Part shown: one piece after another, positions 1 through 64,000 of the stretch | Layout: every line of letters starts with the position of its first letter | How positions within the stretch are numbered: the stretch's first letter is position 1 | Assembly: GCA_045627785.1 (NCBI GenBank) | Contig: JAZQOF010000047.1 | Location: forward strand, 50,199 to 114,198 | Reading direction: 5' to 3' | DNA: 64,000 nucleotides | Source of the DNA: Bacteroidales bacterium | GTDB taxonomy: Bacteria; Bacteroidota; Bacteroidia; Bacteroidales; UBA3663 | Made by a program: the position numbers and the translations under genes | Notes under the pieces: model-generated | Told to the model about the DNA's origin: nothing | The model's input: the letters and a program-made list of their open reading frames with translations, nothing else | Databases searched by the model: none

Positions 1-2
1 TG

Positions 3-1625
3 CTTGACGATGAGAAGAAGGAAGAACTCAAGAAACTTAATCTTAAGCTCTCTGACCTCCAGTTGAAGTTCTCTCAGAATCTCCTTCACGAGACAAACGA
101 GACATATGTGACTATCGATAATGTTGAGGACCTCGAAGGTCTTCCACAGGCAAATATCGATCGTGCAGCAGAGATGGCTAAGTCTATCGGTCAGGAAGGC
201 AAATATACATTCAACATGCAGCGTCCTTCATGCAACCCGGTTCTTCAGTATTGTAAGAACCGAGACGTTCGTAAGAAGGTGTATGATGCATATTATGGAC
301 GTGGTGCTCAGGATAATGAATATGACAACCGTGCTATCTGTTCTGAGATTGTAGCTCTTCGCCTCGAAAAGGCAAAGATCATGGGTTACAAGAACTATTC
401 AGAGGTAGCTCTCGACAACCGCATGGCTAAGACAAGCGACAATGTCTATCATCTTCTCGATCAGATCTGGACACCAGCTGTAGCAAAGGCAAAGGAAGAA
501 ATTGCCGATATCAAGGAAGAGATTAAGAAGGATGGCTTCGACTTTGAACCGGAAGGCTGGGATTATATGTATTACTCAGACCGTGCTAAGCAGGCTAAGT
601 ATAACATTAACGAAGAAGAGGTTTCTGAGTATCTTGAGATCAACAATGTGCTTCAGGGTATCTTCTATGTTGCTAACAAGCTCTATGGTTTGACATTCAA
701 GGAGATTACCGATGAGGTTCCTTCATACGAATCTACAGCAAAGTGCTGGCAGGTTATTGATAAGGATGGCAAGGATCTCGCAATCTTCTATAGCGACTAC
801 TTCCCACGTGATGGTAAGGGTGCTGGCGCTTGGTGTACAAGCTTCCGTGGTCAGAAATATGAGAAGAATGCCGATGGCGTTGACGAACGTAAGATTCCTC
901 TCGTAGTCAATGTCTGCAACATGACTCTTCCTTCTTCAGATAAGCCGGCTCTTCAGACAGTCGATAATGTTAATACAATGTTCCATGAGTTCGGTCATGC
1001 ACTTCATTCTTTCATGCGTGATGTTCATTACAGCGGTGCCAGTGGTGTTGAGCGTGACTTCGTGGAGCTCCCATCTCAGATTAATGAGCATTGGGCAATG
1101 GAGCCAGAGGTGCTTGCTGTATATGCAAAGCACTATAAGACAGGCGAGATTATTCCTGCTGAGCTCGTGAAGAAGATTGAAGAGAGTGGCAAGTATGGTC
1201 AGGGTTTCGCTACAGTCGAATATCTTGCTGCTTCTCTTGTTGATATGGATCTCCACGTATTGGAGGAAGTCCCTGCCGATTTGGATGTTCTTGCTTTCGA
1301 ACAGCAGAAACTTGCAGAGCGTGGCTGTCCAAAGCAGATCTTCCCACGTTACCGTGTTACAAACTTCAGCCACACAATGGGCGGTGGTTACACAGCAGGT
1401 TACTATAGCTACATCTGGGCAGAGGTTCTTGACTGTGATGCTTTCGAAGCATTCGTTGAGACAGGCGACATCTTCAATCAGGAGGTTGCTCAGAAGTTCC
1501 GTCAGTATGTACTCACTCCTGGTGGTATCGATGACGGTATGACAATGTATACTAACTTCCGTGGTGCAGAGCCTAATGTCGATGCACTTCTCCGCAATCG
1601 CGGTCTTGGAAGCTCTTGCCGTTAA
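3..1625 (+). CDS. dcp: M3-family zinc metallopeptidase (peptidyl-dipeptidase Dcp / oligopeptidase-like), 5' end cut by window edge
   Basis: The frame is open from nt 3; the track start at 63 is a TTG inside the ORF. It has the HEFGH zinc motif (MFHEFGHALH) with downstream ELPSQ, typical of M3 peptidases. Confidence 0.85.
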   Translation, partial: LDDEKKEELKKLNLKLSDLQLKFSQNLLHETNETYVTIDNVEDLEGLPQANIDRAAEMAKSIGQEGKYTFNMQRPSCNPVLQYCKNRDVRKKVYDAYYGRGAQDNEYDNRAICSEIVALRLEKAKIMGYKNYSEVALDNRMAKTSDNVYHLLDQIWTPAVAKAKEEIADIKEEIKKDGFDFEPEGWDYMYYSDRAKQAKYNINEEEVSEYLEINNVLQGIFYVANKLYGLTFKEITDEVPSYESTAKCWQVIDKDGKDLAIFYSDYFPRDGKGAGAWCTSFRGQKYEKNADGVDERKIPLVVNVCNMTLPSSDKPALQTVDNVNTMFHEFGHALHSFMRDVHYSGASGVERDFVELPSQINEHWAMEPEVLAVYAKHYKTGEIIPAELVKKIEESGKYGQGFATVEYLAASLVDMDLHVLEEVPADLDVLAFEQQKLAERGCPKQIFPRYRVTNFSHTMGGGYTAGYYSYIWAEVLDCDAFEAFVETGDIFNQEVAQKFRQYVLTPGGIDDGMTMYTNFRGAEPNVDALLRNRGLGSSCR

Positions 1626-1634
1626 TTTGTACGT

Positions 1635-3191
1635 ATGAGAAAGAGTAGTTTGTTTTTCTTCGTAGTCCTATCAGTACTGCTTGCCGGTTGTCGAAAGGAT
1701 GATAAGAGCATTGTCATTTTCTTTGACAATGATGTCCATTGTGCCGTTGATGGATACCCATATTTTGCAGGGCTTCGTAGTGCCGTTGATCAAGATACAG
1801 CCTATGTCGCAATGGTTTCGTCGGGTGACTATATACAAGGAGGTACGATAGGATCTATTTCCCGTGGCGAGGCTATCATGTCGATCATAAAAGAGATCGG
1901 ATACGATGCTATGGCGATGGGTAATCATGAGTTCGACTATGATGTACAGCATATCCAGAATCTTGCAGGCGATACCGATGCACCTTTGGTATGTGCTAAC
2001 CTCGTCGATAATGAAGGGAAAAACGTATTCGCACCATATCGCATCTGCCGGTACGGCAACAGAAAGGTGGGATATATTGGCGTAACTACTCCAAATACTT
2101 ATCTCTCGAAACCTGCAGCGTTCCAGGATTTGCAGGGCAACGTGCTTTACGATTTCCATCGTTTCGACCTATATGAACACATTCAGAAGACCGTTGATGA
2201 AGTTCGTAAGCAAGCCGATTACGTGATTGTGCTCTCTCATCTCGGAGAAGATCCAGACAGTATCGGTATTACTTCTCATAAGCTCATTGCTGCCACTCAC
2301 GGAATCGATGCTTTGATGGATGCTCACACTCACAGCTATGTTACTCCTCGACAGATCAGGAATGACAAAGGCGAAGGAGTCTGGCTTGCTCAGACAGGTG
2401 ATTTGTTCAATAATGCCGGTAAGCTTGTGATTGGCAAAGACGGTACTCTCTCAATGGAGCTTGTCAAGATCTTCGCCAATAAAGAAGGCATGGACAATTG
2501 TCCTGTGGATGCTCACATCAAACAATATGTCGATAGCATCGTTGCCTATTACTCGCAGATTACGGAAATGCCGGTAGGACAATGCGATTTTGATCTGGTA
2601 ATCGAAGATGAACTTGGTAATAACATCGTGAGGGTAAAGGATACCAATGCCGGAAATCTCGTCACCGATGCAATGCGAGAGTTCGCCCAGACAGATATCG
2701 CATTTACCAATGGTGGAGGAATCAGAAACTCTGTCAAGGCCGGTAATCTCAAGCGAGGCGATATCATTGCAATGCTGCCTTATGAGAATAATGTATGCTC
2801 GTTTACCATTACAGGACAACAACTTCAGTCAGTACTTGAGGCTTCGGTTAAGCCGCTTCCTGCGCTCAACGGATCCTTCCTGCAGATATCTGGTATGGAA
2901 ATGGATGTCAAGGTGCTTGCTGATAAGGATAATGAGGTAAGTAATATCAAGGTCCTCAATCGGAAGACACAGAAGTACGAACCGATAAAAATGGATGGTA
3001 CTTATTCTGTCGCTGTTACCGACTATCTTCTGATCAACGAGAACTTTAATGTCATGGATAAGAATTTCCCGGATTTGGTCAATCATCATGTGCTTAGTTC
3101 CGACGTTGTAATTGATTTTATCAATAATATTTGCAATGGAAAGGTACCAGGTAAATATGCAAATGCGGAGACTCGTATAAAATTTAAATAA
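1635..3191 (+). CDS. bifunctional metallophosphatase / 5'-nucleotidase family lipoprotein
   Basis: ATG start and lipobox VLLAGC. It has the GNHEFD metallophosphoesterase motif and a C-terminal nucleotidase-like segment (FTNGGGIR). Confidence 0.85.
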   Translation: MRKSSLFFFVVLSVLLAGCRKDDKSIVIFFDNDVHCAVDGYPYFAGLRSAVDQDTAYVAMVSSGDYIQGGTIGSISRGEAIMSIIKEIGYDAMAMGNHEFDYDVQHIQNLAGDTDAPLVCANLVDNEGKNVFAPYRICRYGNRKVGYIGVTTPNTYLSKPAAFQDLQGNVLYDFHRFDLYEHIQKTVDEVRKQADYVIVLSHLGEDPDSIGITSHKLIAATHGIDALMDAHTHSYVTPRQIRNDKGEGVWLAQTGDLFNNAGKLVIGKDGTLSMELVKIFANKEGMDNCPVDAHIKQYVDSIVAYYSQITEMPVGQCDFDLVIEDELGNNIVRVKDTNAGNLVTDAMREFAQTDIAFTNGGGIRNSVKAGNLKRGDIIAMLPYENNVCSFTITGQQLQSVLEASVKPLPALNGSFLQISGMEMDVKVLADKDNEVSNIKVLNRKTQKYEPIKMDGTYSVAVTDYLLINENFNVMDKNFPDLVNHHVLSSDVVIDFINNICNGKVPGKYANAETRIKFK

Positions 3192-3201
3192 TAAATAGAA
3201 T

Positions 3202-3249
3202 AATAATCGTCGGAAATTTTGGAATTTTCGGCGATTATTTATATTTTTG
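3202..3249 (+). terminator. hairpin terminator after the 5'-nucleotidase gene
   Basis: aataatcgtcg ... cggcgattatt forms an 11-bp stem (one G-U pair), followed by tatattttt. Confidence 0.55.
3242..3249 (+). promoter_or_regulatory. Bacteroidota -7 box (TAnnTTTG) upstream of the purF-like gene
   Basis: TATTTTTG lies 64 nt upstream of the ATG at 3313. Confidence 0.4.
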
Positions 3250-3312
3250 CAAATCTTTAAGAGGGATCCAACTAACCCGGATCTTATTAATTTATATTTA
3301 AGGTATTCAACT

Positions 3313-4791
3313 ATGGCTGGCATTTTTGGTTCGATCTGTACTGATTCATGTGTTACAGATGTTTTCTACGGAACAGATTATCACTCGCATCTTGGCACTC
3401 GCCGAGGTGGTATGTGTGTCTACAATGAAGAGACAGAGACTTTCAAGCGAAAGATTCACTCTCTCGAAAGCTCTTATTTCCGCACAAAATTCGAACCAGA
3501 ATTATCTGAATTCGCAGGAAAGGCTGGTATTGGTATCATCAGCGATACTGATGCGCAGCCTCAGTTGTTTAATTCCCATCTTGGTCGTTTCGCTATCTGC
3601 ACAGTTGCAAAGATTGTCAATCTTCAAGATATTGCGCAGCGTTTGCTCGATTCTGGCATGCACCTCACCGAGTTCACTTCAGGCCGCATCAATCCGACAG
3701 AGGTTGTCGGTTGTCTGATCGTGAAAGGCAAGAACTTCGTTGAAGGTATCGAGAATGTCTATCGTGAGGTCAAAGGCTCTTGCTCGATGGTAATCCTTAC
3801 CGAAGATGGTATCATTGTTGCTCGTGACTCTTGGGGTCGTACACCTCTCGTCATCGGTAAGAAAGATACAGGATATGCTGTAACAAGCGAAACATCATCA
3901 TTCCCTAACCTCGACTACGAGACAGTTAAGTTCCTTGGCCCTGGTGAAATTGTCAAGATTAAGGCAGATAGCTGCGTACAGCTCCGCAAACCGAACAAGC
4001 GTTGCCAGGTGTGCTCATTCCTCTGGGTTTACTACGGATTCCCAACAAGCGATTATGAAGGTCGTAATACCGAGGAATTCCGTAATAAGTGCGGTTTCGC
4101 AATGGGACAGGAGGATGACACAGAAGTAGATTGTGCATGCGGTATTCCAGATTCAGGTACAGGTATGGCAATCGGCTATGCCGCAGGTCATGGTGTTCCT
4201 TTCAAGCGTGCTATCTCAAAATATACTCCAACATGGCCACGTAGCTTTACACCTATGAACCAGGATACACGTGAGCTCGTTGCTAAGATGAAGCTTATTC
4301 AGAATAAGTCGATTCTCAAGGATAAGCGTGTGCTTTTCTGCGATGACTCTATCGTGCGTGGTACACAGCTTCGCGACAACACAGCATGTCTCTATGAGGC
4401 AGGAGCAAAAGAGGTTCACATGCGTATTGCTTGTCCTCCGCTCATCTATGGTTGCCGTTTCATCAACTTCACTACTTCCAAAAGTGATATGGAGTTGCTC
4501 ACACGTCGCTTGATCCAGGAGTTCGAAGGCGAGGCAGCAGCACAGGATCCTGAACGTCTTAAGGCTTATGCTACAACCGATTCTCCAGAGTACAAGAAGA
4601 TGGTAGAGCACATCCGTGAGCGTTTCAACCTCACTTCGCTCAAGTTCACAAAGATGGAGACTCTTATCGAGGCAATCGGCCTTCCAAAGGAATGTATTTG
4701 TACCCACTGTTTCGACGGTTCAAGCCAGTACACTTTGGAAGAGAACAATCTCGACAACGATCTTCCATTAGATTATGAATCGGCAAAGTAA
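3313..4791 (+). CDS. amidophosphoribosyltransferase-like protein (class-II GATase fold + PRTase) with degenerate glutaminase site
   Basis: The ATG at 3313 gives MAGIFGS, aligning to canonical MCGIVG with Cys1 replaced by Ala. The PRPP loop FCDDSIVRGTQL is intact. The upstream extension to 3247 has no homology signal. Confidence 0.75.
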   Translation: MAGIFGSICTDSCVTDVFYGTDYHSHLGTRRGGMCVYNEETETFKRKIHSLESSYFRTKFEPELSEFAGKAGIGIISDTDAQPQLFNSHLGRFAICTVAKIVNLQDIAQRLLDSGMHLTEFTSGRINPTEVVGCLIVKGKNFVEGIENVYREVKGSCSMVILTEDGIIVARDSWGRTPLVIGKKDTGYAVTSETSSFPNLDYETVKFLGPGEIVKIKADSCVQLRKPNKRCQVCSFLWVYYGFPTSDYEGRNTEEFRNKCGFAMGQEDDTEVDCACGIPDSGTGMAIGYAAGHGVPFKRAISKYTPTWPRSFTPMNQDTRELVAKMKLIQNKSILKDKRVLFCDDSIVRGTQLRDNTACLYEAGAKEVHMRIACPPLIYGCRFINFTTSKSDMELLTRRLIQEFEGEAAAQDPERLKAYATTDSPEYKKMVEHIRERFNLTSLKFTKMETLIEAIGLPKECICTHCFDGSSQYTLEENNLDNDLPLDYESAK

Positions 4792-5455
4792 CCGACTTGT
4801 AGGCATCGCAGATTTGTGTGAAGGAGATACTGCTTCGGTCGGTATCAATTACACCAATGCTGTGATTCTGGGTGGTGATATTCCTGTCGTGTTGCCTTAC
4901 ACCGACAATGTCGCTGCCATCAAATATATGATTTCCCGAATCGATGTCCTTCTGCTTGCTGGCGGATGCGACATCGATCCGTCGTTTTTTGGCGAAGCAC
5001 CTTCGCCTATGATCGGAGAGGTGAATCTCCGTCGTGATAAGTTCGAGTTCGCTCTGCTCGAAGAGGCAGTACGTCAGCATAAACCAGTCTTTGGCATCTG
5101 CCGAGGGATTCAGGTCATTAATGTGTATTTCGGCGGCACGCTCTATCAGGATCTTCCTACCGAACTCCCAGCTTCAGAAATCAACCATCAGCGTCCCGAT
5201 ATGAAGTGGGATGCCGTACACGAAATCCGTATTGCAACAGATTCAGAATTGTATAGGATTCTTGGTGTTGAAAGGGTCGGAGTCAACAGTACTCATCACC
5301 AGTCGGTCAAGGCAATTGCTCCCGGATTTATTGCAACGGCATGGACGGAAGATGGCGTTGTTGAGGCAATTGAATCGACTGAGTATCCTATTATTGCAGT
5401 TCAGTTCCACCCAGAACGACTTGTGAAAGATTCGCGATTTCATGCTATTTTTTGA
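4775..5455 (+). CDS. class-I glutamine amidotransferase, peptidase C26 / gamma-glutamyl-GABA hydrolase-like
   Basis: Motifs GICRGIQ (nucleophile Cys), STHHQS and QFHPE are present. It overlaps the upstream gene by 17 nt. Confidence 0.8.
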   Translation: MNRQSNRLVGIADLCEGDTASVGINYTNAVILGGDIPVVLPYTDNVAAIKYMISRIDVLLLAGGCDIDPSFFGEAPSPMIGEVNLRRDKFEFALLEEAVRQHKPVFGICRGIQVINVYFGGTLYQDLPTELPASEINHQRPDMKWDAVHEIRIATDSELYRILGVERVGVNSTHHQSVKAIAPGFIATAWTEDGVVEAIESTEYPIIAVQFHPERLVKDSRFHAIF

Positions 5456-5550
5456 AATGCGCAATATGCAAAATATGCATAATTGATTGCATTTTTATCC
5501 ACAAAAACTGTATTCAGACAATAATATATGTCTAACGTGCTAAAATACAC

Positions 5551-5558
5551 TACCTTTG
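5551..5558 (+). promoter_or_regulatory. -7 box TACCTTTG
   Basis: Matches TAnnTTTG, 60 nt upstream of the ATG at 5618. Confidence 0.4.
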
Positions 5559-5617
5559 CAATGTGATTAATATACACGTTTAAGGTATTGTATAAATTTT
5601 TATTATTTTTGTGCGTT

Positions 5618-5818
5618 ATGATTGAAATTATCGGTAACAATGCAGGTCTTGTGTGGAATGCACTCTCTGCAAACAATGGTTTGAGCGTTAAGGCTCTTAA
5701 GAAGGCAACAAAGATCAGCAAGGAGAAGGATCTCTATGCAGCTCTCGGATGGCTTGGCCGTGAGGGTAAGATCTCGATCGAAGAAACTGAGGATGATGTT
5801 GTTGTAACTCTTCTCTGA
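5618..5818 (+). CDS. small winged-helix protein (DUF2582-like)
   Basis: The 66-aa product from the ATG at 5618 reads MIEIIGNNAGLVWNAL...LGWLGREGKI, typical of the DUF2582 wHTH family. Confidence 0.7.
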   Translation: MIEIIGNNAGLVWNALSANNGLSVKALKKATKISKEKDLYAALGWLGREGKISIEETEDDVVVTLL

Positions 5819-5843
5819 TTTTTCTTCTTTATAAAAAATAAAA

Positions 5844-5876
5844 ATAGCACTCCAGATTTGGGGTGCTATTTTTTTC
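5844..5876 (+). terminator. rho-independent terminator
   Basis: atagcactcc / ggggtgctat stem with a 6-nt loop, followed by a T7 run. Confidence 0.7.
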
Positions 5877-5879
5877 TTT

Positions 5880-6200
5880 TGAAGATCATAACTTTCTCTT
5901 TCTGCTATACATTTCGACGCTCTACGATGACAACTTCCGAAAAAGAAAGTATTGATCAGAGAGCGTCGATGAGAACTCAGAGCGACTGGAGTAGTCATCG
6001 TAGGGCTACGACATCAACAACTGTTTACAAGTGTTGATGTCGACGCTCGTCAATCGGACTTCCGGACTTCCGGCGGACTCATTGACGACCGTCAATGACT
6101 TCTCGGGATTTCCCGTGGACTGATTGACGATCGTCGATGACTATGCTATAATAAGTTTGGTCTTATCATAAATCGTCAATCAGAGTACGAAATTTTATTT
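5880..6200. repeat. intergenic repeat cluster A (42-bp-period units plus 10-bp-stem hairpin), related to cluster at 36434..36860
   Basis: Units with ggact[c/g]attgacga..cgtc.atgac recur at 6075 and 6117 (period 42). There is a hairpin gacatcaaca/tgttgatgtc at 6010..6041. The block cgtcgatgag.actca...ctggagtagtcatc is shared with 36568..36610. Confidence 0.75.
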
Positions 6201-6202
6201 TA

Positions 6203-9200
6203 TTAATTTTTCAAAAGAAGTTTTGTGTTACCTACCAAATAGATTCCTTCTGCATCCATCTGGAATCGATTAGTACCTGCGTCGCAATGAAGGATACCAA
6301 GCCAAGCGCCGTCGGCTGTAAAGACGTTCAGACTTCTTGCTTCTTTTGTCTTAACAACTATGACAAGACCTTCATTCCATATCTTCAATCCTTCATCGTC
6401 AAGATCTTCTTTCATGTCTGTCATATTTTCTCCAGTCGAATTGATCCAGATGGAACGAGTTCTAGTTGGAGATGTCATGTAGGTGCGGAATGGAAGGATA
6501 TTTTCATAAGAAACGAAGGCAGAACCCGCATTGTTGATGCCTAATTGCGAGTCTTTATGCAAGAATGTTCCGAAGTGTGTGTATCCGTTTGCTGTAGTTG
6601 ATACTGCATTATCGTCACTTACCTTGATGGTGGTAGGTCCACTTTCGAAGGTAGCCTTCTGGTTGTATTTCTCACTACCATACGCATCTGTCTTGTAGTA
6701 AGACTCCATAGAGAACTCATAGAAGTCATCACCTGGGAAGGCAACGATGTAAGGCACAGCTGCGGTGAGAGGAACGTAGTCGGTGAAGGTATGAGATTGA
6801 GCGTACCAAGCCTTGTCGTGATAACCCATTGTGTCATCGTCTTCATCGTCGCGCGTGTCATACCAGTCATTATAGTTAAAGAGCGAAGTGAAGTAGTCGT
6901 TAGCTTGATAGGTGTAGTCACGCTTAGCTGTAGCTTGGTTGGTTTCTACAAACAAGCCTTCTCCACTGACAGCAGGACGTGCAAATGTTGCCTTATCGCC
7001 ATTCGCAGCTACCATGCCTGTGAGCCAATACTCATGATGAAGTGTACGATCATTTACAGCACCTTCTCCTGTTGGTATCTCTCCATAGAAGTGGGATATT
7101 TCTCCATTCTTCTCTGCCGTAACCTTAGTGGCTGTGAATGGGAGACAGATACCTTCCCATGCAGAACTGCTGTTGTAATCAACCAAATTATTATTGTCCG
7201 TATCAATCAAGTTGCGGTATTTCTGCGGATAACGCTCATACCAAGCTCTTTTATTTACATTGAAGGCAATTGGAGCATTGAAGTCTTGCTTATCAACGAG
7301 GTGGAAGTAATCAGTTGAGAACACCTCTGCATTCTTAACGATGTTGTGATATACCACATCCTTCTCAGCAATGTCTGCTTCATTCTTCTTGTCAAATACC
7401 GTCTCACCAGCATTATACACAAGCAGATTCTGACTGACATGTCCGGTAGTTGCATTATAATCCTTATTACTATCCACACTGAACGTCTCTGGCAAGGTCG
7501 TAGTATCATCACCCTCAGCCGTCATTTTTGTAAAGTCAATCGCAGTGAGCGTTGGCTGCAATGCCCAGGCATCCTTGTTATAGTGGAACTTTTGCTCTGC
7601 TTTACTTTGATAATATCCAACTGTCTGATATACTCTGTTTGCCTCCACCCATTTTACGGAGAACGCCTCATCAATGTGCACAGGATAAGCATCTGCATTA
7701 GTCTTGTCAAGATGCTGACCGAAGAAGAGGCAGTCGTGCTCTGTCAGCGTATAGTCACCAGCATGCTCTGTGTTATGGTTTGTCTGCATATTACCGTAGT
7801 TAGGAGCGCCTGTGCGGAGGAATCTCGCATTCTCGTAGATATCAGTAACACGGGCATAGCGCCAATCACCACCCATACCGTCGTTGTTGGCGTAAAGGGT
7901 GTGGACGTAGCCATCATTACTATCTGTCGTTTTGAAGTAGTGGCTGAGGGCGTAAGCCTTCTCGCCGTACTTCAACTCGTTAGCATTGTCTGAATTGGTG
8001 AAGCAGTTTGTGACAATTCCTGAAGAAGCTATCGTTCCGTTTGGCACACCAAGGTTATAGACCTTACCTGCAAGCTTATCTCCGAAGAGTGAGCCTCCTG
8101 CCGATGGCAAGGTTAATGAATATCCATTACCATGCAGCGTGCCAGCAAACGTATTTGTTATTGCAGAAAGCAGGGTGAGGTCGTTCTGCAAATAGAAGTT
8201 CAATCCCTCGCCATTATTGCCACCGTTGACATAGCTTACAAAAGCTGCGATGTCTGCATCGTCAGCAAGGTATATCATTGCACCCGGCTTGAGAGCCTTG
8301 GCGTAGATATTACCTTCTCCTGCAGCAAGCGTTACATTATAGTTGTCTGCTGTGATATCTGCCATTTTATGATAGTTATGTACCACAAGCATACGTTTGT
8401 TGAGAGGGTCGGTGTCTGTTGTAGTAGGGGCTACGACGAAATCTTCACCACCAGCGCGGAAGACATAATAGACATTCCAATGGTTTTGGCTGTAGAGCGC
8501 AGGAACGCTACCTTGTGAGTAGCCCTCTGCGGAGGTCGTGGTGAAAGACGCAGGAATTATCTTGCCCTTGCTTTCATCCCATGAATACGTACCTTCACTA
8601 AGGTCGTCCTTCAACGGCACGAGTTTCCATTCAAAGCCAGTTACAGGGAGCTGATCCGTGGTCTTAATCTGAATACCATTACTGTTGAAGCCGATGCGCT
8701 CGCCAGGGAGGGCACAGTTCATGATGTTCACATTACCCGTAAACGATGGACCCTGAATATACACAATCTCAAGGGTTACGTTGTAGGTCTTGTATTCGTA
8801 GGTAGGTTCACCATTGGTATCAGTCTTTCCATCAAGTTTTCTTGCCTTAATAATCAGCTGAACATTCTCAGGTACGCTGAGGTGGTTGTTATAGTATTCC
8901 TCCTCTTCGTTCAGAGGACAGTTGTTGACGTTGTCAATGAGATGGACGTTGAAGCGTGGGGTGGTATTGGTATTATTGTATGCAGTCCATGTCTGTGAAG
9001 TTATCTGCTCTGCATCCGTTGTTGAACGAGGCATCTCATTGCTCCACAGTGGTTGGCTATTGGAATTATCACCCACCTGTAGCGTGAACTGATATTTGAC
9101 ATCACTACCATCTAGCGAAGTAAGAGCATCATCACGTCCGCCACGGATATCTCTCCAGTATTTACTAGAAGCATCGGGAGTTTCTGCCTCAAGCCACTTC

Positions 9201-12200
9201 ACGCTCTGCAGACTTACATCCCAACTTTTCTCTATACCAGCGAAGATGACGTTAGGGTCGGCAGTGCTAAGGTCAAACTCTTTCTTTGTCTTGAACGAAA
9301 ACGCCGTGAGGGTGGCATGATAATAATAGGTGTCACCGATAACATACCAGTAATGCTGCTCTGGGAGTACGCCTCCGCACTCGTCAAAGCCCTTTGGCAG
9401 ACAGTCATCCACGATATACTGCTTTGTACTCTCTCCAGGACGAACGACACCCTCGAATACGAAGTTGCCTGATTCGTTCATGAAGGTTGCTGTCTCTGGA
9501 TGCTCCTTGTCGTAAGTATCCGCATGGACATTATCTGCATACACATAACCGCCACCTTCGCCAGGCTGTACATTAAGGAGCTTTACCTCTGCCACACCAA
9601 CGATAGGACCGTTATATGTTTTGTGCTCATCACCTTCATAGTACAGATTCTCCACATGCAGACTGAAACCACTGTTAATGCCTATCATGTTACGGGCAGT
9701 AGCGTAGTTACGTTGCTTGAAGGCGTTGGTAGCTGTCTCGAGCTTATCGGAAGCATAATAATTGGTGATGTATTCTTGTTTCTTGCTGCGGTAGGTGTAA
9801 GCATCCTGCAAAGCACCCGCTGCATCATGGAACTTACCCGAATGGAAGTCATCGTTTGTCACGATAGCACCAATGTAGTGGATGGTGTTATAGAAACCGA
9901 TATAGTTACGTGATTGTAGTGTTGTCCAGTCAGTAGCATACGTACCCGTAGGATCGATGTTTGAGTTCATACGCAACTCGCCAATACGAGCGAGAGAATA
10001 CTTACGCTTGTTAATCTCGTCTGTTGCAAAGTCCTCATCGCCGTAGAGTTTGAAGCAGCAGTCGTTGACCGTGAGGAGGTCAAGACGCTGGAGGGAGTTA
10101 AGCATGAGGGGATCGGAAGGAGTGGTTCCTGCATAGCCATAGCCATTGAGTTCTGCTGCACGGAAGCCCTCGCAGAACACCAGACGACCGTCGCCATATA
10201 TACCGCCGACTCCTGTGTATTCGCCAACAACATTGCCGTGCTCATCCTTCTTTGTAGTCTCAGTAGAAATTTTGATGTGGTCTTTTCCGCTACCTAAGTC
10301 AGAGATGATGATACTTGAGTTACCACCATAGCCAACGCTGGAGTTACCCTGGCTGTCAACGCCATGGTTATATGTCTCGGTGCTTGCCAGTGTAGTATAA
10401 GAACCGGCAATGGCAGCGGTAGAGTTACTCAATGAGAATCCACCGCCATAGACACCACCACGCACACGAATCTCTACGCTGTTCCAACCGCCGGTAGGAA
10501 AGATGGAAGTGTCATCAGGATTATTACCCTCATCGTGGAACTCGAAGTAGTCGTTATTTTGACGTGTAGCAGTATGAATGCTGCTAAGAGGTGTTATAGT
10601 CTCTGAGCCATGAAGTTTTACCTCAGTTATCTGGTCATACACATTACAAGGCACGTAGGTTCCTTCGAAGTACTTAATGCTCTTCTTGATGACAGACTCT
10701 GTCTTGCCATTACCCTTGGTCTGGTAATCTTCATTCCACTTATCTGCACGGTCGATGAAGTATTCACCCGACTGCTTGCAGACATAGAACTTAGGATAAC
10801 CCACCGTTACCTGTGCCGAACCATACATAGGCGCAGCAAAACTACCGCCTACAACATCCTTATACACCAGTCCGTCGTGAACATGAATTACTGAGTTACC
10901 CACGAGCATACCGTTACGTCCACCACCGAAGATATTGTTTACCGATGGGTGAATCCAACCCTCTGCATTCGGGATATCCTTCATATAGATGTAGGCATCA
11001 CCGAAGCTGCGTGACTCCGGACCATAGCCTGCGCCATATACATTAGCAACAGGGAGGTTCAGTTTGTTGGATTCATCAAGAGAAGGCTCTTTATAGTCAT
11101 CGATTGTTACACCGATTTGTCCATGGAGGTATCTTGAATACGCAAGCATATCTGACTCGATGTATATTTGAACATCGCCAACCATATCGCCCGACTGATA
11201 GCATCCGCCATAGACATTACAGCCGTCATGCCATGCCTTGCCATCAACCTTCCAGTCAACGCCATTATCTGTCTTGTCATAAACAAGGTAATCACCCACA
11301 GGAGCCTCATTTGCTACGGCATTCTTGTACTTTGGATCCATGTTCATACGGCGTGAATACCAGTCACCACGAATCTTCATACGAAGTTTGGTCTTGGTAG
11401 GCTGATAGTCAAGCGTTGCATCAGAAGCCACCGGCATACGGAAACCACCGCGATGCCACTTGCCCTTATATTGGAACGACGCATCCTTCGAGCCACCGAT
11501 AATACGTCCGAAGAAGTTCAGCGACTGCGGGAAGACGATATCCACCGGTTGTTCGGTCATCATCGAACCGGCATTACCACCCATACAGAAGGTACCAATC
11601 CATGTATTCTGGAAGGTATGACCCGAGAACTCGGTGAAGCCCAACGGCATCGCCTGCATATCCACCGCACTCATATATATCGACAGCAGGTTAGGATAGA
11701 TGCTCTTGACAAGGGCTTTCCTTTCGTCAGAAGCTGAAGACATACCATAGAATTCGAGCAGTTCACTCCAGTAGTCATCTGTCATATCTGTAGAGAAGTC
11801 AAGTCCGTTGATCTTCTCAAAGTTCACAAGGTAGTTGCTCGTACCATTGGCATCATACTTCATAGACTCCCCGTTAGAGCCCATGAACACCTCATTGACG
11901 ATGACGTTATCGCCAATATTGAACTTAACGTGAGCCTCTCCTAAACCATCACCTGCTGCACGGATAGTGGAAGCGTTACCACCACAATAAACAGAACCGA
12001 AGATATAAACCTTGTTATCCTCACCCTGACCCTGAATGTTAAGATAAGCCTTCGATACGTGCGGACGAATATTTGTGAGAGACACTAGCTGCTCAATTGG
12101 TGAGGCTTCTGCTTTACCCGGAATCCAATAAACATTATCATTCAACTCAGTATTCCAGACCTCTGCAATGTCACTCGTAACATGCTCACCTGTCTTGTCA

Positions 12201-15200
12201 TAAGCATAGAGATAGTTACCGTTACCAGCGCCATAGACATTACCAGTAATAGAGCCCGAGAGGTTTACGTTCGTGCCATTATATACAAAACCGCTGATAT
12301 CATTTCCGCCATAGACGTTGCCAATTTGACCAGCAAGAATGTTCACTGTTGCGCCGTATTCGTCTGCACCAAAAGTTTGAGGAGTCTCTGTGATATTGCC
12401 CTCGCCATCATCTGTATAAAGCGTTGCCTTCACATCACTCATACGGCAACCGCCATAGAGCGAACCGATATTAATATTGTCAGAGTCGATTGTGAGACTA
12501 AGCCCCTTTGTCTTGCCGGTAGCAGGAGAAGGGTTATAGTAAGTCATATCACCCATGTTACCACCGGAATAGACATTCTCAAGTTTGCCTTTCCACAGGT
12601 TCCATGTAGGCTGAATGGTCATCGTAGCTACGTTGTTGCCACCGAAAAGATTTACCACATGGTAAGGATCAATCTTCAAAGTGTTGTCTTCCCACTTATA
12701 ACCTGTACTCATTCCATTGAAGAACACCTTCGTCACGATGTTCTTTTGATAGTCATTGAAGGTAACATTTGCAAACTTGTTACTCTCGGCATTGGTGAAG
12801 ATATAGGTATCCTGGGTAATGGTAGCCTTGTTTCCACCACCGAAGGCACGAAGCGTAGTGCCACCTTCTACTTCCAATAAGGCTGTGGCTACGTCTGGCT
12901 TATGACCACTTTCTCCTTCTGATACCCATGCCTCTCCATTACCACCAGCGTATGCACTACCAATCATTGGAAAACCACGATCGGCAGAGTCATCATCGGC
13001 AGAGATTTCCACGTATGTATTGAACTTTTTGTTTGTAAGGCTTGGACGTGGTTTGCCATCACCATTCGGTGCAGCATTCCACTTACCTTCAGTAAACTTA
13101 GCCGGCATAGTACCGCTGATAGTACCTGCAATATCATTACCGCCATAGAGATTACATATAATAAGGTGGTTGGCATCGGTGATACCACGCGCCTTACCAT
13201 CGTATGCCCATACGTGCGCTGCACCGTGGATGTCTGCCTGACGGCTACCGCCATAGACATTATGTGCGAAACCTTCAGCCATCTCTACGAAGGTGTTGCC
13301 CTCGATGACACCCTTATAGCCACCACCATAAAGCGAACCGAGAAGCGTTCCCTGCTTACCTACTGCATAATACACGTTGGTGTTACCTGACACCGTTCCC
13401 ATATTCGAACCACCGAAGGCGTTGTAGATATAAGGGAACATACCAGCAGGATCTGCATCACCATGTGCTTCTAAGGCAATAGACTTGATATAGAGATACA
13501 CATCGCCATCAGAGTGGGTGTCGGCACCATAACCTGCACCATAGACGCTGAGGGCATTGTTGGTCTCTAGGTCGCCGGCATCGTCATAGATGTGCATATT
13601 GTCGTTCTTGTTGAAGAAGTACTTGTACTTATCATCCGTGCTGTTGGCACACTTAGGCGCGAGCCAGCAATGGTAATCCACCCATGAGTCACCCTCTATG
13701 AAGCCCGACAAGAAGCAACCGCCGAAGACGTTACCGCCATGAGCCTTGTATTCCGTCGCCTTTCCCTTACCGCTGCCATCGGTCTTTGCTAAAACCTCAG
13801 GCTCAAGAGCACACTTGAGGGTTAGATGAAGAAGGGTCTTGTCCTTGTTGGCAGAATAGAGTTTGGCCTTTGTCGCATCGTTTTCCTCTCCGTCTGAACC
13901 AGCGGTCATCGGCTCAAAGTATGATGTAGCATATTCTGCCTCATTTGCTCTTGGGTCAGCATGTACCTGATGTATATGCCTACCTTCAGGGCTGGAACTT
14001 ACACCCGTACTATTGATACTGAGTATTCCGCCGTTGAAGTTATAACGAATGATACTCTTGATATGAGCAGGATCTGGATGCTCTTCGTCCTCGTATTCCA
14101 GTCTTACATAGTCCGTACCCTGTGTCCAACCTGCAGGAACCGTAGTGGCATAATCGTAAACTCCATCGCCATTATTATCGATGAATTTACCATCGCTATC
14201 GGAGTCAAAGTAGTGATACTGCACATGAGCATTATACGCACCACCAACGATAGTATGACTCACCGTCACACCTTCTGGCAGAGTATAGTCGAACCTACCG
14301 TTCTCAAGAGTCTTTGCGCGCATTGAACCACGGAAGCCACCGCCCACGAAGTTGGCAAGCCAGATGTCTTCTGCATCATTAGGGATATTAAGGTGCACAT
14401 TATCGCTCCACACCATAATATTATTAAGGTACGCTTGGAATGGCAAAAGCTGCTGCTCTCGCGTCATTGGTTCACCCGCCTCAGAACCTACGGCAAAACC
14501 AGGATAGTATTTCTTTGCTGTATAATCAAAGAAGTGATGGTAGTAGTTGTCTTTAGTATATGCACCACTCTGCGTAGCAAGGTCTTTGCCTGAACAACCC
14601 ATAAAGAGTCCCGACACGTTCTCATCGTTGTCAATATACTTGCTGCCGTCAGCATCCTTAGCCAACTGCTCATGCGTACGACCGATGGTGACGTGTGAAC
14701 CGAGGCTGATATTAAGCGTACCACCGCCTTGGAAGTAGGCAGGGTCATCACGCACGAGGTGTGGGTTACCTGCGTATGTTGTAGTCAGCAAGGTTTTGTT
14801 CCACTCACCGATAGTGCAAGAGTTACCACCACCGAACACCTGACCAAGCACTTTCACGCGCTCGTCCTTTGTATTTCCTTCAAGCGTAAGGTTTACACCG
14901 CCGATTGTCTGCGGACGACCTACGTATGTCTTTCCCTTTGGACCATCATCTGCCGAATGATCCACCATGAAGTAGTTGTCATCACCGTGCGTTCCCAAGT
15001 CATACCTCAAAGCACCAGGGATATAATAGCCGATGTGGTTCCCGTTGCCAGCGCCATAGACATTACCCTTAATCTCACCTCCATAGATGGTAAGCTGTGC
15101 GATACCATTGACAGTTCCCGACACATCATTGCCGCCATAGACGTCGCCATAGATGGTAATCTTGTTCTGGTGCTGATCGTAAGTGTAGGAGCGAAGTTCT

Positions 15201-17542
15201 TTATTTGCTTCGTCAATGAACTTAGAGGTTGAGTATCTGTCAGTTCCGTTGGCATTCTTGCCTGATGTCTGCAAACCGATAGTTACATTTGTTGCAACCT
15301 TTGTAGAAGCACCTGCAGCATGAATATTACCCATCACAGCACCGCCATAGACATTCTCCAGAATGGTACCACGAGTAATGTCGAGATTCGTGCCTGCACA
15401 AGGCGCATAGTAGCCACCGCCATATACGAAGTGTACCAGCGACTGTGGGTCGTTACCCACATGCACATTGCACGTTCCACCCACCGTACCATTCAGTCCA
15501 CCACCAACGATACTGTGCAGGCCAGTACCCTTCTGGAGGTTGATGTCGCAATAGGCATTCTTGGTAACTGTTGCCTTGTTACCAAAACCGCCGCCAAAGA
15601 CAGAGAAGTGAGGCTTTGCCACATTCTCGATACACTCCTTGTAATAGTCGGTAGTTGCGAAGTTAGCCGGTGCTGTTGGTGCACCCACCATATATACGTG
15701 AGCATTTCCCTTTACGTCACATGCCATATTACCACCGCCATAGAGATTGTGGGTGATATCGCTCTCGGTGTTGCGCTTGTCACCAGCACTACTCTGGTCA
15801 AGGAATCGGCCAGTGACCTCGTTTGTCATCTCCACATCAGTAGCTGTTGATGGCAGGAACTCACGTGGTTTCCAATATTTACTATACTCAAGGTCTGCAT
15901 TCTCGAAATACACGTATGTATTTCCATAGATATCGGCAGAGGTTACGTCAGCGTCTCCTGTGCCTGGGTCATCACCGAAGCCACCGCCGAAAATGTCCTT
16001 TGCCACCATACCGTTGAGGACCGCCACATTGGTACAGCCATCGATGATGCCAGTAGCCATCGTTCGTCCTGATTCACCTTTCGATGCAGCGATTGTCTGA
16101 CAATTGAACACTGTACCCATATTACCACCGCCATAGACATGACTCCACACCTTAGTACCATTGAGCTCGACATTGGTGCTACCACAGACAGTACCTACGA
16201 ACATTGACATCGTCATCTGTGCCTTCGTACGACCATTGCCGCCACCGAAAGCACTACCGAGGATGTTACCGCCGTTGAGTTTTAGGGATGTAGTGAAGTC
16301 GAGTGTGGCAAGGCTCTTGTTCTGTTGTGCCACATGATCGGTCATTGTTGGGCGAGCGTTTTCGTTGTACCAGCCAGTATTAGCAATATCACCGCCACCA
16401 TAAACGTTACCGTAGATGATGGTAGTGTTGCCGCTGATGGTTACATCCGTCTCGCGCATCACTTGCGCGGCGTAGGTGTACGGCATCAAAACCTTACCTC
16501 CACCGTCGAAAGGACTATCTATTTCGTCCTCAGCCTCAATACCGGCACCACCACCGAAGACAGCACCATTGTAGAGTCCGCCCTGGATATCTACCTTCGT
16601 AGCACCATATACAGCACCTACATAACTATTAACGCCACCAGTAGCATCAGCACCTGACTTAGAACCCAATCCTCCACCAAAGACATTAAAGACAAAAGGC
16701 TGTCCCTTGATGGTTATGTTTGTCTGAGAGGTATAAGTCGTTTTGTCATATTTGATGCCACCGGCTCCAGCGTTGGCTGTAGCGTCGTATGCACCTACCG
16801 TACCATCGAAACCACCACCGAACACTGACGGAACGAACTGCGCAGACAGTTTAGTGTCCGGCTTCAGACGAAGACCGAGGCGGTCGATAGCCTCCAGTTC
16901 GGCATGCGTAAAGGCAACACCATCAGCAGGTTTGATGTCGGCAGTACCGGGGATATTGATGTTGATATTCGTATTGCCGGCCACATCAGTATGTGCACCA
17001 TAACCAGCACCGAACACCGAACAGATAGGTATCTTTTGCTGGTTCGGCTTCATAGAGTTGTCGTAGAAGTGGCGCCAAGCAGCCATAGCACGTTTGTCTG
17101 ATACAAAACTATAGGTAGTGATTATACCCTTCGTCATCTCGACATTAGTGTTTCCTGTCACATTACAAGCCAAGTTGCCACCACCGTATATATTACGCAG
17201 GTTATTCTCGTCACCAACGGTATAGACAATCTCGCCATCGTTGATAGACACACTGGTGCTTCCACTAATATCTGCCGAGGCTTTGACATCACCAATCTCG
17301 TGTCCGCCTCCGGCCTCAGTATAGAGTGCACCCTCGCCACCACCGAAGATACTACCGGCCAGCTGACCAGCATTGATGATCACGTTGGTGTTACCAGCTA
17401 CTTTCGCCATCTCACCACCGCCATAGACATTGCCACGGATCTGGATTGCACTCTTCGGCTCCGGGGAGGATTGTGCTTTAGTTACTTGGACTACTCCTGA
17501 CAGCAACAAAACTATGCTGTATATTATATATATTCTTTTCAT
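6203..17542 (-). CDS. giant secreted repeat protein (3779 aa): signal peptide, [FY]GGG-type beta-helix-like repeats, T9SS C-terminal sorting domain; candidate pilus-associated adhesin
   Basis: An uninterrupted 11.3-kb ORF with an ATG start overlapping the upstream stop (ATGA). The N-terminus MKRIYIIYSIVLLLSGVVQVTKAQ is a signal peptide. There are dozens of GN.YGGG....G.TNV..-like units. The C-terminus resembles a T9SS CTD. Confidence 0.9.
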   Translation of the reverse strand: MKRIYIIYSIVLLLSGVVQVTKAQSSPEPKSAIQIRGNVYGGGEMAKVAGNTNVIINAGQLAGSIFGGGEGALYTEAGGGHEIGDVKASADISGSTSVSINDGEIVYTVGDENNLRNIYGGGNLACNVTGNTNVEMTKGIITTYSFVSDKRAMAAWRHFYDNSMKPNQQKIPICSVFGAGYGAHTDVAGNTNININIPGTADIKPADGVAFTHAELEAIDRLGLRLKPDTKLSAQFVPSVFGGGFDGTVGAYDATANAGAGGIKYDKTTYTSQTNITIKGQPFVFNVFGGGLGSKSGADATGGVNSYVGAVYGATKVDIQGGLYNGAVFGGGAGIEAEDEIDSPFDGGGKVLMPYTYAAQVMRETDVTISGNTTIIYGNVYGGGDIANTGWYNENARPTMTDHVAQQNKSLATLDFTTSLKLNGGNILGSAFGGGNGRTKAQMTMSMFVGTVCGSTNVELNGTKVWSHVYGGGNMGTVFNCQTIAASKGESGRTMATGIIDGCTNVAVLNGMVAKDIFGGGFGDDPGTGDADVTSADIYGNTYVYFENADLEYSKYWKPREFLPSTATDVEMTNEVTGRFLDQSSAGDKRNTESDITHNLYGGGNMACDVKGNAHVYMVGAPTAPANFATTDYYKECIENVAKPHFSVFGGGFGNKATVTKNAYCDINLQKGTGLHSIVGGGLNGTVGGTCNVHVGNDPQSLVHFVYGGGYYAPCAGTNLDITRGTILENVYGGAVMGNIHAAGASTKVATNVTIGLQTSGKNANGTDRYSTSKFIDEANKELRSYTYDQHQNKITIYGDVYGGNDVSGTVNGIAQLTIYGGEIKGNVYGAGNGNHIGYYIPGALRYDLGTHGDDNYFMVDHSADDGPKGKTYVGRPQTIGGVNLTLEGNTKDERVKVLGQVFGGGNSCTIGEWNKTLLTTTYAGNPHLVRDDPAYFQGGGTLNISLGSHVTIGRTHEQLAKDADGSKYIDNDENVSGLFMGCSGKDLATQSGAYTKDNYYHHFFDYTAKKYYPGFAVGSEAGEPMTREQQLLPFQAYLNNIMVWSDNVHLNIPNDAEDIWLANFVGGGFRGSMRAKTLENGRFDYTLPEGVTVSHTIVGGAYNAHVQYHYFDSDSDGKFIDNNGDGVYDYATTVPAGWTQGTDYVRLEYEDEEHPDPAHIKSIIRYNFNGGILSINSTGVSSSPEGRHIHQVHADPRANEAEYATSYFEPMTAGSDGEENDATKAKLYSANKDKTLLHLTLKCALEPEVLAKTDGSGKGKATEYKAHGGNVFGGCFLSGFIEGDSWVDYHCWLAPKCANSTDDKYKYFFNKNDNMHIYDDAGDLETNNALSVYGAGYGADTHSDGDVYLYIKSIALEAHGDADPAGMFPYIYNAFGGSNMGTVSGNTNVYYAVGKQGTLLGSLYGGGYKGVIEGNTFVEMAEGFAHNVYGGSRQADIHGAAHVWAYDGKARGITDANHLIICNLYGGNDIAGTISGTMPAKFTEGKWNAAPNGDGKPRPSLTNKKFNTYVEISADDDSADRGFPMIGSAYAGGNGEAWVSEGESGHKPDVATALLEVEGGTTLRAFGGGNKATITQDTYIFTNAESNKFANVTFNDYQKNIVTKVFFNGMSTGYKWEDNTLKIDPYHVVNLFGGNNVATMTIQPTWNLWKGKLENVYSGGNMGDMTYYNPSPATGKTKGLSLTIDSDNINIGSLYGGCRMSDVKATLYTDDGEGNITETPQTFGADEYGATVNILAGQIGNVYGGNDISGFVYNGTNVNLSGSITGNVYGAGNGNYLYAYDKTGEHVTSDIAEVWNTELNDNVYWIPGKAEASPIEQLVSLTNIRPHVSKAYLNIQGQGEDNKVYIFGSVYCGGNASTIRAAGDGLGEAHVKFNIGDNVIVNEVFMGSNGESMKYDANGTSNYLVNFEKINGLDFSTDMTDDYWSELLEFYGMSSASDERKALVKSIYPNLLSIYMSAVDMQAMPLGFTEFSGHTFQNTWIGTFCMGGNAGSMMTEQPVDIVFPQSLNFFGRIIGGSKDASFQYKGKWHRGGFRMPVASDATLDYQPTKTKLRMKIRGDWYSRRMNMDPKYKNAVANEAPVGDYLVYDKTDNGVDWKVDGKAWHDGCNVYGGCYQSGDMVGDVQIYIESDMLAYSRYLHGQIGVTIDDYKEPSLDESNKLNLPVANVYGAGYGPESRSFGDAYIYMKDIPNAEGWIHPSVNNIFGGGRNGMLVGNSVIHVHDGLVYKDVVGGSFAAPMYGSAQVTVGYPKFYVCKQSGEYFIDRADKWNEDYQTKGNGKTESVIKKSIKYFEGTYVPCNVYDQITEVKLHGSETITPLSSIHTATRQNNDYFEFHDEGNNPDDTSIFPTGGWNSVEIRVRGGVYGGGFSLSNSTAAIAGSYTTLASTETYNHGVDSQGNSSVGYGGNSSIIISDLGSGKDHIKISTETTKKDEHGNVVGEYTGVGGIYGDGRLVFCEGFRAAELNGYGYAGTTPSDPLMLNSLQRLDLLTVNDCCFKLYGDEDFATDEINKRKYSLARIGELRMNSNIDPTGTYATDWTTLQSRNYIGFYNTIHYIGAIVTNDDFHSGKFHDAAGALQDAYTYRSKKQEYITNYYASDKLETATNAFKQRNYATARNMIGINSGFSLHVENLYYEGDEHKTYNGPIVGVAEVKLLNVQPGEGGGYVYADNVHADTYDKEHPETATFMNESGNFVFEGVVRPGESTKQYIVDDCLPKGFDECGGVLPEQHYWYVIGDTYYYHATLTAFSFKTKKEFDLSTADPNVIFAGIEKSWDVSLQSVKWLEAETPDASSKYWRDIRGGRDDALTSLDGSDVKYQFTLQVGDNSNSQPLWSNEMPRSTTDAEQITSQTWTAYNNTNTTPRFNVHLIDNVNNCPLNEEEEYYNNHLSVPENVQLIIKARKLDGKTDTNGEPTYEYKTYNVTLEIVYIQGPSFTGNVNIMNCALPGERIGFNSNGIQIKTTDQLPVTGFEWKLVPLKDDLSEGTYSWDESKGKIIPASFTTTSAEGYSQGSVPALYSQNHWNVYYVFRAGGEDFVVAPTTTDTDPLNKRMLVVHNYHKMADITADNYNVTLAAGEGNIYAKALKPGAMIYLADDADIAAFVSYVNGGNNGEGLNFYLQNDLTLLSAITNTFAGTLHGNGYSLTLPSAGGSLFGDKLAGKVYNLGVPNGTIASSGIVTNCFTNSDNANELKYGEKAYALSHYFKTTDSNDGYVHTLYANNDGMGGDWRYARVTDIYENARFLRTGAPNYGNMQTNHNTEHAGDYTLTEHDCLFFGQHLDKTNADAYPVHIDEAFSVKWVEANRVYQTVGYYQSKAEQKFHYNKDAWALQPTLTAIDFTKMTAEGDDTTTLPETFSVDSNKDYNATTGHVSQNLLVYNAGETVFDKKNEADIAEKDVVYHNIVKNAEVFSTDYFHLVDKQDFNAPIAFNVNKRAWYERYPQKYRNLIDTDNNNLVDYNSSSAWEGICLPFTATKVTAEKNGEISHFYGEIPTGEGAVNDRTLHHEYWLTGMVAANGDKATFARPAVSGEGLFVETNQATAKRDYTYQANDYFTSLFNYNDWYDTRDDEDDDTMGYHDKAWYAQSHTFTDYVPLTAAVPYIVAFPGDDFYEFSMESYYKTDAYGSEKYNQKATFESGPTTIKVSDDNAVSTTANGYTHFGTFLHKDSQLGINNAGSAFVSYENILPFRTYMTSPTRTRSIWINSTGENMTDMKEDLDDEGLKIWNEGLVIVVKTKEARSLNVFTADGAWLGILHCDAGTNRFQMDAEGIYLVGNTKLLLKN
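6206..6400 (-). other. T9SS (Por) type-A C-terminal sorting domain of the giant protein
   Basis: The last ~62 aa read GLKIWNEGLVIVVKTKEARSLNVFTADGAWLGILHCDAGTNRFQMDAEGIYLVGNTKLLLKN. The pattern (V.V.D..G......G.N......GIYLV....K....K) parallels known CTDs such as RgpB. Confidence 0.7.
10180..17440 (-). repeat. protein-level degenerate ~20-25 aa repeats with [FYV]-G-G-G/N core (predicted parallel beta-helix rungs)
   Basis: By eye there are about 18 strict [FY]GGG and more than 40 relaxed cores (VYGGGEMA, IFGGGEGA, VYGGNDVS, VYGAGNGN ...), often followed by G.TNV.I. Confidence 0.75.
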
Positions 17543-19659
17543 TCGCCTATAGTCACATTTGTATCGCCTGTTACCATTGCCTTGTTAGGATGTCCTTCTT
17601 CGCCCTGTCCTGCACCAAACACGTTACCGTCGATGATACCACCGAGGATGGTGACGTTGGTGTTGCCTTCTACTGCACCCTTGGCTCCGCCGCCGTAGAT
17701 GTTGCCGGTGAAGGTCCAAGATTCATTTGGACCTGTGAACTCTGGAATGTTAGGGTCAGCCCAAGTTGCTCGTGGTTTGAGAGTCTTTGGTTCAATCGTT
17801 ACTTTGGTGTTGCCATAGACTTTGGCGATATTGAGGAACTCAGTTTCTGCGCCCACTGCGCCTGTGGCTGCTACACCAGCACCGCCACCGTAGATATTGC
17901 CTGCTATAGAGCCACCATAAATGTTGACATTGGTATTGCCATAAACGGAGGCCACGGTGAGGAAATCTTTTTTCTTGTCATTAGCTGCCTTTGTATAGTA
18001 ATCGGTAGCACCAAAACCGCCGCCATATACGCCACCTCCTATTGTACCGCCATATACGTTTACATTGGTTTCACCCCAGAGAGAGCCAGCACCTGCCATT
18101 GTTACTGATACGTCCATTTCTACAGAATAACCATAACTACCACCGTAAAGACCGCCTTTAATGGTTCCACCATAGATATTAAGTACCGTAACGGTTTCTG
18201 CAAGATCTATTTCCTCATTCGCTTTGTACATGCTTGATATAACCTTGGTGATGGTCTTGCCTGCATCGTATGGTTGATATTTGATGCCCATGAAAGGATA
18301 TTTTGCGTTTGCTGTATTATCAACATACGGTATGTACTGGTCATTGGTGTTGTATTTGCCATCAGGACTTTTGAGTCCGCTTATACCTCCAGCAGATACG
18401 AACGCACCAGACTCAATTGTACCTCCGAACATATTCAATGTGCTATGTCCGTAGAATGCAGCATTGACCATACCTTTTGTGTTAGTACCAAGCGTAGCAC
18501 GACCAAGACAAGCAGCGTAATAACGTTGAAGGGTCACATCCACATCGTTTTCGGGGATTATGTTAGTAACTGTACGACCAAAGAAAGAGGAGTTAGAAAG
18601 TCCTGCATCTTTGGTTTGTTCAATGGACATACCCTGCATAGCTCCTACAAGGGTAGCGATCTTACCACGTTTGATATTGAATTGTACATCGCAGTACTCT
18701 GCACCTTGCGTCATGCCGGCACAAAGGAAGGCGATGTCATCTTTATCTTCTTTACCTCCGCGAGAGTTCCAAGCACCGGTAGAAGTCTCGGGATCAACAT
18801 CAACATTCACCACACACATAAGCGGATGGCTTGGGTTGCCGATTACATAACGTTTTTCAATGTCACTTTTATTAGTACCAGTGATACGATTACTCAGAAT
18901 TCGACCGAACTTGCCAGATTTGATGGTAAGCGTTACTGGCTTTGTTTGTGCCGGCCAACCTCCATCGTTAGAAGATGTGCTGAAATTATACGTGTTAGCA
19001 AATAAGAATACCTGCATGTCTGGTGCTCTTCGTCCAGAAGTTGCACCATTGGTTGTGGTTAAGTCAGAAGAAATATCCATCACGCATCCAACGTCAAACA
19101 TGCAGTCGTGCAGATACATTGACAAAAAAGCAGAAGCACCTCCAAAACGGACATACTTGAACTTTGTATCCGCTCCAATGCGAGTAGTTCCTTTATCGAC
19201 AGTACCGTTATGAGCACTTGAATTCAGATACACTCTGCCACCTGCCTTTACCTTGGCTGCTGTAGTATTATCTGCATCCCAAGGCCAAACACCTGTGATG
19301 GTGGCAGGAATACCATTGGTACCATTTCCTTTGGCTATGGTTTCGTCTATAAAGAGGTTGCCTGATCCCTGTGCATTACGAACCACAATAATATTGCTAT
19401 CCCAGGCAGCATCGCGGTCGGCATCGGTGGTGCCTGTGTAGGCAGGGAGCAGTTTATAAGCTTGAGCCCATGTCTTTACTGCATTGGCCTCTGTCGAACC
19501 ATCTTTCGAGTCGTTACCCTCACCAAGCTTCAGATACACCACGTTATAGGTCTCATCCACGCCATCGCTGTCGTAGTCGTGATATTCAATTCCTGCCCAC
19601 GCCGCATTCACGCAACCCAGGAGTGCTATCAGGAGTATGTATATTCGTTGTTTCATCAT
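17539..19659 (-). CDS. secreted YGGG-repeat protein (706 aa), paralogous in its C-terminal third to the giant protein; no T9SS CTD
   Basis: Signal peptide MMKQRIYILLIALLGCVNAAWA. The C-terminal third has units such as NIYGGTIKGGLYGGSYG, VNVYGGTIGGGVYGGGFG, NIYGGSIAGNIYGGGAG and GNIYGGGAKGAVEGNTNVTI. Confidence 0.85.
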   Translation of the reverse strand: MMKQRIYILLIALLGCVNAAWAGIEYHDYDSDGVDETYNVVYLKLGEGNDSKDGSTEANAVKTWAQAYKLLPAYTGTTDADRDAAWDSNIIVVRNAQGSGNLFIDETIAKGNGTNGIPATITGVWPWDADNTTAAKVKAGGRVYLNSSAHNGTVDKGTTRIGADTKFKYVRFGGASAFLSMYLHDCMFDVGCVMDISSDLTTTNGATSGRRAPDMQVFLFANTYNFSTSSNDGGWPAQTKPVTLTIKSGKFGRILSNRITGTNKSDIEKRYVIGNPSHPLMCVVNVDVDPETSTGAWNSRGGKEDKDDIAFLCAGMTQGAEYCDVQFNIKRGKIATLVGAMQGMSIEQTKDAGLSNSSFFGRTVTNIIPENDVDVTLQRYYAACLGRATLGTNTKGMVNAAFYGHSTLNMFGGTIESGAFVSAGGISGLKSPDGKYNTNDQYIPYVDNTANAKYPFMGIKYQPYDAGKTITKVISSMYKANEEIDLAETVTVLNIYGGTIKGGLYGGSYGYSVEMDVSVTMAGAGSLWGETNVNVYGGTIGGGVYGGGFGATDYYTKAANDKKKDFLTVASVYGNTNVNIYGGSIAGNIYGGGAGVAATGAVGAETEFLNIAKVYGNTKVTIEPKTLKPRATWADPNIPEFTGPNESWTFTGNIYGGGAKGAVEGNTNVTILGGIIDGNVFGAGQGEEGHPNKAMVTGDTNVTIGE

Positions 19660-19694
19660 TTATCACAAATCTCTCTAAGGGAAATTTAGAGTCT

Positions 19695-20717
19695 TTAATT
19701 AATTGTCAAGTGTTTATTATCATGCTCTGAGAGCACATAAAGGTAATCAGGATTGATTGTAATTGTCAGATCGTAGTACTTGCCGGCTTCAAGTGAACTG
19801 ATAGGATCATTAAGAGATTTAAGCGTGACCTTATTGGTGGCGGTAACGCCTTTGCGAGTAAGATGTGCTGCAGAAATGTCATCTTTGTCATAGATGTCGT
19901 ATGTACACTTGAATGTCAACTCACTGCTGGTAGTAATTCCACCATCGCCTGTAGTGCGGATATATGCACAGGCATAAGGCGTAGCTGAACCGGACAACTT
20001 CATGCCAGGAAGAGGGTTTTCCGAGGTTCCTCCCACATTGGCATCGTTACCCAGAAGCAAGGTCTGATCATTGATTGTGACCTCACGTAGCACAATATCG
20101 CGAATCTGCAAATACTTATTACTTACCACAAACTTTAGACGGAGCAAAGCTGTGCGATGCTTGAGTGTAAAGAGCAGGTGATCTCGATAATTTTCATTAA
20201 CGGGATATCCTGTTGCATCGCTTGACATATAATCACATGCACCGATGGCAGGTATGTTGGAGAACGATAAGAGTATATTACTCGCAGGTTTATCTGTTGC
20301 ATTTCCATTATCCAGCATATAATACGCCACCATTCCTCCTCGGCGAGCATCTCCGCGTGAGATTGGGCACTTTCTCAGTTCTTCGTTCTCCATTGAGAAA
20401 AACTTATGATATGGCTTATACCCGTCAGGTTCCTTGCTCGTCTCAGGGGTTTCTTTAGAATCATTTTTGACGTAGAACATTTCTTTGTCAGGCACATTGA
20501 TGCATATCCATGCTGGTGTTGGAGTCGTGATAATTCCACTCAGGAAGTCAGGCAAAGCTCGTGTATCATTCCCTGCACGTCCATCTAGCCACGTTGAAGT
20601 GACCATGATGGAGAGCGGAGCTTCTTCATCAAGAAATTCTACATGCTCGTCAGTGCAACCGGCAGACAACAATGACGCAGCAAGAATGATGTATTTATTA
20701 AAGAATTTGATTCTCAT
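19695..20717 (-). CDS. type-V-pilin-like lipoprotein (accessory/tip candidate)
   Basis: The ATG at 20717 gives MRIKFFNKYIILAASLLSAGC (lipobox). It has GRA/TRA Arg-Ala sites at aa 46-54 after a short strand (LSIMVTS). Confidence 0.6.
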   Translation of the reverse strand: MRIKFFNKYIILAASLLSAGCTDEHVEFLDEEAPLSIMVTSTWLDGRAGNDTRALPDFLSGIITTPTPAWICINVPDKEMFYVKNDSKETPETSKEPDGYKPYHKFFSMENEELRKCPISRGDARRGGMVAYYMLDNGNATDKPASNILLSFSNIPAIGACDYMSSDATGYPVNENYRDHLLFTLKHRTALLRLKFVVSNKYLQIRDIVLREVTINDQTLLLGNDANVGGTSENPLPGMKLSGSATPYACAYIRTTGDGGITTSSELTFKCTYDIYDKDDISAAHLTRKGVTATNKVTLKSLNDPISSLEAGKYYDLTITINPDYLYVLSEHDNKHLTIN

Positions 20718-20745
20718 TTTTATTATTTGCGTTTGCAAGCAGCAA

Positions 20746-21951
20746 TTACCAGTTAGTCCATTGGTCAGAAGTGCTACCACCAGACTGCCATTCTGTTATG
20801 TTGGCATCGACGAAAAGCAAACCGCCTTCAAGTACCTTGAAAATATATGTGTACTGGTAATTGGGTTTCCAGTGCATGTAAGCGGATGGGACGATAGCCG
20901 TCTTGGGCTCAGTATCACCATCAACGTTTACAGAGAACTTATAGTCGGGAGCGGTGACATCAGTACCTGTTGGAAGGACGTAGTAGAATGTTTGATTATC
21001 CTTATTGGATTCTTCTGCGTCTTTTGGATAAGCTACAGCGGCAGTGTTTGATGCACAATTCTCAGAAGTGAGCTTTAGTACTTTGCCACTACCTGCTATT
21101 GAGGCATCGAAACCCTTGAATTCGAATTTATCGAGATAAGACTCAGTCTGAGAAACTATGCTGTAAGACTCAGAATTTTTGTCAGAAAGAGGATAAGTGA
21201 CGTTGATTGTGGCTGATTTTACAATCTTCGGTTCTTCAACGTTAGGTCCGAACGAAATATCAGTAAGTTCGATAGCATCGCCTTCGTTACCATCTTGTGG
21301 CGCTTCGAGTTTTTCTCCTGAATAAACCATGACACGAACCTTGGCGTATGGTCGTATGAATTCCATTTGTACTACTTTCCCGAAATCTCCTTTTGGAACT
21401 GTCTTCAAAGATGAAATATAATAGCCAGTCTGTTCGGTTATTCCAAGCAGAAGTCCTTCAATCGTTAATGTCTTTCCATCATTAGTAGGAGATATTTTAT
21501 CGTCGTTTTCAACATATCCCCAATAACGGTATTCGTTAGCAGAATAATCCCAATACTTGATTTCCTGCTTTATATTATTTATTGAAGTTCCTCCTACATA
21601 AGAGAAACCATGTGAATTATCTTCCGATGTTTCTGATGAATTATCAGAATACTTTACATTATAGCCATTGAATACAATCTGTGAAGAATTATCAGTTTTT
21701 ATCTTATATCCATATACAACAAAGTCTTTATCTAGAGCTTTCGATGCGCGAGTGTTTGCGCCCGCACGCGTAGAAGAAATCTCTTCTTGCAGGATTGAGG
21801 AAAATGACACAGCTGCATGCTGCTCCGGAGTCGGATCAGGTGTTGGTGTTACTTCTATGTCTGGCTGTATGATGCCATTAGGATCATCGTTGTTGCATGA
21901 AATGGCAAGCATTGCAGAAAAAGAGAGTATATATGGTATGTAACTTTTCAT
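20746..21951 (-). CDS. fimbrillin-family (type V pilin) lipoprotein
   Basis: Lipobox MLAISC and TRA sites at aa 61-63 and 67-69. It shares IKYWDYSA and WKPNY.YTYIFK motifs with the 580-aa neighbour. Confidence 0.7.
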   Translation of the reverse strand: MKSYIPYILSFSAMLAISCNNDDPNGIIQPDIEVTPTPDPTPEQHAAVSFSSILQEEISSTRAGANTRASKALDKDFVVYGYKIKTDNSSQIVFNGYNVKYSDNSSETSEDNSHGFSYVGGTSINNIKQEIKYWDYSANEYRYWGYVENDDKISPTNDGKTLTIEGLLLGITEQTGYYISSLKTVPKGDFGKVVQMEFIRPYAKVRVMVYSGEKLEAPQDGNEGDAIELTDISFGPNVEEPKIVKSATINVTYPLSDKNSESYSIVSQTESYLDKFEFKGFDASIAGSGKVLKLTSENCASNTAAVAYPKDAEESNKDNQTFYYVLPTGTDVTAPDYKFSVNVDGDTEPKTAIVPSAYMHWKPNYQYTYIFKVLEGGLLFVDANITEWQSGGSTSDQWTNW

Positions 21952-22009
21952 TTTTGACGGTCTATATACATTATTATATATACGCGCGCGATTTTTTTAT
22001 ACATCAACC

Positions 22010-22037
22010 ATGCGAGGAACAATTATATCCCTCGCAT
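22010..22037 (-). other. stem-loop in the 113-nt gap after the 580-aa pilin gene
   Basis: atgcgagg ... cctcgcat forms an 8-bp stem. No U-tract follows on the minus strand. Confidence 0.35.
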
Positions 22038-22064
22038 AGCTAATATTATTTATGAATAGATTGA

Positions 22065-23807
22065 TTACTGAACCTTGATTACCTTAACGTAGTTTTTTGA
22101 ACCGTCGGTGTACTGGAATACATAGGTCTTGCCCGACGCCACAGTAAATTTGCAAGCAGAAACAGCAAGTGTATTACCATCTGAGGCAGGAACTTCACTT
22201 ACTAATTCATAACCACATGAAGCCAAAGTAATGCCAGTATCATGCTTACTTCCATTCAACTGATCCTGTACAAGAGTCTCTGTAATAATCTTTGGATCTG
22301 TTGCTGTAGCAATATAAACAGCGACACCAGCAGGAGCAGTGAGTGAACTGAGATCAACCGCAGTAGTCTTATTCATTACAGAAGCATAAATATCACCAGC
22401 CTTATACTCGTTACCTGAAGTTACTACCTTACCAGCCTGATAAGTTGTAATAGAAGGAGTAGAAACTGTTGTAATAGTCTCCTGAATGCCGTCCTCGGTA
22501 TCCACTACGACAGCATCGAAGGTGATTGGTGTGAGACCCTGAACAACATTTCCAGAACCATCAACACCTGTCCACCCATTAGTAGCATCAGAAATCTTGA
22601 AGATGTAGGTGTATGCATAATTTGGTTTCCAGTCAGCATAAGCAGCAGGAACTACAGCACTTGCATCACGAACGTGAATTGTCTCGTCAGAGCCATCAGT
22701 AGATACAAGATCATATTCGATGCGAATCTGAAGATTGTCCTTTGTTCCAAGAGGAAGGACGGTCTGATAGTAATTGTTTGAGGCAGCACCTGCATAAGTA
22801 GCTGTATTAGAAGTACGGCCAAGATAATCTCCGTCAGCTTCAGAATCATCTTTAGTCTCTTTGTAGTCAAGTGTACCAAAAGTCATTGTCTTTACAAGTG
22901 CATCTCCTGTTTCACTACCAGCAGCAAACTTGACGTGAGCCAGGTTATAGTCAGAACTCAATGTTCCATTTGAAGAATTTGCCCAACCAACGGTAGGATA
23001 GTAAACGCTCATCGTACCCTTAGAGGTTGCTGATGGGAAAACTTTACTTGCGGCAAAGAGAGTTGCTTTGTCTTCACCTACAGTTGTAGTCTTCGAGCCA
23101 TCCCATGCGGCATTATAGAACTTAACATTCTTTACAGAGTATCCAGGAACAGTCTCATATAATGCGACACGAACCTTAGCACCAAGACTGCGGAATTTAA
23201 GAGTTACAGTCTTTCCAAACTCACTAACGCCATCACGATTATATACTGTTACGAGATCCGCAATATATGCAGAAGCAAGTTCTTCTGCTGATCCCTTTAG
23301 GGTATATACAGCATCAGATGTGCCAAGTTTGGTATAATCAATTTTTGAAAGAGTTGCAAAGGTTTTTTCTGTTGAAGAAGTACTCGAAACACCAGTACCA
23401 TACGAGAATCCGACAAAGTCATACTGTGTTGCTGAATAGTCCCAATACTTGATATTCTGAGCAGAGGCACTAGAAAGAGTATGTTTTGTTTGGCCGACAT
23501 ATTCCCAACCAGCTACGTTTGTCTCTGTTTTATTTGCGCTATCTTCAATATAGTTTACATTATAGTGGTCAAAGACCTTAGTTTTAGTAGAACCATCACC
23601 CTTGATACCCATAACAACGAAATTGTTATTGAGCAATCCTGCAGCGGTCGACCCTTCTGCACGTGTTTGCGCCTTTGTACCAGAGTCAAAAAGAATCGGC
23701 TTATCACCATTGATGGTGTGCTGAGCTTCTTCCGAGCCTAAAAACTCATTGTCAGCACACCCCGCTAATAGCAAGGCTGACAAAGAAGTTAATAAAACTT
23801 TTTTCAT
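22065..23807 (-). CDS. fimbrillin-family (type V pilin) lipoprotein, candidate major/stalk subunit
   Basis: Lipobox LLLAGC and TKAQTR|AEG at aa 44-52. It shares motifs NIKYWDYSATQY and YADWKPNYAYTYIFK with the 401-aa paralogue. Confidence 0.7.
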   Translation of the reverse strand: MKKVLLTSLSALLLAGCADNEFLGSEEAQHTINGDKPILFDSGTKAQTRAEGSTAAGLLNNNFVVMGIKGDGSTKTKVFDHYNVNYIEDSANKTETNVAGWEYVGQTKHTLSSASAQNIKYWDYSATQYDFVGFSYGTGVSSTSSTEKTFATLSKIDYTKLGTSDAVYTLKGSAEELASAYIADLVTVYNRDGVSEFGKTVTLKFRSLGAKVRVALYETVPGYSVKNVKFYNAAWDGSKTTTVGEDKATLFAASKVFPSATSKGTMSVYYPTVGWANSSNGTLSSDYNLAHVKFAAGSETGDALVKTMTFGTLDYKETKDDSEADGDYLGRTSNTATYAGAASNNYYQTVLPLGTKDNLQIRIEYDLVSTDGSDETIHVRDASAVVPAAYADWKPNYAYTYIFKISDATNGWTGVDGSGNVVQGLTPITFDAVVVDTEDGIQETITTVSTPSITTYQAGKVVTSGNEYKAGDIYASVMNKTTAVDLSSLTAPAGVAVYIATATDPKIITETLVQDQLNGSKHDTGITLASCGYELVSEVPASDGNTLAVSACKFTVASGKTYVFQYTDGSKNYVKVIKVQ

Positions 23808-23848
23808 AATAGTTGATTTATTTTAATTAGTGTTATTAATATATTTTC

Positions 23849-25042
23849 TTAATCTTTTACGTCAAATTCATGTGTTTCATCTACCCACTCCTGAACTACT
23901 GCATCGAAACCGGAACCGCCGTTACGACCAGGAGAGCGGATAGTGTCCATATCCAATTCAACTGTGATCACACCACCGCGGAAACGTCTGATGACCTGAT
24001 CGGTGACATCGAAGTAGAGTGTCGAGTCATTACCGTTACCGAATATCAAATTGACATCCATGTAATGTCGCTGATTTCGTATCTGTTCAGGTATCTGAAG
24101 ATGATAGCGGTAGTCAAATGGATTGATGCCTCGTATTCCGAATGTTGTCAGACGACCTCCTACGATATCGACCTCCTCATTGCGATGCGTGTCATAAACA
24201 TTCTGTTTAAGGCGAGTGTTGTAATGTACTGCAACAGGATCGTTGCCTGCAATGCCTGTGTTGAGTGTTGTCGAATAGGCAAAATTCGACAGGTTGGCAT
24301 TACCATCTGTTCCTACAACCTTACCCCAGTTGTGATGAATGATAACCTGTGTGAGGTAAATATACACCACAGGATTCAGGAGCATGTCTATATATTTGTA
24401 ATATGTATCATGCACTTCGTCGTAATAATCATAATCCTCGATATTCTTGCTGATATAGACTTTCTTTTTTTCGGCAGCATATAGCTCTTCCGGCTGGTTG
24501 TATGCATAAGCTCGTGTAGAGTGATAGCGTGTGCCGTAATTTGTTTCATTCGTGTAAGCTGTAATCGAGTCAAGTGTTGTCTCTTCGTCGATTACAATGC
24601 TCTGAGCGACATCCCGTGACTCTATCTCGTTATAGACGAGGAAATCGTAATAACCGAAGTTATAAGTCGATGTGAACGAATGACCGTGTATCTGATCTCG
24701 TAATACTGTTGTATGCTTTGCCAACGTGTCGTGTCCGAGATAATAGCGGCGTATATTGAAGTCCTCAGGTAATGTGTATCCGATAGGACCGAAAAGAAGG
24801 CTGTCTGTTTCATCCCATCCGTAACGCCATTCCTTTCGCCAATCGTAAACTGTATCGTAGCCGAACTCGTACAGGAGATCGTAGTTCCAGACGACATCGA
24901 AGTCAAGAACTACTTTCGGAAATTTTACATCGATGTCAATCTCTTCGCGAAGATGCAATGGTGGAATAGGATCACAACCTCCTATAATACTAGTGAAGAG
25001 TAGCGCAACGGTAACATACATGGCACGCAATAGCTGTTTCAT
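23849..25042 (-). CDS. lipoprotein (DUF5119-like from memory), candidate pilus anchor/assembly component
   Basis: The ATG at 25042 overlaps the upstream stop (ATGA). Signal and lipobox read MKQLLRAMYVTVALLFTSIIGGC. It occupies the position after the DUF3575-like gene, as in Bacteroidales fimbrial loci. Confidence 0.5.
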   Translation of the reverse strand: MKQLLRAMYVTVALLFTSIIGGCDPIPPLHLREEIDIDVKFPKVVLDFDVVWNYDLLYEFGYDTVYDWRKEWRYGWDETDSLLFGPIGYTLPEDFNIRRYYLGHDTLAKHTTVLRDQIHGHSFTSTYNFGYYDFLVYNEIESRDVAQSIVIDEETTLDSITAYTNETNYGTRYHSTRAYAYNQPEELYAAEKKKVYISKNIEDYDYYDEVHDTYYKYIDMLLNPVVYIYLTQVIIHHNWGKVVGTDGNANLSNFAYSTTLNTGIAGNDPVAVHYNTRLKQNVYDTHRNEEVDIVGGRLTTFGIRGINPFDYRYHLQIPEQIRNQRHYMDVNLIFGNGNDSTLYFDVTDQVIRRFRGGVITVELDMDTIRSPGRNGGSGFDAVVQEWVDETHEFDVKD

Positions 25043-26496
25043 CGCAGATCTCCTTTCTTCTTCATTTTTCGATAGAAGATATCGTACGACAAAGTGATGC
25101 CGATGCGTGTTGGACCTAACCATGTGAACAGATACTGACGTTCCTTGAAATCCTTCGCCTTGCCTTGCCAGTCATAGTAATATAGCTCGTCAATATGACG
25201 ATCGACAGGATCTCCATAGACGTATGGATCGTATTTAGTGCGGAAGTACCCGACCTGAAAGCCGACTTCGAGTCGCCAATGATGCTGATCGGTCCAGAGG
25301 TGCCCGTCTGGCATACGTACTGTTTCGCGTTTCTTGCCGAGTCTCCATACATAACCTGCACCAACGCCGCCGCCCCAGCCTTCGCCTTGCCAACCTTTGA
25401 CATCGGTGAAGCCGATACCATACTTGGCAGCATTTGCATAAGCCTGTACATACCATCCACGGAATGAGCCGCTCTCCTGGAAGTAACGACGGGTTTCGAG
25501 CTGCCAATTGCGTATCTGGAAATACTTATGTTGTTTCTGCTTGTTCTGCCACCAAGGAATGTCGAGCGATGCACCGTATGTCCAATGTCCCTTGAGCGGA
25601 TAATATTCGAGTTGGATGTTCCAGATAGGAGCGAACCCGTACTGAGGAACATATGCCACATCCTGAAGCAGGTTTGTCTTGAGAGAAAGCCATTCGCGAC
25701 GCACGTTGTTCTTGACAACAGGCTTTTCGTATCTTGCCATCTCTCGAAGTTCGGTCGGTATTGTCACGCCAGGAAGATCCAATGGCTTTGACTGCAAAGG
25801 TTTGATGCCAAGATCCATCACATCACCGGCTTTGTTCTCTGGAAAGATGATCATGAAGCGTGATGCTCGGAGACTTGGGAAGTATTCTGCCTTGATGCGG
25901 TTCCAGAGCTTACCGCCATTGTAATTCATCAGGCGATTCTTGAGGGTTACAGGATCTTTGATTCCGGTAGCCACCATCTTGCTGACCAATTCTGCTTCCG
26001 GGTCTTTGGCTTGTCGCATCATGAAAGCCAGTAGTTGGTATTCCTCATCGACTACGTCAATCTGGAGTTCCGAGGCAGATACACCATGTTCCTGGAATAT
26101 CTTCAGAAGTGCATCACGGCGTCCTTTGCTCAGTCGTTGGTTGAGTTCAAGCGATCCTTCCGGTGAGGCTGCACTACGGATGCGGATGCGGGCATTGCGG
26201 ATATTCTCGCCATTGAGCAATGGCACAGCGTAACGTATAAAATGTTGGAGTTCCCGATTATTGGCATCAATTGTAGTGCGTCCTGCCGAGAATACGATTG
26301 GCAATGAACGCATAAAGAAAAGTGAATCGACTTCTAACGCATCTCTATTGGCATCTTCAGCAAATATTATGTATGACGAGACGTTTAGAGACTTCTCTTC
26401 CGGAGCCAAGAGTTTCTCACCCTTGGTTACACTGGTCAGTAAAGTCAAGAACATACTGGTCAGGATTAGTAGATGCTTTTTAGCAAGATTCTTCAT
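25039..26496 (-). CDS. DUF3575-like outer-membrane beta-barrel protein with N-terminal OmpA-like (ASPEGS) segment
   Basis: It has a signal peptide. SAASPEGSLELNQRLSKGRRDAL is an OmpA-like signature. The C-terminal half starts LSLKTNLLQDVAYVP and has alternating aromatic/Gly strands, typical of DUF3575. Confidence 0.65.
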   Translation of the reverse strand: MKNLAKKHLLILTSMFLTLLTSVTKGEKLLAPEEKSLNVSSYIIFAEDANRDALEVDSLFFMRSLPIVFSAGRTTIDANNRELQHFIRYAVPLLNGENIRNARIRIRSAASPEGSLELNQRLSKGRRDALLKIFQEHGVSASELQIDVVDEEYQLLAFMMRQAKDPEAELVSKMVATGIKDPVTLKNRLMNYNGGKLWNRIKAEYFPSLRASRFMIIFPENKAGDVMDLGIKPLQSKPLDLPGVTIPTELREMARYEKPVVKNNVRREWLSLKTNLLQDVAYVPQYGFAPIWNIQLEYYPLKGHWTYGASLDIPWWQNKQKQHKYFQIRNWQLETRRYFQESGSFRGWYVQAYANAAKYGIGFTDVKGWQGEGWGGGVGAGYVWRLGKKRETVRMPDGHLWTDQHHWRLEVGFQVGYFRTKYDPYVYGDPVDRHIDELYYYDWQGKAKDFKERQYLFTWLGPTRIGITLSYDIFYRKMKKKGDLR

Positions 26497-26549
26497 GCCT
26501 TAAAGATAAACTGCTCCTTTTCTTTGAAATTAATTAATGTTTTATCATG

Positions 26550-26557
26550 CAAATTTA
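26550..26557 (-). promoter_or_regulatory. -7 box TAAATTTG (minus strand) for the pilus-like operon
   Basis: The reverse complement of caaattta matches TAnnTTTG. It lies 54 nt upstream of the ATG at 26496 and 3 nt from the homopolymer. Confidence 0.45.
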
Positions 26558-26560
26558 CCA

Positions 26561-26576
26561 TTTTTTTTTTTTTTTT
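26561..26576. repeat. T16 (A16 on the operon strand) homopolymer
   Basis: Counted directly: cca + 16 T + ctgt. Confidence 0.95.
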
Positions 26577-26680
26577 CTGTAAGAAAAAACCATAAATGTG
26601 GCGCTGGTATGCTTAAAAACATGTTTTTGTAACTTTTTGTACAACAAATAGTGTAGATTTAGCGCAATTTTTTTTGGTAA

Positions 26681-26714
26681 CTTTAAAACAAAAACGGGAC
26701 TTCGAAAAGTCCCG
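26681..26714 (-). terminator. rho-independent terminator of tRNA-Val
   Basis: On the minus strand, cgggactt-ttcg-aagtcccg is followed by tttttgtttt. Confidence 0.65.
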
Positions 26715-26727
26715 AGGTATAAGGTTG

Positions 26728-26802
26728 TGGTCGCTGACGGATTCGAACCGCCGACCCTCTGCTTGTAAGGCAGACGCTCTGAACCAGCTGAGCTAAGCGA
26801 CC
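26728..26802 (-). tRNA. tRNA-Val (anticodon TAC)
   Basis: A 75-nt cloverleaf with acceptor GGTCGCT/AGCGACC, anticodon stem TCTGC/GCAGA, loop CTTACAA and T-loop TTCGAAT. Confidence 0.9.
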
Positions 26803-26917
26803 TTTTAAGGGAGCAACCAATATTTGGTTAGTCAACCTTTAACGGCGCAAAGATAGTGCGATTCTAAGTTTTTTCCAAATTTTTTGTTCACTTTTTTGAG
26901 AAAATCTTTTATTTCAT

Positions 26918-26925
26918 TATCTTTG
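26918..26925 (+). promoter_or_regulatory. -7 box TATCTTTG upstream of ygiQ-like gene
   Basis: Matches TAnnTTTG, 21 nt upstream of the ATG at 26946. Confidence 0.45.
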
Positions 26926-26945
26926 TACCCATAAATTACACGAAT

Positions 26946-28925
26946 ATGCTACAAGATTGGCTACCTACAACTGCAAAAGAAGTTGCCCTGCGAGGATGGG
27001 ACGAACTGGATGTTATTATGTTCAGTGGCGATGCCTATGTCGATCATCCGTCGTTCGGTTCTGCAGTTATCGGTCGAGTACTTGAAGCTGCAGGATATAG
27101 GGTTGCTATTGTGCCGCAGCCGAACTGGCGTGACGATCTCCGCGATTTCAAGAAACTGGGCAAACCGAAGCTCTTTTTTGGAGTATCTCCAGGTGCAATG
27201 GATTCAATGGTCAATCATTATACGGCAGCACGACGTCGCCGCAGCGATGATGCCTATACCCCGGATGGAAGGGCAGGAGCGCGTCCTGATATGCCGAGCA
27301 TTGTCTATAGCAAGATCCTGCGTGAGCTGTATCCCGATACACCTATTATCTTAGGCGGTATTGAAGCAAGTCTTCGCCGAGTGTCGCACTATGACTATTG
27401 GGAGGATCGTCTGCGCCCGAGTCTTCTGACCGAATGTGATGCAGATCTCATTTCCTATGGTATGGGAGAGAAAGTGATGCTAGAGATTGCCTATCGCCTC
27501 CGCGAGAGCATAGAGTCGGGTATTACCGACCGAGAGTCATTGGTTGCATTGCTCAGCGATATTCCACAGACAGTTGTGCGTCGTCCTCTCGACGAGATTC
27601 CTGTCAATCCGAATCCCGATGAGGATGTGGTGCTTCACAGCTATGAGGATTGTCTTAAGAATAAAGTCTTCCAGTCGGAGAATTTCCGTCATATCGAAGA
27701 GGAGAGTAACAAGTGGCATGCTGCACGTATCTGGCAGAAGACTGGTAATGTAGCAGTACTTGTCAATGTGCCTTATCCTCCGCTCACAACCGAGGAAGTC
27801 GATGCGTCGTTCGACCTCCCATATACCCGAATGCCTCATCCACGATACAACGGCAAACGCATTCCTGCCTATGAGATGATTCGTCATTCGGTATGCATGC
27901 ACCGCGGATGTTTCGGCGGTTGTTCGTTCTGCACAATCTCTGCCCATCAGGGTAAGTTCATTGCCAGCCGAAGCAAGGAATCTATCCTGCGTGAGGTAAA
28001 ACAGGTGACTGAGATGCCTGATTTCAAAGGTTATATCAGCGACCTTGGAGGTCCTTCGGCTAATATGTATATGATGAGAGGCAAGGATTTGAGCCTTTGT
28101 CAGAAGTGCAAGAAACCTTCTTGTCTCGCGCCATCTGTATGTCCGAATCTCAATGCCGATCATCGTCCGTTGCTCGAGATATATAAAGCTGTGGATGCCC
28201 TTCCAGGAATCAAGAAGTCGTTCATCGGAAGCGGTGTGCGTTATGATCTTATATTAAATGAAGGCAAGAATGGCGAGTTCAAGGAAGTGAATATGAAGTA
28301 TGCCGAAGAACTCATCCGCAACCATGTCTCCGGCAGATTGAAGGTCGCTCCGGAACATACTTCGCCTGAGGTGCTCAAGGTGATGCGAAAGCCACCATTC
28401 GAACAGTTCCACAAGTTCAAGTCGATTTTTGACCAGATCAACCGCAAGTACAATCTCAAGCAGCAAATCATACCGTATTTCATTTCAAGTCATCCGGGCA
28501 GTACCGAGATTGAGATGGCAGAGCTTGCAGCCGAAACCAAGTCGCTCGACTTCAAGCTTGAACAGGTTCAGGATTTCACACCTACGCCGATGACTGTCTC
28601 TACCGAGATCTATTACTCTGGCGTACACCCATACACACTCGAGCCTTGTTATTGTGCCCATTCGCCTGAAGAGAAACTCAAGCAACGAGCCTATTTCTTC
28701 TGGTATCAGCCGGAAAATGTGGCAAAGCTCCGTGCCTCGCTCATCAAAAAAGGCAGACAGGATCTCGCACAAAAGCTGTTTGGTACGGGATTTGTAAGGA
28801 ATACAGGAGGACCAGCGCGTCCTGCATCTGGCGGATACAATAAACAGGCATCGTCAGGTAACAGAACAAACTATAAATCAAAACCGAATCGCTACGATCG
28901 CGGTTCGAGATCTAACCCAAAATAA
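26946..28925 (+). CDS. ygiQ: YgiQ-family radical SAM protein
   Basis: CFGGCSFC cluster motif. The N-terminus LPTTAKEVALRGWDELDVIMFSGDAYVDHPSFG is typical of UPF0313/YgiQ, and the C-terminus is a basic tail. Confidence 0.85.
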   Translation: MLQDWLPTTAKEVALRGWDELDVIMFSGDAYVDHPSFGSAVIGRVLEAAGYRVAIVPQPNWRDDLRDFKKLGKPKLFFGVSPGAMDSMVNHYTAARRRRSDDAYTPDGRAGARPDMPSIVYSKILRELYPDTPIILGGIEASLRRVSHYDYWEDRLRPSLLTECDADLISYGMGEKVMLEIAYRLRESIESGITDRESLVALLSDIPQTVVRRPLDEIPVNPNPDEDVVLHSYEDCLKNKVFQSENFRHIEEESNKWHAARIWQKTGNVAVLVNVPYPPLTTEEVDASFDLPYTRMPHPRYNGKRIPAYEMIRHSVCMHRGCFGGCSFCTISAHQGKFIASRSKESILREVKQVTEMPDFKGYISDLGGPSANMYMMRGKDLSLCQKCKKPSCLAPSVCPNLNADHRPLLEIYKAVDALPGIKKSFIGSGVRYDLILNEGKNGEFKEVNMKYAEELIRNHVSGRLKVAPEHTSPEVLKVMRKPPFEQFHKFKSIFDQINRKYNLKQQIIPYFISSHPGSTEIEMAELAAETKSLDFKLEQVQDFTPTPMTVSTEIYYSGVHPYTLEPCYCAHSPEEKLKQRAYFFWYQPENVAKLRASLIKKGRQDLAQKLFGTGFVRNTGGPARPASGGYNKQASSGNRTNYKSKPNRYDRGSRSNPK

Positions 28926-28939
28926 GGAGAAAAAAGATT

Positions 28940-29614
28940 ATGTATTGGCTTTTATTTGGTGCAATTGCACTTATCGGTTATCTGGTTCAGGCAAACCTGA
29001 AGAACAAGTTTGAGAGATATTCACGTGAGCCGGTTCGTCTCACGGGTCGCGAAGTGGCAGAGCAGATGCTCCGTTCGCACGGCATCTATGATGTCAAGGT
29101 CGTTTCTACAAGCGGTTCGTTGACCGATCACTATAACCCGGTGAACAAGACACTTAACCTGAGTGAAGATGTATATAATGTAGCGAGTGTTGCTGCCGCT
29201 GCCGTTGCAGCTCACGAATGCGGTCATGCCGTTCAGCATGCTACTGCCTATGGTCCATTGCGACTCCGTTCGGCTATGGTACCTGCAGTAAGCTTTGCAA
29301 GCAACACCGTTCAGTGGGTATTGCTCGCAGGTATCTTGTTGGTAAATACATTCCCTTATCTGCTTCTTGCAGGCATCGGATTGTTTGCCATGACTACACT
29401 CTTCAGCTTCGTCACACTCCCTGTCGAGATCGATGCAAGCAAGCGAGCTTTGAAATGGCTCGAACGTAGCGGCTTGACAAGCAGCGCATATCAGAAAGAT
29501 GCTGAAGATGCATTGCGATCGGCTGCCTATACCTATGTCTATGCAGCACTCTCTTCGCTCATGACATTGCTCTATTACATTTCCATCTTCCTCGGAGGCA
29601 GAAGGAGAGACTAA
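28940..29614 (+). CDS. membrane zinc metallopeptidase (Zn_peptidase_2 / YugP-like)
   Basis: AHECGHAVQH motif, an N-terminal TM segment and C-terminal TM segments. Confidence 0.8.
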   Translation: MYWLLFGAIALIGYLVQANLKNKFERYSREPVRLTGREVAEQMLRSHGIYDVKVVSTSGSLTDHYNPVNKTLNLSEDVYNVASVAAAAVAAHECGHAVQHATAYGPLRLRSAMVPAVSFASNTVQWVLLAGILLVNTFPYLLLAGIGLFAMTTLFSFVTLPVEIDASKRALKWLERSGLTSSAYQKDAEDALRSAAYTYVYAALSSLMTLLYYISIFLGGRRRD

Positions 29615-29615
29615 C

Positions 29616-29701
29616 TTAATTGATAATTTATAATTGATAATTAAACAAATTAATGTGCGTCAGCTAATAATTATCAATTATCAATTATAAATTATAAATT
29701 A
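29616..29701. repeat. AT-rich inverted repeat of AATTATS heptamers (bidirectional hairpin between convergent genes)
   Basis: ttaattgataatttataattgataattaa (29616..29644) is the near reverse complement of taattatcaattatcaattataaattataa (from 29666). Confidence 0.7.
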
Positions 29702-30627
29702 CTTAAGTAGCGTTCGGCATCCATAGCGGCATGGCAACCTGAGCCGGCAGCCGAGATTGCCTGACGGTATATTGGGTCGGCCACATCACCCGCAGCAAAG
29801 ACACCAGGAATGTTTGTCTCTGTTGTCGGGTGTTTTACTATGATATAACCAGCCTCGTCGCACTCTACGGCAGGACGGAACACCTCTGTATTCGGATGAT
29901 GACCGATAGCGAGGAAGAAACCGTCGATGTCGATGTCGAATCGTTCTTCGTGATCTGTGCCTTTACCCTTTACGAGGTGAGCGCCTTCCACACCGTCTTC
30001 GCCGAACAATCCTTCCGTCTGTGTCTCCCAGAGAATCTCGATATTTGGAGTGTTCATCACGCGTTGGGCACTCATCTCGCTTGCGCGTAATACGTTACGG
30101 CGCACGATGAGATAAACTTTCTTGGCAAGGCTTGCGAGGTATGTTGCCTCTTCACATGCTGTGTCGCCACCACCCACAACGGCTACGATGCGCTTGCGGT
30201 AGAAGAATCCATCGCATGTAGCACAAGCCGATACACCCATGCCTGCATATTTCTTCTCATCGTCAAGACCGAGATACTTAGCCGAAGCTCCTGTTGCGAT
30301 GATGATTGTCTGAGTTTCGATTTCAGTTCCATCATCGACATAAACCTTATGTGGTTTTCCTGCTTCCTTTGCGAAATCCACCTTTGCGATGAATCCATGA
30401 CGGATGTCAGCGCCAAGACGAAGTGCCTGATTGCGTATGTCCTCCATGAGCTGAGGTCCGGTCACACCGTTCGGGTAACCAGGGAAATTCTCGATTTCTG
30501 TTGTCTGGGTGAGCTGTCCGCCCGAAAGCATTCCTTCGTAAACGATAGGAGACAAACCGCTGCGGCAAGCATATATGGCAGCTGTGTAACCTGCAGGTCC
30601 ACTGCCGATGATAAGTACTTTATTCAT
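29692..30627 (-). CDS. trxB: thioredoxin-disulfide reductase
   Basis: Redox motif CATCDG plus GSGPAG and GGGDTA dinucleotide-binding motifs. Confidence 0.92.
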   Translation of the reverse strand: MNKVLIIGSGPAGYTAAIYACRSGLSPIVYEGMLSGGQLTQTTEIENFPGYPNGVTGPQLMEDIRNQALRLGADIRHGFIAKVDFAKEAGKPHKVYVDDGTEIETQTIIIATGASAKYLGLDDEKKYAGMGVSACATCDGFFYRKRIVAVVGGGDTACEEATYLASLAKKVYLIVRRNVLRASEMSAQRVMNTPNIEILWETQTEGLFGEDGVEGAHLVKGKGTDHEERFDIDIDGFFLAIGHHPNTEVFRPAVECDEAGYIIVKHPTTETNIPGVFAAGDVADPIYRQAISAAGSGCHAAMDAERYLSNL

Positions 30628-30680
30628 TTTGTGTTTACGTTTTATGATGCCGCAAAGGTAATAATAATTTGCGACTCTGC

Positions 30681-30734
30681 AATAATTATCAATTATGAAT
30701 TATCAATTATCAATTATGAATTATCAATTATGAA
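30681..30734. repeat. tandem AATTATS heptamer array (about 7 units) upstream of trxB
   Basis: The array reads aattatc aattatg aattatc aattatc aattatg aattatc aattatg. It is a direct copy of the motif at 29666..29701. Confidence 0.85.
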
Positions 30735-30740
30735 CTGATT

Positions 30741-31400
30741 TCATTTCCAATACAGTAGCATTGCCTGCCATATTGCCACGATGTGACAAGCCGAACCTGC
30801 CAATACGAAGAAATGGAATACGGCGTGCATGAACCGCTTGCGCAATGAGTAGAATATCGCACCGGTGACGTAGCATACGCCCTCGGCGATGATCCATGAC
30901 ACAGCCACTATACCAGCGCTATCGAGCAGCGGTTTGAAGGCAACGAGGATACTCATTCCCATTCCCACGAAGGCAGCTGTCTCCACATAGCTGTGTTTGT
31001 TCTTTACCTTTGCGAAACTGATTATGGTTCCGACTATTGCGCAGACCCACACGAAGATGAAGATGATAAGTCCCCACCAACCATCCTTCCACATGATGGC
31101 AAGGGTGAGGGGCGAGTAGCTTCCGGCGATGTGCCAGTAAATTGCCGCGTGATCCCATTTCCTGAGCTGCATCTTCCATTTGCTGGTCGAAGGCAAGGCG
31201 TGATATACGGTCGATGCGATATATGATCCCATCATGCCGAACATATACAAAGAAATACCCCATATCATATAGTTGTCTTTCTCCCATACGCTCCACACTA
31301 TCAGTATGATGCCCATCACCATTCCGCCTAGAATGCCGAATGCGTGCGACCATGTGTTGAGCAGTTCTTCTTTCTTCGATTGCAGGAAGCTCTTAGTCAT
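30741..31400 (-). CDS. hemolysin III / PAQR family membrane protein
   Basis: A seven-TM profile with conserved WSHAFG and HAVFHFFVL segments. Confidence 0.8.
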   Translation of the reverse strand: MTKSFLQSKKEELLNTWSHAFGILGGMVMGIILIVWSVWEKDNYMIWGISLYMFGMMGSYIASTVYHALPSTSKWKMQLRKWDHAAIYWHIAGSYSPLTLAIMWKDGWWGLIIFIFVWVCAIVGTIISFAKVKNKHSYVETAAFVGMGMSILVAFKPLLDSAGIVAVSWIIAEGVCYVTGAIFYSLRKRFMHAVFHFFVLAGSACHIVAIWQAMLLYWK

Positions 31401-31616
31401 CGGTTACCAGATTTATGATAAATATTTTTTTCTTACGCAACATTTTGTTGAGTTGCGGCAAAGATAGGGATTATTCCATATAATTGCTGTAATTTTAATT
31501 ATTTAGCAGATTTTTTACTTTTTTTTAAGACATCTCAGCCATTGTCTCCAAATAGTTCTTATCTTTGCAATGTCTCATTTATAGTTTGAGATTTGACATA
31601 ATGACCATATAATAGA

Positions 31617-33140
31617 ATGACTATGAAAAAAACACCGATTGCTATGGTTTGCGCACTTGCCTTTCTGGCTTCATGCAGCGACAATACATCTACATGCTAT
31701 TATCTCGATGCTACCAATGGTAATGACTCGAACAACGGTACGTCTCCGGAAAAAGCCTGGAAGACGATTGCCCGTACGGAGGGTCTTGTTCTGAAGCCGG
31801 GTGAACAGCTTTTGCTTAAGAGAGGAGAGACTTTTGTCGGAAACCTTGATGTCTGCGGACAGGGTAGTGCCGATTCCCTTGTTGTGGTCGGAGCCTATGG
31901 CGAAGGTGAAAAACCTGTCATCACAGCACCCGATTCTTCGCTCTATGCCGTCAGGATCTTCAACTCCGACTATATTACTCTCAAAGACCTTGAGATAGTC
32001 AATACAGGTAGCGAAGAGATGCCGGGACGAACAGGTGTGGAAGTTGATATCCGCGAGTTCGGCGTTTCGCACAATGTGACGCTCGATGACCTTTATATCC
32101 ACGATGTCAATGGCTCGCGAGTGAAGCAGCTTGGCGGCGGTAGTGCCATCAACTTCAACTATCACAGCAAGGAGACACTCTCGCGCTTCGATGGTCTTTG
32201 CATTCAGAATTGCCATATCGCACGTTGTCAGCGCAATGCCATCATCTGGGAAGGTGAGGCAGATCGTGACAAATGGTTCCCAAGCACCAATGTGGTTGTG
32301 CGACAGAATCTTATCGAAGAAGTTCCAGGCGATGGTATCGTGCCAATCTGGTGCGATGGATGTCTGATTGAATATAACATTATGCGCAATTGCCCGGAGA
32401 CACTTCCTGACACCGAGGCGGCTGCAGGCTTCTGGCCATGGAGCTGTGACAATACCGTGATTCAGTTCAACGAGGTCAGCGATCACAAGGCGCCGTGGGA
32501 TGCACAAGCCTATGACTGCGACTATAACTGCCGCAATACCACTATCCAGTATAACTACAGCCATGACAACTATGGCGGATTGGTACTTGTGTGCAACTGC
32601 AACACAGAACCTGAGCGATGGAATGTCGGCAACCAGAATTCCTTGGTGCAGTATAATCTCAGCATCAACGACGGTTTGCGCCCTAACCTTGCACGTGGCA
32701 GCATGTTCTCTCCGGCAATACATTTCGGAGGTCATTCGACCAATACTCATATCCGTAATAACATCATCCATCAGAATGTCAAGGCAAGCAAGGCGATCGA
32801 CACTCGCATGTTTGTCTCTGATTCATGGAACGGTTATGCCGACAGCACTTATATCGAAGGTAACATCTTCTATGCTGCTTCTCCAAGCGGTTTCGACATG
32901 ACCAAGTCAACCAATAACTTCTTCAAGGGAAACATACTCATCGGTCAGTTCAGTAATGCTCCTGAGCGTGCCAATGTTCCTGCATATGTCGATCTCTACA
33001 AGCAGTATGTGCTCGATAAGGGAGAAGATGGCTTTGCAGGTCTTTCACTTCTTCTCGAACAGAAAGATGTGTGTGGTGTCAAAGGTAACTTTGTCAATAG
33101 CCTATTAATGCATCTCGTTTTCAGTCAGTTAGTAAAATGA
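31617..33140 (+). CDS. right-handed parallel beta-helix lipoprotein (polysaccharide lyase/hydrolase-like)
   Basis: Lipobox FLASC. It has repeated short N/I/V-rich rungs (IQNCHIARCQRNAIIW, VRQNLIEEVPGDGIV, IQYNYSHDNYGG). Confidence 0.6.
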   Translation: MTMKKTPIAMVCALAFLASCSDNTSTCYYLDATNGNDSNNGTSPEKAWKTIARTEGLVLKPGEQLLLKRGETFVGNLDVCGQGSADSLVVVGAYGEGEKPVITAPDSSLYAVRIFNSDYITLKDLEIVNTGSEEMPGRTGVEVDIREFGVSHNVTLDDLYIHDVNGSRVKQLGGGSAINFNYHSKETLSRFDGLCIQNCHIARCQRNAIIWEGEADRDKWFPSTNVVVRQNLIEEVPGDGIVPIWCDGCLIEYNIMRNCPETLPDTEAAAGFWPWSCDNTVIQFNEVSDHKAPWDAQAYDCDYNCRNTTIQYNYSHDNYGGLVLVCNCNTEPERWNVGNQNSLVQYNLSINDGLRPNLARGSMFSPAIHFGGHSTNTHIRNNIIHQNVKASKAIDTRMFVSDSWNGYADSTYIEGNIFYAASPSGFDMTKSTNNFFKGNILIGQFSNAPERANVPAYVDLYKQYVLDKGEDGFAGLSLLLEQKDVCGVKGNFVNSLLMHLVFSQLVK

Positions 33141-33553
33141 TTAAGAAATTTTTTGTAATTGTCATGTTTTTCTGTGCCATAGGTCTTAAGGCACAGGATA
33201 TCAAGTTCAAGGCGGATATCAGACAGATGATTCCGATGTCCTATTCTCCGCAACCAGGTCTTAGCGGTTTCTCGTTCGAGATGCGCAACGATTCTGCGTT
33301 CGTCTATCTGCCATACATCGGCCGTGTCGATAACCCTACATTCGGCAACGACGGACTTAACTTCGATGCTCCTTGTGAGGAAATGAAAGTCAAGCCGACC
33401 AAGAAGAAAAACGGCAGGAAGTTGGATTTCAAGGTAAAGCATGATATCGTGACATACCGCTTCCAGGTTACACTATGGGATAACAACAGCATCGATATCA
33501 TGATGCAGCCAAGCAATGCCCAGAGCTGCAGCTATTCGGGCGAGTGGGAGTGA
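33137..33553 (+). CDS. secreted DUF4251-like protein
   Basis: ATGA overlap with the upstream gene and a signal peptide. The YLPYIGR...GNDGLNF core resembles the DUF4251 family. Confidence 0.6.
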   Translation: MIKKFFVIVMFFCAIGLKAQDIKFKADIRQMIPMSYSPQPGLSGFSFEMRNDSAFVYLPYIGRVDNPTFGNDGLNFDAPCEEMKVKPTKKKNGRKLDFKVKHDIVTYRFQVTLWDNNSIDIMMQPSNAQSCSYSGEWE

Positions 33554-34723
33554 TTAAGGCTGTTGCTGACTCAGATACTCCTGCTTCATGTAATCCATGT
33601 ATGGAGCCACGTGGCTGAAGAATTGCTTGTAGCCGGAGCATAGATAGTTAAGCGGTGGTTGTCCTTCGCCTGTTCTGACGAATCGGTTCTTAGGACATTC
33701 GCCGTTGCATGCGAATTTCCACTTACATTCAAGACATTGTTGAGGCAGGTTCTGTTTGATACGACCGAACTGCCTCTGCTGTTCTCCGTACAGCATCTCC
33801 ACGAGGGTCTTCTCGTGTATGTTGCCGAGCTTGAACTCCGGGAACACCAGGTGGTCGCACGAATACACATCGCCGTTGAACTCCATACATGCGGCATGTC
33901 CGCATTTCTCGCCGTATGTACATACGCCAGGTGTCACGCCGCACCAGTTGGCAAGCGTGGCATCGAACAGCTGGATGAAGTATTTGCCCACATCCTGCTT
34001 ATACCATTCGTCGAAGATCGCACAGAGAAAATCTCCCCATTGTTTCGGTGTGACCGAGAAATCGGCGAGAGGAGCATCTGTGTCATGCATATTGGCAAGA
34101 CGTCCTTCGCACATTCTCTCGACGATAGGAGTGAACTGGATGTAGTGCGCGCCAATTTCCTTGAAGAAGTTGTAGAAGTCGAGCGGATAGTCGGCATTGA
34201 AATCGTTCACCACAGCCATAGCATTCCATTGTACACCATGTTTGTTCAACAGGTTGATACCTTTCATCACATCGCGCCATGACGGCTTACCGAGACGAGA
34301 ACGTCGGAACTCGTCATGGAACTCCTGGGGTCCGTCGATCGATACCCCAACAAGGAAATTATTCTCTTTCAGGAACCGGCACCACTCGTCGGTGAGTAGA
34401 GTGCCGTTTGTCTGTATTGTGTTGTCGATCTGTCGTCCTCTGCCATATCGCTTCTGTAGCTGTAATGCTTTCTTGTAGAACGACAAAGGGCGCATCAGCG
34501 GTTCCCCACCATGCCATTGGAAACACACCTGATTCATGGTTTGAGCCTCGATAAACTCCTGCGTGAATTTCTCCAACAGTTCGTCGCTCATCACCATCTT
34601 CTGCTCGTTCGGATAAAGCTTTTTCTTTTCCAGATAGTAACAGTATTCGCATGCCAGGTTACAATGCGACCCGGCAGGTTTCACCATTACATACAGTGGG
34701 AAGGAATAGAGTCTTGCATCCAT
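33554..34723 (-). CDS. anaerobic sulfatase-maturating enzyme (radical SAM, SPASM domain)
   Basis: CNLACEYCYY cluster and C-terminal Cys-rich SPASM motifs (CQQCLECKWKFACNGECPKN). The ATG at 34723 is preferred over the TTG at 34750. Confidence 0.85.
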   Translation of the reverse strand: MDARLYSFPLYVMVKPAGSHCNLACEYCYYLEKKKLYPNEQKMVMSDELLEKFTQEFIEAQTMNQVCFQWHGGEPLMRPLSFYKKALQLQKRYGRGRQIDNTIQTNGTLLTDEWCRFLKENNFLVGVSIDGPQEFHDEFRRSRLGKPSWRDVMKGINLLNKHGVQWNAMAVVNDFNADYPLDFYNFFKEIGAHYIQFTPIVERMCEGRLANMHDTDAPLADFSVTPKQWGDFLCAIFDEWYKQDVGKYFIQLFDATLANWCGVTPGVCTYGEKCGHAACMEFNGDVYSCDHLVFPEFKLGNIHEKTLVEMLYGEQQRQFGRIKQNLPQQCLECKWKFACNGECPKNRFVRTGEGQPPLNYLCSGYKQFFSHVAPYMDYMKQEYLSQQQP

Positions 34724-34750
34724 ATCCGATGACCTTTGTAAAAACTGCAA

Positions 34751-36337
34751 TCAGAATTCTGTCACACCGAAGTCCGATCTCATCTTCGAGAGCTGTGCAT
34801 TGAGCGCCTGTATCTTATCGGCATACTTCGGGTCGTCTATTGCATTGTGCATCTCGTCCGGATCTGCCTCAAGGTCGTAGAACTCGTCATACGATGGCTG
34901 TTTGCCCTCCTCGTCATAGAAATGTATGAGCTTATATCGGTTGTCGAAGACACCATCGTGGCGCATCACATTGTGTTCGGCTGTATGGTCATAGAAGTGG
35001 TAGTACAGGTATTCGCGCCATTCTTCCGGTTTCTCGCCGTTGTTCTTCAGTACAGGCACCATGCTCATGCCATACATGTTCGATGGCTTCTCGACGCCGG
35101 CAAGGTCCAGGAAGGTAGGGCCATAGTCGATGTTCTGTACCAGCGTCTTCGATTCCACGCCCTGCTTGCAACCGGGATAGCTGATGATCAGCGGAGTGCG
35201 GAATGACTGTTCGTACATGAAACGCTTGTCGAACCAGCCATGTTCGCCCATATAGAAACCCTGGTCCGATGTATAGACGATGACCGTATTGTCCATCAGA
35301 TCGTGTTCCTCAAGATAGTCCAGCAGTTCACCCACTGAGTCATCCACCGACTTGATGACGCGCAGATAGTCCTTCACGTAGCGCTGGTATTTCCATTTTA
35401 CCAGCTCTTCGTGCGAGATCTTATCCTTATTAGCCAAGATCCACTCGTTCTTTTTCGCGTATGACGCCAGGTACTTCTCCTTGTCTTCCGGGTTCATGCG
35501 ACTGATGTTATACATCGCATACATTGACAATACCTTTTCTTCCTCGGTTCCATACTCCAGCCAGCCAGGTACCTTCAGGTCATAATCCATCTTCATGTCC
35601 TTGTCAATGCTCATACGCTGGTCATGAGCTGCTTGTCCTCTCGTCGCGTAGTCGTCATAGAAGGTCTCGGGCATCGGGAACTCCACATCCTCATACAGAT
35701 CCAGGTATTTGATATCGGGCATCCAGTTGCGGTGAGGAGCCTTGTGGTGCACAAACAGCGCAAACGGCTTGCTCTTATCACGGTTTTCCAGGAAGTCTAT
35801 GGCATAATCCGTCGTCACCTGGGTAGCATATCCCTCCGTCGGAACATACTCACCGTTGGTATCTGGGGTTTTGAATCCCGGGTTGTAGTATTCGCCCTGA
35901 TTGCGCAGCACCCTGTACATATCGAAGCCTCTAGGCTCACACAGCATGTGCCATTTTCCGATCATTCCAGTCTGGTATCCAGCTTTTTGCAGTAATTCCG
36001 GCACAAAGGTAACGGTTGAATCCATCACGTTCGATAGCATCGTCTGTCCATTCTGGTGCGAGAAAAGACCTGTCATCAGACATGCTCGGCTAGGCGTAGA
36101 GAGCGAGTTCTCGACATAGGCATTCTGAAAGAGTATTCCTCGTGCCGCAAGACGATCCAGATTCGGAGTCGGTGCCTGCACGGACAACGGGTCGCCATAA
36201 GCCGAGATAGCCTGATAGGCATGGTCATCGGTCATGATATACAGAATATTCATTTTCTGCTGCATCTGGTTCTTATCGCTCTGGCAGCTCAGGAGCATCG
36301 GAGCAAGCAAGGCTGTGCCTGTAAGGATCTGTTTCAT
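34751..36337 (-). CDS. sulfatase (Ser-type formylglycine motif)
   Basis: It has a signal peptide. SLSTPSRACLMTG carries the S-x-P-x-R motif, and the N-terminus has DDHAYQA. Confidence 0.85.
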   Translation of the reverse strand: MKQILTGTALLAPMLLSCQSDKNQMQQKMNILYIMTDDHAYQAISAYGDPLSVQAPTPNLDRLAARGILFQNAYVENSLSTPSRACLMTGLFSHQNGQTMLSNVMDSTVTFVPELLQKAGYQTGMIGKWHMLCEPRGFDMYRVLRNQGEYYNPGFKTPDTNGEYVPTEGYATQVTTDYAIDFLENRDKSKPFALFVHHKAPHRNWMPDIKYLDLYEDVEFPMPETFYDDYATRGQAAHDQRMSIDKDMKMDYDLKVPGWLEYGTEEEKVLSMYAMYNISRMNPEDKEKYLASYAKKNEWILANKDKISHEELVKWKYQRYVKDYLRVIKSVDDSVGELLDYLEEHDLMDNTVIVYTSDQGFYMGEHGWFDKRFMYEQSFRTPLIISYPGCKQGVESKTLVQNIDYGPTFLDLAGVEKPSNMYGMSMVPVLKNNGEKPEEWREYLYYHFYDHTAEHNVMRHDGVFDNRYKLIHFYDEEGKQPSYDEFYDLEADPDEMHNAIDDPKYADKIQALNAQLSKMRSDFGVTEF

Positions 36338-36433
36338 GTGTTTTCGTATTCAGGAATTATTGCACAAAGTTGAGCAATTTTTAGATTCAAACCAAATTTC
36401 CTTGTAGATTTCTACTTTTTTTTATTCTTCTTC

Positions 36434-36582
36434 ACATCGACGCTCGGGAATTTGTTCTCCGGACTTCCCGTGGGCTCATCGACGCTCGTCAATCAGTTCT
36501 CCGGACTTCCTGTGGGCTCATCGACGCTCGTCAATCAGTTCTCCGGACTTCCCGTGGACTCATCGACGCGCGTCGATGAGCA
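36434..36582. repeat. tandem 42-bp repeats (3 copies plus a partial)
   Basis: ctccggacttcccgtgggctcatcgacgctcgtcaatcagtt starts at 36457, 36499 and 36541. A partial copy lies at 36434..36456. Confidence 0.9.
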
Positions 36583-36860
36583 CTCAACTTTTCTGGAGTA
36601 GTCATCAAACTGATACGAACGGAACTCTTGTCACCAAGAGTTGTCATCGTACCTCTACGAAGACATTTCCGACTTCTCGGAAGTCCAATCTCCGTTTGGA
36701 GATTAGACTTTTTAAAACTCCGAAGCCCAATCTCCATGCGTCGACATCAACACTTTGAACATTGTGTTGATTTCGCCAAATGTCGATGACACTTCCTGTT
36801 TTCTCGTAGCCCAAACCATCTGCTCCGATGACATTTCGGAATTCTGGGGAGCCCGATCGG
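36583..36860. repeat. cluster of short hairpin-forming repeats continuing repeat cluster B
   Basis: It contains the palindromes actcttg..caagagt, gacttc tcg gaagtc and aatctcc gttt ggagatt, plus atcaacac...gtgttgat (36746..36771), the counterpart of the hairpin at 6010..6041. Confidence 0.65.
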
Positions 36861-36947
36861 AGCAGTTTGACAAGAGAAAGTAGAAAATGTCCGCACCAAC
36901 TACTAAATTTTATATCATATTCATTTGGAGATAAGAAATATAATCTC

Positions 36948-36955
36948 TATCTTTG
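36948..36955 (+). promoter_or_regulatory. -7 box TATCTTTG
   Basis: Matches TAnnTTTG, 68 nt upstream of the ATG at 37023. Confidence 0.4.
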
Positions 36956-37022
36956 CACCATAAATCATTCACGCAAAGTGTAATGATCATTGTAACTTAT
37001 AAAACCAAATTTCAGAACATCT

Positions 37023-37649
37023 ATGGAACAAGAGATCCAGAAGAAAGGCGAGGTGATATTGTATCACCCGAGTGAGACTATCAAGTTAGAGGTAAGACTT
37101 GAGAATGAGACCGTGTGGCTAAGTGTAGAACAAATGTCATTGTTATTTGCAAGAGATAGATCTGTCATTGGTAAACATATCAGGAAAATATTTGAAGAAG
37201 GAGAATTGGATAGAACCGAGGTATGGGCAAAATTTGCCCATACCACTCTTCATGGCTCTGTTGTAGGTTTGACCCAAACAACGATGTTGGATTATTTCAA
37301 CTTGGATGTTGTTATTTCTGTAGGGTATAGGGTAAAAAGTATTCAAGGAACATTGTTTAGGAAATGGGCGAATAAAATCCTTAAGGAATACCTTATAAAA
37401 GGTTATGTTGTCAATCCACAACTTCCATTTATCCAACGACAGATAGACGACCGATTCATCGCTTTGCAGGAGAACACAGATAAAAATTTCTGTTACTTGA
37501 ACAAAAAGTAGAACATCAGCAGGAGCAGATCGACCTCTACATCAAGACCAATGAAGAGCCGAAGGAACTGCTTTTTGGCAACGGATGTGTGTTCGATGCC
37601 TGGAACTACATTTCAGACCTTGTGCGTAGCGCAAGGCGAGAGATTGAAA
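37023..37649 (+). pseudogene. RhuM-family (ORF6N-like DNA-binding) gene, frameshifted near 37481..37500 and 3'-truncated at 37650
   Basis: The N-terminal 162 aa (VWLSVEQMSLLFARDRSVIGKHIRKIFEEGEL, NLDVVISVGYRVKS) are RhuM-like. Homology continues in the +2 frame (LFGNGCVFDAWNYISDLVRSARREI) and stops at the repeat copy L. Confidence 0.6.
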
Positions 37650-37687
37650 GTAACATAGTATCTGTTACCCAAAAGAGAGACTGTCCC
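37650..37687 (+). repeat. cassette-flanking repeat, copy L
   Basis: Reads gtaacatagtatctgttac ccaaaagagagactgtccc. The core is an imperfect palindrome, GTAACA-N7-TGTTAC. Confidence 0.8.
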
Positions 37688-37757
37688 ACACACCCTAAAA
37701 AGCTATTATTGTATATAATTAATTATATACGTTATAATAGACCTTTACGGTCTCATA

Positions 37758-37793
37758 CCCACTCTGTGTTTTTTGTAACAGTTACTATGTTAC
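37758..37793 (-). repeat. cassette-flanking repeat, inverted copy L'
   Basis: The plus strand reads cccactctgtgttttttgtaacagttactatgttac. The 19-nt core at its end, gtaacagttactatgttac (37775..37793), is the exact reverse complement of the copy R core, gtaacatagtaactgttac. Confidence 0.8.
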
Positions 37794-37883
37794 CGAACCA
37801 AATCTCAGTTTCAAAACCTTATAAAATTCTTTTAGAATTTCAAAATTTCTTATTATAACATTTTGTTATTTCAAAATAAAGGT

Positions 37884-37891
37884 TATCTTTG
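37884..37891 (+). promoter_or_regulatory. -7 box TATCTTTG upstream of the nuclease/methyltransferase cassette
   Basis: Matches TAnnTTTG, 254 nt upstream of the ATG at 38145. Confidence 0.35.
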
Positions 37892-38144
37892 CACGTGAAA
37901 TAAATCATATCATTAGAGAAGTCAACCGTTGAGATACTTCATGCCATCATGGAGAAAGTCGCTGCAGCTGCACACGAATCTACAAAACGTATTGAAAAGA
38001 TTCATAGTCATTCTTTGGCAGATAGGATTCAGAGAAGTGCGATTCTTCAAAGAGTTTAATTATCACAGCGTGTTTAACGAGAAGGTAAAATCATACGACT
38101 ATTTTAAAGAAAAATAACTTGCTAAAATACAATCAACTGAAGTT

Positions 38145-38939
38145 ATGAACAAAGAACTCATCGATCAAATATCCGAGTATGTAGAACAGCACATTGGAGA
38201 ATTCCATGCAGCTCGACTCGAAAAGTTAAAGAAGCTCGATCTTAAGAAGCTTCTCACACGCAAAAATCCTTATATGTATAAGGCTAAGCACATAATAACC
38301 GCAAGTGAAATGGTTGAAGGCTTGGCATCTGCATTTATGTCCTCTGCAGAAGAAACCATCTTTGGTAACTGGATGGAAACTATTGCTATTTTCGTTTCTG
38401 AAAAAGTCTATGGCGGTCATAAGTCTTCTGCTGAAGGCGTAGATTTAGAGTTTGACAATGAAGGAGTACATTATTTTGTATCCATAAAGTCTGGCCCAAG
38501 TTGGAGCAATAGCACCTCAATGAAAAAGCAGAAACAACAGTTTGTAACTGCAACAAAGGTATTTAACACGAGTCGAAAAACGGTTCCGACCATGTGCATT
38601 GAAGGTTGTTGTTATGGTAACGATAACAAGGGCTATAATGACAGTACTCACGAGAAATATTGCGGAGAAAAGTTCTGGGCTCTCATTTCTGGCGAACCTA
38701 CTTTGTTCGTTGACATCATAGACCCTTTGGGATTTAAAGCGAAAGAAAAAAACGAAGAGTATTATCAGGAGTACGGAAAGATGATCAACAAGATAACACA
38801 ACAGTTTATCAAGAACTTCTGTGCAAAAGACGGAAGCATCAATTGGGAGAAGATTGTACGATTAAATGCTGCCATCAAAGTTCCAAAAGAAACTAAGCCA
38901 AAGAAAGAACAAAAATCATCAGCAAAGAAATCAAAGTAA
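38145..38939 (+). CDS. PD-(D/E)XK type II restriction endonuclease-like protein 1 (PmeII-type family from memory, unverified)
   Basis: GVD-x15-SIK nuclease-like motif (VDLEFDNEGVHYFVSIKSGPSW). The N-terminal LLTRKNPYMYKAK segment is one I recall from type II REase families. It lies in an operon with a Dcm-type methyltransferase. Confidence 0.55.
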   Translation: MNKELIDQISEYVEQHIGEFHAARLEKLKKLDLKKLLTRKNPYMYKAKHIITASEMVEGLASAFMSSAEETIFGNWMETIAIFVSEKVYGGHKSSAEGVDLEFDNEGVHYFVSIKSGPSWSNSTSMKKQKQQFVTATKVFNTSRKTVPTMCIEGCCYGNDNKGYNDSTHEKYCGEKFWALISGEPTLFVDIIDPLGFKAKEKNEEYYQEYGKMINKITQQFIKNFCAKDGSINWEKIVRLNAAIKVPKETKPKKEQKSSAKKSK

Positions 38940-38944
38940 AAATT

Positions 38945-39820
38945 ATGTTCTTTTTCTTTAACTTCGATAATAGCAAACAAGACACTAATAACTACGAGAG
39001 TGTTTCCGCAGCAATTTGTGACATTGTCCAATCGTTGATGGAAAATGTTATGAATAGAGTTCTTGTGACCGATCCTTTTGTAGCAGAGGAGCATCTCGCG
39101 AAGAAACCACTTTATGCGGCTCTTGTGCCAGATGAAATTTTTAAGGCTTCTCATTTCGAACGTAGGTTCGTGACACCATTTGGTTCTGCTTGGGAGAAAC
39201 TTGCGATGGCTGTTGGAAGCGTCCACCACGGCAAATGTACCAAGGGTGCAACCGTTGATGGTACTATCGGAAAGGAACGACTGAGACGAATACAGGAAGT
39301 TCTTAATCAATTAGAACATGGGGTAAATGGCAATAAGAAGATGAAGCCAAATTGGGATGAAGAACTTGCTTACATCCTAGCTGGTGGAGGCGAACCTATC
39401 CCGACATCAGTTACGTGTGACATACTTATCAATAGCAACATTACAGACGAAACTTACGCATTCGAGTTGAAAGGACCTCTGCCAAATAGCGACCAGACAA
39501 AGGTCAGCAAAGAGAAGATGTTCAAGTTGCTTGCAATGGATGGTAATCCTGTGCAACACGCCTATTATGCTTTGCCTTACAATCCGTACATTAAACGCGA
39601 GAATTATGACTGGTCATTCCCAGGACGTTGGTTCAACATGAAGGAAGACTCTTGCGTATTGATTGGCGATGAATTATGGAATTTGATTGGAGGCGAAGGT
39701 ACATACCAACTTTTTATTTCTGAAATCAACAAATTAGGAGCCCACTATAAGGAACGCATTTATCGAGAATTCCTTGGCATTGAGCCTCCTGAAGGTTTTG
39801 ATAAAGCAACATTAAGATAA
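38945..39820 (+). CDS. PD-(D/E)XK type II restriction endonuclease-like protein 2 (TdeIII-type family from memory, unverified)
   Basis: CD-x14-ELK motif (CDILINSNITDETYAFELKGPLPN). It also has FVTPFGSAWEKLA and ALPYNPY...VLIGDELWNLIGGEGTY. It starts 5 nt after ORF 1 and ends 3 nt before the methyltransferase. Confidence 0.55.
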   Translation: MFFFFNFDNSKQDTNNYESVSAAICDIVQSLMENVMNRVLVTDPFVAEEHLAKKPLYAALVPDEIFKASHFERRFVTPFGSAWEKLAMAVGSVHHGKCTKGATVDGTIGKERLRRIQEVLNQLEHGVNGNKKMKPNWDEELAYILAGGGEPIPTSVTCDILINSNITDETYAFELKGPLPNSDQTKVSKEKMFKLLAMDGNPVQHAYYALPYNPYIKRENYDWSFPGRWFNMKEDSCVLIGDELWNLIGGEGTYQLFISEINKLGAHYKERIYREFLGIEPPEGFDKATLR

Positions 39821-39823
39821 CAG

Positions 39824-41803
39824 ATGGCACAATTCTCATTCATAGATTTATTTGCAGGCATTGGCGGATTTAGACTCGCACTTGAAAGTGTGGGCGGTCA
39901 ATGCCTTGGCTTTAGTGAGATAGCTCCCGATGCCATTAAAACATATTGTGCCAACTTCAAAGAGAGCGAAGATTACAATTTTGGCGACATTACCAAACTG
40001 AAGGAACTGCCAGAGCATGATTTCATGACTGCGGGCGTTCCTTGTCAGAGTTGGTCGATTGCTGGTAGGAATCTTGGATTTGACGATGACCGTGGCCAAT
40101 TATGGAATGATACGCTGTTCCTCTTGAATAAAGTTCGGCCGAAGGCTTTTATCTTTGAGAACGTTAAAGGTCTTGCTGATCCTCGTAATAAGGAAGCACT
40201 TGATTACATTCTCGAACGTATTAGGCAAGCTGGTTATCATGCGCAAAAGTTTTTGCTCAACGCGTACGATTATGGAGTGCCTCAAACGCGCGTTCGCATA
40301 TACATAATAGGGTTCCGTGACAAAGAATTCTTTAACAAATTCGTTCTTCCAGAGTCTTTCCCTGGTAGAGTGCGTTTAGGTGACGTACTTGACATTGAAG
40401 ATCAATGCAACTGTATACTTAGAAATGTCAAAGGAGAAACTGAAGAGCGTAAGGCTCGTTGGAGCTTATCTTGCAATGAGCAAGGGTTCAATGACTATTT
40501 CCTTTTCAATGATTTGAGAAATGGGGATACTACAATTCACTCATGGGATATTGCAGAAACGACAGATAAGGAGAAACAGATTTGTTATCTGCTGCTCTCA
40601 AATCGTCGTAAGCGAGACTATGGTGAATTGGATGGCAACCCTCTGTCACTAGTGCATTTTCAATCACTCGATCCCACAGTTCAAAAGTCTGACCTTGAAG
40701 GATTGGTTAAGAAGAAAATTTTGAAGAAAGTAAACTATCAGTACATTCTTCAAAATGTTAATCATCCTTTGACTCCAGCAGAGGCACTCATTGTCTCTTT
40801 GAACAAAGGAAACGTATTGAATGTCGATAACCTCAAGGTAAATAGAGAAATCAAGAAGCAAAAGATAAACGTAGTAGATATACTTGCTTCATTGTCAAAG
40901 AATGGCGTAATCCGTTGTATTGAGGTGCGTTACGATTTTAAGAATACGAAAATCAGTACAGGTTTGGATGGCATAAATCGTATCATCTTACAATCATCAA
41001 GAATCTATCCAACACTTGTGGCAAGCGATACCAATGACTTTGTAGCAACAAAAGGATGCAGTGGAGAAACCATCGATTTGTTTCGCCAGTCGTTCATGAA
41101 AGAAATCTATATACCTAAAAATTATCGGAAGATAACAAAGTCGGAGGCTTGTCGAATTCAGGGATTCCCTGCTGATTTCAAGTTGCCTCCGACTCGTCCT
41201 CGTTGGATGAAGTTAATTGGAAATAGTGTTGCTGTGCCTGTAATCAAAATCCTGGCAAATGCAGTAGTTGAAACAGGAGTATTTGATGGTTGTGTCGTTA
41301 AAAAACGGAATCCTAAATGTATTCAACTCAATTTCTTTGAACTCTTCGACCAGTACCAGCTTGAGCCGATTACTCAAAACTATTTAGTTCGCGATGACAA
41401 TAAAGTTGAATATAGAACAGCCAATGGAATTAACTTTTTACCTGTTGACCTCACCAAGAATCTCCTTATCTGTAATGTCAAGAAAGATAATTGGGAGCAG
41501 TACCTTGATGGAACAGCCAAGATCTATTATACAGGCAAGAAGTTCCCAACTACTGTTGCGCTCAACAAACTCTATTATTTCATGCCTTACCTCTCTGGTA
41601 AGGGCATACGCGACCTCTACTACATCAGGATTGCCCGCCTTGGCTACCGTAAAGAAGGTCAGGAGAATGAGGACAAGAACGATCTTCGCCTGGTGTTTGA
41701 GATAGAACGTATCGGTCAGCTCTTCGATGATTACAAGAAGGTAAAGCTCGAAATTTGGCGTACGTTTACGGATACTACGATGAAGAAGATTCTGAATATG
41801 TAA
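39824..41803 (+). CDS. DNA (cytosine-5)-methyltransferase with ~267-aa variable region and ~170-aa unassigned C-terminal extension
   Basis: Motif I FIDLFAGIGGF, IV GVPCQSWS, VI ENVKGL, VIII QTRVRIYIIGF, IX RKITKSEACRIQGFP and X LIGNSVAVPV. At 659 aa it is far longer than typical Dcm enzymes. Confidence 0.9.
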   Translation: MAQFSFIDLFAGIGGFRLALESVGGQCLGFSEIAPDAIKTYCANFKESEDYNFGDITKLKELPEHDFMTAGVPCQSWSIAGRNLGFDDDRGQLWNDTLFLLNKVRPKAFIFENVKGLADPRNKEALDYILERIRQAGYHAQKFLLNAYDYGVPQTRVRIYIIGFRDKEFFNKFVLPESFPGRVRLGDVLDIEDQCNCILRNVKGETEERKARWSLSCNEQGFNDYFLFNDLRNGDTTIHSWDIAETTDKEKQICYLLLSNRRKRDYGELDGNPLSLVHFQSLDPTVQKSDLEGLVKKKILKKVNYQYILQNVNHPLTPAEALIVSLNKGNVLNVDNLKVNREIKKQKINVVDILASLSKNGVIRCIEVRYDFKNTKISTGLDGINRIILQSSRIYPTLVASDTNDFVATKGCSGETIDLFRQSFMKEIYIPKNYRKITKSEACRIQGFPADFKLPPTRPRWMKLIGNSVAVPVIKILANAVVETGVFDGCVVKKRNPKCIQLNFFELFDQYQLEPITQNYLVRDDNKVEYRTANGINFLPVDLTKNLLICNVKKDNWEQYLDGTAKIYYTGKKFPTTVALNKLYYFMPYLSGKGIRDLYYIRIARLGYRKEGQENEDKNDLRLVFEIERIGQLFDDYKKVKLEIWRTFTDTTMKKILNM

Positions 41804-41845
41804 GGATACTCAACGAAGACGATGCGCCTAGCGACGATAGCAAAG

Positions 41846-41887
41846 GTAACATAGTAACTGTTACTAGAATGAGAGAGTGTCCTAGAC
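41846..41887 (+). repeat. cassette-flanking repeat, copy R
   Basis: Reads gtaacatagtaactgttac tagaatgagagagtgtcctagac, in direct orientation to copy L and 43 nt after the methyltransferase stop. Confidence 0.8.
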
Positions 41888-41911
41888 TTTTTTATTTACA
41901 AACAAAATATT

Positions 41912-41919
41912 TATATTTG
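41912..41919 (+). promoter_or_regulatory. -7 box TATATTTG
   Basis: Matches TAnnTTTG, 44 nt upstream of the ATG at 41963. Confidence 0.45.
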
Positions 41920-41962
41920 CTCATCAAAAATATAGTTTGAAACCAGAAACTTTAAAATCAAT

Positions 41963-43411
41963 ATGGACAAGAACTTTGAATCAACACGATGCCTTATGTG
42001 TCATGAAGCACCTTGTACCTCGGCTTGTGTACGCAACAACGACCCAGCTCGCGGAATACGTGCTTTGAGATTTGAGAATGACCATTGTGCAGGACTTTTT
42101 ATCAACGAAGATATGTGTGCCGGATGCGATGCTCCATGTGAGAAAGCTTGTGTGCATCCCGATTTTCCTATACGCATCAAGCAGATTGCCGAAGGCATAC
42201 CGGCAAAGACGGTCGCCAAACTGCCATCACTGGAGATTGATTTCTGCGGTATTCGCTGCGAGAATCCGTTCTTCCTCGCTTCATCGGTCATTGCCAGCAG
42301 TTATGAGATGATAGCCAAGGCATTCCGCATGGGGTGGGCAGGTGTTGTATATAAGACAATGAGTTTTGCTGAGATAAAGGAAGTTTCTCCACGCTTCGAC
42401 CAGGTTGGCAAGGAAGGTACGCCTTTCGTGGGTTTCCGCAATATGGAACAGCTGTCGGTTAATACCCCAGAGGAAGATTTTGCCATACTCTCACGCCTTA
42501 AGAAGGAATTTCCTACGAAGGTGCTGGTTGCATCCATCATGGGTGCTGACGATGAGGAGTGGGCACGACTTGCCGCAATGGCTGAGAAAGCCGGTTGCGA
42601 TATGGTGGAGTGTAACTTCTCTTGCCCTCACATGGCTGCCAAGGGACGTGGTAGTGACGTAGGTCAAAACCCAGACCTCGTGCGTCATTTTACCGAAGTG
42701 GTAAAGGCTGCTACGAGTTTGCCTGTCATCGCCAAGATGACTCCAAACATCACTCACATCGAAGAACCTGCAATTGCCTCGGTTGAAGGCGGTGCTGATG
42801 CTATTGCAGCCATCAATACAATCAAGAGTATCACGATGAAACGTCGCTCAGAGGTTGCCGGTAAGGCTACCATCTCTGGTTATAGCGGTAAGGCTGTCAA
42901 GCCTATCGCTCAGCGATTCATCCTCGATATGCGCATGGACAAGCAGTTGAAGGACATTCCTATCAGCGGTATAGGCGGTATAGAGTCATGGCGCGACGCT
43001 TTGCAGTATATCACACTCGGATGCAGCAATGTCCAGGTATGCACAGCCGTTATGCAGTACGGCTACCGCATCATCGATGATCTCATGCTCGGTATTCAGG
43101 AATGGATGCAGCGCAAGGGGTACGGTAATCTTGAGGAGGTGCGCGGCAAAGCCCTACATCAGTTCGTGCCAACCGATCAGCTCGACCGTTCCACATACGT
43201 CCTGCCTCGCATCGATCGTGAGAAGTGTGTACATTGCGGCCGTTGCTACATATCTTGCTATGACGGCGGACATCAAGCCATCAGCTTCGATGCTGACACA
43301 CGTCTTCCGCATGTCATCGGTCGCAACTGTGTCGGCTGCCACCTCTGCATGCTTGTATGCCCTACGGGTGCTATCCTGCCTGCAAACAGAATTCCTGTGA
43401 AACAGAAATAA
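41963..43411 (+). CDS. dihydropyrimidine dehydrogenase PreA-like / dihydroorotate-dehydrogenase-fold flavoprotein with Fe-S domains
   Basis: A DHOD-like TIM barrel (NPFFLASS, ISGIGGI) with a C-terminal 2x[4Fe-4S] ferredoxin (CVHCGRCYISC, CVGCHLCMLVCP). It also has an extra N-terminal Cys-rich segment (CLMCHEAPCTSAC). Confidence 0.7.
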   Translation: MDKNFESTRCLMCHEAPCTSACVRNNDPARGIRALRFENDHCAGLFINEDMCAGCDAPCEKACVHPDFPIRIKQIAEGIPAKTVAKLPSLEIDFCGIRCENPFFLASSVIASSYEMIAKAFRMGWAGVVYKTMSFAEIKEVSPRFDQVGKEGTPFVGFRNMEQLSVNTPEEDFAILSRLKKEFPTKVLVASIMGADDEEWARLAAMAEKAGCDMVECNFSCPHMAAKGRGSDVGQNPDLVRHFTEVVKAATSLPVIAKMTPNITHIEEPAIASVEGGADAIAAINTIKSITMKRRSEVAGKATISGYSGKAVKPIAQRFILDMRMDKQLKDIPISGIGGIESWRDALQYITLGCSNVQVCTAVMQYGYRIIDDLMLGIQEWMQRKGYGNLEEVRGKALHQFVPTDQLDRSTYVLPRIDREKCVHCGRCYISCYDGGHQAISFDADTRLPHVIGRNCVGCHLCMLVCPTGAILPANRIPVKQK

Positions 43412-43433
43412 TAAAAGAATAAACGACTAAGAA

Positions 43434-45761
43434 ATGAAACACAATCTATTTATGACAATCGGTATGGCCGTAACTATGTCGGCGTGTACCGTAGCACCAA
43501 AGAGCATCGACCAGCAAGTGGATGAGATCTTTGCCAAGATGACTCAGGAGGAATGTGTGGCTCAGCTGCACGGTACCTATCTGGAGGTGTTCTTCGACGA
43601 GAACAATAAACTCATACCGGAGAAATGTGAGGAACTGATACCAAACGGAGCAGGTCACTTCTCGCAGTTCTGTATGAATACCGACAAGACGCCTGACGAG
43701 CTGCGCGACATGGTGATGCAGATGCAGGCATGGCTGAAGGAGAATACTCCTAACGGAATCCCAGCACTCTTCCACGAAGAGGTGCTGAGCGGTGTCAACA
43801 GCGCTTATGCGACTATCTATCCGCAGCAGATCGGCTTGGCTGGTTCGTTCAACCCGGCTTTGGCTGAGCAGAAGACATACGAGACAGCTACAGGTCTCCG
43901 CAAGATGGGTGGCTTCATGGCACTCTCGCCAATGGTCGATGTAGTGCGTAATCCGTCGTTCAACCGTCTTGAGGAGTCATACGGCGAGGATGGTTATCTC
44001 TCGGCTGTTATGGGCGTAGCCTTCGTAAAGGGTTTGCAGCATGGCGATCTGCGTGAAGGTGTAGCAGCTACTACCAAGCATTTCCTTGGTTACGGTGGTG
44101 GCGGTGACGCTACTGATAAGGAGTTGATGGAGGAAATCCTCATGCCACATGAGGCAATAGTGCGTTTGGCAGACAGCCATTCGCTCATGCCTGGTTACCA
44201 TGCTATGGCTCGCGATGGCATCAAGTGTGTGGCCAACGAAGGTATCCTTCAGGGCGTACTTCGCGACTATCTGAAGTTCGACGGTATCGTAGTGAGCGAC
44301 TACGGTGCAGTAGAGCAGATTGATGATAATATGACCGACATACAGCGTGCAGCTGCCGCTATCAATGCCGGCAACGACGTGGATTTCCCACAGGGCAACA
44401 GCTACAAGTACCTGCCTCAGGCAATCGAGCAGGGTCTCGTGTCGAAGGAGGTGTTTGACAGAGCCGTGAAGCGCGTATTGAAGTTCAAGGCGCTCCTTGG
44501 CTTGTTCGACGAGAACGTGCCTCTTTACTCTACAGAGCACATCGAGCTCGACAGCGAGGCAGAGCGTAATACTGCCTATCAGCTTGCTTCACAGTCGGTG
44601 GTTCTGCTCAAGAACGACGGCGTGTTGCCACTCAAGGGCGAGAATAGGAATGTTGCCCTTGTAGGTCCTAATGCCAACTCAATGTGGGCAATGTGCGGTG
44701 ACTATAGCTACCCAGCTATGCGTTATTTCTGGAAGTCGTCAATCGAGGATGGCAGCCGTCCGCACGTCGTAGGTCTCAAGGAAGGTTTGGAGAACAACAA
44801 GCCAGAGAGTTTTGCTGTGAACTACAGCCGTGGCTGTGACTGGACAGAAGAGGTCGAGACAGTAGTAGATCAGAGTGGTGACCCACGTACCGCTTACCTA
44901 TATTATATTCAGAACCGCAAGGTGGATAGCGGAGAAGAGGCAAACTGGAATGAGGCTCTCAAGATGGCAGCACAGAACGATGTCATCGTGGCAGCTGTGG
45001 GAGAGAACGTGATGCTCTGCGGTGAGAACCGTGACCGCAAGCACTTGCGTCTGCCTGGTCGTCAGGAAGAGTTCGTGCGTGCTTTGATCGCTACAGGCAA
45101 GCCGGTTGTAATGGTAGTGTTCGGTGGTCGTGCTCAGGTATTGGGAGATCTTGCCGATAAGTGTGCTGCTGTGATCCAGGCATGGTATCCGGGCGAGGAA
45201 GGTGGTAATGCTCTTGCCGACATCCTCTATGGTAAGGTTTCTCCTTCGGGCAAGCTTAGCGTAACATATCCAGCTGTTGAGCTTCACGAACAGATCTGCT
45301 ACAACTATGGGTTGGACGGAGATCCACGCGTAGCTTTCCCATTCGGCTATGGTTTGACATACACTACATTCGAGTATAGCAACCTTCAGATTGAGAGCAA
45401 CGTCGCAACCAATGCCGATCGTTTCAACGTGAGCGTTGAGGTGAAGAACACAGGCGATGTGGCTGCTACAGAAATCGTAGAGCTCTATGTTTCGCCTATC
45501 GAACGTAGTGCCAAGCTCAAGCCAATCCAGCTTCAGGGCTTCAAGCGCGTGACTCTTGAACCAGGTCAGAGCGAAACAGTAACTCTCGCAGTATCTCCAC
45601 AGCAGCTCGGCTACTTTGTCAACGGACATTGGGCAATCGACCCAGGTCGTTACATGATCAAGCTCGGAGCTTCATCACAGGACATCCGTCAGGAAGGTGA
45701 GGTCGTGCTCACAGGCGAAACCTGCGAGATGGATCTCAGAACTGCATATTTTGCTGAATAA
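43434..45761 (+). CDS. glycoside hydrolase family 3 (beta-glucosidase/xylosidase-like) lipoprotein
   Basis: Lipobox TMSAC. It has KHFLGYGGGGD, GIVVSDYGA (nucleophile-region motif) and a C-terminal Fn3-like domain. Confidence 0.85.
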   Translation: MKHNLFMTIGMAVTMSACTVAPKSIDQQVDEIFAKMTQEECVAQLHGTYLEVFFDENNKLIPEKCEELIPNGAGHFSQFCMNTDKTPDELRDMVMQMQAWLKENTPNGIPALFHEEVLSGVNSAYATIYPQQIGLAGSFNPALAEQKTYETATGLRKMGGFMALSPMVDVVRNPSFNRLEESYGEDGYLSAVMGVAFVKGLQHGDLREGVAATTKHFLGYGGGGDATDKELMEEILMPHEAIVRLADSHSLMPGYHAMARDGIKCVANEGILQGVLRDYLKFDGIVVSDYGAVEQIDDNMTDIQRAAAAINAGNDVDFPQGNSYKYLPQAIEQGLVSKEVFDRAVKRVLKFKALLGLFDENVPLYSTEHIELDSEAERNTAYQLASQSVVLLKNDGVLPLKGENRNVALVGPNANSMWAMCGDYSYPAMRYFWKSSIEDGSRPHVVGLKEGLENNKPESFAVNYSRGCDWTEEVETVVDQSGDPRTAYLYYIQNRKVDSGEEANWNEALKMAAQNDVIVAAVGENVMLCGENRDRKHLRLPGRQEEFVRALIATGKPVVMVVFGGRAQVLGDLADKCAAVIQAWYPGEEGGNALADILYGKVSPSGKLSVTYPAVELHEQICYNYGLDGDPRVAFPFGYGLTYTTFEYSNLQIESNVATNADRFNVSVEVKNTGDVAATEIVELYVSPIERSAKLKPIQLQGFKRVTLEPGQSETVTLAVSPQQLGYFVNGHWAIDPGRYMIKLGASSQDIRQEGEVVLTGETCEMDLRTAYFAE

Positions 45762-45800
45762 GACAAAATCATATAACATTGCCAATAAATAATAAACGTC

Positions 45801-48386
45801 ATGAAAAAGTCTTTTATTGCCAGTTGTGGTGCCCTGCTGTTGTCGGCTGTGGCACTTCAGGCAAACGCTCAGTCATTGAAGCTCAATGACCTTGAGTATT
45901 TCGAAGAGAGAGGTGTAAACCTGCTAGTCTACAGTAATCTCTACAACGGTGGATTCTGCGATGAGAAACTTGCAGGTCTTGAGATCGTTCAGCGTGGCGA
46001 ACGTATCGCTACTGGTGGTGGTGTACGTTTCATGAACACACCAGAGCAGTGGGATATCTACGCTATGATGACCGGTCGTACCGTGAATCGCGAACAGAAC
46101 TATATCGAGGTCGATCTCAATTATGAGAATTATGACTTCGCATATAAGCTCCGCGTAACTCCAAAGGACAAGGGTGCACTTGTTCAGATCTATCTCGACA
46201 AGCCAGTTCCTGAGAATCTTGTGGGAAAGGCAGGTATGAACCTTGAGTTCTTCCCGGCATCCTATTTCGGAAAGAACTACCTCTGCGATGGAGCAGCACG
46301 CATCCTTCCAAAGTATCCGCAGCACGATACCGAGGTACATCCTGTATCAGAGAAGATCACTCAGTATTTCGGAGAGTCAACTTTCGACGATCGCGGTCGT
46401 GGAGAGTTCCTTGTACCTCTCGCACTTTCTACCGGTAAGCAGATCGTGCTTGCTCCGGAAGACGATGACCTTTGCGTGAGCATCAAGTCGGATACAGACA
46501 TCAGCATCTACGACGGTCGTCTTCTTGCACAGAACGGTACATTCGTCGTTCGTTCGCTTCTCCCTGCCGACAAGACAGGCAAGGTGCTCGAATGGTACCT
46601 TGAGCCAAAGGTTGACGAGAACTGGATACGCAAGCCGAATATCGGTTTCCAGCAGATCGGCTATACTCCAGCACAGAAGAAGGTGTCGGTAGTCGAGATC
46701 GACAAGAACGACAATATTCCTGCAACAGCCAGCATTCTGCGTGTGAACCCTGACGGCAGCAAGACGGTTGCCGCTACTCCAGCGGTTACTCCATGGGGTG
46801 TTTACAACAACCGCTACACTTATGCCAGGATCGATTTCTCGGATGTCACCGAGCCAGGTCTTTATATGATCGAATATAATGGAGTCAAGACTAATGCCTT
46901 CCCGATCGACAAGAACGTGTATAGCGACAAGTGGCATGCCTCGATGGATGTGTCGCTCGTAGTTGCAATGGATCACATGATGGTCAACGAAGGCTATCGC
47001 GTATGGCATGGCGCTGCTAACATGGACGATGCTATCATGGCACCTGCAAACATCAGCATTCACGACGGTTACCGTCAGGGTCCTGAGAACTTCACAAAGT
47101 ACAAGCCGCTTGAGCATGTGCCAGGTCTTGCAATCGGTGGATGGTATGATGCCGGTGACTTTGATATCCAGCAGAACTCGGTAGTCACAACAACTGTCGA
47201 TCTCGCTTCTCTCTGGCGTATGTTCCGTCCGGAGCGAGACATGACCTATATCGACGAGGAAACAAAGTATGCCGATATTCATCGTCCAGACGGTCTTCCT
47301 GATGTAGTTCAGCAGATCATGCACGGTACTCTCAATATCAACGCACAGATTGAGGCTCTCGGCTTCGTTTCAGGTAATGTCGGTCAGCCGCAGATGCACC
47401 AGTATCACCATCTCGGCGATGCTCTCACACTCACCGACGGTCTCATCTACGACCCATCACTCAAGCCATACGAGGTTTCTGCCGACGGTAAGCGCAGCGG
47501 TACATACGACGATCGTATCCTCTTGACACGTAAGCCAACAGGACGCAGCGTGTCAAACTCTATCGTGGCACTTGCTTCGGCATATCCTGCACTTAAGGAG
47601 TTCTTCCCAGAAGAGGCGGAGCGCTCGCTCAAGAATGCTCTGATGCTTTGGGATAAGTACTCGGAGGTCGAGGATGACAATGCAAATGCCCGTGGCTGGT
47701 GGGGTGCTGACAACCGTAGCAATGCAGCTATCGAGCTTTATTATGCTACAGGCGAAGCTCGTTTCAAGGATTACTTCATGCCGAAGGTAATTGCACAGCT
47801 CGATCCAAAGGCACAGGAGAAGACACATCCGCTTTGGAGTGGTGGCGCAGCTCCTTTCTTCAATCTCTCAAACGCACTTCGCGTATATGATCTTCTCGAC
47901 AAGAAGACAAAGAAGAAGATTGAAACTATGATTCCTCAGTATGTTGAGACACTCTCGAAGGTTGGTTCGGATAACCCGTACAACGTGACTATTCAGGGTG
48001 CAGGTTGGGCAGGTAACACACAGGTTATGAGCAATGCCTTCAACCTCTATCTCATCTGGAAGCAGTTCCCTGAGCAGGTTGATCCGGAACTCGTATTCCG
48101 TGGTCTCAACTTCATCTACGGCTGTCATCCTTATACTAATGTCTCGTTCATCAACGACGTCGGTGTAAACACAAAGAAGGTGGCATACGGCAACAACCGC
48201 GCCGACTATACAACAATCGCCGGTGGTGTCGTTCCTGGACTTTTGGTCAAGAACCCTGACTTCCTTGAGAATAAGGATGACTATCCGTTCCTCTGGGGTG
48301 AGAACGAATGCTGTGTCAACTCTCTTGCAAACTACGTGATGCTTAACCTTGCATGCGACGAACTTGCAAAGCTGATCAATAAATAA
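45801..48386 (+). CDS. glycoside hydrolase family 9 with N-terminal Ig-like domain
   Basis: It has a signal peptide. The GGWYDAGDFDIQ signature is typical of GH9, with an (alpha/alpha)6-like C-terminal half. Confidence 0.8.
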   Translation: MKKSFIASCGALLLSAVALQANAQSLKLNDLEYFEERGVNLLVYSNLYNGGFCDEKLAGLEIVQRGERIATGGGVRFMNTPEQWDIYAMMTGRTVNREQNYIEVDLNYENYDFAYKLRVTPKDKGALVQIYLDKPVPENLVGKAGMNLEFFPASYFGKNYLCDGAARILPKYPQHDTEVHPVSEKITQYFGESTFDDRGRGEFLVPLALSTGKQIVLAPEDDDLCVSIKSDTDISIYDGRLLAQNGTFVVRSLLPADKTGKVLEWYLEPKVDENWIRKPNIGFQQIGYTPAQKKVSVVEIDKNDNIPATASILRVNPDGSKTVAATPAVTPWGVYNNRYTYARIDFSDVTEPGLYMIEYNGVKTNAFPIDKNVYSDKWHASMDVSLVVAMDHMMVNEGYRVWHGAANMDDAIMAPANISIHDGYRQGPENFTKYKPLEHVPGLAIGGWYDAGDFDIQQNSVVTTTVDLASLWRMFRPERDMTYIDEETKYADIHRPDGLPDVVQQIMHGTLNINAQIEALGFVSGNVGQPQMHQYHHLGDALTLTDGLIYDPSLKPYEVSADGKRSGTYDDRILLTRKPTGRSVSNSIVALASAYPALKEFFPEEAERSLKNALMLWDKYSEVEDDNANARGWWGADNRSNAAIELYYATGEARFKDYFMPKVIAQLDPKAQEKTHPLWSGGAAPFFNLSNALRVYDLLDKKTKKKIETMIPQYVETLSKVGSDNPYNVTIQGAGWAGNTQVMSNAFNLYLIWKQFPEQVDPELVFRGLNFIYGCHPYTNVSFINDVGVNTKKVAYGNNRADYTTIAGGVVPGLLVKNPDFLENKDDYPFLWGENECCVNSLANYVMLNLACDELAKLINK

Positions 48387-48405
48387 TTGGGGGAAGCCCA
48401 ACAAA

Positions 48406-48442
48406 AAAGACCGTGTCAAATAAACTTGGCACGGTCTTTCTT
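48406..48442. terminator. bidirectional hairpin between convergent GH9 and lactonase genes
   Basis: aaagaccgtg / cacggtcttt forms a perfect 10-bp stem with a 14-nt loop. Confidence 0.6.
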
Positions 48443-48468
48443 ATGAAAACTGAAAACTTGGTTGACGT

Positions 48469-49587
48469 TTACTTGATGAACTGAACGCAAACTGGTTTGC
48501 TCAATTCGATTGCATTGCCCGTATCGGTCAAAAGACCAGTCTCGGCATCGCGTGAGAAGATCTGTACGACATTGGAGTCGCGGCATGCTACAAGAATGAA
48601 CTTGCCGTTGGATGTGATTGCGAAGTTGCGGGGATGAATGCCTGTATTCTGATATCCGACTCTCTCGATTGTACCATCGACAGGGTTGATCTTGAAGATT
48701 GAGATACCGTCGCCCTTGAGACGATGTGAAGCATAGACAAACTTGCCATCAGGTGAGACATGGATATCGGCGCTGCCTCCGCCATTGAGCGTGTCGGCTT
48801 TGGTAACCTGTATCATCTGATAATGACATCCGCCGCAGCATGGGTTCTCTTCATATCCGATAGTGATGATATCGCCAGAGAGTTCTCCGAGCAGATATGC
48901 TACATTGGCAGTAGGACTGAAGCAGAGGTGACGAGGACCTACACCACCGAGAATCTGAAGATCCTTCATCTTAGACACGTCGAGAGGACCTTTGGCAGGG
49001 AAGATATGAATGCGATCGGTGCCGAGGTCGTTGGCAAGGAGATATTCGCCGTCGGGAGTGAAGTTGACAGCGTGAAGATAAGGATGTGTCTGACGGATAG
49101 TATCGACGCTGCTTCCCTCGAATTCAATTGAACGGGCAGGGCCGAGAGTGCCATCGGACATGATGGCATACTCGTCGATGTTGCCACCGAAGTAGTTGCT
49201 TGTATATGCCCATCGGCCATCAAGGCTTGTGATGATGTTACATGGAGCATCACCTGGGTTCGGCTGAGTGTTGAGCAAGGTAAGTGTGCCTGAGACCTTA
49301 TCGAATTTGATCGAATTGGCTGTAGGTGTGTCTGGTGCTACATCTTCGCCTACTGCATAAACGAAGTTGCCATCGGCACTTGGATATACGAACGAAGGGT
49401 TGGAGATTCCCGTCATACCGCTGACGTAGGAGAAACTTCCTGTCTCTTCGTCAAATGTATAAACCTTGATTCCCTCTTCATCAGTTGATGCGTAGCTGCC
49501 GATGAGAAGGTATTGTGGTGTAGATTCTTTGGTACACGATGCCAAAGCAATTGCTGACATAGTGATTATTGTCTGTAATTTGTGCAT
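48469..49587 (-). CDS. lactonase-family beta-propeller lipoprotein (6-phosphogluconolactonase-like)
   Basis: Lipobox ALASC. The repeated blade pattern and the motifs HPYLHAVNFTPDGEYL, GPRHLCFSP and GIHPRNFAITSNGKF are typical of the Lactonase family. Confidence 0.7.
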   Translation of the reverse strand: MHKLQTIITMSAIALASCTKESTPQYLLIGSYASTDEEGIKVYTFDEETGSFSYVSGMTGISNPSFVYPSADGNFVYAVGEDVAPDTPTANSIKFDKVSGTLTLLNTQPNPGDAPCNIITSLDGRWAYTSNYFGGNIDEYAIMSDGTLGPARSIEFEGSSVDTIRQTHPYLHAVNFTPDGEYLLANDLGTDRIHIFPAKGPLDVSKMKDLQILGGVGPRHLCFSPTANVAYLLGELSGDIITIGYEENPCCGGCHYQMIQVTKADTLNGGGSADIHVSPDGKFVYASHRLKGDGISIFKINPVDGTIERVGYQNTGIHPRNFAITSNGKFILVACRDSNVVQIFSRDAETGLLTDTGNAIELSKPVCVQFIK

Positions 49588-49663
49588 TTTAAGTTGTGGG
49601 CGTTTAATATCGGCAAAGGTAATGAAATTTAATATAGGGTGAATAAATATTTATGAAAAAATG

Positions 49664-49702
49664 AAGAAAAAACCACAAATTGCTTTATCGTGCAATTTGT
49701 GA
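49664..49702 (-). terminator. rho-independent terminator
   Basis: On the minus strand, cacaaattgc-acgataaa-gcaatttgtgg is followed by a T-run. Confidence 0.65.
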
Positions 49703-49708
49703 TCAGTA

Positions 49709-50881
49709 TTATTTAACTTTGACGTTATTATATTTGGCGTTGAAACACATTGTGATAGACGGGTTGATCTCTTTCTTGCCAGCGAGATAGTTGTCGATAC
49801 GCTTGACCATCTTGGTGTCTTTTTCTTTCTTTGTTCTCACGTCGTTGGCAGTCTTCCTTAGCATTTCTTCGAAATTCGATTGCTTTGGCTTCATCAAGAC
49901 GCTGATCGGAAGATATACTCCATGTCCGAAGTCGCGGCACTCGACACGGATCTCGTTGATAACGGTTTGCTGTTCGATTCGTTGGATGCACCACTCGTCT
50001 TCGACTATATATATTGTACAGGTTTCAACAGCATTGGCTTCTTCATACTTCTTGACGCGCTTCAACACATCGAGCACCTTGTCATCTTCCTCTACTGTAC
50101 CAATAAACTCGTAGCCGTCTTTCTTCATTTGTTTTGGCGATTTGTCCTTCATTATGTACATAGGGTAATCCAGGAAATTAGCTTTGGCGAAATTCTTGTT
50201 CAGCTCATCGCGTGCCTTATCCGGCCATGAAGGAGCGCCGGAAATCATTTTGCTCTTCCTGTTGCTGATGTCGCCTCGTTCGTAGTGATTGCCCGCCTCA
50301 AAACTACCGTCAACGTTCTCGTTGCTGAAGCAGAACTCTACAATATTGCCATATCCGGCAGCTTTGAAGATCATACGGAACAACCAGAGTTGTGTCTTGG
50401 ACAACACAGCTGGGATGAAGTCAAAGTCCTGCGAGTGTACATCGATATCGGCTTCGACATCGTATGACGCACGTTTCTTGATATTCTTATAATGTTCGAT
50501 TACTTTTTTAGTAATATATATAACGGGATCCTCGTTGTTAGGGGTGATGAAGACTTCGGCAAGGCGTATCGGTTGCTCCTCGAAGCGTAAATCCTGCTTC
50601 AAGGTCTTACCTTTCTCAAAAGTGATTTTCTTTCGTTCTGTCTTATAACCGATGTAGTTGAATTCAACCGTCCATTTGCCGGCAGGTATTTCGTCAAGCT
50701 TGTAATGACCATCCTGATCGGACATGGTTCCTTGTCGGAGTTCCGGTAAATATATAGTGGCAAACTGCGCAACAACGCTGTCGCTAAGTGATAGAGTACC
50801 TTCAAGCACTTGTGCCGACACAGGAGTAGCAAACAGTATTGCGAACAACGAAAGAACTGCCAATCTTAACCACTTATTCAT
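49709..50881 (-). CDS. carboxypeptidase-regulatory-like domain protein (secreted)
   Basis: The ATG at 50881 gives the signal peptide MNKWLRLAVLSLFAILFATPVSAQ. The N-terminal CarboxypepD_reg-like strand pattern is GTMSDQDGHYKLDEIPAGKWTVEFNYIGY. The longer track ORF runs through tRNA-Leu. Confidence 0.65.
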   Translation of the reverse strand: MNKWLRLAVLSLFAILFATPVSAQVLEGTLSLSDSVVAQFATIYLPELRQGTMSDQDGHYKLDEIPAGKWTVEFNYIGYKTERKKITFEKGKTLKQDLRFEEQPIRLAEVFITPNNEDPVIYITKKVIEHYKNIKKRASYDVEADIDVHSQDFDFIPAVLSKTQLWLFRMIFKAAGYGNIVEFCFSNENVDGSFEAGNHYERGDISNRKSKMISGAPSWPDKARDELNKNFAKANFLDYPMYIMKDKSPKQMKKDGYEFIGTVEEDDKVLDVLKRVKKYEEANAVETCTIYIVEDEWCIQRIEQQTVINEIRVECRDFGHGVYLPISVLMKPKQSNFEEMLRKTANDVRTKKEKDTKMVKRIDNYLAGKKEINPSITMCFNAKYNNVKVK

Positions 50882-50912
50882 AAATAATACAGTATTTTTG
50901 TTCCATGAATTG

Positions 50913-50955
50913 AAAGAAAAAATCGCAAATTGTCTATTGTCAACAACTTGCGATT
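50913..50955 (-). terminator. terminator of tRNA-Leu
   Basis: On the minus strand, an aatcgcaa...ttgcgatt stem is followed by ttttttc. Confidence 0.55.
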
Positions 50956-50963
50956 TTAAAAAG

Positions 50964-51045
50964 TGCCCGAGATCGGACTCGAACCGACACGGCATGCACC
51001 ATACGCACCTGAAACGTACGCGTCTACCAATTTCGCCACCCGGGC
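50964..51045 (-). tRNA. tRNA-Leu (anticodon CAG)
   Basis: An 82-nt type-II tRNA with acceptor GCCCGGG/CTCGGGC, anticodon loop TTCAGGT, a long variable arm and T-loop TTCGAGT. Confidence 0.88.
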
Positions 51046-51174
51046 ATGGATGCGTTTCAGTCGAAAACAACTTAGAGCGTGCATGCGTCTCTAAATTGCG
51101 GGTGCAAAGATATAGAAATAAATCTTTACTTCCAAGAAAAAACCGCGAATTTTGCGATTTTTATCTCAAATATC

Positions 51175-51912
51175 CTACAACGGATATATATTGCCCATCA
51201 CATGAGGGAGTTGTTTCCTCCACCAAGGCCAGTCGTGGTCGCTGTCGTAACCCCAATAGTCGAACCATGCAGGGATGCCGCGTGACTTGAGGATTGTATC
51301 CATCTCGCGTGTTGATGCCAGAGTGACATCTTCCCAACGACCTTGACCAATGGTGAAGATTATGCGGCGTCGGCGATATAGATCCATGTAGTAGTGATCG
51401 TCAGGCATATTGCGCAGGAAATCCTGTGGTGAGTTGGCATAGGTGAGATCATCGCTGTAGTACGGGAAGCTGTCACGAGTGTGATAGAGACCTGACATTG
51501 CTATGAGTGTGTCGTAGAGATCCGGACGGCGGAAGAAGAAGATAGAAGCATGGAGAGCTCCCATCGAACAACCAGTCACCATGAATGTCTCGTCATTCCA
51601 ATAGCGGATGTTAGGCATGAGTTCATCGGTGATATAGTGGAAATAACGTTCTTGCTGTTCAATACGCCAACGGCAATCGCCACCCATATTCGACCATGTC
51701 TCCCAATCGATGCCATCGACACAAATCACCCTGATACGACCTGATTCGATCCAAGGAGTGAGTTCGTGTATCATTCCACGTTCGGCGTAGTCAAAGAATC
51801 GTCCGTCCTGAGAAGGGAAGACGATAACACCATGACCGCGGTCACCGAACACTTTATACTCCATGTCGCGACTCAGGTTCTGGCTATACCATTTATAATA
51901 TTGTACGTTCAC
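51175..51912 (-). CDS. esterase-family alpha/beta hydrolase (GTG start)
   Basis: GCSMGA nucleophile elbow. The only in-frame start after the upstream stop is the GTG at 51912, and the N-terminus YYKWYSQNLSRDMEYKVFG is conserved in the putative-esterase family. Confidence 0.75.
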   Translation of the reverse strand: MNVQYYKWYSQNLSRDMEYKVFGDRGHGVIVFPSQDGRFFDYAERGMIHELTPWIESGRIRVICVDGIDWETWSNMGGDCRWRIEQQERYFHYITDELMPNIRYWNDETFMVTGCSMGALHASIFFFRRPDLYDTLIAMSGLYHTRDSFPYYSDDLTYANSPQDFLRNMPDDHYYMDLYRRRRIIFTIGQGRWEDVTLASTREMDTILKSRGIPAWFDYWGYDSDHDWPWWRKQLPHVMGNIYPL

Positions 51913-51954
51913 GATGTCAAATTATAAATTAAAAGTTAAAAATTAGGAGATAGG

Positions 51955-53151
51955 TCAGATTCGATCGTAGATATCAGAGATAAACTGATTCTTCTCTTCC
52001 TCTGTGCGGAAGCGAGCGATGTATGACTGATTACCCATTGCTCCGGAAAGAGCATCTGGCACACGATCCCACTGCTTGAGAGCGTCCTTGTATTTGTCCA
52101 TCATCTGCTGGTGATCGAGACGATACTTGACACCATCGCGACGGCCGGCGAATACACAATAGTAATCGTCGTGTGGATCTGGTGTAGTACGATGGTCGAA
52201 GGCTACCATATCTGCCCAGATCTTATAGACATCGACAGAGTGTGCGTAGTTGAGCATATCTGGTGTGAAACCACCGCCTGGACGCATGTTCACTTCGAGT
52301 GCTACAAAGTCGCCGACATTACCAAGACCACGATGTGCACGATCGAGCTGGAAGAATTCGAGGTGAACGAAACGGCTCTTCACACCAAATGCCTTGACAG
52401 TCTGGCGTCCCCAGTAACGGAGGTTCTCGTTCATATCCTTCTCAACATGATAGATTGAGTCGAGGTTGTATTTCACAATGTCGGCAATTGATGGAGGACA
52501 GATGCTCCATGACTCGAAGATCGGATTGCCGTTTGAGTCGATGATCGCATCATAGTCACAGATGTTACCTGTAACATATTCCTCAATCACATAGTCGCTT
52601 ATCTCATTATTATTGATGAAGAAAGAATCGAGTTCCTTCTCATTATTGATCTTACATGTACCGTTGGCACCAACGCCTACATCAGGCTTGGCGAATAGCG
52701 GAAATCCTGCTTCCTCGGCAAAGTGACGGGCAGCAGAAAGACCTTTGGAAGCCTTGATCTGTCGAGCTGTGCGGATGTTGCCGTCGGCATAGTATTTCTT
52801 CATTTCCGACTTGTTCTTGATCATTCCGATCTGATCGAGCTTGATACCTGTGCTGATGTTGAAGTCGGTGCGGAGGCGAGCATCCTGTTCGAGCCAGAAT
52901 TCATTGTTCGACTCGAGCCAGTCGATTCGACCATACTGCCAGGTAAACTTGGCGCATCCTCTGTAAACCTCGTCGTAATTGAGGAGATTCGACACTTTGT
53001 AATAATCGGTTAGCGCGTTTTTTAGATTGGTAGATAGCTCGTCGTAAGGAGCATCACCGATACCGAGAACACGTACACCATTATTCTTGAGTGCTGAACA
53101 AAATTTCCATGCTGCATCAGGAAAGTTTGGGGAGATATAAACGAAGTTCAT
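51955..53151 (-). CDS. ATP-grasp domain protein (carboxylate-amine ligase-like)
   Basis: The central ATP-grasp pattern is KPDVGVGANG, EEYVTG and HLEFFQ...ALEVNMRPGGG. Confidence 0.75.
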   Translation of the reverse strand: MNFVYISPNFPDAAWKFCSALKNNGVRVLGIGDAPYDELSTNLKNALTDYYKVSNLLNYDEVYRGCAKFTWQYGRIDWLESNNEFWLEQDARLRTDFNISTGIKLDQIGMIKNKSEMKKYYADGNIRTARQIKASKGLSAARHFAEEAGFPLFAKPDVGVGANGTCKINNEKELDSFFINNNEISDYVIEEYVTGNICDYDAIIDSNGNPIFESWSICPPSIADIVKYNLDSIYHVEKDMNENLRYWGRQTVKAFGVKSRFVHLEFFQLDRAHRGLGNVGDFVALEVNMRPGGGFTPDMLNYAHSVDVYKIWADMVAFDHRTTPDPHDDYYCVFAGRRDGVKYRLDHQQMMDKYKDALKQWDRVPDALSGAMGNQSYIARFRTEEEKNQFISDIYDRI

Positions 53152-53168
53152 AATATTTTTGGATTTAT

Positions 53169-53912
53169 TTATCTAGTGGTTGATATAATCTTTCTTTCGC
53201 CATCGTTGCATATCTTGCGCAGACGACCATTGTGCATCTTGAAGGCAAGGCCGCGAAGCTCTGTACGCTGAGATGTGATGTGGAAATACGATCCGTCGTG
53301 GAGACAATAAACAGGATGTTCGAAGCTGTCTCTTGCAACGATGTTACGCACCAAAGGCATACCATCGACCTTGGCTTTGCTCAACTCCTGGAAATGTGGC
53401 AGGATATTGATGTCGGTAAGACCAAGTCCTTGGAAATGACGTTTGTATTTCTTGTCGATAGCTTCGCCATCATACTCTGGTGAGGAATAGACACGTTCGG
53501 CGCAGTTCATCGAACCTGCACTTATGGTGAGAAGTGTTCCCTTGAATTTCCTGATGCGTTGGCGTAGTTTTATGTCTTTGAAGAAAGCATATTCTGTAGG
53601 TACATGTCCACCGCAGAGGATGATGAAATTTGCATCGGAGATCATTCGCTCAGCTTCATCCTCGGTACGACGGTCGAGTACCTCGAAATGGTCGAAAGGA
53701 CGTTCGGCGTTCTCGAAACACTCGCGAATCTCCCATGCCATACGGTCGGTGATCGTCTGGTCGTCGGGAAAGGAAGTGATCATGAGGCAGCGCAGCGGGT
53801 GAGGTAGGGTTGCACATAGCTCTTCGGCTAATCCGTTCGCTGGATGAAGAGCTCCCGCCCAACCTAAAGTGTGGCTGCTTGTCAAGTATAATGTAATGTT
53901 GTCTGATAGCAT
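53169..53912 (-). CDS. peptidase S51 (dipeptidase E / cyanophycinase family, type-1 GATase-like fold)
   Basis: TISAGSMN nucleophile elbow, ILCGGH and NILPHF His motif. Confidence 0.7.
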   Translation of the reverse strand: MLSDNITLYLTSSHTLGWAGALHPANGLAEELCATLPHPLRCLMITSFPDDQTITDRMAWEIRECFENAERPFDHFEVLDRRTEDEAERMISDANFIILCGGHVPTEYAFFKDIKLRQRIRKFKGTLLTISAGSMNCAERVYSSPEYDGEAIDKKYKRHFQGLGLTDINILPHFQELSKAKVDGMPLVRNIVARDSFEHPVYCLHDGSYFHITSQRTELRGLAFKMHNGRLRKICNDGERKIISTTR

Positions 53913-53991
53913 AATAGCACAAAGTTACAGTTTTTTTTAATTTTATTCAAAATTAGAGATGTATTTTTTTGAATAGTTGGTCAAATTGTTT

Positions 53992-53999
53992 TATATTTG
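53992..53999 (+). promoter_or_regulatory. -7 box TATATTTG
   Basis: Matches TAnnTTTG, 25 nt upstream of the ATG at 54024. Confidence 0.45.
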
Positions 54000-54023
54000 C
54001 GACAAATAATAAAATATCGTAAT

Positions 54024-54917
54024 ATGGGAAAATCATTTTGGAAAGAGCTTTTGATACTCTTATGGTTCACATTTCTGGGAATAATGCTCACAGGAATACT
54101 GAGTTTTATTGCTATGGCAGTATTGAAGGTTTCATTTGGAATAGATTCGCTTACTCTACATGTTGTTCAGTGGCTGCAGACGATCTTTGTGATGTTCATA
54201 CCTCCAATATTGTGGTATAGGAGACGAACAAAAAAGAATCCGTTCAGGGATTTCGGCTTCTGCTCTTTTAATTGGAAGTATGCGATTTATGCAGTAATAT
54301 TTATCTTTATTTGTGAACCTGCTATTGAGCTTATTGAGCTTATGTTCCATTATCTCCCATTGCCAGAAGCTATCAGAGAGTCATTCCAGCAATCGGCGTT
54401 GGAAAACTTTAATGTGATGAGTGAGCTGATGTCAGGAGATAGTTTCTTTGCTTGGGTTGAACAGATTCTTCTGATTTCGATATTCACAGGAATCGCAGAG
54501 GAAACGATGTTCCGTGGTGGTTTGTTGAAATGCTTCGACTCATCGACTTGGAACAAGCACAAGGTGGCAGTTGCAATAGGTTTCATTTTTGCTGCAATAC
54601 ATTTTGAACCAGAAGGATTTGTCGCACGTTGGCTTTTGGGATCGTTGCTATGCTATTTCGTGTATTGGAGCGGCAGCATCTGGCCAGCAATCATTGCTCA
54701 TGCGGCAAATAATCTGTTGGCTTTAATTCAGTATAAGATCTACGGTTATGGTAATCCTCTTGCCGAAGACGCTTATGAACTCACGTTCGGATGGGTAGTT
54801 TCGATAATTTCGGTCGTTGCTACAATCGCATTTATCTATTATATACAGAAACAAGCTGTATCTTTGCCAGAACCTGTGGAGGAAGAACCTGAGACAGTAG
54901 AACCAAAGTCAGAATGA
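54024..54917 (+). CDS. CPBP-family intramembrane glutamic endopeptidase (CAAX protease-like)
   Basis: AEETMFRG, FAAIHF and IIAHAANN motifs in a multi-TM protein. The ATG at 54024 is preferred over the TTG-type track start. Confidence 0.8.
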   Translation: MGKSFWKELLILLWFTFLGIMLTGILSFIAMAVLKVSFGIDSLTLHVVQWLQTIFVMFIPPILWYRRRTKKNPFRDFGFCSFNWKYAIYAVIFIFICEPAIELIELMFHYLPLPEAIRESFQQSALENFNVMSELMSGDSFFAWVEQILLISIFTGIAEETMFRGGLLKCFDSSTWNKHKVAVAIGFIFAAIHFEPEGFVARWLLGSLLCYFVYWSGSIWPAIIAHAANNLLALIQYKIYGYGNPLAEDAYELTFGWVVSIISVVATIAFIYYIQKQAVSLPEPVEEEPETVEPKSE

Positions 54918-56299
54918 AACAGAAAACAGCATTTTTTTGCAACTCATGTGGATGTGAAGAACCGAAATGGTTTGGAAGATGTCCGTCGTGCGGTGAGTGG
55001 GGTACTTGTGTCGAAGAGTCGGTAGTGACAAAGGCTGGAAAGAGCAAGGGCTCGCACTCTGGTGCATTGACTCTGCCTGGACAGAAAGAAAAGCCGAAAA
55101 AGTTGAGCGAGATAGAAGCTCGCGAGGAGGCTCGAATCGATATGCATGACGCAGAACTGAACCGTGTGCTCGGTGGAGGTCTTGTACCAGGTTCGATGGT
55201 TTTGCTTGGTGGTGATCCAGGTATAGGCAAATCTACTCTCGTGCTCCAGACGGTGATGAATACCATCGACAAGAAGATTCTTTATGTGTCGGGCGAAGAG
55301 TCGGCTTATCAGCTGAAGTTACGCGCTCAGAGACTTTCGCCTAACGGAGAGTATCATGAGAACTGCTACATAGTATGTGAGACAAATCTTGATGATATTT
55401 TTGCCCATGTATCTAATGTTCAACCAGATATTGTAATCATAGATTCGATACAAACAATAGCTACCGATGACCTTGAGTCGGCAGCCGGAAGTGTGGGACA
55501 GGTGCGCGAATGTGCTGCAAGAATATTGAAGTTTGCAAAGGAAAGTGCAACTCCTGTGATCCTTATCGGACATATAACCAAGGAAGGCAATATCGCAGGT
55601 CCAAAGGTGCTTGAACATATTGTTGATACTGTGCTTCAGTTTGAAGGAGACCAGCATTATATGTATCGTATATTGCGTGCAATAAAGAACCGTTTCGGTT
55701 CGACGTCGGAACTTGGAATATACGAGATGCTCGGCACAGGATTACGTCAGGTAACCAATCCGTCAGAGTTGCTTCTTTCGACTCAGCACCAAGGTTTGAG
55801 TGGCGTTGCCATTGCCGCTGCAGTCGAAGGTATGAGACCATTTTTGATTGAGACACAAAGCCTTGTGAGCAGTTCTGCCTATGCTACACCAATGCGCAGT
55901 TCGACAGGATTTGACAGCCGTCGCTTGAATATGCTGTTGGCAGTGCTTGAGAAGAAAGTCGGTTTTAAGCTTGGACAGAAAGATGTGTTCCTGAATATCG
56001 CCGGAGGTCTTAAGGTCAACGATCCGGCAATGGATCTCGCTGTGATTTCGGCTGTGATTTCGAGCAATATGGATATGGCAATCGACATGCAGACATGTAT
56101 GACTGGAGAGGTCGGACTTTCTGGTGAGATTCGTCCAGTTTCTCGCATCGAACAAAGGATAATGGAAGCCGAGAAACTTGGGTTTAATAGGATATTGATT
56201 CCTCAAGGTTCGATAAAATCTCTTGATGTCAAGAAACTTAGGATTGAAGTTTGTTCGGTGTCGAGAGTAGATGAAGCATTCAGACTTTTATTTAAATGA
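54914..56299 (+). CDS. radA: DNA repair protein RadA/Sms
   Basis: N-terminal zinc ribbon CNSCGCEEPKWFGRCPSCGEW, Walker A GDPGIGKST, KNRFG motif and a Lon-like C-terminal domain. Confidence 0.92.
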   Translation: MKQKTAFFCNSCGCEEPKWFGRCPSCGEWGTCVEESVVTKAGKSKGSHSGALTLPGQKEKPKKLSEIEAREEARIDMHDAELNRVLGGGLVPGSMVLLGGDPGIGKSTLVLQTVMNTIDKKILYVSGEESAYQLKLRAQRLSPNGEYHENCYIVCETNLDDIFAHVSNVQPDIVIIDSIQTIATDDLESAAGSVGQVRECAARILKFAKESATPVILIGHITKEGNIAGPKVLEHIVDTVLQFEGDQHYMYRILRAIKNRFGSTSELGIYEMLGTGLRQVTNPSELLLSTQHQGLSGVAIAAAVEGMRPFLIETQSLVSSSAYATPMRSSTGFDSRRLNMLLAVLEKKVGFKLGQKDVFLNIAGGLKVNDPAMDLAVISAVISSNMDMAIDMQTCMTGEVGLSGEIRPVSRIEQRIMEAEKLGFNRILIPQGSIKSLDVKKLRIEVCSVSRVDEAFRLLFK

Positions 56300-57912
56300 T
56301 AAAGAATATAAAGATTCGAGTAAAGCCTGAGGTGTGGGCTGATCCTGAAAAGCTGGAAGCGGAGATTGCGCAGCAGAATGCAATCTCGCGTAAAGCATTG
56401 AAAGGCATCAGAACCCTGCATAGGAGCATTGATGCACGTCAACGTCAAGTGATGATTCAACTTGATGTCGATGTGTATATAAATGAGATGCCTCCAAAGG
56501 AACTTTTTACTCCAAAGCAATATAAAGAGGTAAAAGGCGACAAACAGGCTATCGTTGTAGGATTAGGTCCTGGAGGTTTGTTTGCAGCACTAAAACTTAT
56601 AGAACTCGGCGTTAAGCCAATTGTCCTGGAACGCGGAAAGAATGTGACTGACCGTCGTAGGGATGTCGCACTTATTACCCGAGAACAAAAAGTCGATCCG
56701 GAGTCGAACTTCTGTTTTGGCGAAGGTGGAGCAGGAGCTTTTAGTGATGGAAAACTTTTCACAAGAAGCAAGAAAAGAGGTAATGCTCAACAGGTATTGG
56801 AAAGACTTTGTCAGTTCGGAGCAGATACAGGAATCCTCAATGCAGCGCATCCGCATATCGGAACAGATCGTCTTCCTGCTGTTATCGCAGCAATAAGGGA
56901 AGAGATTTTGAGATGTGGCGGAGAAATACATTTTGAAACTTGTATGTCTGCGTTGCTGCTAGATAAAAAACAGAAAGTGTGCGGTGTGAGAAGCCGCGAC
57001 GGACGAGAGTTTTCCGGACCTGTGGTTCTGGCAACAGGACATTCTGCCCGTGATGTATATCGCATGTTATATACCGAGCAGATTCCTATTGAGACAAAAG
57101 GTATTGCTATTGGCGTTCGTCTCGAACATCCGCAACAACTCATTGATCAGATACAGTATCACAGCAAAGAGGGCAGAGGAAAATATCTGCCAGCTGCCGA
57201 ATATAGCTTTGTGACACAGGCGCAAGGTAGAGGCGTTTACAGTTTCTGTATGTGCCCGGGTGGTGTTGTCGTCCCATCTGCAACAGGTCCTGAGCAAGTT
57301 GTCGTTAATGGTATGTCGGCTTCTTCCCGAGGCTCAAAATGGGCAAATTCTGCAATGGTTGTAGAGATTCGTCCTGACGATATGACTTCTGGTCAGTTTG
57401 CTCTTGAAACTAGCGAGATTCAGACACGATATAATGATTTGGTGAAAGGTGATGTGATGCAGAGTCCTTTGGCTGTCATGGCTTTACAGGAAGAGATAGA
57501 GCGACAGACATGGTTGAATGGAGGACGCACTCAGGTAGCTCCTGCGCAGCGAATGCTCGACTTCGTTAAAGGTCGATTATCGGCTGATCTCCCGCAATCA
57601 TCATATACTCCAGGCGTGGTGGCTTCGCCATTACATTTCTGGATGCCTAAGTTTATCAGTAGCCGATTGAAGGAAGGCTTGGATCATTTCGGCCGGAATG
57701 CAAGAGGCTTTCTCACCAATGATGCAATGTTGATTGCAAGCGAGACAAGAACATCTTCCCCAGTGCGTATTCCAAGAGATAGAGAGTTGCTTGTACATCC
57801 GACAATCCCTGGACTTTATCCTTGTGGAGAAGGTGCCGGATTTGCCGGAGGTATAGTGAGTGCTGCAATGGATGGTGAAAGATGTGCAGAAGCCTTGGTA
57901 GCTAGCTTATGA
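56296..57912 (+). CDS. FAD-dependent oxidoreductase (COG2509-like)
   Basis: VVGLGPGGLFAA dinucleotide motif. ATGA overlap with radA. Confidence 0.7.
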   Translation: MIKNIKIRVKPEVWADPEKLEAEIAQQNAISRKALKGIRTLHRSIDARQRQVMIQLDVDVYINEMPPKELFTPKQYKEVKGDKQAIVVGLGPGGLFAALKLIELGVKPIVLERGKNVTDRRRDVALITREQKVDPESNFCFGEGGAGAFSDGKLFTRSKKRGNAQQVLERLCQFGADTGILNAAHPHIGTDRLPAVIAAIREEILRCGGEIHFETCMSALLLDKKQKVCGVRSRDGREFSGPVVLATGHSARDVYRMLYTEQIPIETKGIAIGVRLEHPQQLIDQIQYHSKEGRGKYLPAAEYSFVTQAQGRGVYSFCMCPGGVVVPSATGPEQVVVNGMSASSRGSKWANSAMVVEIRPDDMTSGQFALETSEIQTRYNDLVKGDVMQSPLAVMALQEEIERQTWLNGGRTQVAPAQRMLDFVKGRLSADLPQSSYTPGVVASPLHFWMPKFISSRLKEGLDHFGRNARGFLTNDAMLIASETRTSSPVRIPRDRELLVHPTIPGLYPCGEGAGFAGGIVSAAMDGERCAEALVASL

Positions 57913-57931
57913 TTTACAGATTATAGAAGAT

Positions 57932-58606
57932 TTATTGGTATAATTGTACAAGGCTGCAGGCAGCTAAGACAATAACTGTTGCAAGAATCGTGGTGATTAT
58001 GAGCCACGGTTCTTTTTTATTGTCGGTTATACGGAGGTCTTCGTTTATGAATCGGCAATATAAGTAATGTATCAAAACCACGATGACAATTCCGAGTGTC
58101 AAACCTCCGAGGATATCTCCGAGATAGTGTACTCCTAGATATATGCGGCTATAGCATGTTGTCAGTACCCAGAGTATCATTGTAGTACAGAGTATGCGTG
58201 TGCGGTAGAGAAGACAGAGCCACAAGCCAAGCCCGATACTATTGGCTGCATGTGATGACACAAATCCGAACATACCGCCTTTGTAATCATTGACATAGTG
58301 CAGCATTCCTTCTATATCGCTATGCGATGGACGAGGTCTCTCTACCCAGTGTTTGATGAGACCAGACGAGATACGATCTGCCAAGAGAATAATCAGGACA
58401 ATGAACAAGACATTGATAGCAAGAGATATCCATTTGCTTTTGTCACTCTTGCCAGAGATAAACAACTGGATGATTATTGCTACATAAGAGGCTATCCATG
58501 TTGTTTTTGCGCTGAACAGATAAAGAAACTGGTCAAGCCACGCGCCTCCATCGAAATTGAGGAAGAGCATGATCTCCTTGTCGTATAAGTCGAGTGTCTC
58601 AATCAT
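57932..58606 (-). CDS. PAP2-family phosphatase (membrane)
   Basis: KHWVERPRP, SSHAA and SRIYLGVHYLGD motifs. The ATG at 58606 forms an ATGA overlap with the upstream stop; the track start at 58618 is a TTG. Confidence 0.8.
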   Translation of the reverse strand: MIETLDLYDKEIMLFLNFDGGAWLDQFLYLFSAKTTWIASYVAIIIQLFISGKSDKSKWISLAINVLFIVLIILLADRISSGLIKHWVERPRPSHSDIEGMLHYVNDYKGGMFGFVSSHAANSIGLGLWLCLLYRTRILCTTMILWVLTTCYSRIYLGVHYLGDILGGLTLGIVIVVLIHYLYCRFINEDLRITDNKKEPWLIITTILATVIVLAACSLVQLYQ

Positions 58607-59556
58607 TTTGCTATCCAATTTTTGTTGTAAACTTCAAATTCTCCGTTATAGTACATATCCTCTTTCTCAGGAATAAGGATTGTGTAGGTCTTTCCGGTCT
58701 TGTTGGTGAGCTTATCATCACGAAGCCAGGGATTGAATTCTTTCAGATGGTAGTATGAGATACCGTATTTCTCAGCAAAGGAAGTCATGTTGGCAATACT
58801 GCCACTAAATTTGATTTCCTTACATTTGATTGGTTTGTAGAACTGATCTTTCTCAAGAATAAAACCATAGTGATAAGGGTCGCGCATCACTTCCTTCATT
58901 GCCATGAGTCGGAACATATATCGGGAAGTTTCTTCGACCAGAAGAAGGTCGATGGCTGACTGCTGGTTTTGTGCAGAGAGTTTGCGGGAGATGCCTGCCT
59001 GACCAGCATTGTATGAAGCGCAGACGGTTAGCCAGTCATGGTACTTCTCGTATGCTTGTCGCAGATATTTGCATGCGGCACGAGTTGCTTTTTCGACATT
59101 GTATCTCTCATCTACCTCTGAATTTACTTCAAGTCCGAACTGCCTTCCGGTTTCGGCCATAAACTGCCAGATTCCTGCTGCCTTAGCAGGAGATATGGCA
59201 CGAGTGTTCATAGAACTCTCGATACAAGCCAGATAAATAAGATCCTCTGGCATTCCTTCCTGCTTGAGTATCGGACAAATGATAGGAAAAAGACGGTTTG
59301 CTCGCTTGATGGTTAAGATTGTAGTGTTGTGCGTGTAGCACATATTTGTGAGCTCACGTTCGTATCTTTCATGCAGATCGTAACGCGAAAGATCAATCTT
59401 TTTGCCGAAGATCTCTATCTCATTCGGGAAACGAGGGGTGGCAGAGAAAGACTGCATCTGAGGTAATTGTGGATTTGTCGTCTCTGTCTCGCTGAATGAT
59501 ATGCAGGCATAGGCAGAGATGAGAAGCAGGAGGGATGCTATGATAATGTTCTTCAT
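58603..59556 (-). CDS. lytic transglycosylase (SLT domain, MltD-like)
   Basis: It has a signal peptide. The catalytic region reads LACIESSMNTRAISPAKAAGIWQFM with AYNAG downstream. Confidence 0.8.
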   Translation of the reverse strand: MKNIIIASLLLLISAYACISFSETETTNPQLPQMQSFSATPRFPNEIEIFGKKIDLSRYDLHERYERELTNMCYTHNTTILTIKRANRLFPIICPILKQEGMPEDLIYLACIESSMNTRAISPAKAAGIWQFMAETGRQFGLEVNSEVDERYNVEKATRAACKYLRQAYEKYHDWLTVCASYNAGQAGISRKLSAQNQQSAIDLLLVEETSRYMFRLMAMKEVMRDPYHYGFILEKDQFYKPIKCKEIKFSGSIANMTSFAEKYGISYYHLKEFNPWLRDDKLTNKTGKTYTILIPEKEDMYYNGEFEVYNKNWIAK

Positions 59557-59557
59557 G

Positions 59558-60589
59558 CTATTTAATATTGTCTGTTACGCGGGCAAATGCTGGGGCATCG
59601 TAAGGACAGAAATCTCGATCTTCATATTTGTGCTGACCTACAATTGCAATCATCGCAGCATTGTCGGTTGTGAACGAGAACTTTGGAAGGTGTACTGTCC
59701 ATCCATAACGCTTTGCATGGTCGAGAAAAGCATTTCGCACTCCACTATTAGCAGATACGCCACCGGCAACGGCAACTTCCTTGATACCAGTTTCTTTTAC
59801 GGCTTTTTTTACTTTGTCCATCAAAATGTCAACGATGGTCTTTTGCAATGAAGCACATAGATCGGCTTTGTTCTCTTCGATGAAGTTGGGATTCTCTTTG
59901 ACTGCATCACGGAGAGTGTAGAGGAACGACGTCTTGAGGCCGCTGAAACTATAATCCAAGTCCTTGATATGTGGCTTTGCAAACTTGAATTTATTTGCAT
60001 CGCCTTCTTTGGCAAGACGGTCAATTACCGGACCGCCAGGATATCCTAATCCCATCACCTTTGCACATTTGTCGAAAGCTTCTCCTGCTGCGTCGTCTAT
60101 AGTTTGTCCGATAACCTGCATGTCTTTATAGGAATTAACTCTTATTATCTGGCTATTTCCACCGGAAACAAGTAGACATAGGAAAGGATACTTTGGAAGT
60201 GGTTTTTCGAGATTGTCCTGTTCGAGAACGAAATGAGCCATCACATGTCCTTGAAGATGGTTGACATCAATCATAGGAATCTGTAGAGCTGATGCCAGAC
60301 CTTTGGCAAACGATAATCCTACAAGAAGAGAACCCATAAGACCAGGTCCACGTGTAAATGCTATGGCTGAGAGATCGGATGGCTTGATGCCTGCTCGCTT
60401 GATAGCTTCGGAAACTACTGGTACAATGTTTTGCTGGTGGGCGCGTGAGGCCAATTCCGGTACCACTCCGCCATAGGCTTCATGTACCGCTTGACTGGCT
60501 ATGACATTAGACAACAAGACACCGTCCTTGAGTACGGCAGCACTTGTGTCATCGCAAGAAGATTCAATTCCTAATATGATTGTTGACAT
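59558..60589 (-). CDS. tsaD: tRNA N6-adenosine threonylcarbamoyltransferase
   Basis: ILGIESSCDDTSAAV, HLQGHV and GGVSAN motifs. Confidence 0.92.
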   Translation of the reverse strand: MSTIILGIESSCDDTSAAVLKDGVLLSNVIASQAVHEAYGGVVPELASRAHQQNIVPVVSEAIKRAGIKPSDLSAIAFTRGPGLMGSLLVGLSFAKGLASALQIPMIDVNHLQGHVMAHFVLEQDNLEKPLPKYPFLCLLVSGGNSQIIRVNSYKDMQVIGQTIDDAAGEAFDKCAKVMGLGYPGGPVIDRLAKEGDANKFKFAKPHIKDLDYSFSGLKTSFLYTLRDAVKENPNFIEENKADLCASLQKTIVDILMDKVKKAVKETGIKEVAVAGGVSANSGVRNAFLDHAKRYGWTVHLPKFSFTTDNAAMIAIVGQHKYEDRDFCPYDAPAFARVTDNIK

Positions 60590-60746
60590 AAACTTTCTAT
60601 TTATAATGTGGCGAAGATAGTATAATTACCTGAATTTTCAAAAGATTTTCTTAAAAATTACTTATAAAGTAAAATATAACCAATAAATCTTGGAAATGAC
60701 GCATAAAAGCCTTAACTTTGCAAATCAATTGCAGAAAAAACAAGCT

Positions 60747-62315
60747 ATGTTGAAGAAAATATCTATAACTCTCGTCATGATGCTCACAGCGCTGAGTATT
60801 TTTGCAGAAACTAGACAGCATCTGATCAAACCGGGCGAGACCTTATATTCGCTTTCCAAATTGTATAATGTCACAGTTGAGGCTATCCTTGAAATAAATC
60901 CTTCGGTTGAAGGTACAAACATCAAGGCTGGTATGATGCTCAATATCCCTGATCCGATTACTCCTGCTGCGGAAGTTAAAAAAACTGTTGTGGAGAATAA
61001 TACCGAGGAGGTGAAGAATAAAGAAAAAGGGAAAAAGGGTATTTTCTCAATTTTTGGAAAGAAAGATAAAAAAGACAAGAAGAATAAGAAACAGGCAGAA
61101 GAACCTGCAACTACTGTAACTGCTCCTGTTGTAGTTAAGTCGGAAGAAGTGGTTGAGCAGAAAGTTCTGCAACCAGTAGGACCAGTGAAACGTGTTAAGG
61201 CATATGGCGCCCCTGATAATATTGTTGTGATTCTTCCATTCAAGCTTGACTCAAAGAATGCGGCAGAAGACAAACTCCAGATGCGCTCAGTTGAGTTTTA
61301 CGAAGGCTTCCTTCTCGCTGTTGACGAGGCTCAGAAAGCCGGTCAGCGCATTTTGATACAGACTTATGATCTCGGAACAAAATCCATGTCAGAGATTCTT
61401 GCAACACAATCGTTGAAGGATGCAGATATGATTATTGCTCCTATGGATGCTAAGGATGTAGAAGAAGTTGCAGAATTCGGAAAAGCTAATGATATTAATG
61501 TGGTAAGTGCTTTCGCATTTAATCAGGAGTTGTCAAAAGATAATCCTAATCTCATTCAACTCAATACATCAAAGGCTTTGTTATATGACAATCTTACTAA
61601 AGAGGTTTTGACCCGATTCAAATATAATGAGATAGTATTTCTTACAGATAGTAATGCTGTGTCAAAGACAGATCCTTATGCAGAATTGCTGAAAAAGGAA
61701 ATGGCTTCTCATTCTGTTAAATACCACGAGTTTACTTACAAGAATCCAGAAAAGCTCGCCACAATCGAGAGGGTTTTGAGAATTCCTGATGGAAGTAATA
61801 TTCTCTATATTCCAACATTCAACAGCAAAGATGCTTTGCGCAAGATGTTCCCAAGCTTGAAGTGTACTGCGTTCGAAGAGGTGGATGGAGAGATGATTCC
61901 AAGGACATCGAACAGCAAGATCTCTATTCTTGGATATCCGGAATGGGTTCTTTATACAAGTGACTTCATGAACGATTACTATGACATGAATGTTCATATG
62001 TTCTCTAAGTTCTATGTCAATCCGTTCGATGAACGGGTAAAGGCTTTCTATCGTAAGTTCCATTACTGGTTCGATAAAGATCCAATGCCTTTGACTCCTC
62101 GCTATGCTTTATTGGGTTATGATATAGGAACATATTTCCTTGCAGCGATTCGTAAGTATGGTATGAACTTCAATGAACATCTTGGAGAATTCTCAAAAGA
62201 AACGCTTCAGTCAATGATGAGTTTTGAGAGAGATGGACAGGGGTGGTTGAACAAAGGTTTGTATCTCGTGAATTTCCAACCTTCAACACAGATAGAAAAG
62301 TATGAGATTAAGTAA
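60747..62315 (+). CDS. LysM-domain protein fused to a periplasmic-binding-fold domain
   Basis: The ATG at 60747 gives a signal peptide. The LysM segment reads HLIKPGETLYSLSKLYNVTVEAILEINP. It is followed by a Lys-rich linker and a PBP-like C-terminal part. Confidence 0.65.
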   Translation: MLKKISITLVMMLTALSIFAETRQHLIKPGETLYSLSKLYNVTVEAILEINPSVEGTNIKAGMMLNIPDPITPAAEVKKTVVENNTEEVKNKEKGKKGIFSIFGKKDKKDKKNKKQAEEPATTVTAPVVVKSEEVVEQKVLQPVGPVKRVKAYGAPDNIVVILPFKLDSKNAAEDKLQMRSVEFYEGFLLAVDEAQKAGQRILIQTYDLGTKSMSEILATQSLKDADMIIAPMDAKDVEEVAEFGKANDINVVSAFAFNQELSKDNPNLIQLNTSKALLYDNLTKEVLTRFKYNEIVFLTDSNAVSKTDPYAELLKKEMASHSVKYHEFTYKNPEKLATIERVLRIPDGSNILYIPTFNSKDALRKMFPSLKCTAFEEVDGEMIPRTSNSKISILGYPEWVLYTSDFMNDYYDMNVHMFSKFYVNPFDERVKAFYRKFHYWFDKDPMPLTPRYALLGYDIGTYFLAAIRKYGMNFNEHLGEFSKETLQSMMSFERDGQGWLNKGLYLVNFQPSTQIEKYEIK

Positions 62316-63051
62316 ATACTTCTTACTTTTACTCTGTTTTATAACTAGTGTTTCTGTGTCTGTTGCGCAGAAACGAATTGCTCGTGAAGTGCATCTTGGT
62401 GTTGTAGGTGGTGCAACATTGAGTAATTACCGCATGAATCCGAATGTTACTCAATCCTTTTCACAAGGCTTTACATTCGGTATTGCTGCCCGTTATATTG
62501 AAGAAAACCATTTCGGCTTGGCGGCAGAATTGCTATTTAATCAGCGAGGTCTTAAAGATCAGTTTGACGTTGATCTTTATCCAAATTTGAGTTTTGAGAG
62601 AAAGATCAACTATCTGGAGTTGCCTATTCTTGCAGATATCTATTTCAATCTAGGATCAAGAAATGTGATATCGTTGGATCTTGGACCAAAACTCGGATTC
62701 TACCTTTCTGACAGTAGCACATCAAAACTTGAAGGCGACGAATGGAAAAAAGCACAGAGCTCGGTATATCATGCCTATAAGCATCACACGGAGCCTATAA
62801 CCAAGAAGTTTGATTATGGTATTCAGATTAATGCAGGCTATGAATTCAAGTTCTCCAAACAGATAAGCCTTCAGCTTCAGGGAAGGTATTATTTCGGTTT
62901 GGGAAATATGTTCTCCGACAAGAAATCTGATGCTTTCGATAATTCTGCAAATCAGCAGATTCAGATCACAGCTACAATCTGGTATCGTACACAGATTGCA
63001 AAGTTCTTGATCAAAAGACAAATGAATAAAGAATTAAATAAAAGAAAATGA
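62302..63051 (+). CDS. outer-membrane beta-barrel (porin/PorT-like family) protein
   Basis: It has a signal peptide, alternating beta-strand pattern and a YLELPILA segment typical of the OMP_b-brl_2 family. Confidence 0.65.
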   Translation: MRLSKYFLLLLCFITSVSVSVAQKRIAREVHLGVVGGATLSNYRMNPNVTQSFSQGFTFGIAARYIEENHFGLAAELLFNQRGLKDQFDVDLYPNLSFERKINYLELPILADIYFNLGSRNVISLDLGPKLGFYLSDSSTSKLEGDEWKKAQSSVYHAYKHHTEPITKKFDYGIQINAGYEFKFSKQISLQLQGRYYFGLGNMFSDKKSDAFDNSANQQIQITATIWYRTQIAKFLIKRQMNKELNKRK

Positions 63052-63950
63052 ATATTCTCGTAACAGGCGCAAACGGACAGTTGGGTAATGAGATGCGCAT
63101 TGTGTCTAAGTCAACTACAGACAATTATATCTTTACAGATGTCAATCAGGTAGAGGGTCTTGAAACTACATTTCTTGACATAACAAATCTTGATGCCATT
63201 CGTGAAATTGTGGCAGCTAATAATGTCAAAGCAATTGTCAATTGTGCCGCATATACAAATGTGGATGCAGCAGAAACAAATGAGGCGTTGGCAGAAAAAC
63301 TGAATGCAGATGCTCCTGAGAATTTAGCATTGGCAATGAAGGAAGTTGGCGGTTTGCTTGTTCAGATCTCTACCGACTATGTGTTTGGTAAAGAACCATA
63401 TAATGTGCCTTGTAAAGAGGATCAGAAAGGTACTCCAACAGGTGTGTATGGTATGACAAAGTTGCATGGTGAACAGAAGATAATCGCTACTGGAGTTGAT
63501 CATGTTATTATTCGTACAGCTTGGCTTTATAGTGAGTTCGGTAAGAATTTCTGTAAGACAATGCTTAATCTTACAGCTACAAAACCTGCATTGAAGGTTG
63601 TGTTCGATCAGGTCGGTACTCCAACTTATGCGCTTGATTTGGCAAATGCAATTCAGGTTGTTCTTGAGAACTACAAGAATTCTTCTGATTCTACTTGGAA
63701 TGCAACTGGTGTTTATCACTACAGTAATGAGGGCGTTTGTTCCTGGTTCGACTTTACAAAGATGATTGCGGAATATTCTGGACAGACAGAATGTGATGTT
63801 CAGCCTTGTCACAGCAATGAATTCCCAAGTCCTGTAACTCGTCCTTCTTATTCTGTTCTCGACAAGACAAAGATCAAGGAAGTCTTTGGTGTGAAGGTAC
63901 CATATTGGACAGACTCGCTTAAGGTTTGTATCAAAAATTTAAAGGCCTGA
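63048..63950 (+). CDS. rfbD: dTDP-4-dehydrorhamnose reductase
   Basis: ILVTGANGQLG Rossmann motif, STDYVF and YGMTK (YxxxK). Confidence 0.88.
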   Translation: MNILVTGANGQLGNEMRIVSKSTTDNYIFTDVNQVEGLETTFLDITNLDAIREIVAANNVKAIVNCAAYTNVDAAETNEALAEKLNADAPENLALAMKEVGGLLVQISTDYVFGKEPYNVPCKEDQKGTPTGVYGMTKLHGEQKIIATGVDHVIIRTAWLYSEFGKNFCKTMLNLTATKPALKVVFDQVGTPTYALDLANAIQVVLENYKNSSDSTWNATGVYHYSNEGVCSWFDFTKMIAEYSGQTECDVQPCHSNEFPSPVTRPSYSVLDKTKIKEVFGVKVPYWTDSLKVCIKNLKA

Positions 63951-63953
63951 GCA

Positions 63954-64000
63954 ATGGGTGTAGTTATCCGTCAGTCACTCAAAGGTACCTTTGTTAATTA
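63954..64000 (+). CDS. 5' end of a further CDS (possibly polysaccharide flippase-like), cut by window edge
   Basis: The ATG lies 4 nt after the rfbD stop. Only 15 codons (MGVVIRQSLKGTFVN) are visible. Confidence 0.3.
   Translation, partial: MGVVIRQSLKGTFVN

Follow-up and report, generated by a model that had tools for sequence, protein, structure and literature searches.

Probable fission of a giant YGGG-repeat gene in a Bacteroidales bacterium, and a possible restacking of its products into one T9SS-exported fibre

The window analysed here, a stretch of 64,000 nucleotides from a Bacteroidales bacterium, carries on its minus strand (to which all coordinates below refer unless otherwise indicated) two open reading frames (ORFs), defined by ORF calling and translation: a 'head' gene of 706 aa (17539..19659) and a 'terminal' giant gene of 3779 aa (6203..17542). 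The two meet in an ATGA stop/start overlap (17539..17542) that reads tcat on the plus strand, the end of the head (GGC GAA TGA) running on the minus strand into the start of the giant (ATG AAA AGA). This agrees with the first-pass annotation of the window, which had reported that the TGA of one ORF overlaps the ATG of the other and whose quoted peptide strings were all found in the two translations. The sequence also bears out its statement that the giant restarts with a separate signal peptide and resumes the repeats: the signal peptide occupies residues 1-23 (MKRIYIIYSIVLLLSGVVQVTKA|Q, cleavage TKA|Q; 17474..17542), and the first coil, IQIRGNVYGGGEMAKVAGNTNV, starts 10 residues past the cleavage site. 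Both proteins thus carry GNxYGGG/GxTNVxI coils behind separate signal peptides. The term 'paralogous', which had been applied to the pair, is however too strong, because the similarity detected with BLASTP (E 1e-7, 34-47% identity across 40-140 aa) is at the level of repeats and limited to the coils that both share. No terminator-like site was found on the coding strand between head and giant. ATGA overlaps of 4 nt are in themselves frequent in operons.

The head belongs to a rare family of proteins of about 650-750 aa, all annotated as hypothetical. A search for Pfam domains in its 113 homologues (41-94% identity) found none. The AF2 model of the head (pLDDT 90.1, pTM 0.91) is nearly all beta. 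Its signal peptide (residues 1-22, MMKQRIYILLIALLGCVNAAWA|G; 19594..19659) was delimited by comparing the cleavage site among homologues, 108/113 of which have W[AGS]x, the AWA-type signal peptidase I site, versus 31/113 with a lipobox-like Cys. Where an LLGC lipobox or an AWA site had both been considered, this comparison retains AWA|G and indicates cleavage of the signal peptidase I type; the lipobox, and with it the identity of the head as a lipoprotein, was rejected. The non-YGGG N-terminal domain that follows (residues 23-480; 18220..19593), delimited with phmmer and with the fused relatives described below, defines the family and has a cap-like start (YNVVYLKLG..DGS..AV.TW..AY.LL) that leads into beta-helix rungs. 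From beta-helix starts known to us, we take its first residues to be a putative N-cap. An exhaustive phmmer search with the domain recovered only 28 clusters among 1.84 billion representatives. The remainder of the head consists of YGGG coils (residues 481-706; 17542..18219), assigned from the motif map and AF2, and the chain ends on the strand GDTNVTIGE without a C-terminal cap; in the model the final element is a strand at residues 700-704 of a chain that stops at 706. This ending is a property of the family, with 111/113 homologues stopping no more than about 12 aa from a final strand of the same type. In a conservation scan of the family, the last 55 residues (..GNIYGGGAKGAVEGNTNVTILGGIIDGNVFGAGQGEEGHPNKAMVTGDTNVTIGE; 17542..17706) scored 0.82 versus a protein mean of 0.63 and ranked 8 of 629 windows. 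We propose this stretch, the most conserved segment of the family, as a putative docking face. Searches of the Pfam/NCBIfam type and the signal-peptide comparison revealed neither a T9SS C-terminal sorting domain (CTD) nor a known outer-membrane route in the head, upholding the earlier remark that the 706-aa protein has no CTD.

The mature N-terminus of the giant leaves space for a 9-residue linker only and has no N-cap. Its first ~3 mature coils (residues 24-98; 17249..17473), recognized by comparison with the modules of split loci, belong to a YGGG-type beta-helix coil region that the motif map extends over residues ~33-2410 (10313..17446), with 42/43 YGGG-like motifs lying between residues 40 and 2405. 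The non-repeat C-terminal third (residues ~2411-3718; 6389..10312), apparent in the alignment of homologues, contains the conserved motifs HLVDKQDFNAPI and PFRTYM, is modelled by AF2 with low confidence, and had no match in Pfam and NCBIfam. The last ~60 aa (residues ~3719-3779; 6206..6388) are, judged by homologues and predicted fold, a diverged type A T9SS CTD. The giant's own C-terminus matched neither TIGR04183 nor PF18962, falling below the family-model threshold. TIGR04183 does match 9/14 aligned C-termini homologous to it (best E 1.7e-6), and a profile of this C-terminal family matches residues 278-335 of 344 in Hbp35 (PDB 5y1a; E 0.0028), the C-terminal end of which we take to be a CTD. 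Furthermore, the last 60 aa are the only confident part of the giant's AF2 model (7 strands, pLDDT 75-86) and retrieve with Foldseek the CTDs of RgpB (7pq4, 5ag8, 5hfs) and RemA (8gl6_D) with probability 1.0 and E 0.01-0.04. These matches support, if indirectly, the claim that the giant alone has a T9SS tail. No genes for T9SS machinery were found within the 64-kb window. The closest T9SS comparators are the giant adhesins SprB and RemA of Flavobacterium johnsoniae and the type A CTD cargo RgpB and Hbp35 of Porphyromonas gingivalis; likeness lies in the Sec signal peptide, the very large repetitive surface protein and the C-terminal beta-sandwich sorting domain of ~60-80 aa, but beyond the CTD the sequences are not similar. 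Moreover, the known examples are single polypeptides, whereas in the window part of the structure is encoded by a separate gene that lacks a CTD.

The comparison of fused and split versions in related genomes, which the first-pass annotation had proposed, revealed that the fused single-ORF state is widespread. It was present in 80/80 metagenome loci (L081-L160), found with the giant's N-terminus and coming mostly from human-gut metagenomes, as well as in the relatives P0134 (4847 aa) and P0135 (5487 aa). These unsplit homologues from gut Bacteroidales are uncharacterised, and none is named or has a described function. Their ORFs, of 4,900-5,500 aa, comprise a signal peptide, an N-terminal extension, the head domain, the YGGG beta-helix, a non-repeat region with PFRTYM and a type A CTD or CTD-like end, the parts shared with the window standing in the same order; unlike the window pair, each is a single polypeptide that has a single signal peptide and an additional N-terminal extension of 560-1000 aa. 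The head domain lies at residues ~570-1450 of the same ORF in all 80 metagenome loci and at residues 830-1477 in P0134, where an exhaustive search with the head N-domain located it; P0135 likewise carries one. In the latter two proteins it is followed by colinear giant-like sequence (42% and 35% identical, 3,800-4,400 aligned columns) and then by the CTD-like end, residues 274-3778 of the giant aligning with residues 1334-4847 of P0134 at 42% identity over 3815 columns. Both read straight through the junction, with a short loop between two coils where the window has a stop and a signal peptide. An intermediate is represented by L006, a head fused to a middle module in 2022 aa without any remnant of a signal peptide; the giant's signal peptide is thus lacking at the equivalent place in L006, P0134 and P0135. 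On this comparative evidence, the window pair is very probably one giant gene split in two, not two paralogues, and the second option entertained in the first-pass annotation, that one gene was split and gained a new signal peptide, receives strong support from the fused relatives.

A frameshift or assembly error could also cut one ORF in two, and it would fit the frames differing by one base at the junction and the origin of the relatives' data in metagenome-assembled genomes (MAGs). Such an artefact, or a pseudogene, is however contradicted by the complete signal peptide with which the downstream ORF opens, and which fused proteins lack, by the recurrence of the same cut point with intact ORFs in >100 independent sequence clusters, and by a dN/dS of about 0.2 for both genes (0.17-0.31 for the head versus close relatives, 0.17-0.19 for the giant's N-terminal part); we regard it as exceedingly improbable. 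The substitution ratios indicate that both genes are under purifying selection, and the split itself is old and diversified. Split siiE of Salmonella Typhi, a giant T1SS adhesin in two genes, is usually regarded as decaying. Like the window pair it stems from the splitting of a giant repetitive adhesin gene in a particular lineage, but it differs in having Ig-like repeats and type I secretion and in needing no new signal peptide. The authors who described it speculate that both products act together (PMC12269683).

The split form belongs to a clade known from Bacteroidales MAGs of the horse gut, where cuts at coil boundaries divide the gene into 2-4 ORFs, with a new Sec signal peptide on each and the CTD on the last piece only. 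The 17 split loci are arranged as a head, 0-2 middle modules and a terminal module, and every piece has a separate signal peptide. The sequence ..G.TNV.IG closes heads and middle modules alike, and middle modules start with AQ|TIKGNVYGGG; the break falls in phase with the coils, and the facing ends of head and giant are both uncapped. The type of the downstream first coil follows the type of the upstream C-terminus at 22/22 junctions (16 + 6 cases), which are phylogenetically non-independent. With the terminal modules of L004 and L007 the giant shares 80-84% identity, yet its first coil is of the type that follows a head (EMAKV.GNTNV) although these kin modules follow a middle module. It is a mosaic that keeps the head-adjacent N-terminal type, with a DNA breakpoint near codon 98. 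In-phase boundaries and a mosaic N-terminus could equally stem from plain recombination among repeats, without selection on an interface.

The junction between head and partner takes several forms in the clade, and the ATGA overlap is a lineage-specific one, present in the window, L161, L005 and L009. Elsewhere the two genes are separated by spacers of 3-67 nt (3 nt in L163 and L024, in place of ATGA) or by inserted genes (L004, L013, L023 and L162). The genes that intervene in several loci are unrelated to either partner, and tight coupling is therefore not required. Displacement of the 706-aa gene from its partner, which the first-pass annotation had counted against a partnership, occurs in part: a YGGG module adjoins the head in nearly all loci, but L014 is an orphan head with no downstream partner. 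Note that a single MAG, E4_MB2_73, holds several head paralogues (L014, L023, L025, L032).

The explanation that we favor, with a probability of roughly 0.55, joins fission of the gene to a restacking of the pieces into a single fibre that is exported via the giant's CTD. Both pieces would leave the cytoplasm through Sec and be cleaved by signal peptidase I. In the periplasm, the uncapped C-terminal coil of the head would stack onto the uncapped first coil of the giant, giving one continuous beta-helix, and the T9SS would recognise the single CTD and export the folded head-giant complex. With the CTD end held at the cell, a long adhesive fibre would result, tipped at its distal end by the head and its putatively capped N-terminal domain. 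The sole role of the ATGA overlap would be translational coupling, by which both halves are made together. The anatomy is consistent with end-to-end stacking: the facing ends are uncapped, the cut is in phase, the head C-terminus is conserved, and first coils match the ends that they would meet. Taken separately, the proposition that the halves still act as one physical fibre has even odds, and the tentative suggestion that the CTD of the giant carries the head across the outer membrane is less likely than not. We know of no T9SS cargo that carries a CTD-less partner out of the cell. The T9SS does transport proteins in the folded state (PMC9251779), and beta-solenoids that lack caps join end to end by self-assembly (PMC7034853). 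The notion of 'separately exported' partners is itself doubtful, since the head lacks both a CTD and a lipobox and has no known way across the outer membrane.

The same features of the head, together with the orphan head, the several paralogues in one MAG and the tolerated insertions between head and partner, would agree with a real fission whose pieces no longer cooperate. The giant alone would then be the exported fibre, shorter and with its old tip lost, and the head would be periplasmic or vesicle-borne, for example as a chaperone or cap against aggregation of the giant's sticky N-terminal coil before export. Set against this are the fold-defining domain and the position that the head retains from the fused proteins, a conservation that peaks exactly at the cut end, the downstream first coil that tracks the upstream end type, and the persistence of the head beside a YGGG module in nearly all loci; we consider the loss of cooperation unlikely.

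The T9SS fixes its cargo to the cell by the CTD end. All fused relatives have the head N-terminal and the CTD at the opposite end, far C-terminal, which should place the head distally; the first-pass annotation, which made the 706-aa protein a 'cell-proximal base', probably had it reversed. Its model, in which the T9SS-exported giant stacks outward from the head as the curli fibre subunit CsgA does from the nucleator CsgB, draws on two separate Sec-exported solenoid proteins with compatible ends and on the precedent of curli as separately secreted beta-solenoid subunits that stack (PMC10192328). The head has no membrane anchor, however, and its free end points toward the N-terminus of the giant, the terminus opposite the CTD, which makes a basal head highly implausible. 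Curli (CsgA/CsgB) and engineered uncapped beta-solenoids do illustrate, by the stacking of open coil ends, the principle proposed for head and giant (PMC10192328, PMC7034853). Neither is homologous to the pair, however. Curli subunits are small, form homopolymers extracellularly and use CsgG, whereas head and giant would be very large subunits of a putative hetero-stack, 1:1 or up to 1:1:1:1 in composition.

Upstream of the head, across a gap of only 35 nt, five co-oriented genes (19695..26496) resemble, by sequence, a Bacteroidales type V pilus operon. Their products are a DUF3575 outer-membrane protein (25039-26496; Pfam DUF3575 7.7e-13), a DUF5119-like lipoprotein (23849-25042; Pfam DUF5119 1.5e-5 and Mfa_like_1 0.03, both below curated cut-off) and three lipoproteins with readable lipoboxes (22065-23807, 20746-21951 and 19695-20717). 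The block lies 5' of the head in 10 other loci as well. Head and giant could accordingly be accessory or tip parts of this Mfa/Fim-like pilus, with the CTD-bearing giant as the counterpart of P. gingivalis Mfa5 and the head helping to join it to the pilus, a reading compatible with the restacked fibre and not opposed to it. We hold it to be improbable: the block is missing beside the module train in 8 split loci and in the fused P0134 locus, so that the link of the giant to pilus genes is not obligatory, and the pilin assignments fall below curated cut-offs. The giant is three times as long as Mfa5, which has about 1,200 aa; it is a beta-helix and shows neither a vWA domain nor similarity to Mfa5. 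The latter contains a von Willebrand factor domain and an isopeptide bond (PMC7835359). In favor of the analogy, Mfa5 is likewise encoded in a lipoprotein-pilin operon (mfa1), joins the tip of the Mfa1 type V pilus and has a T9SS-targeting C-terminal domain (PMC7835359). At the other end of the gene train, a hairpin with a perfect 15-bp palindrome, bordered by runs of A and T (5840..5873, assigned to neither strand), is likely a bidirectional terminator that closes the operon.

The head gene (706 aa; 17539-19659) and the giant gene (3779 aa; 6203-17542), defined as ORFs and by translation, both lie on the minus strand and share four nucleotides. The plus strand reads 'tcat' at 17539-17542, where the head gene ends in GGC GAA TGA and the giant gene begins with ATG AAA AGA. 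The first-pass annotation had described this ATGA overlap of two YGGG-repeat ORFs, and its coordinates, strand and quoted peptides were all found in the sequence. Also as described there, the giant restarts with its own signal peptide and then takes up the YGGG repeat: a Sec signal peptide, MKRIYIIYSIVLLLSGVVQVTKA|Q, was recognized by eye from the sequence, orthologues present an equal layout, and the first coil, IQIRGNVYGGGEMAKVAGNTNV, appears ten residues past it. The claim that the two proteins are paralogous holds for the repeat and no further, since BLASTP aligned head to giant only at the level of the YGGG repeats (E 1e-7). Pfam and NCBIfam models matched neither protein.

Fused relatives establish how the pair arose. 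An exhaustive phmmer search with the non-repeat domain of the head (residues 24-480) recovered only 28 clusters among 1.84 billion representatives, including two fused proteins, P0134 (4847 aa) and P0135 (5487 aa), in which the head domain occupies about positions 830-1660. Beyond this domain, both are colinear with the window giant (42% and 35% identity, respectively, over 3,800-4,400 aligned columns) up to an end resembling a T9SS C-terminal sorting domain (CTD). At the position of the window stop codon and signal peptide, P0134 has a short inter-coil loop. Scanning metagenomes with the N-terminus of the giant returned 80 loci, mostly from human gut, and in 80/80 the head domain was placed upstream of the match within the same 4,900-5,450-aa ORF. 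An intermediate state was found in locus L006, where the head and a middle module (the YGGG-coil piece that separates head and giant in some split loci) form one 2022-aa protein whose junction retains no remnant of a signal peptide. As the fused form occurs widely and only one clade has the split form, comparison of gene architectures shows that the window pair is the product of gene fission. The suggested search for fused versus split versions thus favored what had been offered as a second possibility, one ancient gene split with gain of a new signal peptide, as the fused relatives read through the junction without one.

The single-ORF proteins of 4,900-5,450 aa (L081-L160; e.g., L095 6704-21595 and L082 5312-21568) are common in human-gut metagenome contigs and consist of a signal peptide, an N-extension, the head domain, the YGGG fibre and a CTD-like end (..GIYIFGNRKIMVK). 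No member is named in any source, and Pfam gave no match for the single one that was searched. These unsplit, uncharacterised proteins of ~5,000 aa are the closest relatives of head and giant, and they define an unannotated and widespread surface-protein family of human- and animal-gut Bacteroidales. That its domain boundaries fall at coil boundaries is useful for annotation and for beta-solenoid protein engineering. A literature search found no description of the YGGG head/giant family. Giant T9SS adhesins are already known, and what we rate as new is a probable T9SS beta-helical adhesin fissioned into pieces that each carry a signal peptide.

Orthologous split loci were collected by scanning species-representative genomes, and all of them belong to horse-gut-type Bacteroidales MAGs. 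Each is a train of co-oriented genes with individual signal peptides, which divides the whole cargo into two to four pieces, the last of which alone has the sorting domain. The head (650-750 aa) ends in ..KAxVTGxTNVTIGE. It is followed by 0-2 middle modules of 900-1630 aa, which end in ..GGGNEAxVSGDTNVKIG and start ..AQ|TIKGNVYGGG, so that the first coil begins at residue 2-3 of the mature protein. The train closes with a terminal giant of 3300-3980 aa that has the CTD at its end. The window has no middle module; the terminal modules of L004 and L007, two loci that do have one, share 80-84% identity with the window giant. The ATGA overlap is common to the window, L161 (94% head identity), L005 and L009; the head and its partner are separated by 3 nt in L163 and L024 and by 9-67 nt in other loci, and an unrelated gene stands between modules in L004, L013, L023, L032 and L162. 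Translational coupling through the overlap is therefore a local detail, and module adjacency is the rule. One head is an orphan (L014, 6401-8641), followed by opposite-strand genes and by no YGGG module, which in part tells against the proposed pairing of the two genes. At least three other loci of its source, MAG E4_MB2_73, also encode heads (L023, L025, L032).

Several trains depart from the basic pattern. 'Long heads' of 1,270-3,180 aa (L011 12132-17012; L012 12199-17010; L032 5756-12571; proteins P0139-P0146) start with an N-extension of the form ..AWA|DTWDGT..GSGTxxxPYxI, continue into a head-like domain and mostly terminate at the usual cut point (..KAKVTGNTNVIVDSEWTEP). The long head follows an ordinary head in L011 and L012, so two alternative heads can be supplied by one locus. 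A 510-523-aa protein that lacks a signal peptide and starts MNK..QPWRIVAAEIIAATKADP.SLRSIYED separates the head from the module after it in L013 (12261-13832), L023 (2326-3882), L032 (13537-15069) and L162 (12121-13674). In L162 its gene overlaps the head stop (TAATG) and, at its 3' end, the ORF of the next module. The L013 copy had no Pfam match; candidate identities are a mobile element and an accessory gene with a cytoplasmic product. Other proteins located in or beside the train include one of 454-492 aa (L008 10737-12101; L017 2202-3680), with a weak match to IS200-like Y1 transposases in the L008 copy, and one of 266 aa (L004 12326-13126; L032 12601-13401), with a phosphoribosyltransferase-like C-terminus in the L004 copy. 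Insertions seem to favor the junctions between modules.

A frameshift or assembly artefact was rejected: the head has 113 homologues (41-94% identity, all unnamed, mostly 645-760 aa), 111/113 terminate no more than a dozen residues away from the strand on which the head ends, the L006 junction has no signal-peptide remnant, and dN/dS is low. In comparisons with relatives of 84-94% identity, the head gave dN/dS values of 0.17-0.31 and the start of the giant gave 0.17-0.19; both are under purifying selection. The last 55 residues of the head are the most conserved stretch of its family (0.82 vs 0.63).

The export signal of the head had been read as either an LLGC lipobox or a signal peptidase I site. 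The Cys is present in only 31/113 homologues, while the downstream AWA-type W[AGS]x cleavage motif is present in 108/113. The second reading is thus retained and the lipoprotein is rejected; judged from motif conservation, the head is a predicted signal peptidase I substrate. Its lack of a CTD was confirmed, as the chain terminates on a coil strand (..GDTNVTIGE) and had no family match in Pfam or NCBIfam. The AF2 model of the head (pLDDT 90.1, pTM 0.91) is almost all beta, and its last element is the strand at 700-704 of 706 residues, which indicates that no C-terminal cap is present. Beta-helix proteins consist of stacked coils of ~22-26 aa in a continuous helix; Pfam Beta_helix and Chlam_PMP matched neither head nor giant. 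Foldseek comparison of the head with the PDB gave best matches at E >= 0.1 and TM <= 0.23, mostly right-handed beta-helix proteins (GH136, pectate lyase, tailspikes, EtpA, Fap2, HpmA). The HpmA match is a weak fold match only, and two-partner secretion (TpsA/TpsB) was rejected because no POTRA, ShlB or TPS (Haemagg_act) domain was detected in the head, the giant, the five upstream genes or the scanned downstream neighbour.

The C-terminus of the giant did not itself match the CTD models TIGR04183 or PF18962 even at E <= 10, and a homologue search with its last 899 aa returned only 15 proteins, all unnamed. Among the aligned homologous C-termini, 9/14 match TIGR04183 (best E 1.7e-6) and one matches PF18962 at 0.0086. 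Their profile also matches residues 278-335 of 344 of Hbp35 from P. gingivalis (PDB 5y1a), a C-terminal segment that we take to be the Hbp35 CTD. In the AF2 model of the last 600 aa, which is poor overall, the final 60 aa form 7 strands with pLDDT 75-86, that is, the small seven-stranded beta-sandwich at the extreme C-terminus by which we define the CTD fold. Foldseek placed this terminal part with the RgpB CTD (7pq4, 5ag8, 5hfs) and with the RemA CTD bound to the translocon (8gl6_D), with prob 1.0 and E 0.01-0.04. On this indirect support, from homologues and a predicted fold, we accept that the giant ends in a putative diverged type A CTD. The first assignment of a T9SS tail, to the downstream protein only, agrees with this. 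No T9SS components were found among the window genes scanned.

The start of each module corresponds to the piece that precedes it. After a head-type C-terminus the next module starts GNVYGGG-[EQN][MLAI].. (16 junctions), and after a middle-type C-terminus it starts GNVYGGG-[DN][QE]A.. (6 junctions), with 0 exceptions in the 16 + 6 junctions, which are not independent observations. The window giant is orthologous to terminal modules that follow a middle, yet its first coil is of the type that follows a head. In its DNA, codons ~36-97 match L024 (82%), and L004 and L007 match only from about codon 98 onward. This 5' cassette is weakly matched (69%) to the 5' ends of middle modules, so a recent recombinational deletion of a middle module is unsupported as the origin of the mosaic N-terminus; an old deletion is possible. 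The matching of first coils fits selection for a cognate interface, and recombination among repeats could likewise have produced it as a side effect.

Taken together, these data show that one gene was split, that each piece has a signal peptide of its own and only one has a CTD, that the facing ends are uncapped and in phase, and that selection is purifying. A T9SS cargo is as a rule one protein with one C-terminal sorting domain; a type A CTD is cleaved off, and the C-terminus that this exposes becomes anchored at the cell surface. Because the CTD end of the giant would be the cell-tied end, the head would form the distal tip of the fibre, the opposite of the cell-proximal base that had been suggested for it. 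The T9SS transports folded proteins (PMC9251779), end-to-end self-association occurs in uncapped beta-solenoids (PMC7034853), and stacking of this kind also builds curli fibres (PMC10192328). Given that folded proteins are moved and that the head has no outer-membrane route of its own, docking on the giant is the simplest way to the surface: the halves would reassemble by coil stacking, with the head docking in the periplasm and then leaving together with the giant through the T9SS. The main rival is that the pieces do not reassemble before export and the N-terminal 700-aa domain now has a new periplasmic role of its own. The boldest reading, to which we give a chance of roughly three in ten, is that the T9SS exports a non-covalent multi-subunit beta-helical fibre. 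Head and middle modules, which lack a CTD, would bind the CTD-bearing terminal module in the periplasm through coil-on-coil contacts and pass the SprA translocon with it as hitch-hikers, and heads, including orphan and 'long' ones encoded elsewhere in the genome, would serve as exchangeable distal tips. Such a fibre would be a modular, rapidly re-assortable adhesin; the T9SS would carry passengers that lack a signal of their own, and open beta-helix ends would act as specific connectors in nature. A literature search found no description of piggyback export by the T9SS, and this would be, to our knowledge, the first natural case of it as well as the first hetero-stacked beta-solenoid fibre derived from a fissioned gene.

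The closest known systems are the giant T9SS adhesins SprB and RemA, Mfa5, curli and the split siiE of S. Typhi (PMC12269683). Mfa5 is located at the tip of the Mfa1 pilus and is targeted to the T9SS (PMC7835359); the likeness is a CTD-bearing protein beside pilus-like genes, but here the link is not obligatory and homology to Mfa5 is lacking. The genes in question begin 35 nt upstream of the head on the same strand and encode a DUF3575 protein (Pfam, 7.7e-13), a DUF5119-like lipoprotein and three more lipoproteins. Matches to DUF5119 (25.3 bits vs 27) and Mfa_like_1 (14.8 vs 27) were below threshold, and four lipoboxes are readable in the sequence. By its gene content, the block looks like a Bacteroidales type V pilus operon. 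It recurs in 10 other loci, but 8 split loci and the fused P0134 locus (L080) lack it, and an obligatory link of head and giant to a pilus-like operon was consequently rejected. Two of its lipoprotein genes (23849-25123 and 19695-20780, minus strand) have mechanical ORF starts too far upstream. The signal peptides start at internal Met residues, MKQLLRAMYVTVALLFTSIIGGC near 25042 and MRIKFFNKYIILAASLLSAGC near 20717, and with these starts the apparent overlaps with preceding genes vanish. In L005 (9172-9819, equivalent to L001 9217-9864), a protein with a match to PF05635 (2e-6, below the curated cut-off) is encoded between the pilus-like genes and the head; PF05635 is the 23S rRNA intervening-sequence family, which includes the Avd proteins of DGRs.

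A promoter and terminator scan yielded no enrichment over shuffles, the sigma-70 consensus being inapplicable to Bacteroidota, and its sole notable site was a hairpin at 5840-5873. Its stem, a perfect 15-bp palindrome (AAAAATAGCACTCC..GGGGTGCTATTTTT), separates the giant gene from a convergent amidotransferase-like gene (4775-5455) and is, from its sequence and position, probably a bidirectional terminator. Elsewhere in the window, a 507-aa protein with a Pfam Beta_helix domain (31617-33140, plus strand) is unrelated to the YGGG family; its gene adjoins a minus-strand region (33554-36337) that encodes a radical SAM/SPASM protein, which may be a sulfatase maturase, together with a sulfatase. 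A restriction-modification cluster (38145-41803, plus strand) contains two different type II endonuclease genes, EcoO109I-like (38145-38939) and TdeIII-like (38945-39820), followed by a gene for a 659-aa C5 cytosine methyltransferase (39824-41803).

Follow-up and report, generated by a model that had tools for sequence, protein, structure and literature searches.

A total of seven open reading frames on the minus strand, with spacing from -35 nt (an overlap) to 113 nt, follow a single promoter region in the window, by which we mean the whole 64,000-nt stretch of DNA that was analysed. The promoter region of this seven-gene pilus cluster, which belongs to an uncultured Bacteroidales bacterium of the gut, contains a run of 16 adenines at 26561-26576 on the minus strand (T16 on the plus strand). 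The features of the locus are listed below in their order along the minus strand.

26727-26802, minus strand: tRNA-Val(TAC), the upstream neighbour, found with Rfam; it lies beside the operon in the window species only
26695-26714, minus strand: terminator-like hairpin and T-run after tRNA-Val, the upper limit of the promoter region
26608-26622, minus strand: block ATGTTTTTAAGCATA, a candidate activator or UP-like site, 65 nt upstream of the -7 box (start to start)
26561-26576, minus strand: A16 homopolymer, a hypermutable tract according to the comparison of same-species alleles
26558-26560, minus strand: TGG, joining the tract to the -7 box; some strains have TAG here
26550-26557, minus strand: TAAATTTG, the putative core promoter of the operon, which fits the sigma-ABfr -7 consensus TAnnTTTG
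25039-26496, minus strand: gene 1, a 485-aa DUF3575 protein with a signal peptide (PF12099, E 7.7e-13)
23849-25042, minus strand: gene 2, a 397-aa lipoprotein with a predicted type V pilin fold (Mfa2/FimB-like anchor class; DUF5119)
22065-23807, minus strand: gene 3, a 580-aa lipoprotein with no family match
20746-21951, minus strand: gene 4, a 401-aa lipoprotein with a faint match to Mfa_like_1 (fimbrillin-like; E 0.03, below the cut-off)
19695-20780, minus strand: gene 5, a lipoprotein whose real start is likely an internal ATG near 20720
17539-19659, minus strand: gene 6, a 706-aa secreted protein with no family match
6203-17542, minus strand: gene 7, a 3779-aa secreted protein; its first 4 nt are shared with the end of gene 6

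Analysis of the encoded proteins supports the assignment of the cluster to the type V pilus-type operons, with the fold evidence coming from a structural model of gene 2. The start of gene 2 was placed at 25042 (397 aa) and not at the start of the mechanical ORF 23849-25123 (424 aa), because the gene calls in all related contigs and an ATGA overlap with the gene 1 stop codon agree on it. The match of its product to DUF5119 scored 25.5 bits, just under the 27-bit cut-off, and relatives in Prevotella and Prevotellaceae carry the name DUF5119. An AlphaFold model built from a 55-sequence alignment reached a pLDDT of 83.6, compared with 27.5 for a single-sequence run. Foldseek matched this model to Bacteroides 'putative adhesins' of the pilin family (5cag, 4qdg and 3pay) and to Mfa2 of P. 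gingivalis (5nfi), with E values from 5e-14 to 5e-7 (5cag, 4.9e-14; 5nfi, 4.8e-7). These pilin-fold matches are the reason for regarding the locus as an operon of the type V pilus type. Inspection by eye found, in genes 2-5, an N-terminal signal peptide ending in a Cys lipobox-like motif. Profile searches returned no significant family match for genes 3-6, and NCBIfam gave zero matches for any protein of the operon. Gene 7, which closes the operon and is its largest gene, encodes a Gly/Thr/Asn-rich protein with a signal peptide; it had no Pfam match (a faint GEVED hit only) and no match in NCBIfam or among PDB sequences, and self-BLAST revealed no internal repeats. The pilus label given to the locus in the earlier note is thus supported by the solid DUF3575 match, the Mfa2-like fold of gene 2 and the lipoprotein signal peptides. 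For gene 7 the label of giant adhesin went further than its size and signal peptide, the two features behind it, can carry.

Read on the minus strand, the promoter region has the order ggttttttcttacag-A16-tgg-TAAATTTG-catgat, and the ATG of gene 1 at 26496 lies 54 nt past the last base of TAAATTTG. The gap between tract and box is 3 nt, and the homologous loci have a TAnnTTTG at the equivalent place. The -7 consensus of Bacteroidota sigma-ABfr is TAnnTTTG (PMC7366714), and TAAATTTG is the sole occurrence of this pattern on the operon strand between the tRNA-Val terminator and the ATG. Canonical promoters of the window, among them the tRNA-Val promoter, were found by eye to have a -33 TTTG 19-20 nt upstream of the box. 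No TTTG occurs at 19-20 nt in the operon promoter, where the position reads ACAG, and none arises there at any observed tract length. Since A16 plus TGG amounts to exactly 19 nt, the tract fills the whole spacer. The earlier note had described the layout exactly as it is found (A16, tgg, TAAATTTG and the ATG 54 nt downstream) and had linked the tract to the spacer between a -33 and a -7 element; this idea needs qualification, given the missing TTTG.

The length of the tract is not due to chance. A/T runs in the 64-kb window (45% GC) top out at 8 nt (four runs) and the next length to occur is 16 nt, represented by this tract only; the next-longest homopolymer of any kind is likewise 8 nt. An uninterrupted repeat of about 9 nt or more is long enough for slippage, and A16 exceeds this length. 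The same locus was found with a long tract in independent assemblies of other samples, and the tract is therefore not an artefact of one assembly. A second run, A8 on the operon strand (T8 on the plus strand), occupies 26668-26675 between the tRNA terminator and the upstream block; it reads A7, A8, A9 or TA6 among same-species contigs and is constant in contigs L008-L010. An 8-bp perfect palindrome, TTTTTTCT-TAC-AGAAAAAA, at 26569-26587 on the minus strand overlaps the 5' end of the tract; as a single-stranded DNA structure it was rejected, its folding being no better than that of shuffled sequences (z = -0.48). The T-run of the plus strand was likewise rejected as a terminator, since no GC hairpin precedes it and no gene converges on it.

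Tract length within the species was compared using the 97%-identical gene 1 cluster P0001 (40 members), from which nine contigs of different sequencing runs were taken. Together with the window these contigs (L007-L015) form a same-species set of ten sequences. An exact look-up of the gene 1 protein found no record of the window's product, and an alignment-based scan of metagenome contigs confirmed zero relatives. The homologues are nearly all from Logan or ENA, with one from JGI among the 120 matches listed, and all tract lengths are consensus calls from short-read metagenome assemblies (Logan, ENA). The alleles are as follows.

A16+TGG: window, L008 and L009
A14+TGG: L010
A19+TGG: L014
A13+TAG: L007
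A14+TAG: L011
A15+TAG: L015
A9-T-A4-TTAG (interrupted): L012
A8-T-A4-TTAG (interrupted): L013

Comparison of the closest strains revealed length differences in sequences that are otherwise identical. L008 and L009 differ from L010 by no substitution in 3088 aligned nt, A16 versus A14 being the sole difference, and L012 differs from L013 by no substitution in 3212 nt, one A in the tract being the sole difference. Length polymorphism among close strains in these short-read assemblies is above background mutation. As far as consensus sequences can tell, these pairs show that A:T pairs are gained or lost in the tract far faster, by orders of magnitude, than substitutions arise nearby. The earlier note had named an invariant tract across strains as evidence against a phase switch; lengths from A13 to A19 were found, and the hypothesis survives.

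A scan of species-representative genomes identified six homologous loci with 46-73% protein identity, all in metagenome-assembled genomes of Bacteroidales, and further sister contigs were drawn from a protein collection. The tracts in these sister lineages are poly-T on the sense strand and lie in the same promoter region at differing positions.

L003: T17+CG+TATATTTG
L006: T20+CG+TAAATTTG
L018 (89% identical to L006): T18+CG+TAAATTTG
L017 and L021 (one 90% protein cluster): T18 and T16, respectively, each 24 nt upstream of TAACTTTG
L002: T16, further upstream
L001, L004, L005 and L016: runs of 7-9 nt only

Close relatives among the sister lineages also differ in length, as seen for T20 and T18 (L006/L018) and for T18 and T16 (L017/L021); in the latter pair 41 substitutions were counted in 2700 nt and the tract provides the only indel. 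The non-redundant family DNA (118,434 nt) has six runs of at least 10 nt; all six lie upstream of the DUF3575 gene and five of them fall between the upstream block and the -7 box. Unrelated metagenome DNA (774 kb) has nine A/T runs of at least 12 nt, and a -7 box follows none of them within 40 nt. The tRNA neighbour is absent in the other lineages (L001-L006, L016-L018 and L021), whose genomic contexts differ, so the regulatory region goes along with the operon whatever the genomic surroundings; this hints that the operon and its promoter block move as a unit. Two further contigs from an L006/L018-type species, L019 (positions 1-90) and L020 (1-58), start just a few nucleotides past the -7 box. 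These assembly breaks near the expected T-tract could reflect mixed tract lengths or low coverage.

Alignment of six lineages anchored on the -7 box revealed the upstream block, ATGTTTTT[G/A]AGCAT(G), as the best-conserved part of the region. The block is kept in the window, L002, L006, L017 and L018, weakly in L016, and it was found once in the window. The distances from block to box, measured start to start, are as follows.

63 nt: L007, L010 and L018
64 nt: L011, L013, L015 and L021
65 nt: window, L008, L009, L012, L006, L002 and L016
66 nt: L017
69 nt: L014

The distances cluster at 63-66 nt with a mode of 65 nt in this small set of phylogenetically related sequences. As a conserved spacing the 65-nt mode is suggestive, the few related sequences falling short of statistical proof. 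L002 and L016, lineages without a long tract here, have a block-to-box distance of exactly 65 nt, and compensating lengths were found between L017 (T18 plus 24 nt) and L002 (T8 at the same place plus 33 nt), with near-equal totals. Because the tract lies between block and box in the window species, in L006/L018 and in L017/L021, slippage must change the distance between them.

The sister promoters also contain motifs near the canonical -33 position. L003 has a TTTG 22 nt from the box, which a tract of T14-15 would bring to canonical spacing, and L017 has a -33-like CTTG at 20 nt, directly next to its tract. The counterpart in the window, CTTA, stands at 19-20 nt only with A13-14. A16 gives the family-typical 65-nt spacing and A13-A14 would instead give the canonical position of CTTA, so that more than one length may be the optimal or 'ON' state on the evidence of sequence.

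Overall, our analysis makes it rather probable that the A16 tract is a slipped-strand contingency element that tunes or switches a type V pilus operon from within its promoter. Transcription would start a few nucleotides downstream of TAAATTTG. A promoter without a -33 TTTG presumably relies on contacts upstream of the tract, made at an activator site, a UP-like element or a -33-like element. Each 1-nt change in the tract would shift the distance between such a site and the -7 box and turn their helical phase by about 34 degrees per bp. We infer from this arrangement that tract length affects transcription: differing lengths would lead to differing promoter output, either graded (a rheostat) or ON/OFF, with clonal heterogeneity in piliation as the outcome. 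The presence of poly-A in this species and poly-T in the sister lineages fits a role in spacing at the level of DNA and argues against an RNA-level or sequence-specific role. The operon encodes surface-structure genes, which are the usual targets of such switches. The length differences described here are strain-to-strain polymorphism, and as such are not proof of rapid, reversible switching within a population.

A static structural role for the tract is the main alternative. Binding of RNA polymerase could be helped by rigid, AT-rich poly(dA:dT) that acts as a spacer or UP-like stretch, and changes in its length would then be neutral within the observed range. The -33/-7 spacers of B. thetaiotaomicron are AT-rich and of variable length (PMC7366714), and tolerance of spacing may accordingly be high. 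Consistent with a static role, related promoters without a long tract keep runs of T6-T9 in the same region, and many lengths (A13-A19) coexist in nature. The interrupted allele of L012 and L013 points the same way, since it means that a perfect tract is not indispensable. Against such a role, perfect homopolymers of 16-20 nt are otherwise absent from the 118 kb of family DNA, and point mutation would soon erode the tracts if perfection were not favoured. Four or five lineages nevertheless keep unbroken tracts of at least 16 nt at differing positions and with differing polarities, and the block-to-box distance of about 65 nt, together with the compensation between L017 and L002, argues that length matters. 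Overall, we regard a purely static role as unlikely.

The second alternative holds that the length differences are artefacts of short-read sequencing and assembly and that the tract really has one fixed length. Every allele was read from Illumina-type metagenome assemblies, in which homopolymers of at least 14 nt are known to be miscalled; since long A/T homopolymers are error-prone in short reads, differences of 1-2 nt, such as some of those seen here, could be partly technical. The L019 and L020 contigs, moreover, end near the tract. This explanation is nonetheless very improbable in view of the wide range of lengths (A13 to A19, plus T16 to T20 in the other lineages) and the independent recovery of A16 in the window, L008 and L009. 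The nearby A8/A9 run was called consistently in L008-L010, and its uniform reading within this clone group indicates that the assemblies handle moderate runs reliably. Alleles also differ in linked SNPs (TGG versus TAG, and the interrupting T), which are not slippage errors.

We also consider it very doubtful that the true promoter lies upstream of the tract, in which case the tract would be transcribed as leader and act on RNA, for example through an effect of a poly(A) leader on translation or stability. The position of the transcription start is a prediction from sequence, which leaves room for this explanation, and Bacteroidota mRNAs lack a Shine-Dalgarno sequence and have A-rich leaders. 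On the other side, there is no second TAnnTTTG between the tRNA terminator and the tract. The sister tracts are poly-T on the sense strand and would give poly-U, which is incompatible with a conserved role at the RNA level. An RNA element was rejected as well, Rfam showing the tRNA alone.

Switching by DNA inversion, with the tract as an incidental feature, was examined by searching for inverted repeats and recombinase genes. The best pairs in the inverted-repeat search were 10-16 nt long with 80-92% complementarity and spanned the tRNA or lay inside genes. The flanking genes were scanned out to 6 kb past one end of the operon and 10 kb past the other, and no recombinase turned up; they are housekeeping genes, with products that include peptidases, a nucleotidase, amidotransferases, radical SAM enzymes and an oxidoreductase. 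Inversion is the usual mechanism in Bacteroidales, where Tsr-mediated promoter inversion controls type V pili of Bacteroidaceae (PMC12940148) and global invertases can act in trans (PMC12632263), as one encoded elsewhere in this genome conceivably might, yet with no inverted repeats bracketing the promoter, no nearby recombinase and the same promoter orientation in 10 of 10 same-species contigs, an inverton was rejected here and this explanation is extremely unlikely.

The preferred reading, a promoter tract whose length varies by slippage, was compared with known systems. Promoter homopolymers that phase-vary surface structures are known from Neisseria, Haemophilus, Bordetella, Helicobacter, Campylobacter and Mycoplasma (PMC11868660). 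The T-tract in the sabA promoter of H. pylori has been proven experimentally to act as a rheostat (Aberg et al. 2014, PMC4081817). The sabA gene encodes an adhesin, its tract varies in length by slipped-strand mispairing, and several promoters share the design. Both sabA and the present locus have an intergenic A/T homopolymer adjoining a core promoter element, and the T16-18 tracts of L017/L021, which abut the -33-like CTTG, have nearly the same layout as sabA. The two systems differ in host and in promoter type, with a sigma-ABfr -7 box here and sigma-80 -10/-35 elements in sabA. Furthermore, the window tract fills the -33/-7 spacer whereas the sabA tract lies upstream of the -35 element.

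Homopolymers inside the spacer are represented by the vlp genes of M. hyorhinis, where the effect of changes in a homopolymer in the -35/-10 spacer has been proven experimentally (Citti & Wise 1995, as cited in PMC2268961). The vlp genes encode surface lipoproteins; the homopolymer lies between their two core promoter elements, and transcription goes ON or OFF as bases are inserted or deleted. The maa2 gene of M. arthritidis and vmm of M. mycoides have spacer homopolymers like those of vlp. Both hexamers, -35 and -10, can be recognised in the vlp promoters, unlike the pilus promoter, which lacks the -33 TTTG. The vpma promoter of M. agalactiae has a poly-T just upstream of its -10 region, and site-specific recombination had been proposed as its switch (PMC2268961); a homopolymer beside a core element is therefore no proof of a switch.

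Length also sets spacing in the poly-C promoter tracts of fim2/fim3 in Bordetella pertussis and the poly-G/C promoter tracts of porA/opc in Neisseria. These tracts separate the -10 element of genes for fimbrial or outer-membrane proteins from an upstream activator or -35 site. They consist of G/C and have a known activator (BvgA), in contrast to the A/T tract and the candidate block found here. Both fim2/fim3 and porA/opc are listed among the phase-variation systems based on simple sequence repeats (SSRs) in PMC11868660.

In the literature searched, phase variation in Bacteroidales is described only as inversion (PMC11868660, PMC12632263, PMC12940148). Invertons control capsules, SusC/D proteins and type V pili in this order (PMC12940148, PMC12632263), and the type V pili of Phocaeicola vulgatus have an inversion switch (PMC12940148). 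The present system shares with invertons its target, namely type V pili and surface structures of Bacteroidales, and its presumed purpose (bet-hedging in the gut). It differs in that repeat length varies and not orientation. The words 'slipped' and 'homopolymer' are absent from a 2025 review of Bacteroidales, and a literature search of incomplete coverage found no SSR or slipped-strand switching in Bacteroides, Prevotella or Bacteroidales. The nearest lead is a passage of PMC13183296 that mentions a 'putative phase variation mechanism' for the FSD genes of Ornithobacterium hominis. A slippage-type promoter dial thus appears to be a known kind of switch that is undescribed in this taxon and promoter type.

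The set of genes called phase-variable in the gut microbiota is at present defined by inverton finders. If homopolymers switch pili in gut Bacteroidales, these tools miss part of the repertoire, and homopolymer variation in promoters is also routinely blurred by short-read assembly. We tentatively extend the interpretation, at a little below even confidence, to homopolymer-length switching as a recurrent, lineage-wide control of type V pili in an uncultured Prevotella-like clade of gut Bacteroidales, in which A/T tracts of 16-20 nt would have expanded independently between block and -7 box and changed the spacing. On this extended reading, if true, it would constitute the first SSR phase-variation system described in Bacteroidales, an order thought to rely on DNA inversion, and also the first SSR switch in a promoter of the sigma-ABfr (-33/-7) type. 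The locus offers a testable case, with named alleles in an identical background, a natural series from A13 to A19 and a predicted optimum at 65 nt, and it provides a handle on the activation of Bacteroidota promoters without a -33 element.

The combination of block, gap and -7 box was also used as a pattern to scan metagenome contigs. A total of 120 matches were found, with an apparent peak at 63-65 nt. The peak came mostly from redundant copies of a few human-gut loci, the enrichment after de-duplication was weak and the downstream genes were unrelated, and the block is accordingly not put forward as a general element. The form ATGTTTTT[AG]AGCAT occurs 63-65 nt before TAnnTTTG at unrelated genes (a lipoprotein and unknown proteins) in several families of gut-metagenome contigs. 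The first family comprises L066, L071, L072, L075, L081, L083, L108, L112 and L139, in which the distance is 64 or 65 nt according to whether a run reads A6 or A7. Other block-bearing contigs are L023, L059, L069, L073, L079 and L115, then L046, L060 and L113, and also L034. Just past TAACTTTG, in the putative 5' leader of an unrelated Bacteroidales-like human-gut locus, a poly-C run was observed as C8 in L030 and C6 in L042 and L109, and it may be another length-variable tract beside a -7 box.

What the first reader, a model, noticed from the sequence alone, without database searches (positions are those of the whole stretch)
37650..41887. 4.2-kb nuclease/methyltransferase cassette bracketed by three copies of a ~40-bp palindrome-containing repeat
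Seen: copy L (37650..37687) and copy R (41846..41887) are direct repeats. Their cores are gtaacatagta[t/a]ctgttac, and the tails match at about 16 of 23 positions by eye. Copy L' (37758..37793) is inverted, so L and L' form a ~145-bp MITE-like unit with terminal inverted repeats. L' and R flank the three-gene cassette with their GTAACA ends facing inward. The cassette looks visibly more AT-rich than the flanking GH and sulfatase genes (not computed). There is no integrase or transposase in the window. Inference: the repeats mark the acquisition scar or a recombination substrate for gain and loss of the cassette.
Basis: partly seen in the sequence, partly recalled or inferred. Interest (0 to 1): 0.55.

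Follow-up and report, generated by a model that had tools for sequence, protein, structure and literature searches.

The report
Repeat-bounded restriction-modification block in a variable island
Three copies of an undescribed short palindromic repeat of gut Bacteroidales sit at the two seams of a 4.3-kb restriction-modification gene block that some strains of this species carry and others lack, so the repeats probably mark where the block was recombined in, by an unknown mechanism.

Summary
The core GTAACATAGTAWCTGTTAC occurs three times (0.04 expected), as a 145-bp hairpin doublet (L/L') and a 41-nt singlet (R) around two restriction endonuclease genes and a C5 methyltransferase gene.

The repeats belong to an undescribed dispersed family. 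I found 47 copies in 30 loci of 17 uncultured rumen or hindgut Bacteroidales MAGs, mostly beside housekeeping genes. None were in phages, plasmids, Rfam or the searched literature.

Conspecific contigs show three alleles between the sulfatase and PreA-like genes: empty, type I R-M, and this type II block.

The low-GC island (about 36.7-41.9 kb) starts 950 bp left of L. It includes a RhuM pseudogene that is cut off 4 nt before L. Homology to the empty allele resumes 2-25 nt after R.

The same layout (doublet, cargo, co-oriented singlet) brackets unrelated cargo in two other genomes.

Eleven homologous R-M modules elsewhere lack the repeats. The empty allele has no core, and no recombinase lies in the window.

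Verdict: the repeats are recombination seams of a non-autonomous block, and the enzyme is unknown. This is a new member of a known kind, of moderate interest.

The parts
36435..36574 (.). A 42-bp tandem hairpin repeat (3.3 copies) from a different dispersed family. It is the left seam of the whole low-GC island.
   Evidence: TRF. Copy number differs between alleles, and homology to the empty allele L163 fades at about 36681. The same repeat opens the RhuM module in a different context in L167 and recurs at window 6040-6140.
37023..37645 (+). RhuM-family pseudogene. It covers residues 1-208 of a 312-aa protein, has a frameshift near 37484-37508, and is truncated 4 nt before L.
   Evidence: Pfam PF13310. 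The intact homologue P0255 is 96% identical. tblastn shows homology ending at ...SA[K/R]REI, which is 37645, and no C-terminal remnant anywhere in the island.
37647..37691 (+). Copy L. It is the A-type half (21-bp core GGTAACATAGTAWCTGTTACC region plus tail AAAAGAGAGACTGTCCC) and forms the left end of the doublet and of the block.
   Evidence: (nhmmer E = 5e-12).
37692..37756 (.). AT-rich, partly palindromic centre of the doublet.
   Evidence: and alignment A2 of 16 units.
37757..37795 (-). Copy L'. It is the B-type half (core plus tail AAAAAACACAGAGTGGGTA), inverted, with its core facing the cassette.
   Evidence: (E = 3e-10). Its closest relative is L042, not L or R.
37884..37891 (+). TATCTTTG, a match to the Bacteroides -7 promoter box TAnnTTTG, upstream of the cassette. 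This is inferred, not tested.
   Evidence: Read directly from the sequence. A similar box precedes RhuM (D4). The consensus is taken from my knowledge of Bacteroides promoters.
38145..38939 (+). Type II restriction endonuclease, EcoO109I/PmeII family.
   Evidence: Pfam PF14511, E = 4e-75. Homologues are named PmeII family.
38945..39820 (+). Second type II restriction endonuclease, TdeIII/HinfI family.
   Evidence: Pfam PF09520, E = 8e-62.
39824..41803 (+). C5 cytosine DNA methyltransferase (659 aa) with a C-terminal extension of about 180 aa.
   Evidence: Pfam PF00145, E = 2e-78, covering residues 4-481. The same three-gene module occurs in L149-L159.
41840..41888 (+). Copy R. It is an A-type singlet, co-oriented with L, starting 43 nt after the methyltransferase stop codon, and forms the right end of the block.
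   Evidence: E = 6e-12. It is identical in L059 and present in L165 and L166.
41889..41912 (.). Right junction, the interval in which homology to the empty allele resumes. The native PreA-like promoter box TATATTTG follows at 41912-41919.

Best explanation
L/L' and R are a doublet and a singlet of an undescribed dispersed palindromic-repeat family of uncultured gut Bacteroidales. A unit is an A half, an AT-rich centre and an inverted B half, about 130-160 bp in all. The free form is a singlet of about 41 nt.

The invariant part is a 21-bp site: 7-bp inverted arms GGTAACA/TGTTACC around an asymmetric 7-nt spacer TAGTAWC. That is what a recombinase or transposase recognition site looks like.

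In the window the repeats are the two seams of a non-autonomous 4.26-kb block (37646 to about 41905). The block is doublet, promoter, two restriction endonuclease genes, a C5 methyltransferase gene, then a co-oriented singlet.

My preferred mechanism is that the block was joined to its neighbours by recombination at these repeats, catalysed in trans by the still unidentified enzyme that spreads the family. In the process it replaced the 3' third of a RhuM gene and everything up to the native promoter of the PreA-like gene.

At population level, the whole 5.2-kb island is gained, lost and swapped for a type I R-M system by ordinary homologous recombination in the conserved flanking genes.

Shown: the repeats and their family, the three alleles, the breakpoint positions, and the recurrent architecture. 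Inferred: that the repeats are the substrate of the joining event, that an enzyme recognises the core, and the order of events.
For: 1. The repeats are real and belong to a family. I found 47 copies with a shared tail in 30 loci of 17 Bacteroidales MAGs. The hits in other phyla (28 of the 58 loci) carry no tail and fit the roughly 69 chance matches expected for 17 specified bases in 596 Gb.

2. The unit structure is conserved and asymmetric (A and B halves) in 16 units. Only the core is invariant, and there is no compensatory covariation. Conservation is therefore of sequence rather than of a fold.

3. The family is dispersed. A 402-bp composite is 96% identical in unrelated flanks (L018/L057). 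Paralogous copies occur within one MAG (L019/L056, L044/L058). An array is shared by L033 and L031 with unrelated flanks.

4. The locus has three alleles in one species. The empty allele is L163 (97.3-97.7% identity over 17 kb), the type I alleles are L160 and L164, and the type II allele is the window, L059, L165 and L166. The identical PreA-like protein P0242 sits next to both the type I and the type II allele.

5. The breakpoints coincide with repeat edges. RhuM homology ends at 37645 and L's core starts at 37650. Homology to the empty allele resumes 2-25 nt after R.

6. In about 59 kb of non-island window DNA, and in the empty and type I alleles, there is no copy of the repeat.

7. The same polarity, A(+) B(-), cargo, A(+), brackets other accessory DNA between housekeeping genes. 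In JAZQQH010000102.1 the cargo is a type III R-M system, unknown genes and a DUF3987 gene, 9.5 kb in all. In CADCIQ010000026.1 it is a 424-aa unknown gene and a DUF3987 gene, 4.1 kb in all.

8. Homology among three DUF3987 loci ends at the singlet: at its tail end between L017 and L041, and 5-8 nt past the core in the comparisons with L048, whose tail diverges.
Against: - No recombinase or transposase lies in the window or in the two comparable blocks.
- The empty allele has no core sequence, so integration into a pre-existing site at this locus is not shown.
- No target-site duplications are visible.
- Eleven homologous R-M modules in other contexts have no repeat. The nearest shares DNA only over 38125-41285.
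- Most family copies sit beside ordinary housekeeping genes.
- Arrays are arranged identically in four or five species, so there is no sign of ongoing inversion or shuffling.
- The recurrent architecture rests on n = 3. Empty sites for the other two blocks were not available.
- The left edge of the whole island is not at a copy of this repeat.
Confidence: 0.45

Rival explanations
1. The repeats are bystanders. They are selfish MITE- or REP-like elements that settle in intergenic spacers. The R-M island came and goes only by homologous recombination in the flanking core genes after horizontal transfer, as in Neisseria minimal mobile elements. The repeats arrived with the donor DNA, or inserted later, and played no part in the joining.
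For: - Three alleles lie between conserved flanks, and the exchange relative to the empty allele is not clean: 214 nt of L163 are replaced.
- The outer left boundary lies in an unrelated 42-bp repeat.
- Homologous cassettes elsewhere lack the repeats.
- Most family copies lie beside housekeeping genes, and no mobility gene is nearby.
- L and R are not close relatives within the family.
Against: - The RhuM gene is cut within 4 nt of L's outer edge, and no continuation follows L'.
- R abuts the right junction.
- Identical polarity and placement occur in two unrelated blocks.
- Singlets lie at homology breaks after DUF3987 genes.
- No copies occur in about 59 kb of surrounding native DNA.
Confidence: 0.3
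2. No dedicated enzyme is involved. The dispersed 40-150-bp repeats simply provide patches of homology at which general (RecA-type) or illegitimate recombination stitches modules from different genomes together.
For: - Seams fall on repeats of two different families: the 42-bp hairpins on the left, and L and R inside and on the right.
- The island is a mosaic. The RhuM module is 92% identical in another context in L167.
- RhuM homologues decay by deletions between short repeats.
Against: - The 21-bp core is invariant across genera while the tails drift. That points to a sequence-specific reader, and a dispersed family needs some spreading mechanism.
- Cores of 19-21 bp, in 41-nt copies only 76-80% identical overall, are short for efficient RecA-dependent exchange. 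This point rests on general knowledge.
Confidence: 0.15
3. The repeats act at RNA level, as terminators, insulators or processing sites at gene 3' ends. They flank the cassette because they punctuate transcription units.
For: - Singlets lie 10-45 nt after stop codons, or overlap them, co-oriented with the upstream gene. This holds for R, L010, L012, both copies in L042, and the DUF3987 genes.
- The L/L' hairpin is very stable.
- The next gene's promoter box follows directly.
Against: - There is no U-tract, and the terminator scan finds nothing at L, L' or R.
- Nothing in the L/L' region scored at more than half of any Rfam family's gathering threshold.
- No covariation is seen, and the tails of the two halves are conserved in sequence but are not complementary.
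- An RNA role would not explain why the RhuM truncation point and the points where homology with other alleles and genomes ends fall at the edges of repeat copies.
Confidence: 0.07

Closest known systems
Neisseria minimal mobile elements with flanking NIME/dRS3 and Correia repeats (recalled from memory; no paper read here)
   Same: Different strain-specific gene cassettes, often R-M systems, lie between the same two conserved genes. An empty allele exists, no mobility gene is present, short palindromic repeats lie at the edges, and exchange is by homologous recombination in the flanks.
   Different: The phylum and the repeat sequence differ. Here the repeats have a fixed doublet-plus-singlet polarity that recurs around unrelated cargo. 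Natural transformation is not known for this organism.
MITEs and MITE-flanked composite units such as integron mobilisation units (MITE background from PMC11602168; the composite units are recalled from memory)
   Same: The L/L' unit is about 145 bp, has terminal inverted repeats, is non-coding, intergenic and multicopy, and needs an enzyme supplied in trans. Two copies bracket cargo genes.
   Different: No target-site duplication and no matching transposase were found. The right end is a single half-element in direct, not inverted, orientation. The terminal repeat itself contains a palindrome.
REP / BIME / REPIN elements mobilised by RAYT (Y1 HUH) transposases
   Same: A short palindromic core occurs as singlets, inverted doublets that form hairpins, and clusters of alternating orientation mixed with other small motifs. 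Copies are extragenic and often lie just after stop codons.
   Different: No RAYT gene was seen near any copy. Copy number appears low (tens at most, from exact-core hits). The host is Bacteroidales rather than Proteobacteria. The unit is longer and asymmetric.
Xer-dependent modules (pdif modules of Acinetobacter plasmids; IMEX such as the gonococcal genetic island)
   Same: Cargo blocks without their own recombinase are bounded by short sites built of inverted arms around a 6-8-nt spacer. The core's TATGTTAC resembles the conserved XerD-arm motif TATGTTAA, a resemblance recalled from memory.
   Different: The arms are 7 bp rather than 11 bp, and the match to dif is partial. The sites here lie at several chromosomal loci rather than at the terminus or on plasmids. 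Xer involvement was not tested.
Integron gene cassettes with attC sites
   Same: An imperfect palindromic site of about 60-150 bp with conserved ends and a variable centre is associated with a gene cassette.
   Different: There is no IntI. The R'/R'' consensus (GTTRRRY/RYYYAAC) is not matched. The cassette has its own promoter, and the palindrome lies upstream of the genes.
IS200/IS605 family and their PATE derivatives
   Same: Subterminal hairpins at both ends lie in direct orientation, with no terminal inverted repeats of the whole block and no target-site duplication.
   Different: No TnpA (Y1) or TnpB gene is present. The left end carries an additional inverted copy. The cleavage and target motifs are unknown.

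Membership tests
MITE | Short (50-800 bp) non-coding unit with terminal inverted repeats | tested here: met
   L/L' is 149 bp. The arms are 60 nt at 72% complementarity with a 19-nt core identical except at the one variable (W) position. Sixteen comparable units occur in other genomes.
MITE | Target-site duplication flanking the unit | tested here: not met
   No direct repeat of 2-10 bp was seen at the edges of 16 units when inspected by eye. A short or degenerate duplication cannot be excluded.
MITE | Multiple dispersed copies in different contexts | tested here: met
   There are 47 copies in 30 loci of 17 MAGs. Paralogues lie in unrelated flanks. In this genome only the island copies are seen within 64 kb.
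MITE | An autonomous element with matching ends that encodes the transposase | tested here: not met
   No transposase family recurs among 101 neighbouring ORFs. There is none in the window. Whole genomes could not be scanned.
REP/REPIN-RAYT | Palindromic repeats as singlets, inverted doublets and alternating clusters in extragenic DNA | tested here: met
   Some copies overlap the 3' ends of ORFs.
REP/REPIN-RAYT | RAYT (Y1 transposase) gene flanked by the repeats; hundreds of copies per genome | not testable with these tools
   Only 8-kb blocks around exact-core hits were available. No Y1_Tnp appears among the recurrent neighbour families.
Site-specific integrative element (attL/attR) | Direct repeats with an identical core at both junctions of the inserted DNA | tested here: met
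   L and R are co-oriented and share 18 of 19 core bases. The junctions lie at 37645/37650 and at 41887/41889-41912.
Site-specific integrative element (attL/attR) | An empty site carrying one copy of the core (attB) | tested here: not met
   The empty allele L163 has no family hit at E <= 10, and none is visible in its 480-bp spacer. The immediate ancestor (an intact-RhuM island) was not available.
Site-specific integrative element (attL/attR) | Cognate integrase or recombinase within or next to the element | tested here: not met
   Searches cover the window. Searches cover the two comparable blocks.
Xer-dependent module (pdif/IMEX) | 28-bp XerC arm, 6-nt spacer and XerD arm sites bounding the module | tested here: inconclusive
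   The core is 7-7-7 with a partial XerD-arm resemblance, judged by eye. The dif site of this organism is unknown, and no binding data exist.
Integron cassette | attC with R''/L''/L'/R' boxes, a nearby intI, and promoterless cassettes | tested here: not met
   The core does not fit GTTRRRY. No integrase is present. The cassette has its own promoter-like box.
Minimal mobile element / defence-island hot spot | Alternative gene contents, including an empty state, between the same conserved flanking genes in one species | tested here: met
   L163 is empty, L160 and L164 carry type I R-M, and the window, L059, L165 and L166 carry type II R-M. The flanks are 95-98% identical.
Type II restriction-modification system | An endonuclease and a cognate methyltransferase encoded together | tested here: met
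   PF14511, PF09520 and PF00145 lie in one co-oriented cluster. The three-gene order is conserved in 11 other loci. Specificity and activity were not tested.

The most novel reading that the evidence does not exclude
The 21-bp 7-7-7 core would be the crossover site of an unrecognised cassette-mobilisation system of Bacteroidales. It would move recombinase-less accessory blocks, here R-M systems, as units of doublet, cargo and singlet. The enzyme would be supplied in trans. Candidates are a host Xer-like tyrosine recombinase, or a protein encoded by the DUF3987-bearing relatives whose 3' end always carries the singlet.
Probability: 0.2. Interest if true: 0.7.

Novelty: new member of a known kind. 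Interest (0 to 1): 0.42.

Why it matters
Defence systems in gut Bacteroidales turn over rapidly, but the seams at which modules are exchanged are poorly mapped in uncultured rumen and hindgut lineages.

This locus gives one species with three alleles: empty, type I R-M and type II R-M. Its breakpoints are resolved to a few bases, and an undescribed repeat family sits on the internal and right seams.

The same doublet-plus-singlet bracket surrounds a type III R-M island and a two-gene DUF3987 block elsewhere. If that reflects a dedicated mechanism, it would be a compact, enzyme-in-trans way of moving defence cargo, comparable to pdif modules or MITE-flanked units, in a phylum where such a mechanism has not been described.

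If it does not, the family is still a useful marker for mosaic junctions and for assembly breaks in these genomes.

Tried and rejected
- Rfam. The whole window at gathering thresholds gave only two tRNAs. The L/L' region at E <= 10 gave only chance-level CRISPR-DR and sRNA hits.
- Canonical promoter and terminator scan. Nothing was found at the repeats.
- Phage origin. Nine IMG/VR core hits lack the tail and match the chance expectation. There was no blastn hit in INPHARED phages or in PLSDB plasmids.
- Literature. There was no paper containing any of the four core variants. The MITE survey PMC11602168 gives only general context.
- Target-site duplications. None were seen around 16 units.
- RNA or hairpin covariation. 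Only the invariant core-core pairs are predicted, and there are no compensatory changes.
- Shufflon or inverton idea. Arrays have the same order and orientation in the orthologous loci L001, L033 and L046, and the same partial order in the non-orthologous array L031. The sets L014, L016 and L024 also agree. There is therefore no evidence of inversion.
- Protein-coding reading of the repeat (GNIVTVT..DC). It holds in DUF3987 3' ends, but a stop codon follows directly in intergenic copies.
- JGI metagenome scan for close relatives of the PreA-like gene. It gave only homologues of about 60% identity without synteny, so it served as background DNA. There was 1 family hit (E <= 10) in about 0.9 Mb.
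- Looking for a recombinase. Pfam was run on all window ORFs of at least 150 aa. Pfam and PHROGs were run on the unknown proteins of the comparable blocks, and a PDB-sequence search on the 424-aa one. All were negative.
- Structure prediction of the 424-aa protein was not attempted, because the tool's stated rules admit only window sequences and proteins returned by the homologue search.

Full report
**Observation.**
The pattern GTAACATAGTWNCTGTTAC matches the window three times: at 37650 (+), 37793 (-) and 41846 (+). Shuffles give 0.04 expected matches. L and R are direct repeats of 45 nt at 80% identity. L and L' are inverted arms of 60 nt at 72%, separated by 24 nt. L' and R are inverted repeats of 35 nt at 86%.

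The L/L' stretch folds into one long hairpin, -46.6 kcal/mol as RNA with z = -7.85. The genes between the repeats are an EcoO109I/PmeII-family endonuclease, a TdeIII/HinfI-family endonuclease and a 659-aa C5 methyltransferase.

GC is 0.394 for 37650-41887. The flanking sulfatase side is 0.480 and the PreA/GH3 side is 0.505. The low-GC stretch already starts near 36700.

No integrase or transposase domain occurs in any of the 40 non-nested ORFs of at least 150 aa (and the gene calls). The description is therefore correct. Its limits need adjusting.

**The repeat is a family.**
A scan of one genome per GTDB species for GTAACATAGTNNCTGTTAC returned 58 loci. For 17 specified bases in 596 Gb, about 69 chance matches are expected. 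The single hits in Firmicutes, archaea and other phyla have no similarity beyond the core.

Thirty loci from 17 MAGs behave differently. These are uncultured Prevotellaceae, Bacteroidaceae and Bacteroidales, with names that indicate rumen, yak reticulum and horse faeces. They share a tail (YAAAWGAGAGACTGTMCC and variants) and often carry several copies in alternating orientation.

The recurrent unit is 130-160 bp. It consists of:
- an A half: the core followed by ...GACTRTCCCC..CCTAAAGGTCTATTAT;
- an AT-rich palindromic centre;
- an inverted B half: the core followed by AAAAACACAGAGGGGGTAAGG....

L is an A half, L' is a B half and R is an A-type singlet. Singlets in independent contexts all stop being similar after about 41 nt, at ...ACTGTMCC. 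They are therefore a discrete form rather than random truncations.

Across 16 units only the core is invariant. RNAalifold predicts only core-core pairs, with no compensatory change, and the two tails are conserved in sequence but are not complementary. The core reads as 7-bp inverted arms GGTAACA/TGTTACC around an asymmetric 7-nt spacer TAGTAWC. That is the layout of a protein recognition or crossover site. This reading is an inference.

The family is dispersed. A 402-bp composite containing the unit is 96% identical between L018 and L057, whose flanks are unrelated. Paralogues exist within single MAGs, and an array is shared by L033 and L031 with unrelated flanks.

Nothing similar is found in Rfam, IMG/VR, INPHARED phages or PLSDB plasmids, or the searchable literature.

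Among 101 ORFs within 4 kb of copies, the neighbours are ordinary metabolic and transport genes. The only family shared by more than three of them is DUF3987, with five members.

**The cassette elsewhere.**
The three-gene R-M module is widespread. Eleven loci were examined. They include the closest relative, L149, at 96% endonuclease identity. Other copies are flanked by AbiH genes, or lie inside a mobile element that also carries NERD, Vsr, NUDIX and a BT4734-like/DUF3987 gene.

The gene order is the same in all eleven, but none carries the repeat. DNA homology between the window and L149 runs only from 38125 to 41285. The repeats are therefore not an intrinsic part of the R-M module.

**The locus is polymorphic within the species.**
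Contigs with 95-98% DNA identity to the window's flanks show three states between the sulfatase gene and the PreA-like dihydropyrimidine-dehydrogenase gene:
- L163 is empty, with a 480-bp spacer.
- L164 and L160 carry a type I R-M system. L164 has a GNAT gene, hsdM, hsdS and hsdR. L160, which starts inside hsdM, has hsdM, hsdS, a DUF1016 gene and hsdR.
- L059, L165 and L166 carry the methyltransferase 3' end and R, as in the window.

The same PreA-like protein sequence (P0242) lies next to both the type I and the type II allele, which suggests recent exchange. More distant species (84-87% protein identity) have other neighbours and no R-M system there.

**Breakpoints.**
Against the empty allele, homology is lost at about 36681. 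That point lies inside a region of 42-bp tandem hairpin repeats and related small modules. Homology resumes at 41889-41912, which is 2-25 nt after the end of R and just upstream of the shared TATATTTG promoter box. Against the type I allele the right breakpoint is 41954.

Inside the island, 37023-37645 is a RhuM-family pseudogene. The intact homologue P0255 has 312 aa and is 96% identical. The window copy has a frameshift near 37500, stops matching after residue 208 (...SA[K/R]REI, position 37645), and has no C-terminal remnant anywhere else. L's core starts at 37650.

The stretch 36517-37587 (hairpin repeats, promoter and RhuM) is 92% identical to L167. There it follows a different gene and is followed by different cargo, without the repeat.

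The island is therefore a mosaic. It consists of a RhuM module followed by a discrete block, 37646 to about 41905, that begins with L and ends with R.

**Recurrence of the architecture.**
The genome-scan loci are consecutive 8-kb blocks of their contigs, so two pairs of loci could be joined.

- In JAZQQH010000102.1 the order is: GH9 gene, A(+) B(-) doublet, type III Res and Mod genes, three unknown genes, a DUF3987 gene, an A(+) singlet, then a MatE gene.
- In CADCIQ010000026.1, after flipping, the order is: epimerase gene, an array ending in A(+) B'(-), a 424-aa unknown gene, a DUF3987 gene, an A(+) singlet, then an inositol monophosphatase gene.

This is the window's layout with unrelated cargo. 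No integrase was detectable in either block.

In four loci the singlet core lies in frame at the very 3' end of the DUF3987 gene (...RGVYRK..GNIVTVT...). For the three compared by BLAST (L017, L041, L048), DNA homology ends at or just after the singlet. What follows differs: a DUF5675 gene in two loci, and housekeeping genes in the other two. A fifth DUF3987 gene carries a degenerate core.

**Interpretation.**
Three conclusions follow.

2. The repeats are members of a wider, undescribed Bacteroidales family of MITE/REP-like palindromic elements.
3. Their placement here is not random.

On the third point, the repeats sit on both seams of the block that holds the cassette. They are absent from the roughly 59 kb of surrounding native DNA and from the alleles that lack the block. 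The same polar bracket recurs elsewhere.

I therefore favour the reading that the block is a non-autonomous, repeat-bounded module. It would have been joined by recombination at the repeats, through the unknown enzyme that spreads the family. Presence or absence of the whole island in the population is adequately explained by homologous recombination in the conserved flanks.

The case is weakened by several points. No recombinase was found. The empty allele has no core. No target-site duplications were seen. Homologous cassettes elsewhere lack the repeat. Most copies lie in housekeeping contexts. The recurrent layout rests on only three examples.

The bystander explanation and homology-driven stitching remain serious rivals. 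An RNA-level role is the least supported.

**Comparison with known systems.**
Functionally, the locus matches the Neisseria minimal-mobile-element picture. That picture has alternative cassettes, often R-M systems, between fixed genes, with small repeats at the edges.

The L/L' unit meets the structural definition of a MITE, apart from the target-site duplication and a cognate transposase. The singlet, doublet and cluster pattern resembles REP/REPIN/BIME elements, but without a known RAYT.

The recombinase-less, site-bounded block resembles pdif modules and IMEX, but the site does not match a dif site convincingly. Integron attC sites and IS200/IS605 ends were considered and do not fit.

I rate this a new member of a known kind, of moderate interest.

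Noticed in passing
window 36435-36574 and 6040-6140; L167 6175-6240; L163 5730-5837: A second dispersed repeat family. It is a 42-bp unit (CATCGACGCTCGTCAATCAGTTCTCCGGACTTCCCGTGGGCT) with an internal palindrome, tandem 3.3x at the island's left seam. It also occurs downstream of the giant ORF, and opens the RhuM module in another genome. Copy number differs between alleles.
   Followed up: partly
window 6206-17584 (-) and 17542-25171 (-): A 3793-aa ORF with no Pfam family. It lies in a co-oriented cluster with five further ORFs (366-706 aa) that also have no Pfam hit, and a DUF3575 protein. This is possibly a fimbrial or adhesin-like locus.
   Followed up: no
window 38145-41803; L149-L159: The R-M module always pairs two different endonuclease families (EcoO109I/PmeII and TdeIII/HinfI) with one C5 methyltransferase of 627-669 aa. 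The window copy (659 aa) has about 180 aa after the Pfam match. The role of the second nuclease and of the extension is unknown.
   Followed up: no
P0256, P0259 (homologues of window 37023-37645); L167 6640-7269: The same RhuM gene is degraded independently in other strains by in-frame internal deletions between short repeated motifs (LFGNG...FGNAWG; DDRF...HDRF). This suggests it is dispensable baggage of these islands.
   Followed up: partly
L167 7290-7540: About eight copies of CTCCTCACA/GTGAGGAG, in both orientations, lie in the spacer after RhuM and ahead of a 93-aa ORF and a PLD/SNF2 gene. This is unexplained.
   Followed up: no
L018 3330-3595, L019 4230-4935, L056 4290-4585, L030 1190-1425: Next to the A half of several doublets lie other small modules. 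These are GC-rich hairpin repeats (GGCATCCTCCACAGCGTACCCGGTGAAGGATGCC, up to five tandem copies) and clusters of TTATCAAC/GTTGATAA boxes. Together they form mosaic composites of about 400 bp that are themselves dispersed.
   Followed up: partly
L019+L048 (JAZQQH010000102.1 37070-46650) and L041+L031 (CADCIQ010000026.1 45138-49529): Two repeat-bracketed accessory blocks end in a DUF3987 primase/helicase-like gene. One carries a type III R-M system. The other holds only a 424-aa protein with no detectable family. Neither has a recognisable integrase.
   Followed up: partly
L033 4010-4070 versus L001: A 61-nt indel lies directly beside the last repeat copy, between two MAGs that are 97% identical. 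The inserted piece is itself repeated in L014. Small modules next to the repeats are therefore gained or lost.
   Followed up: no
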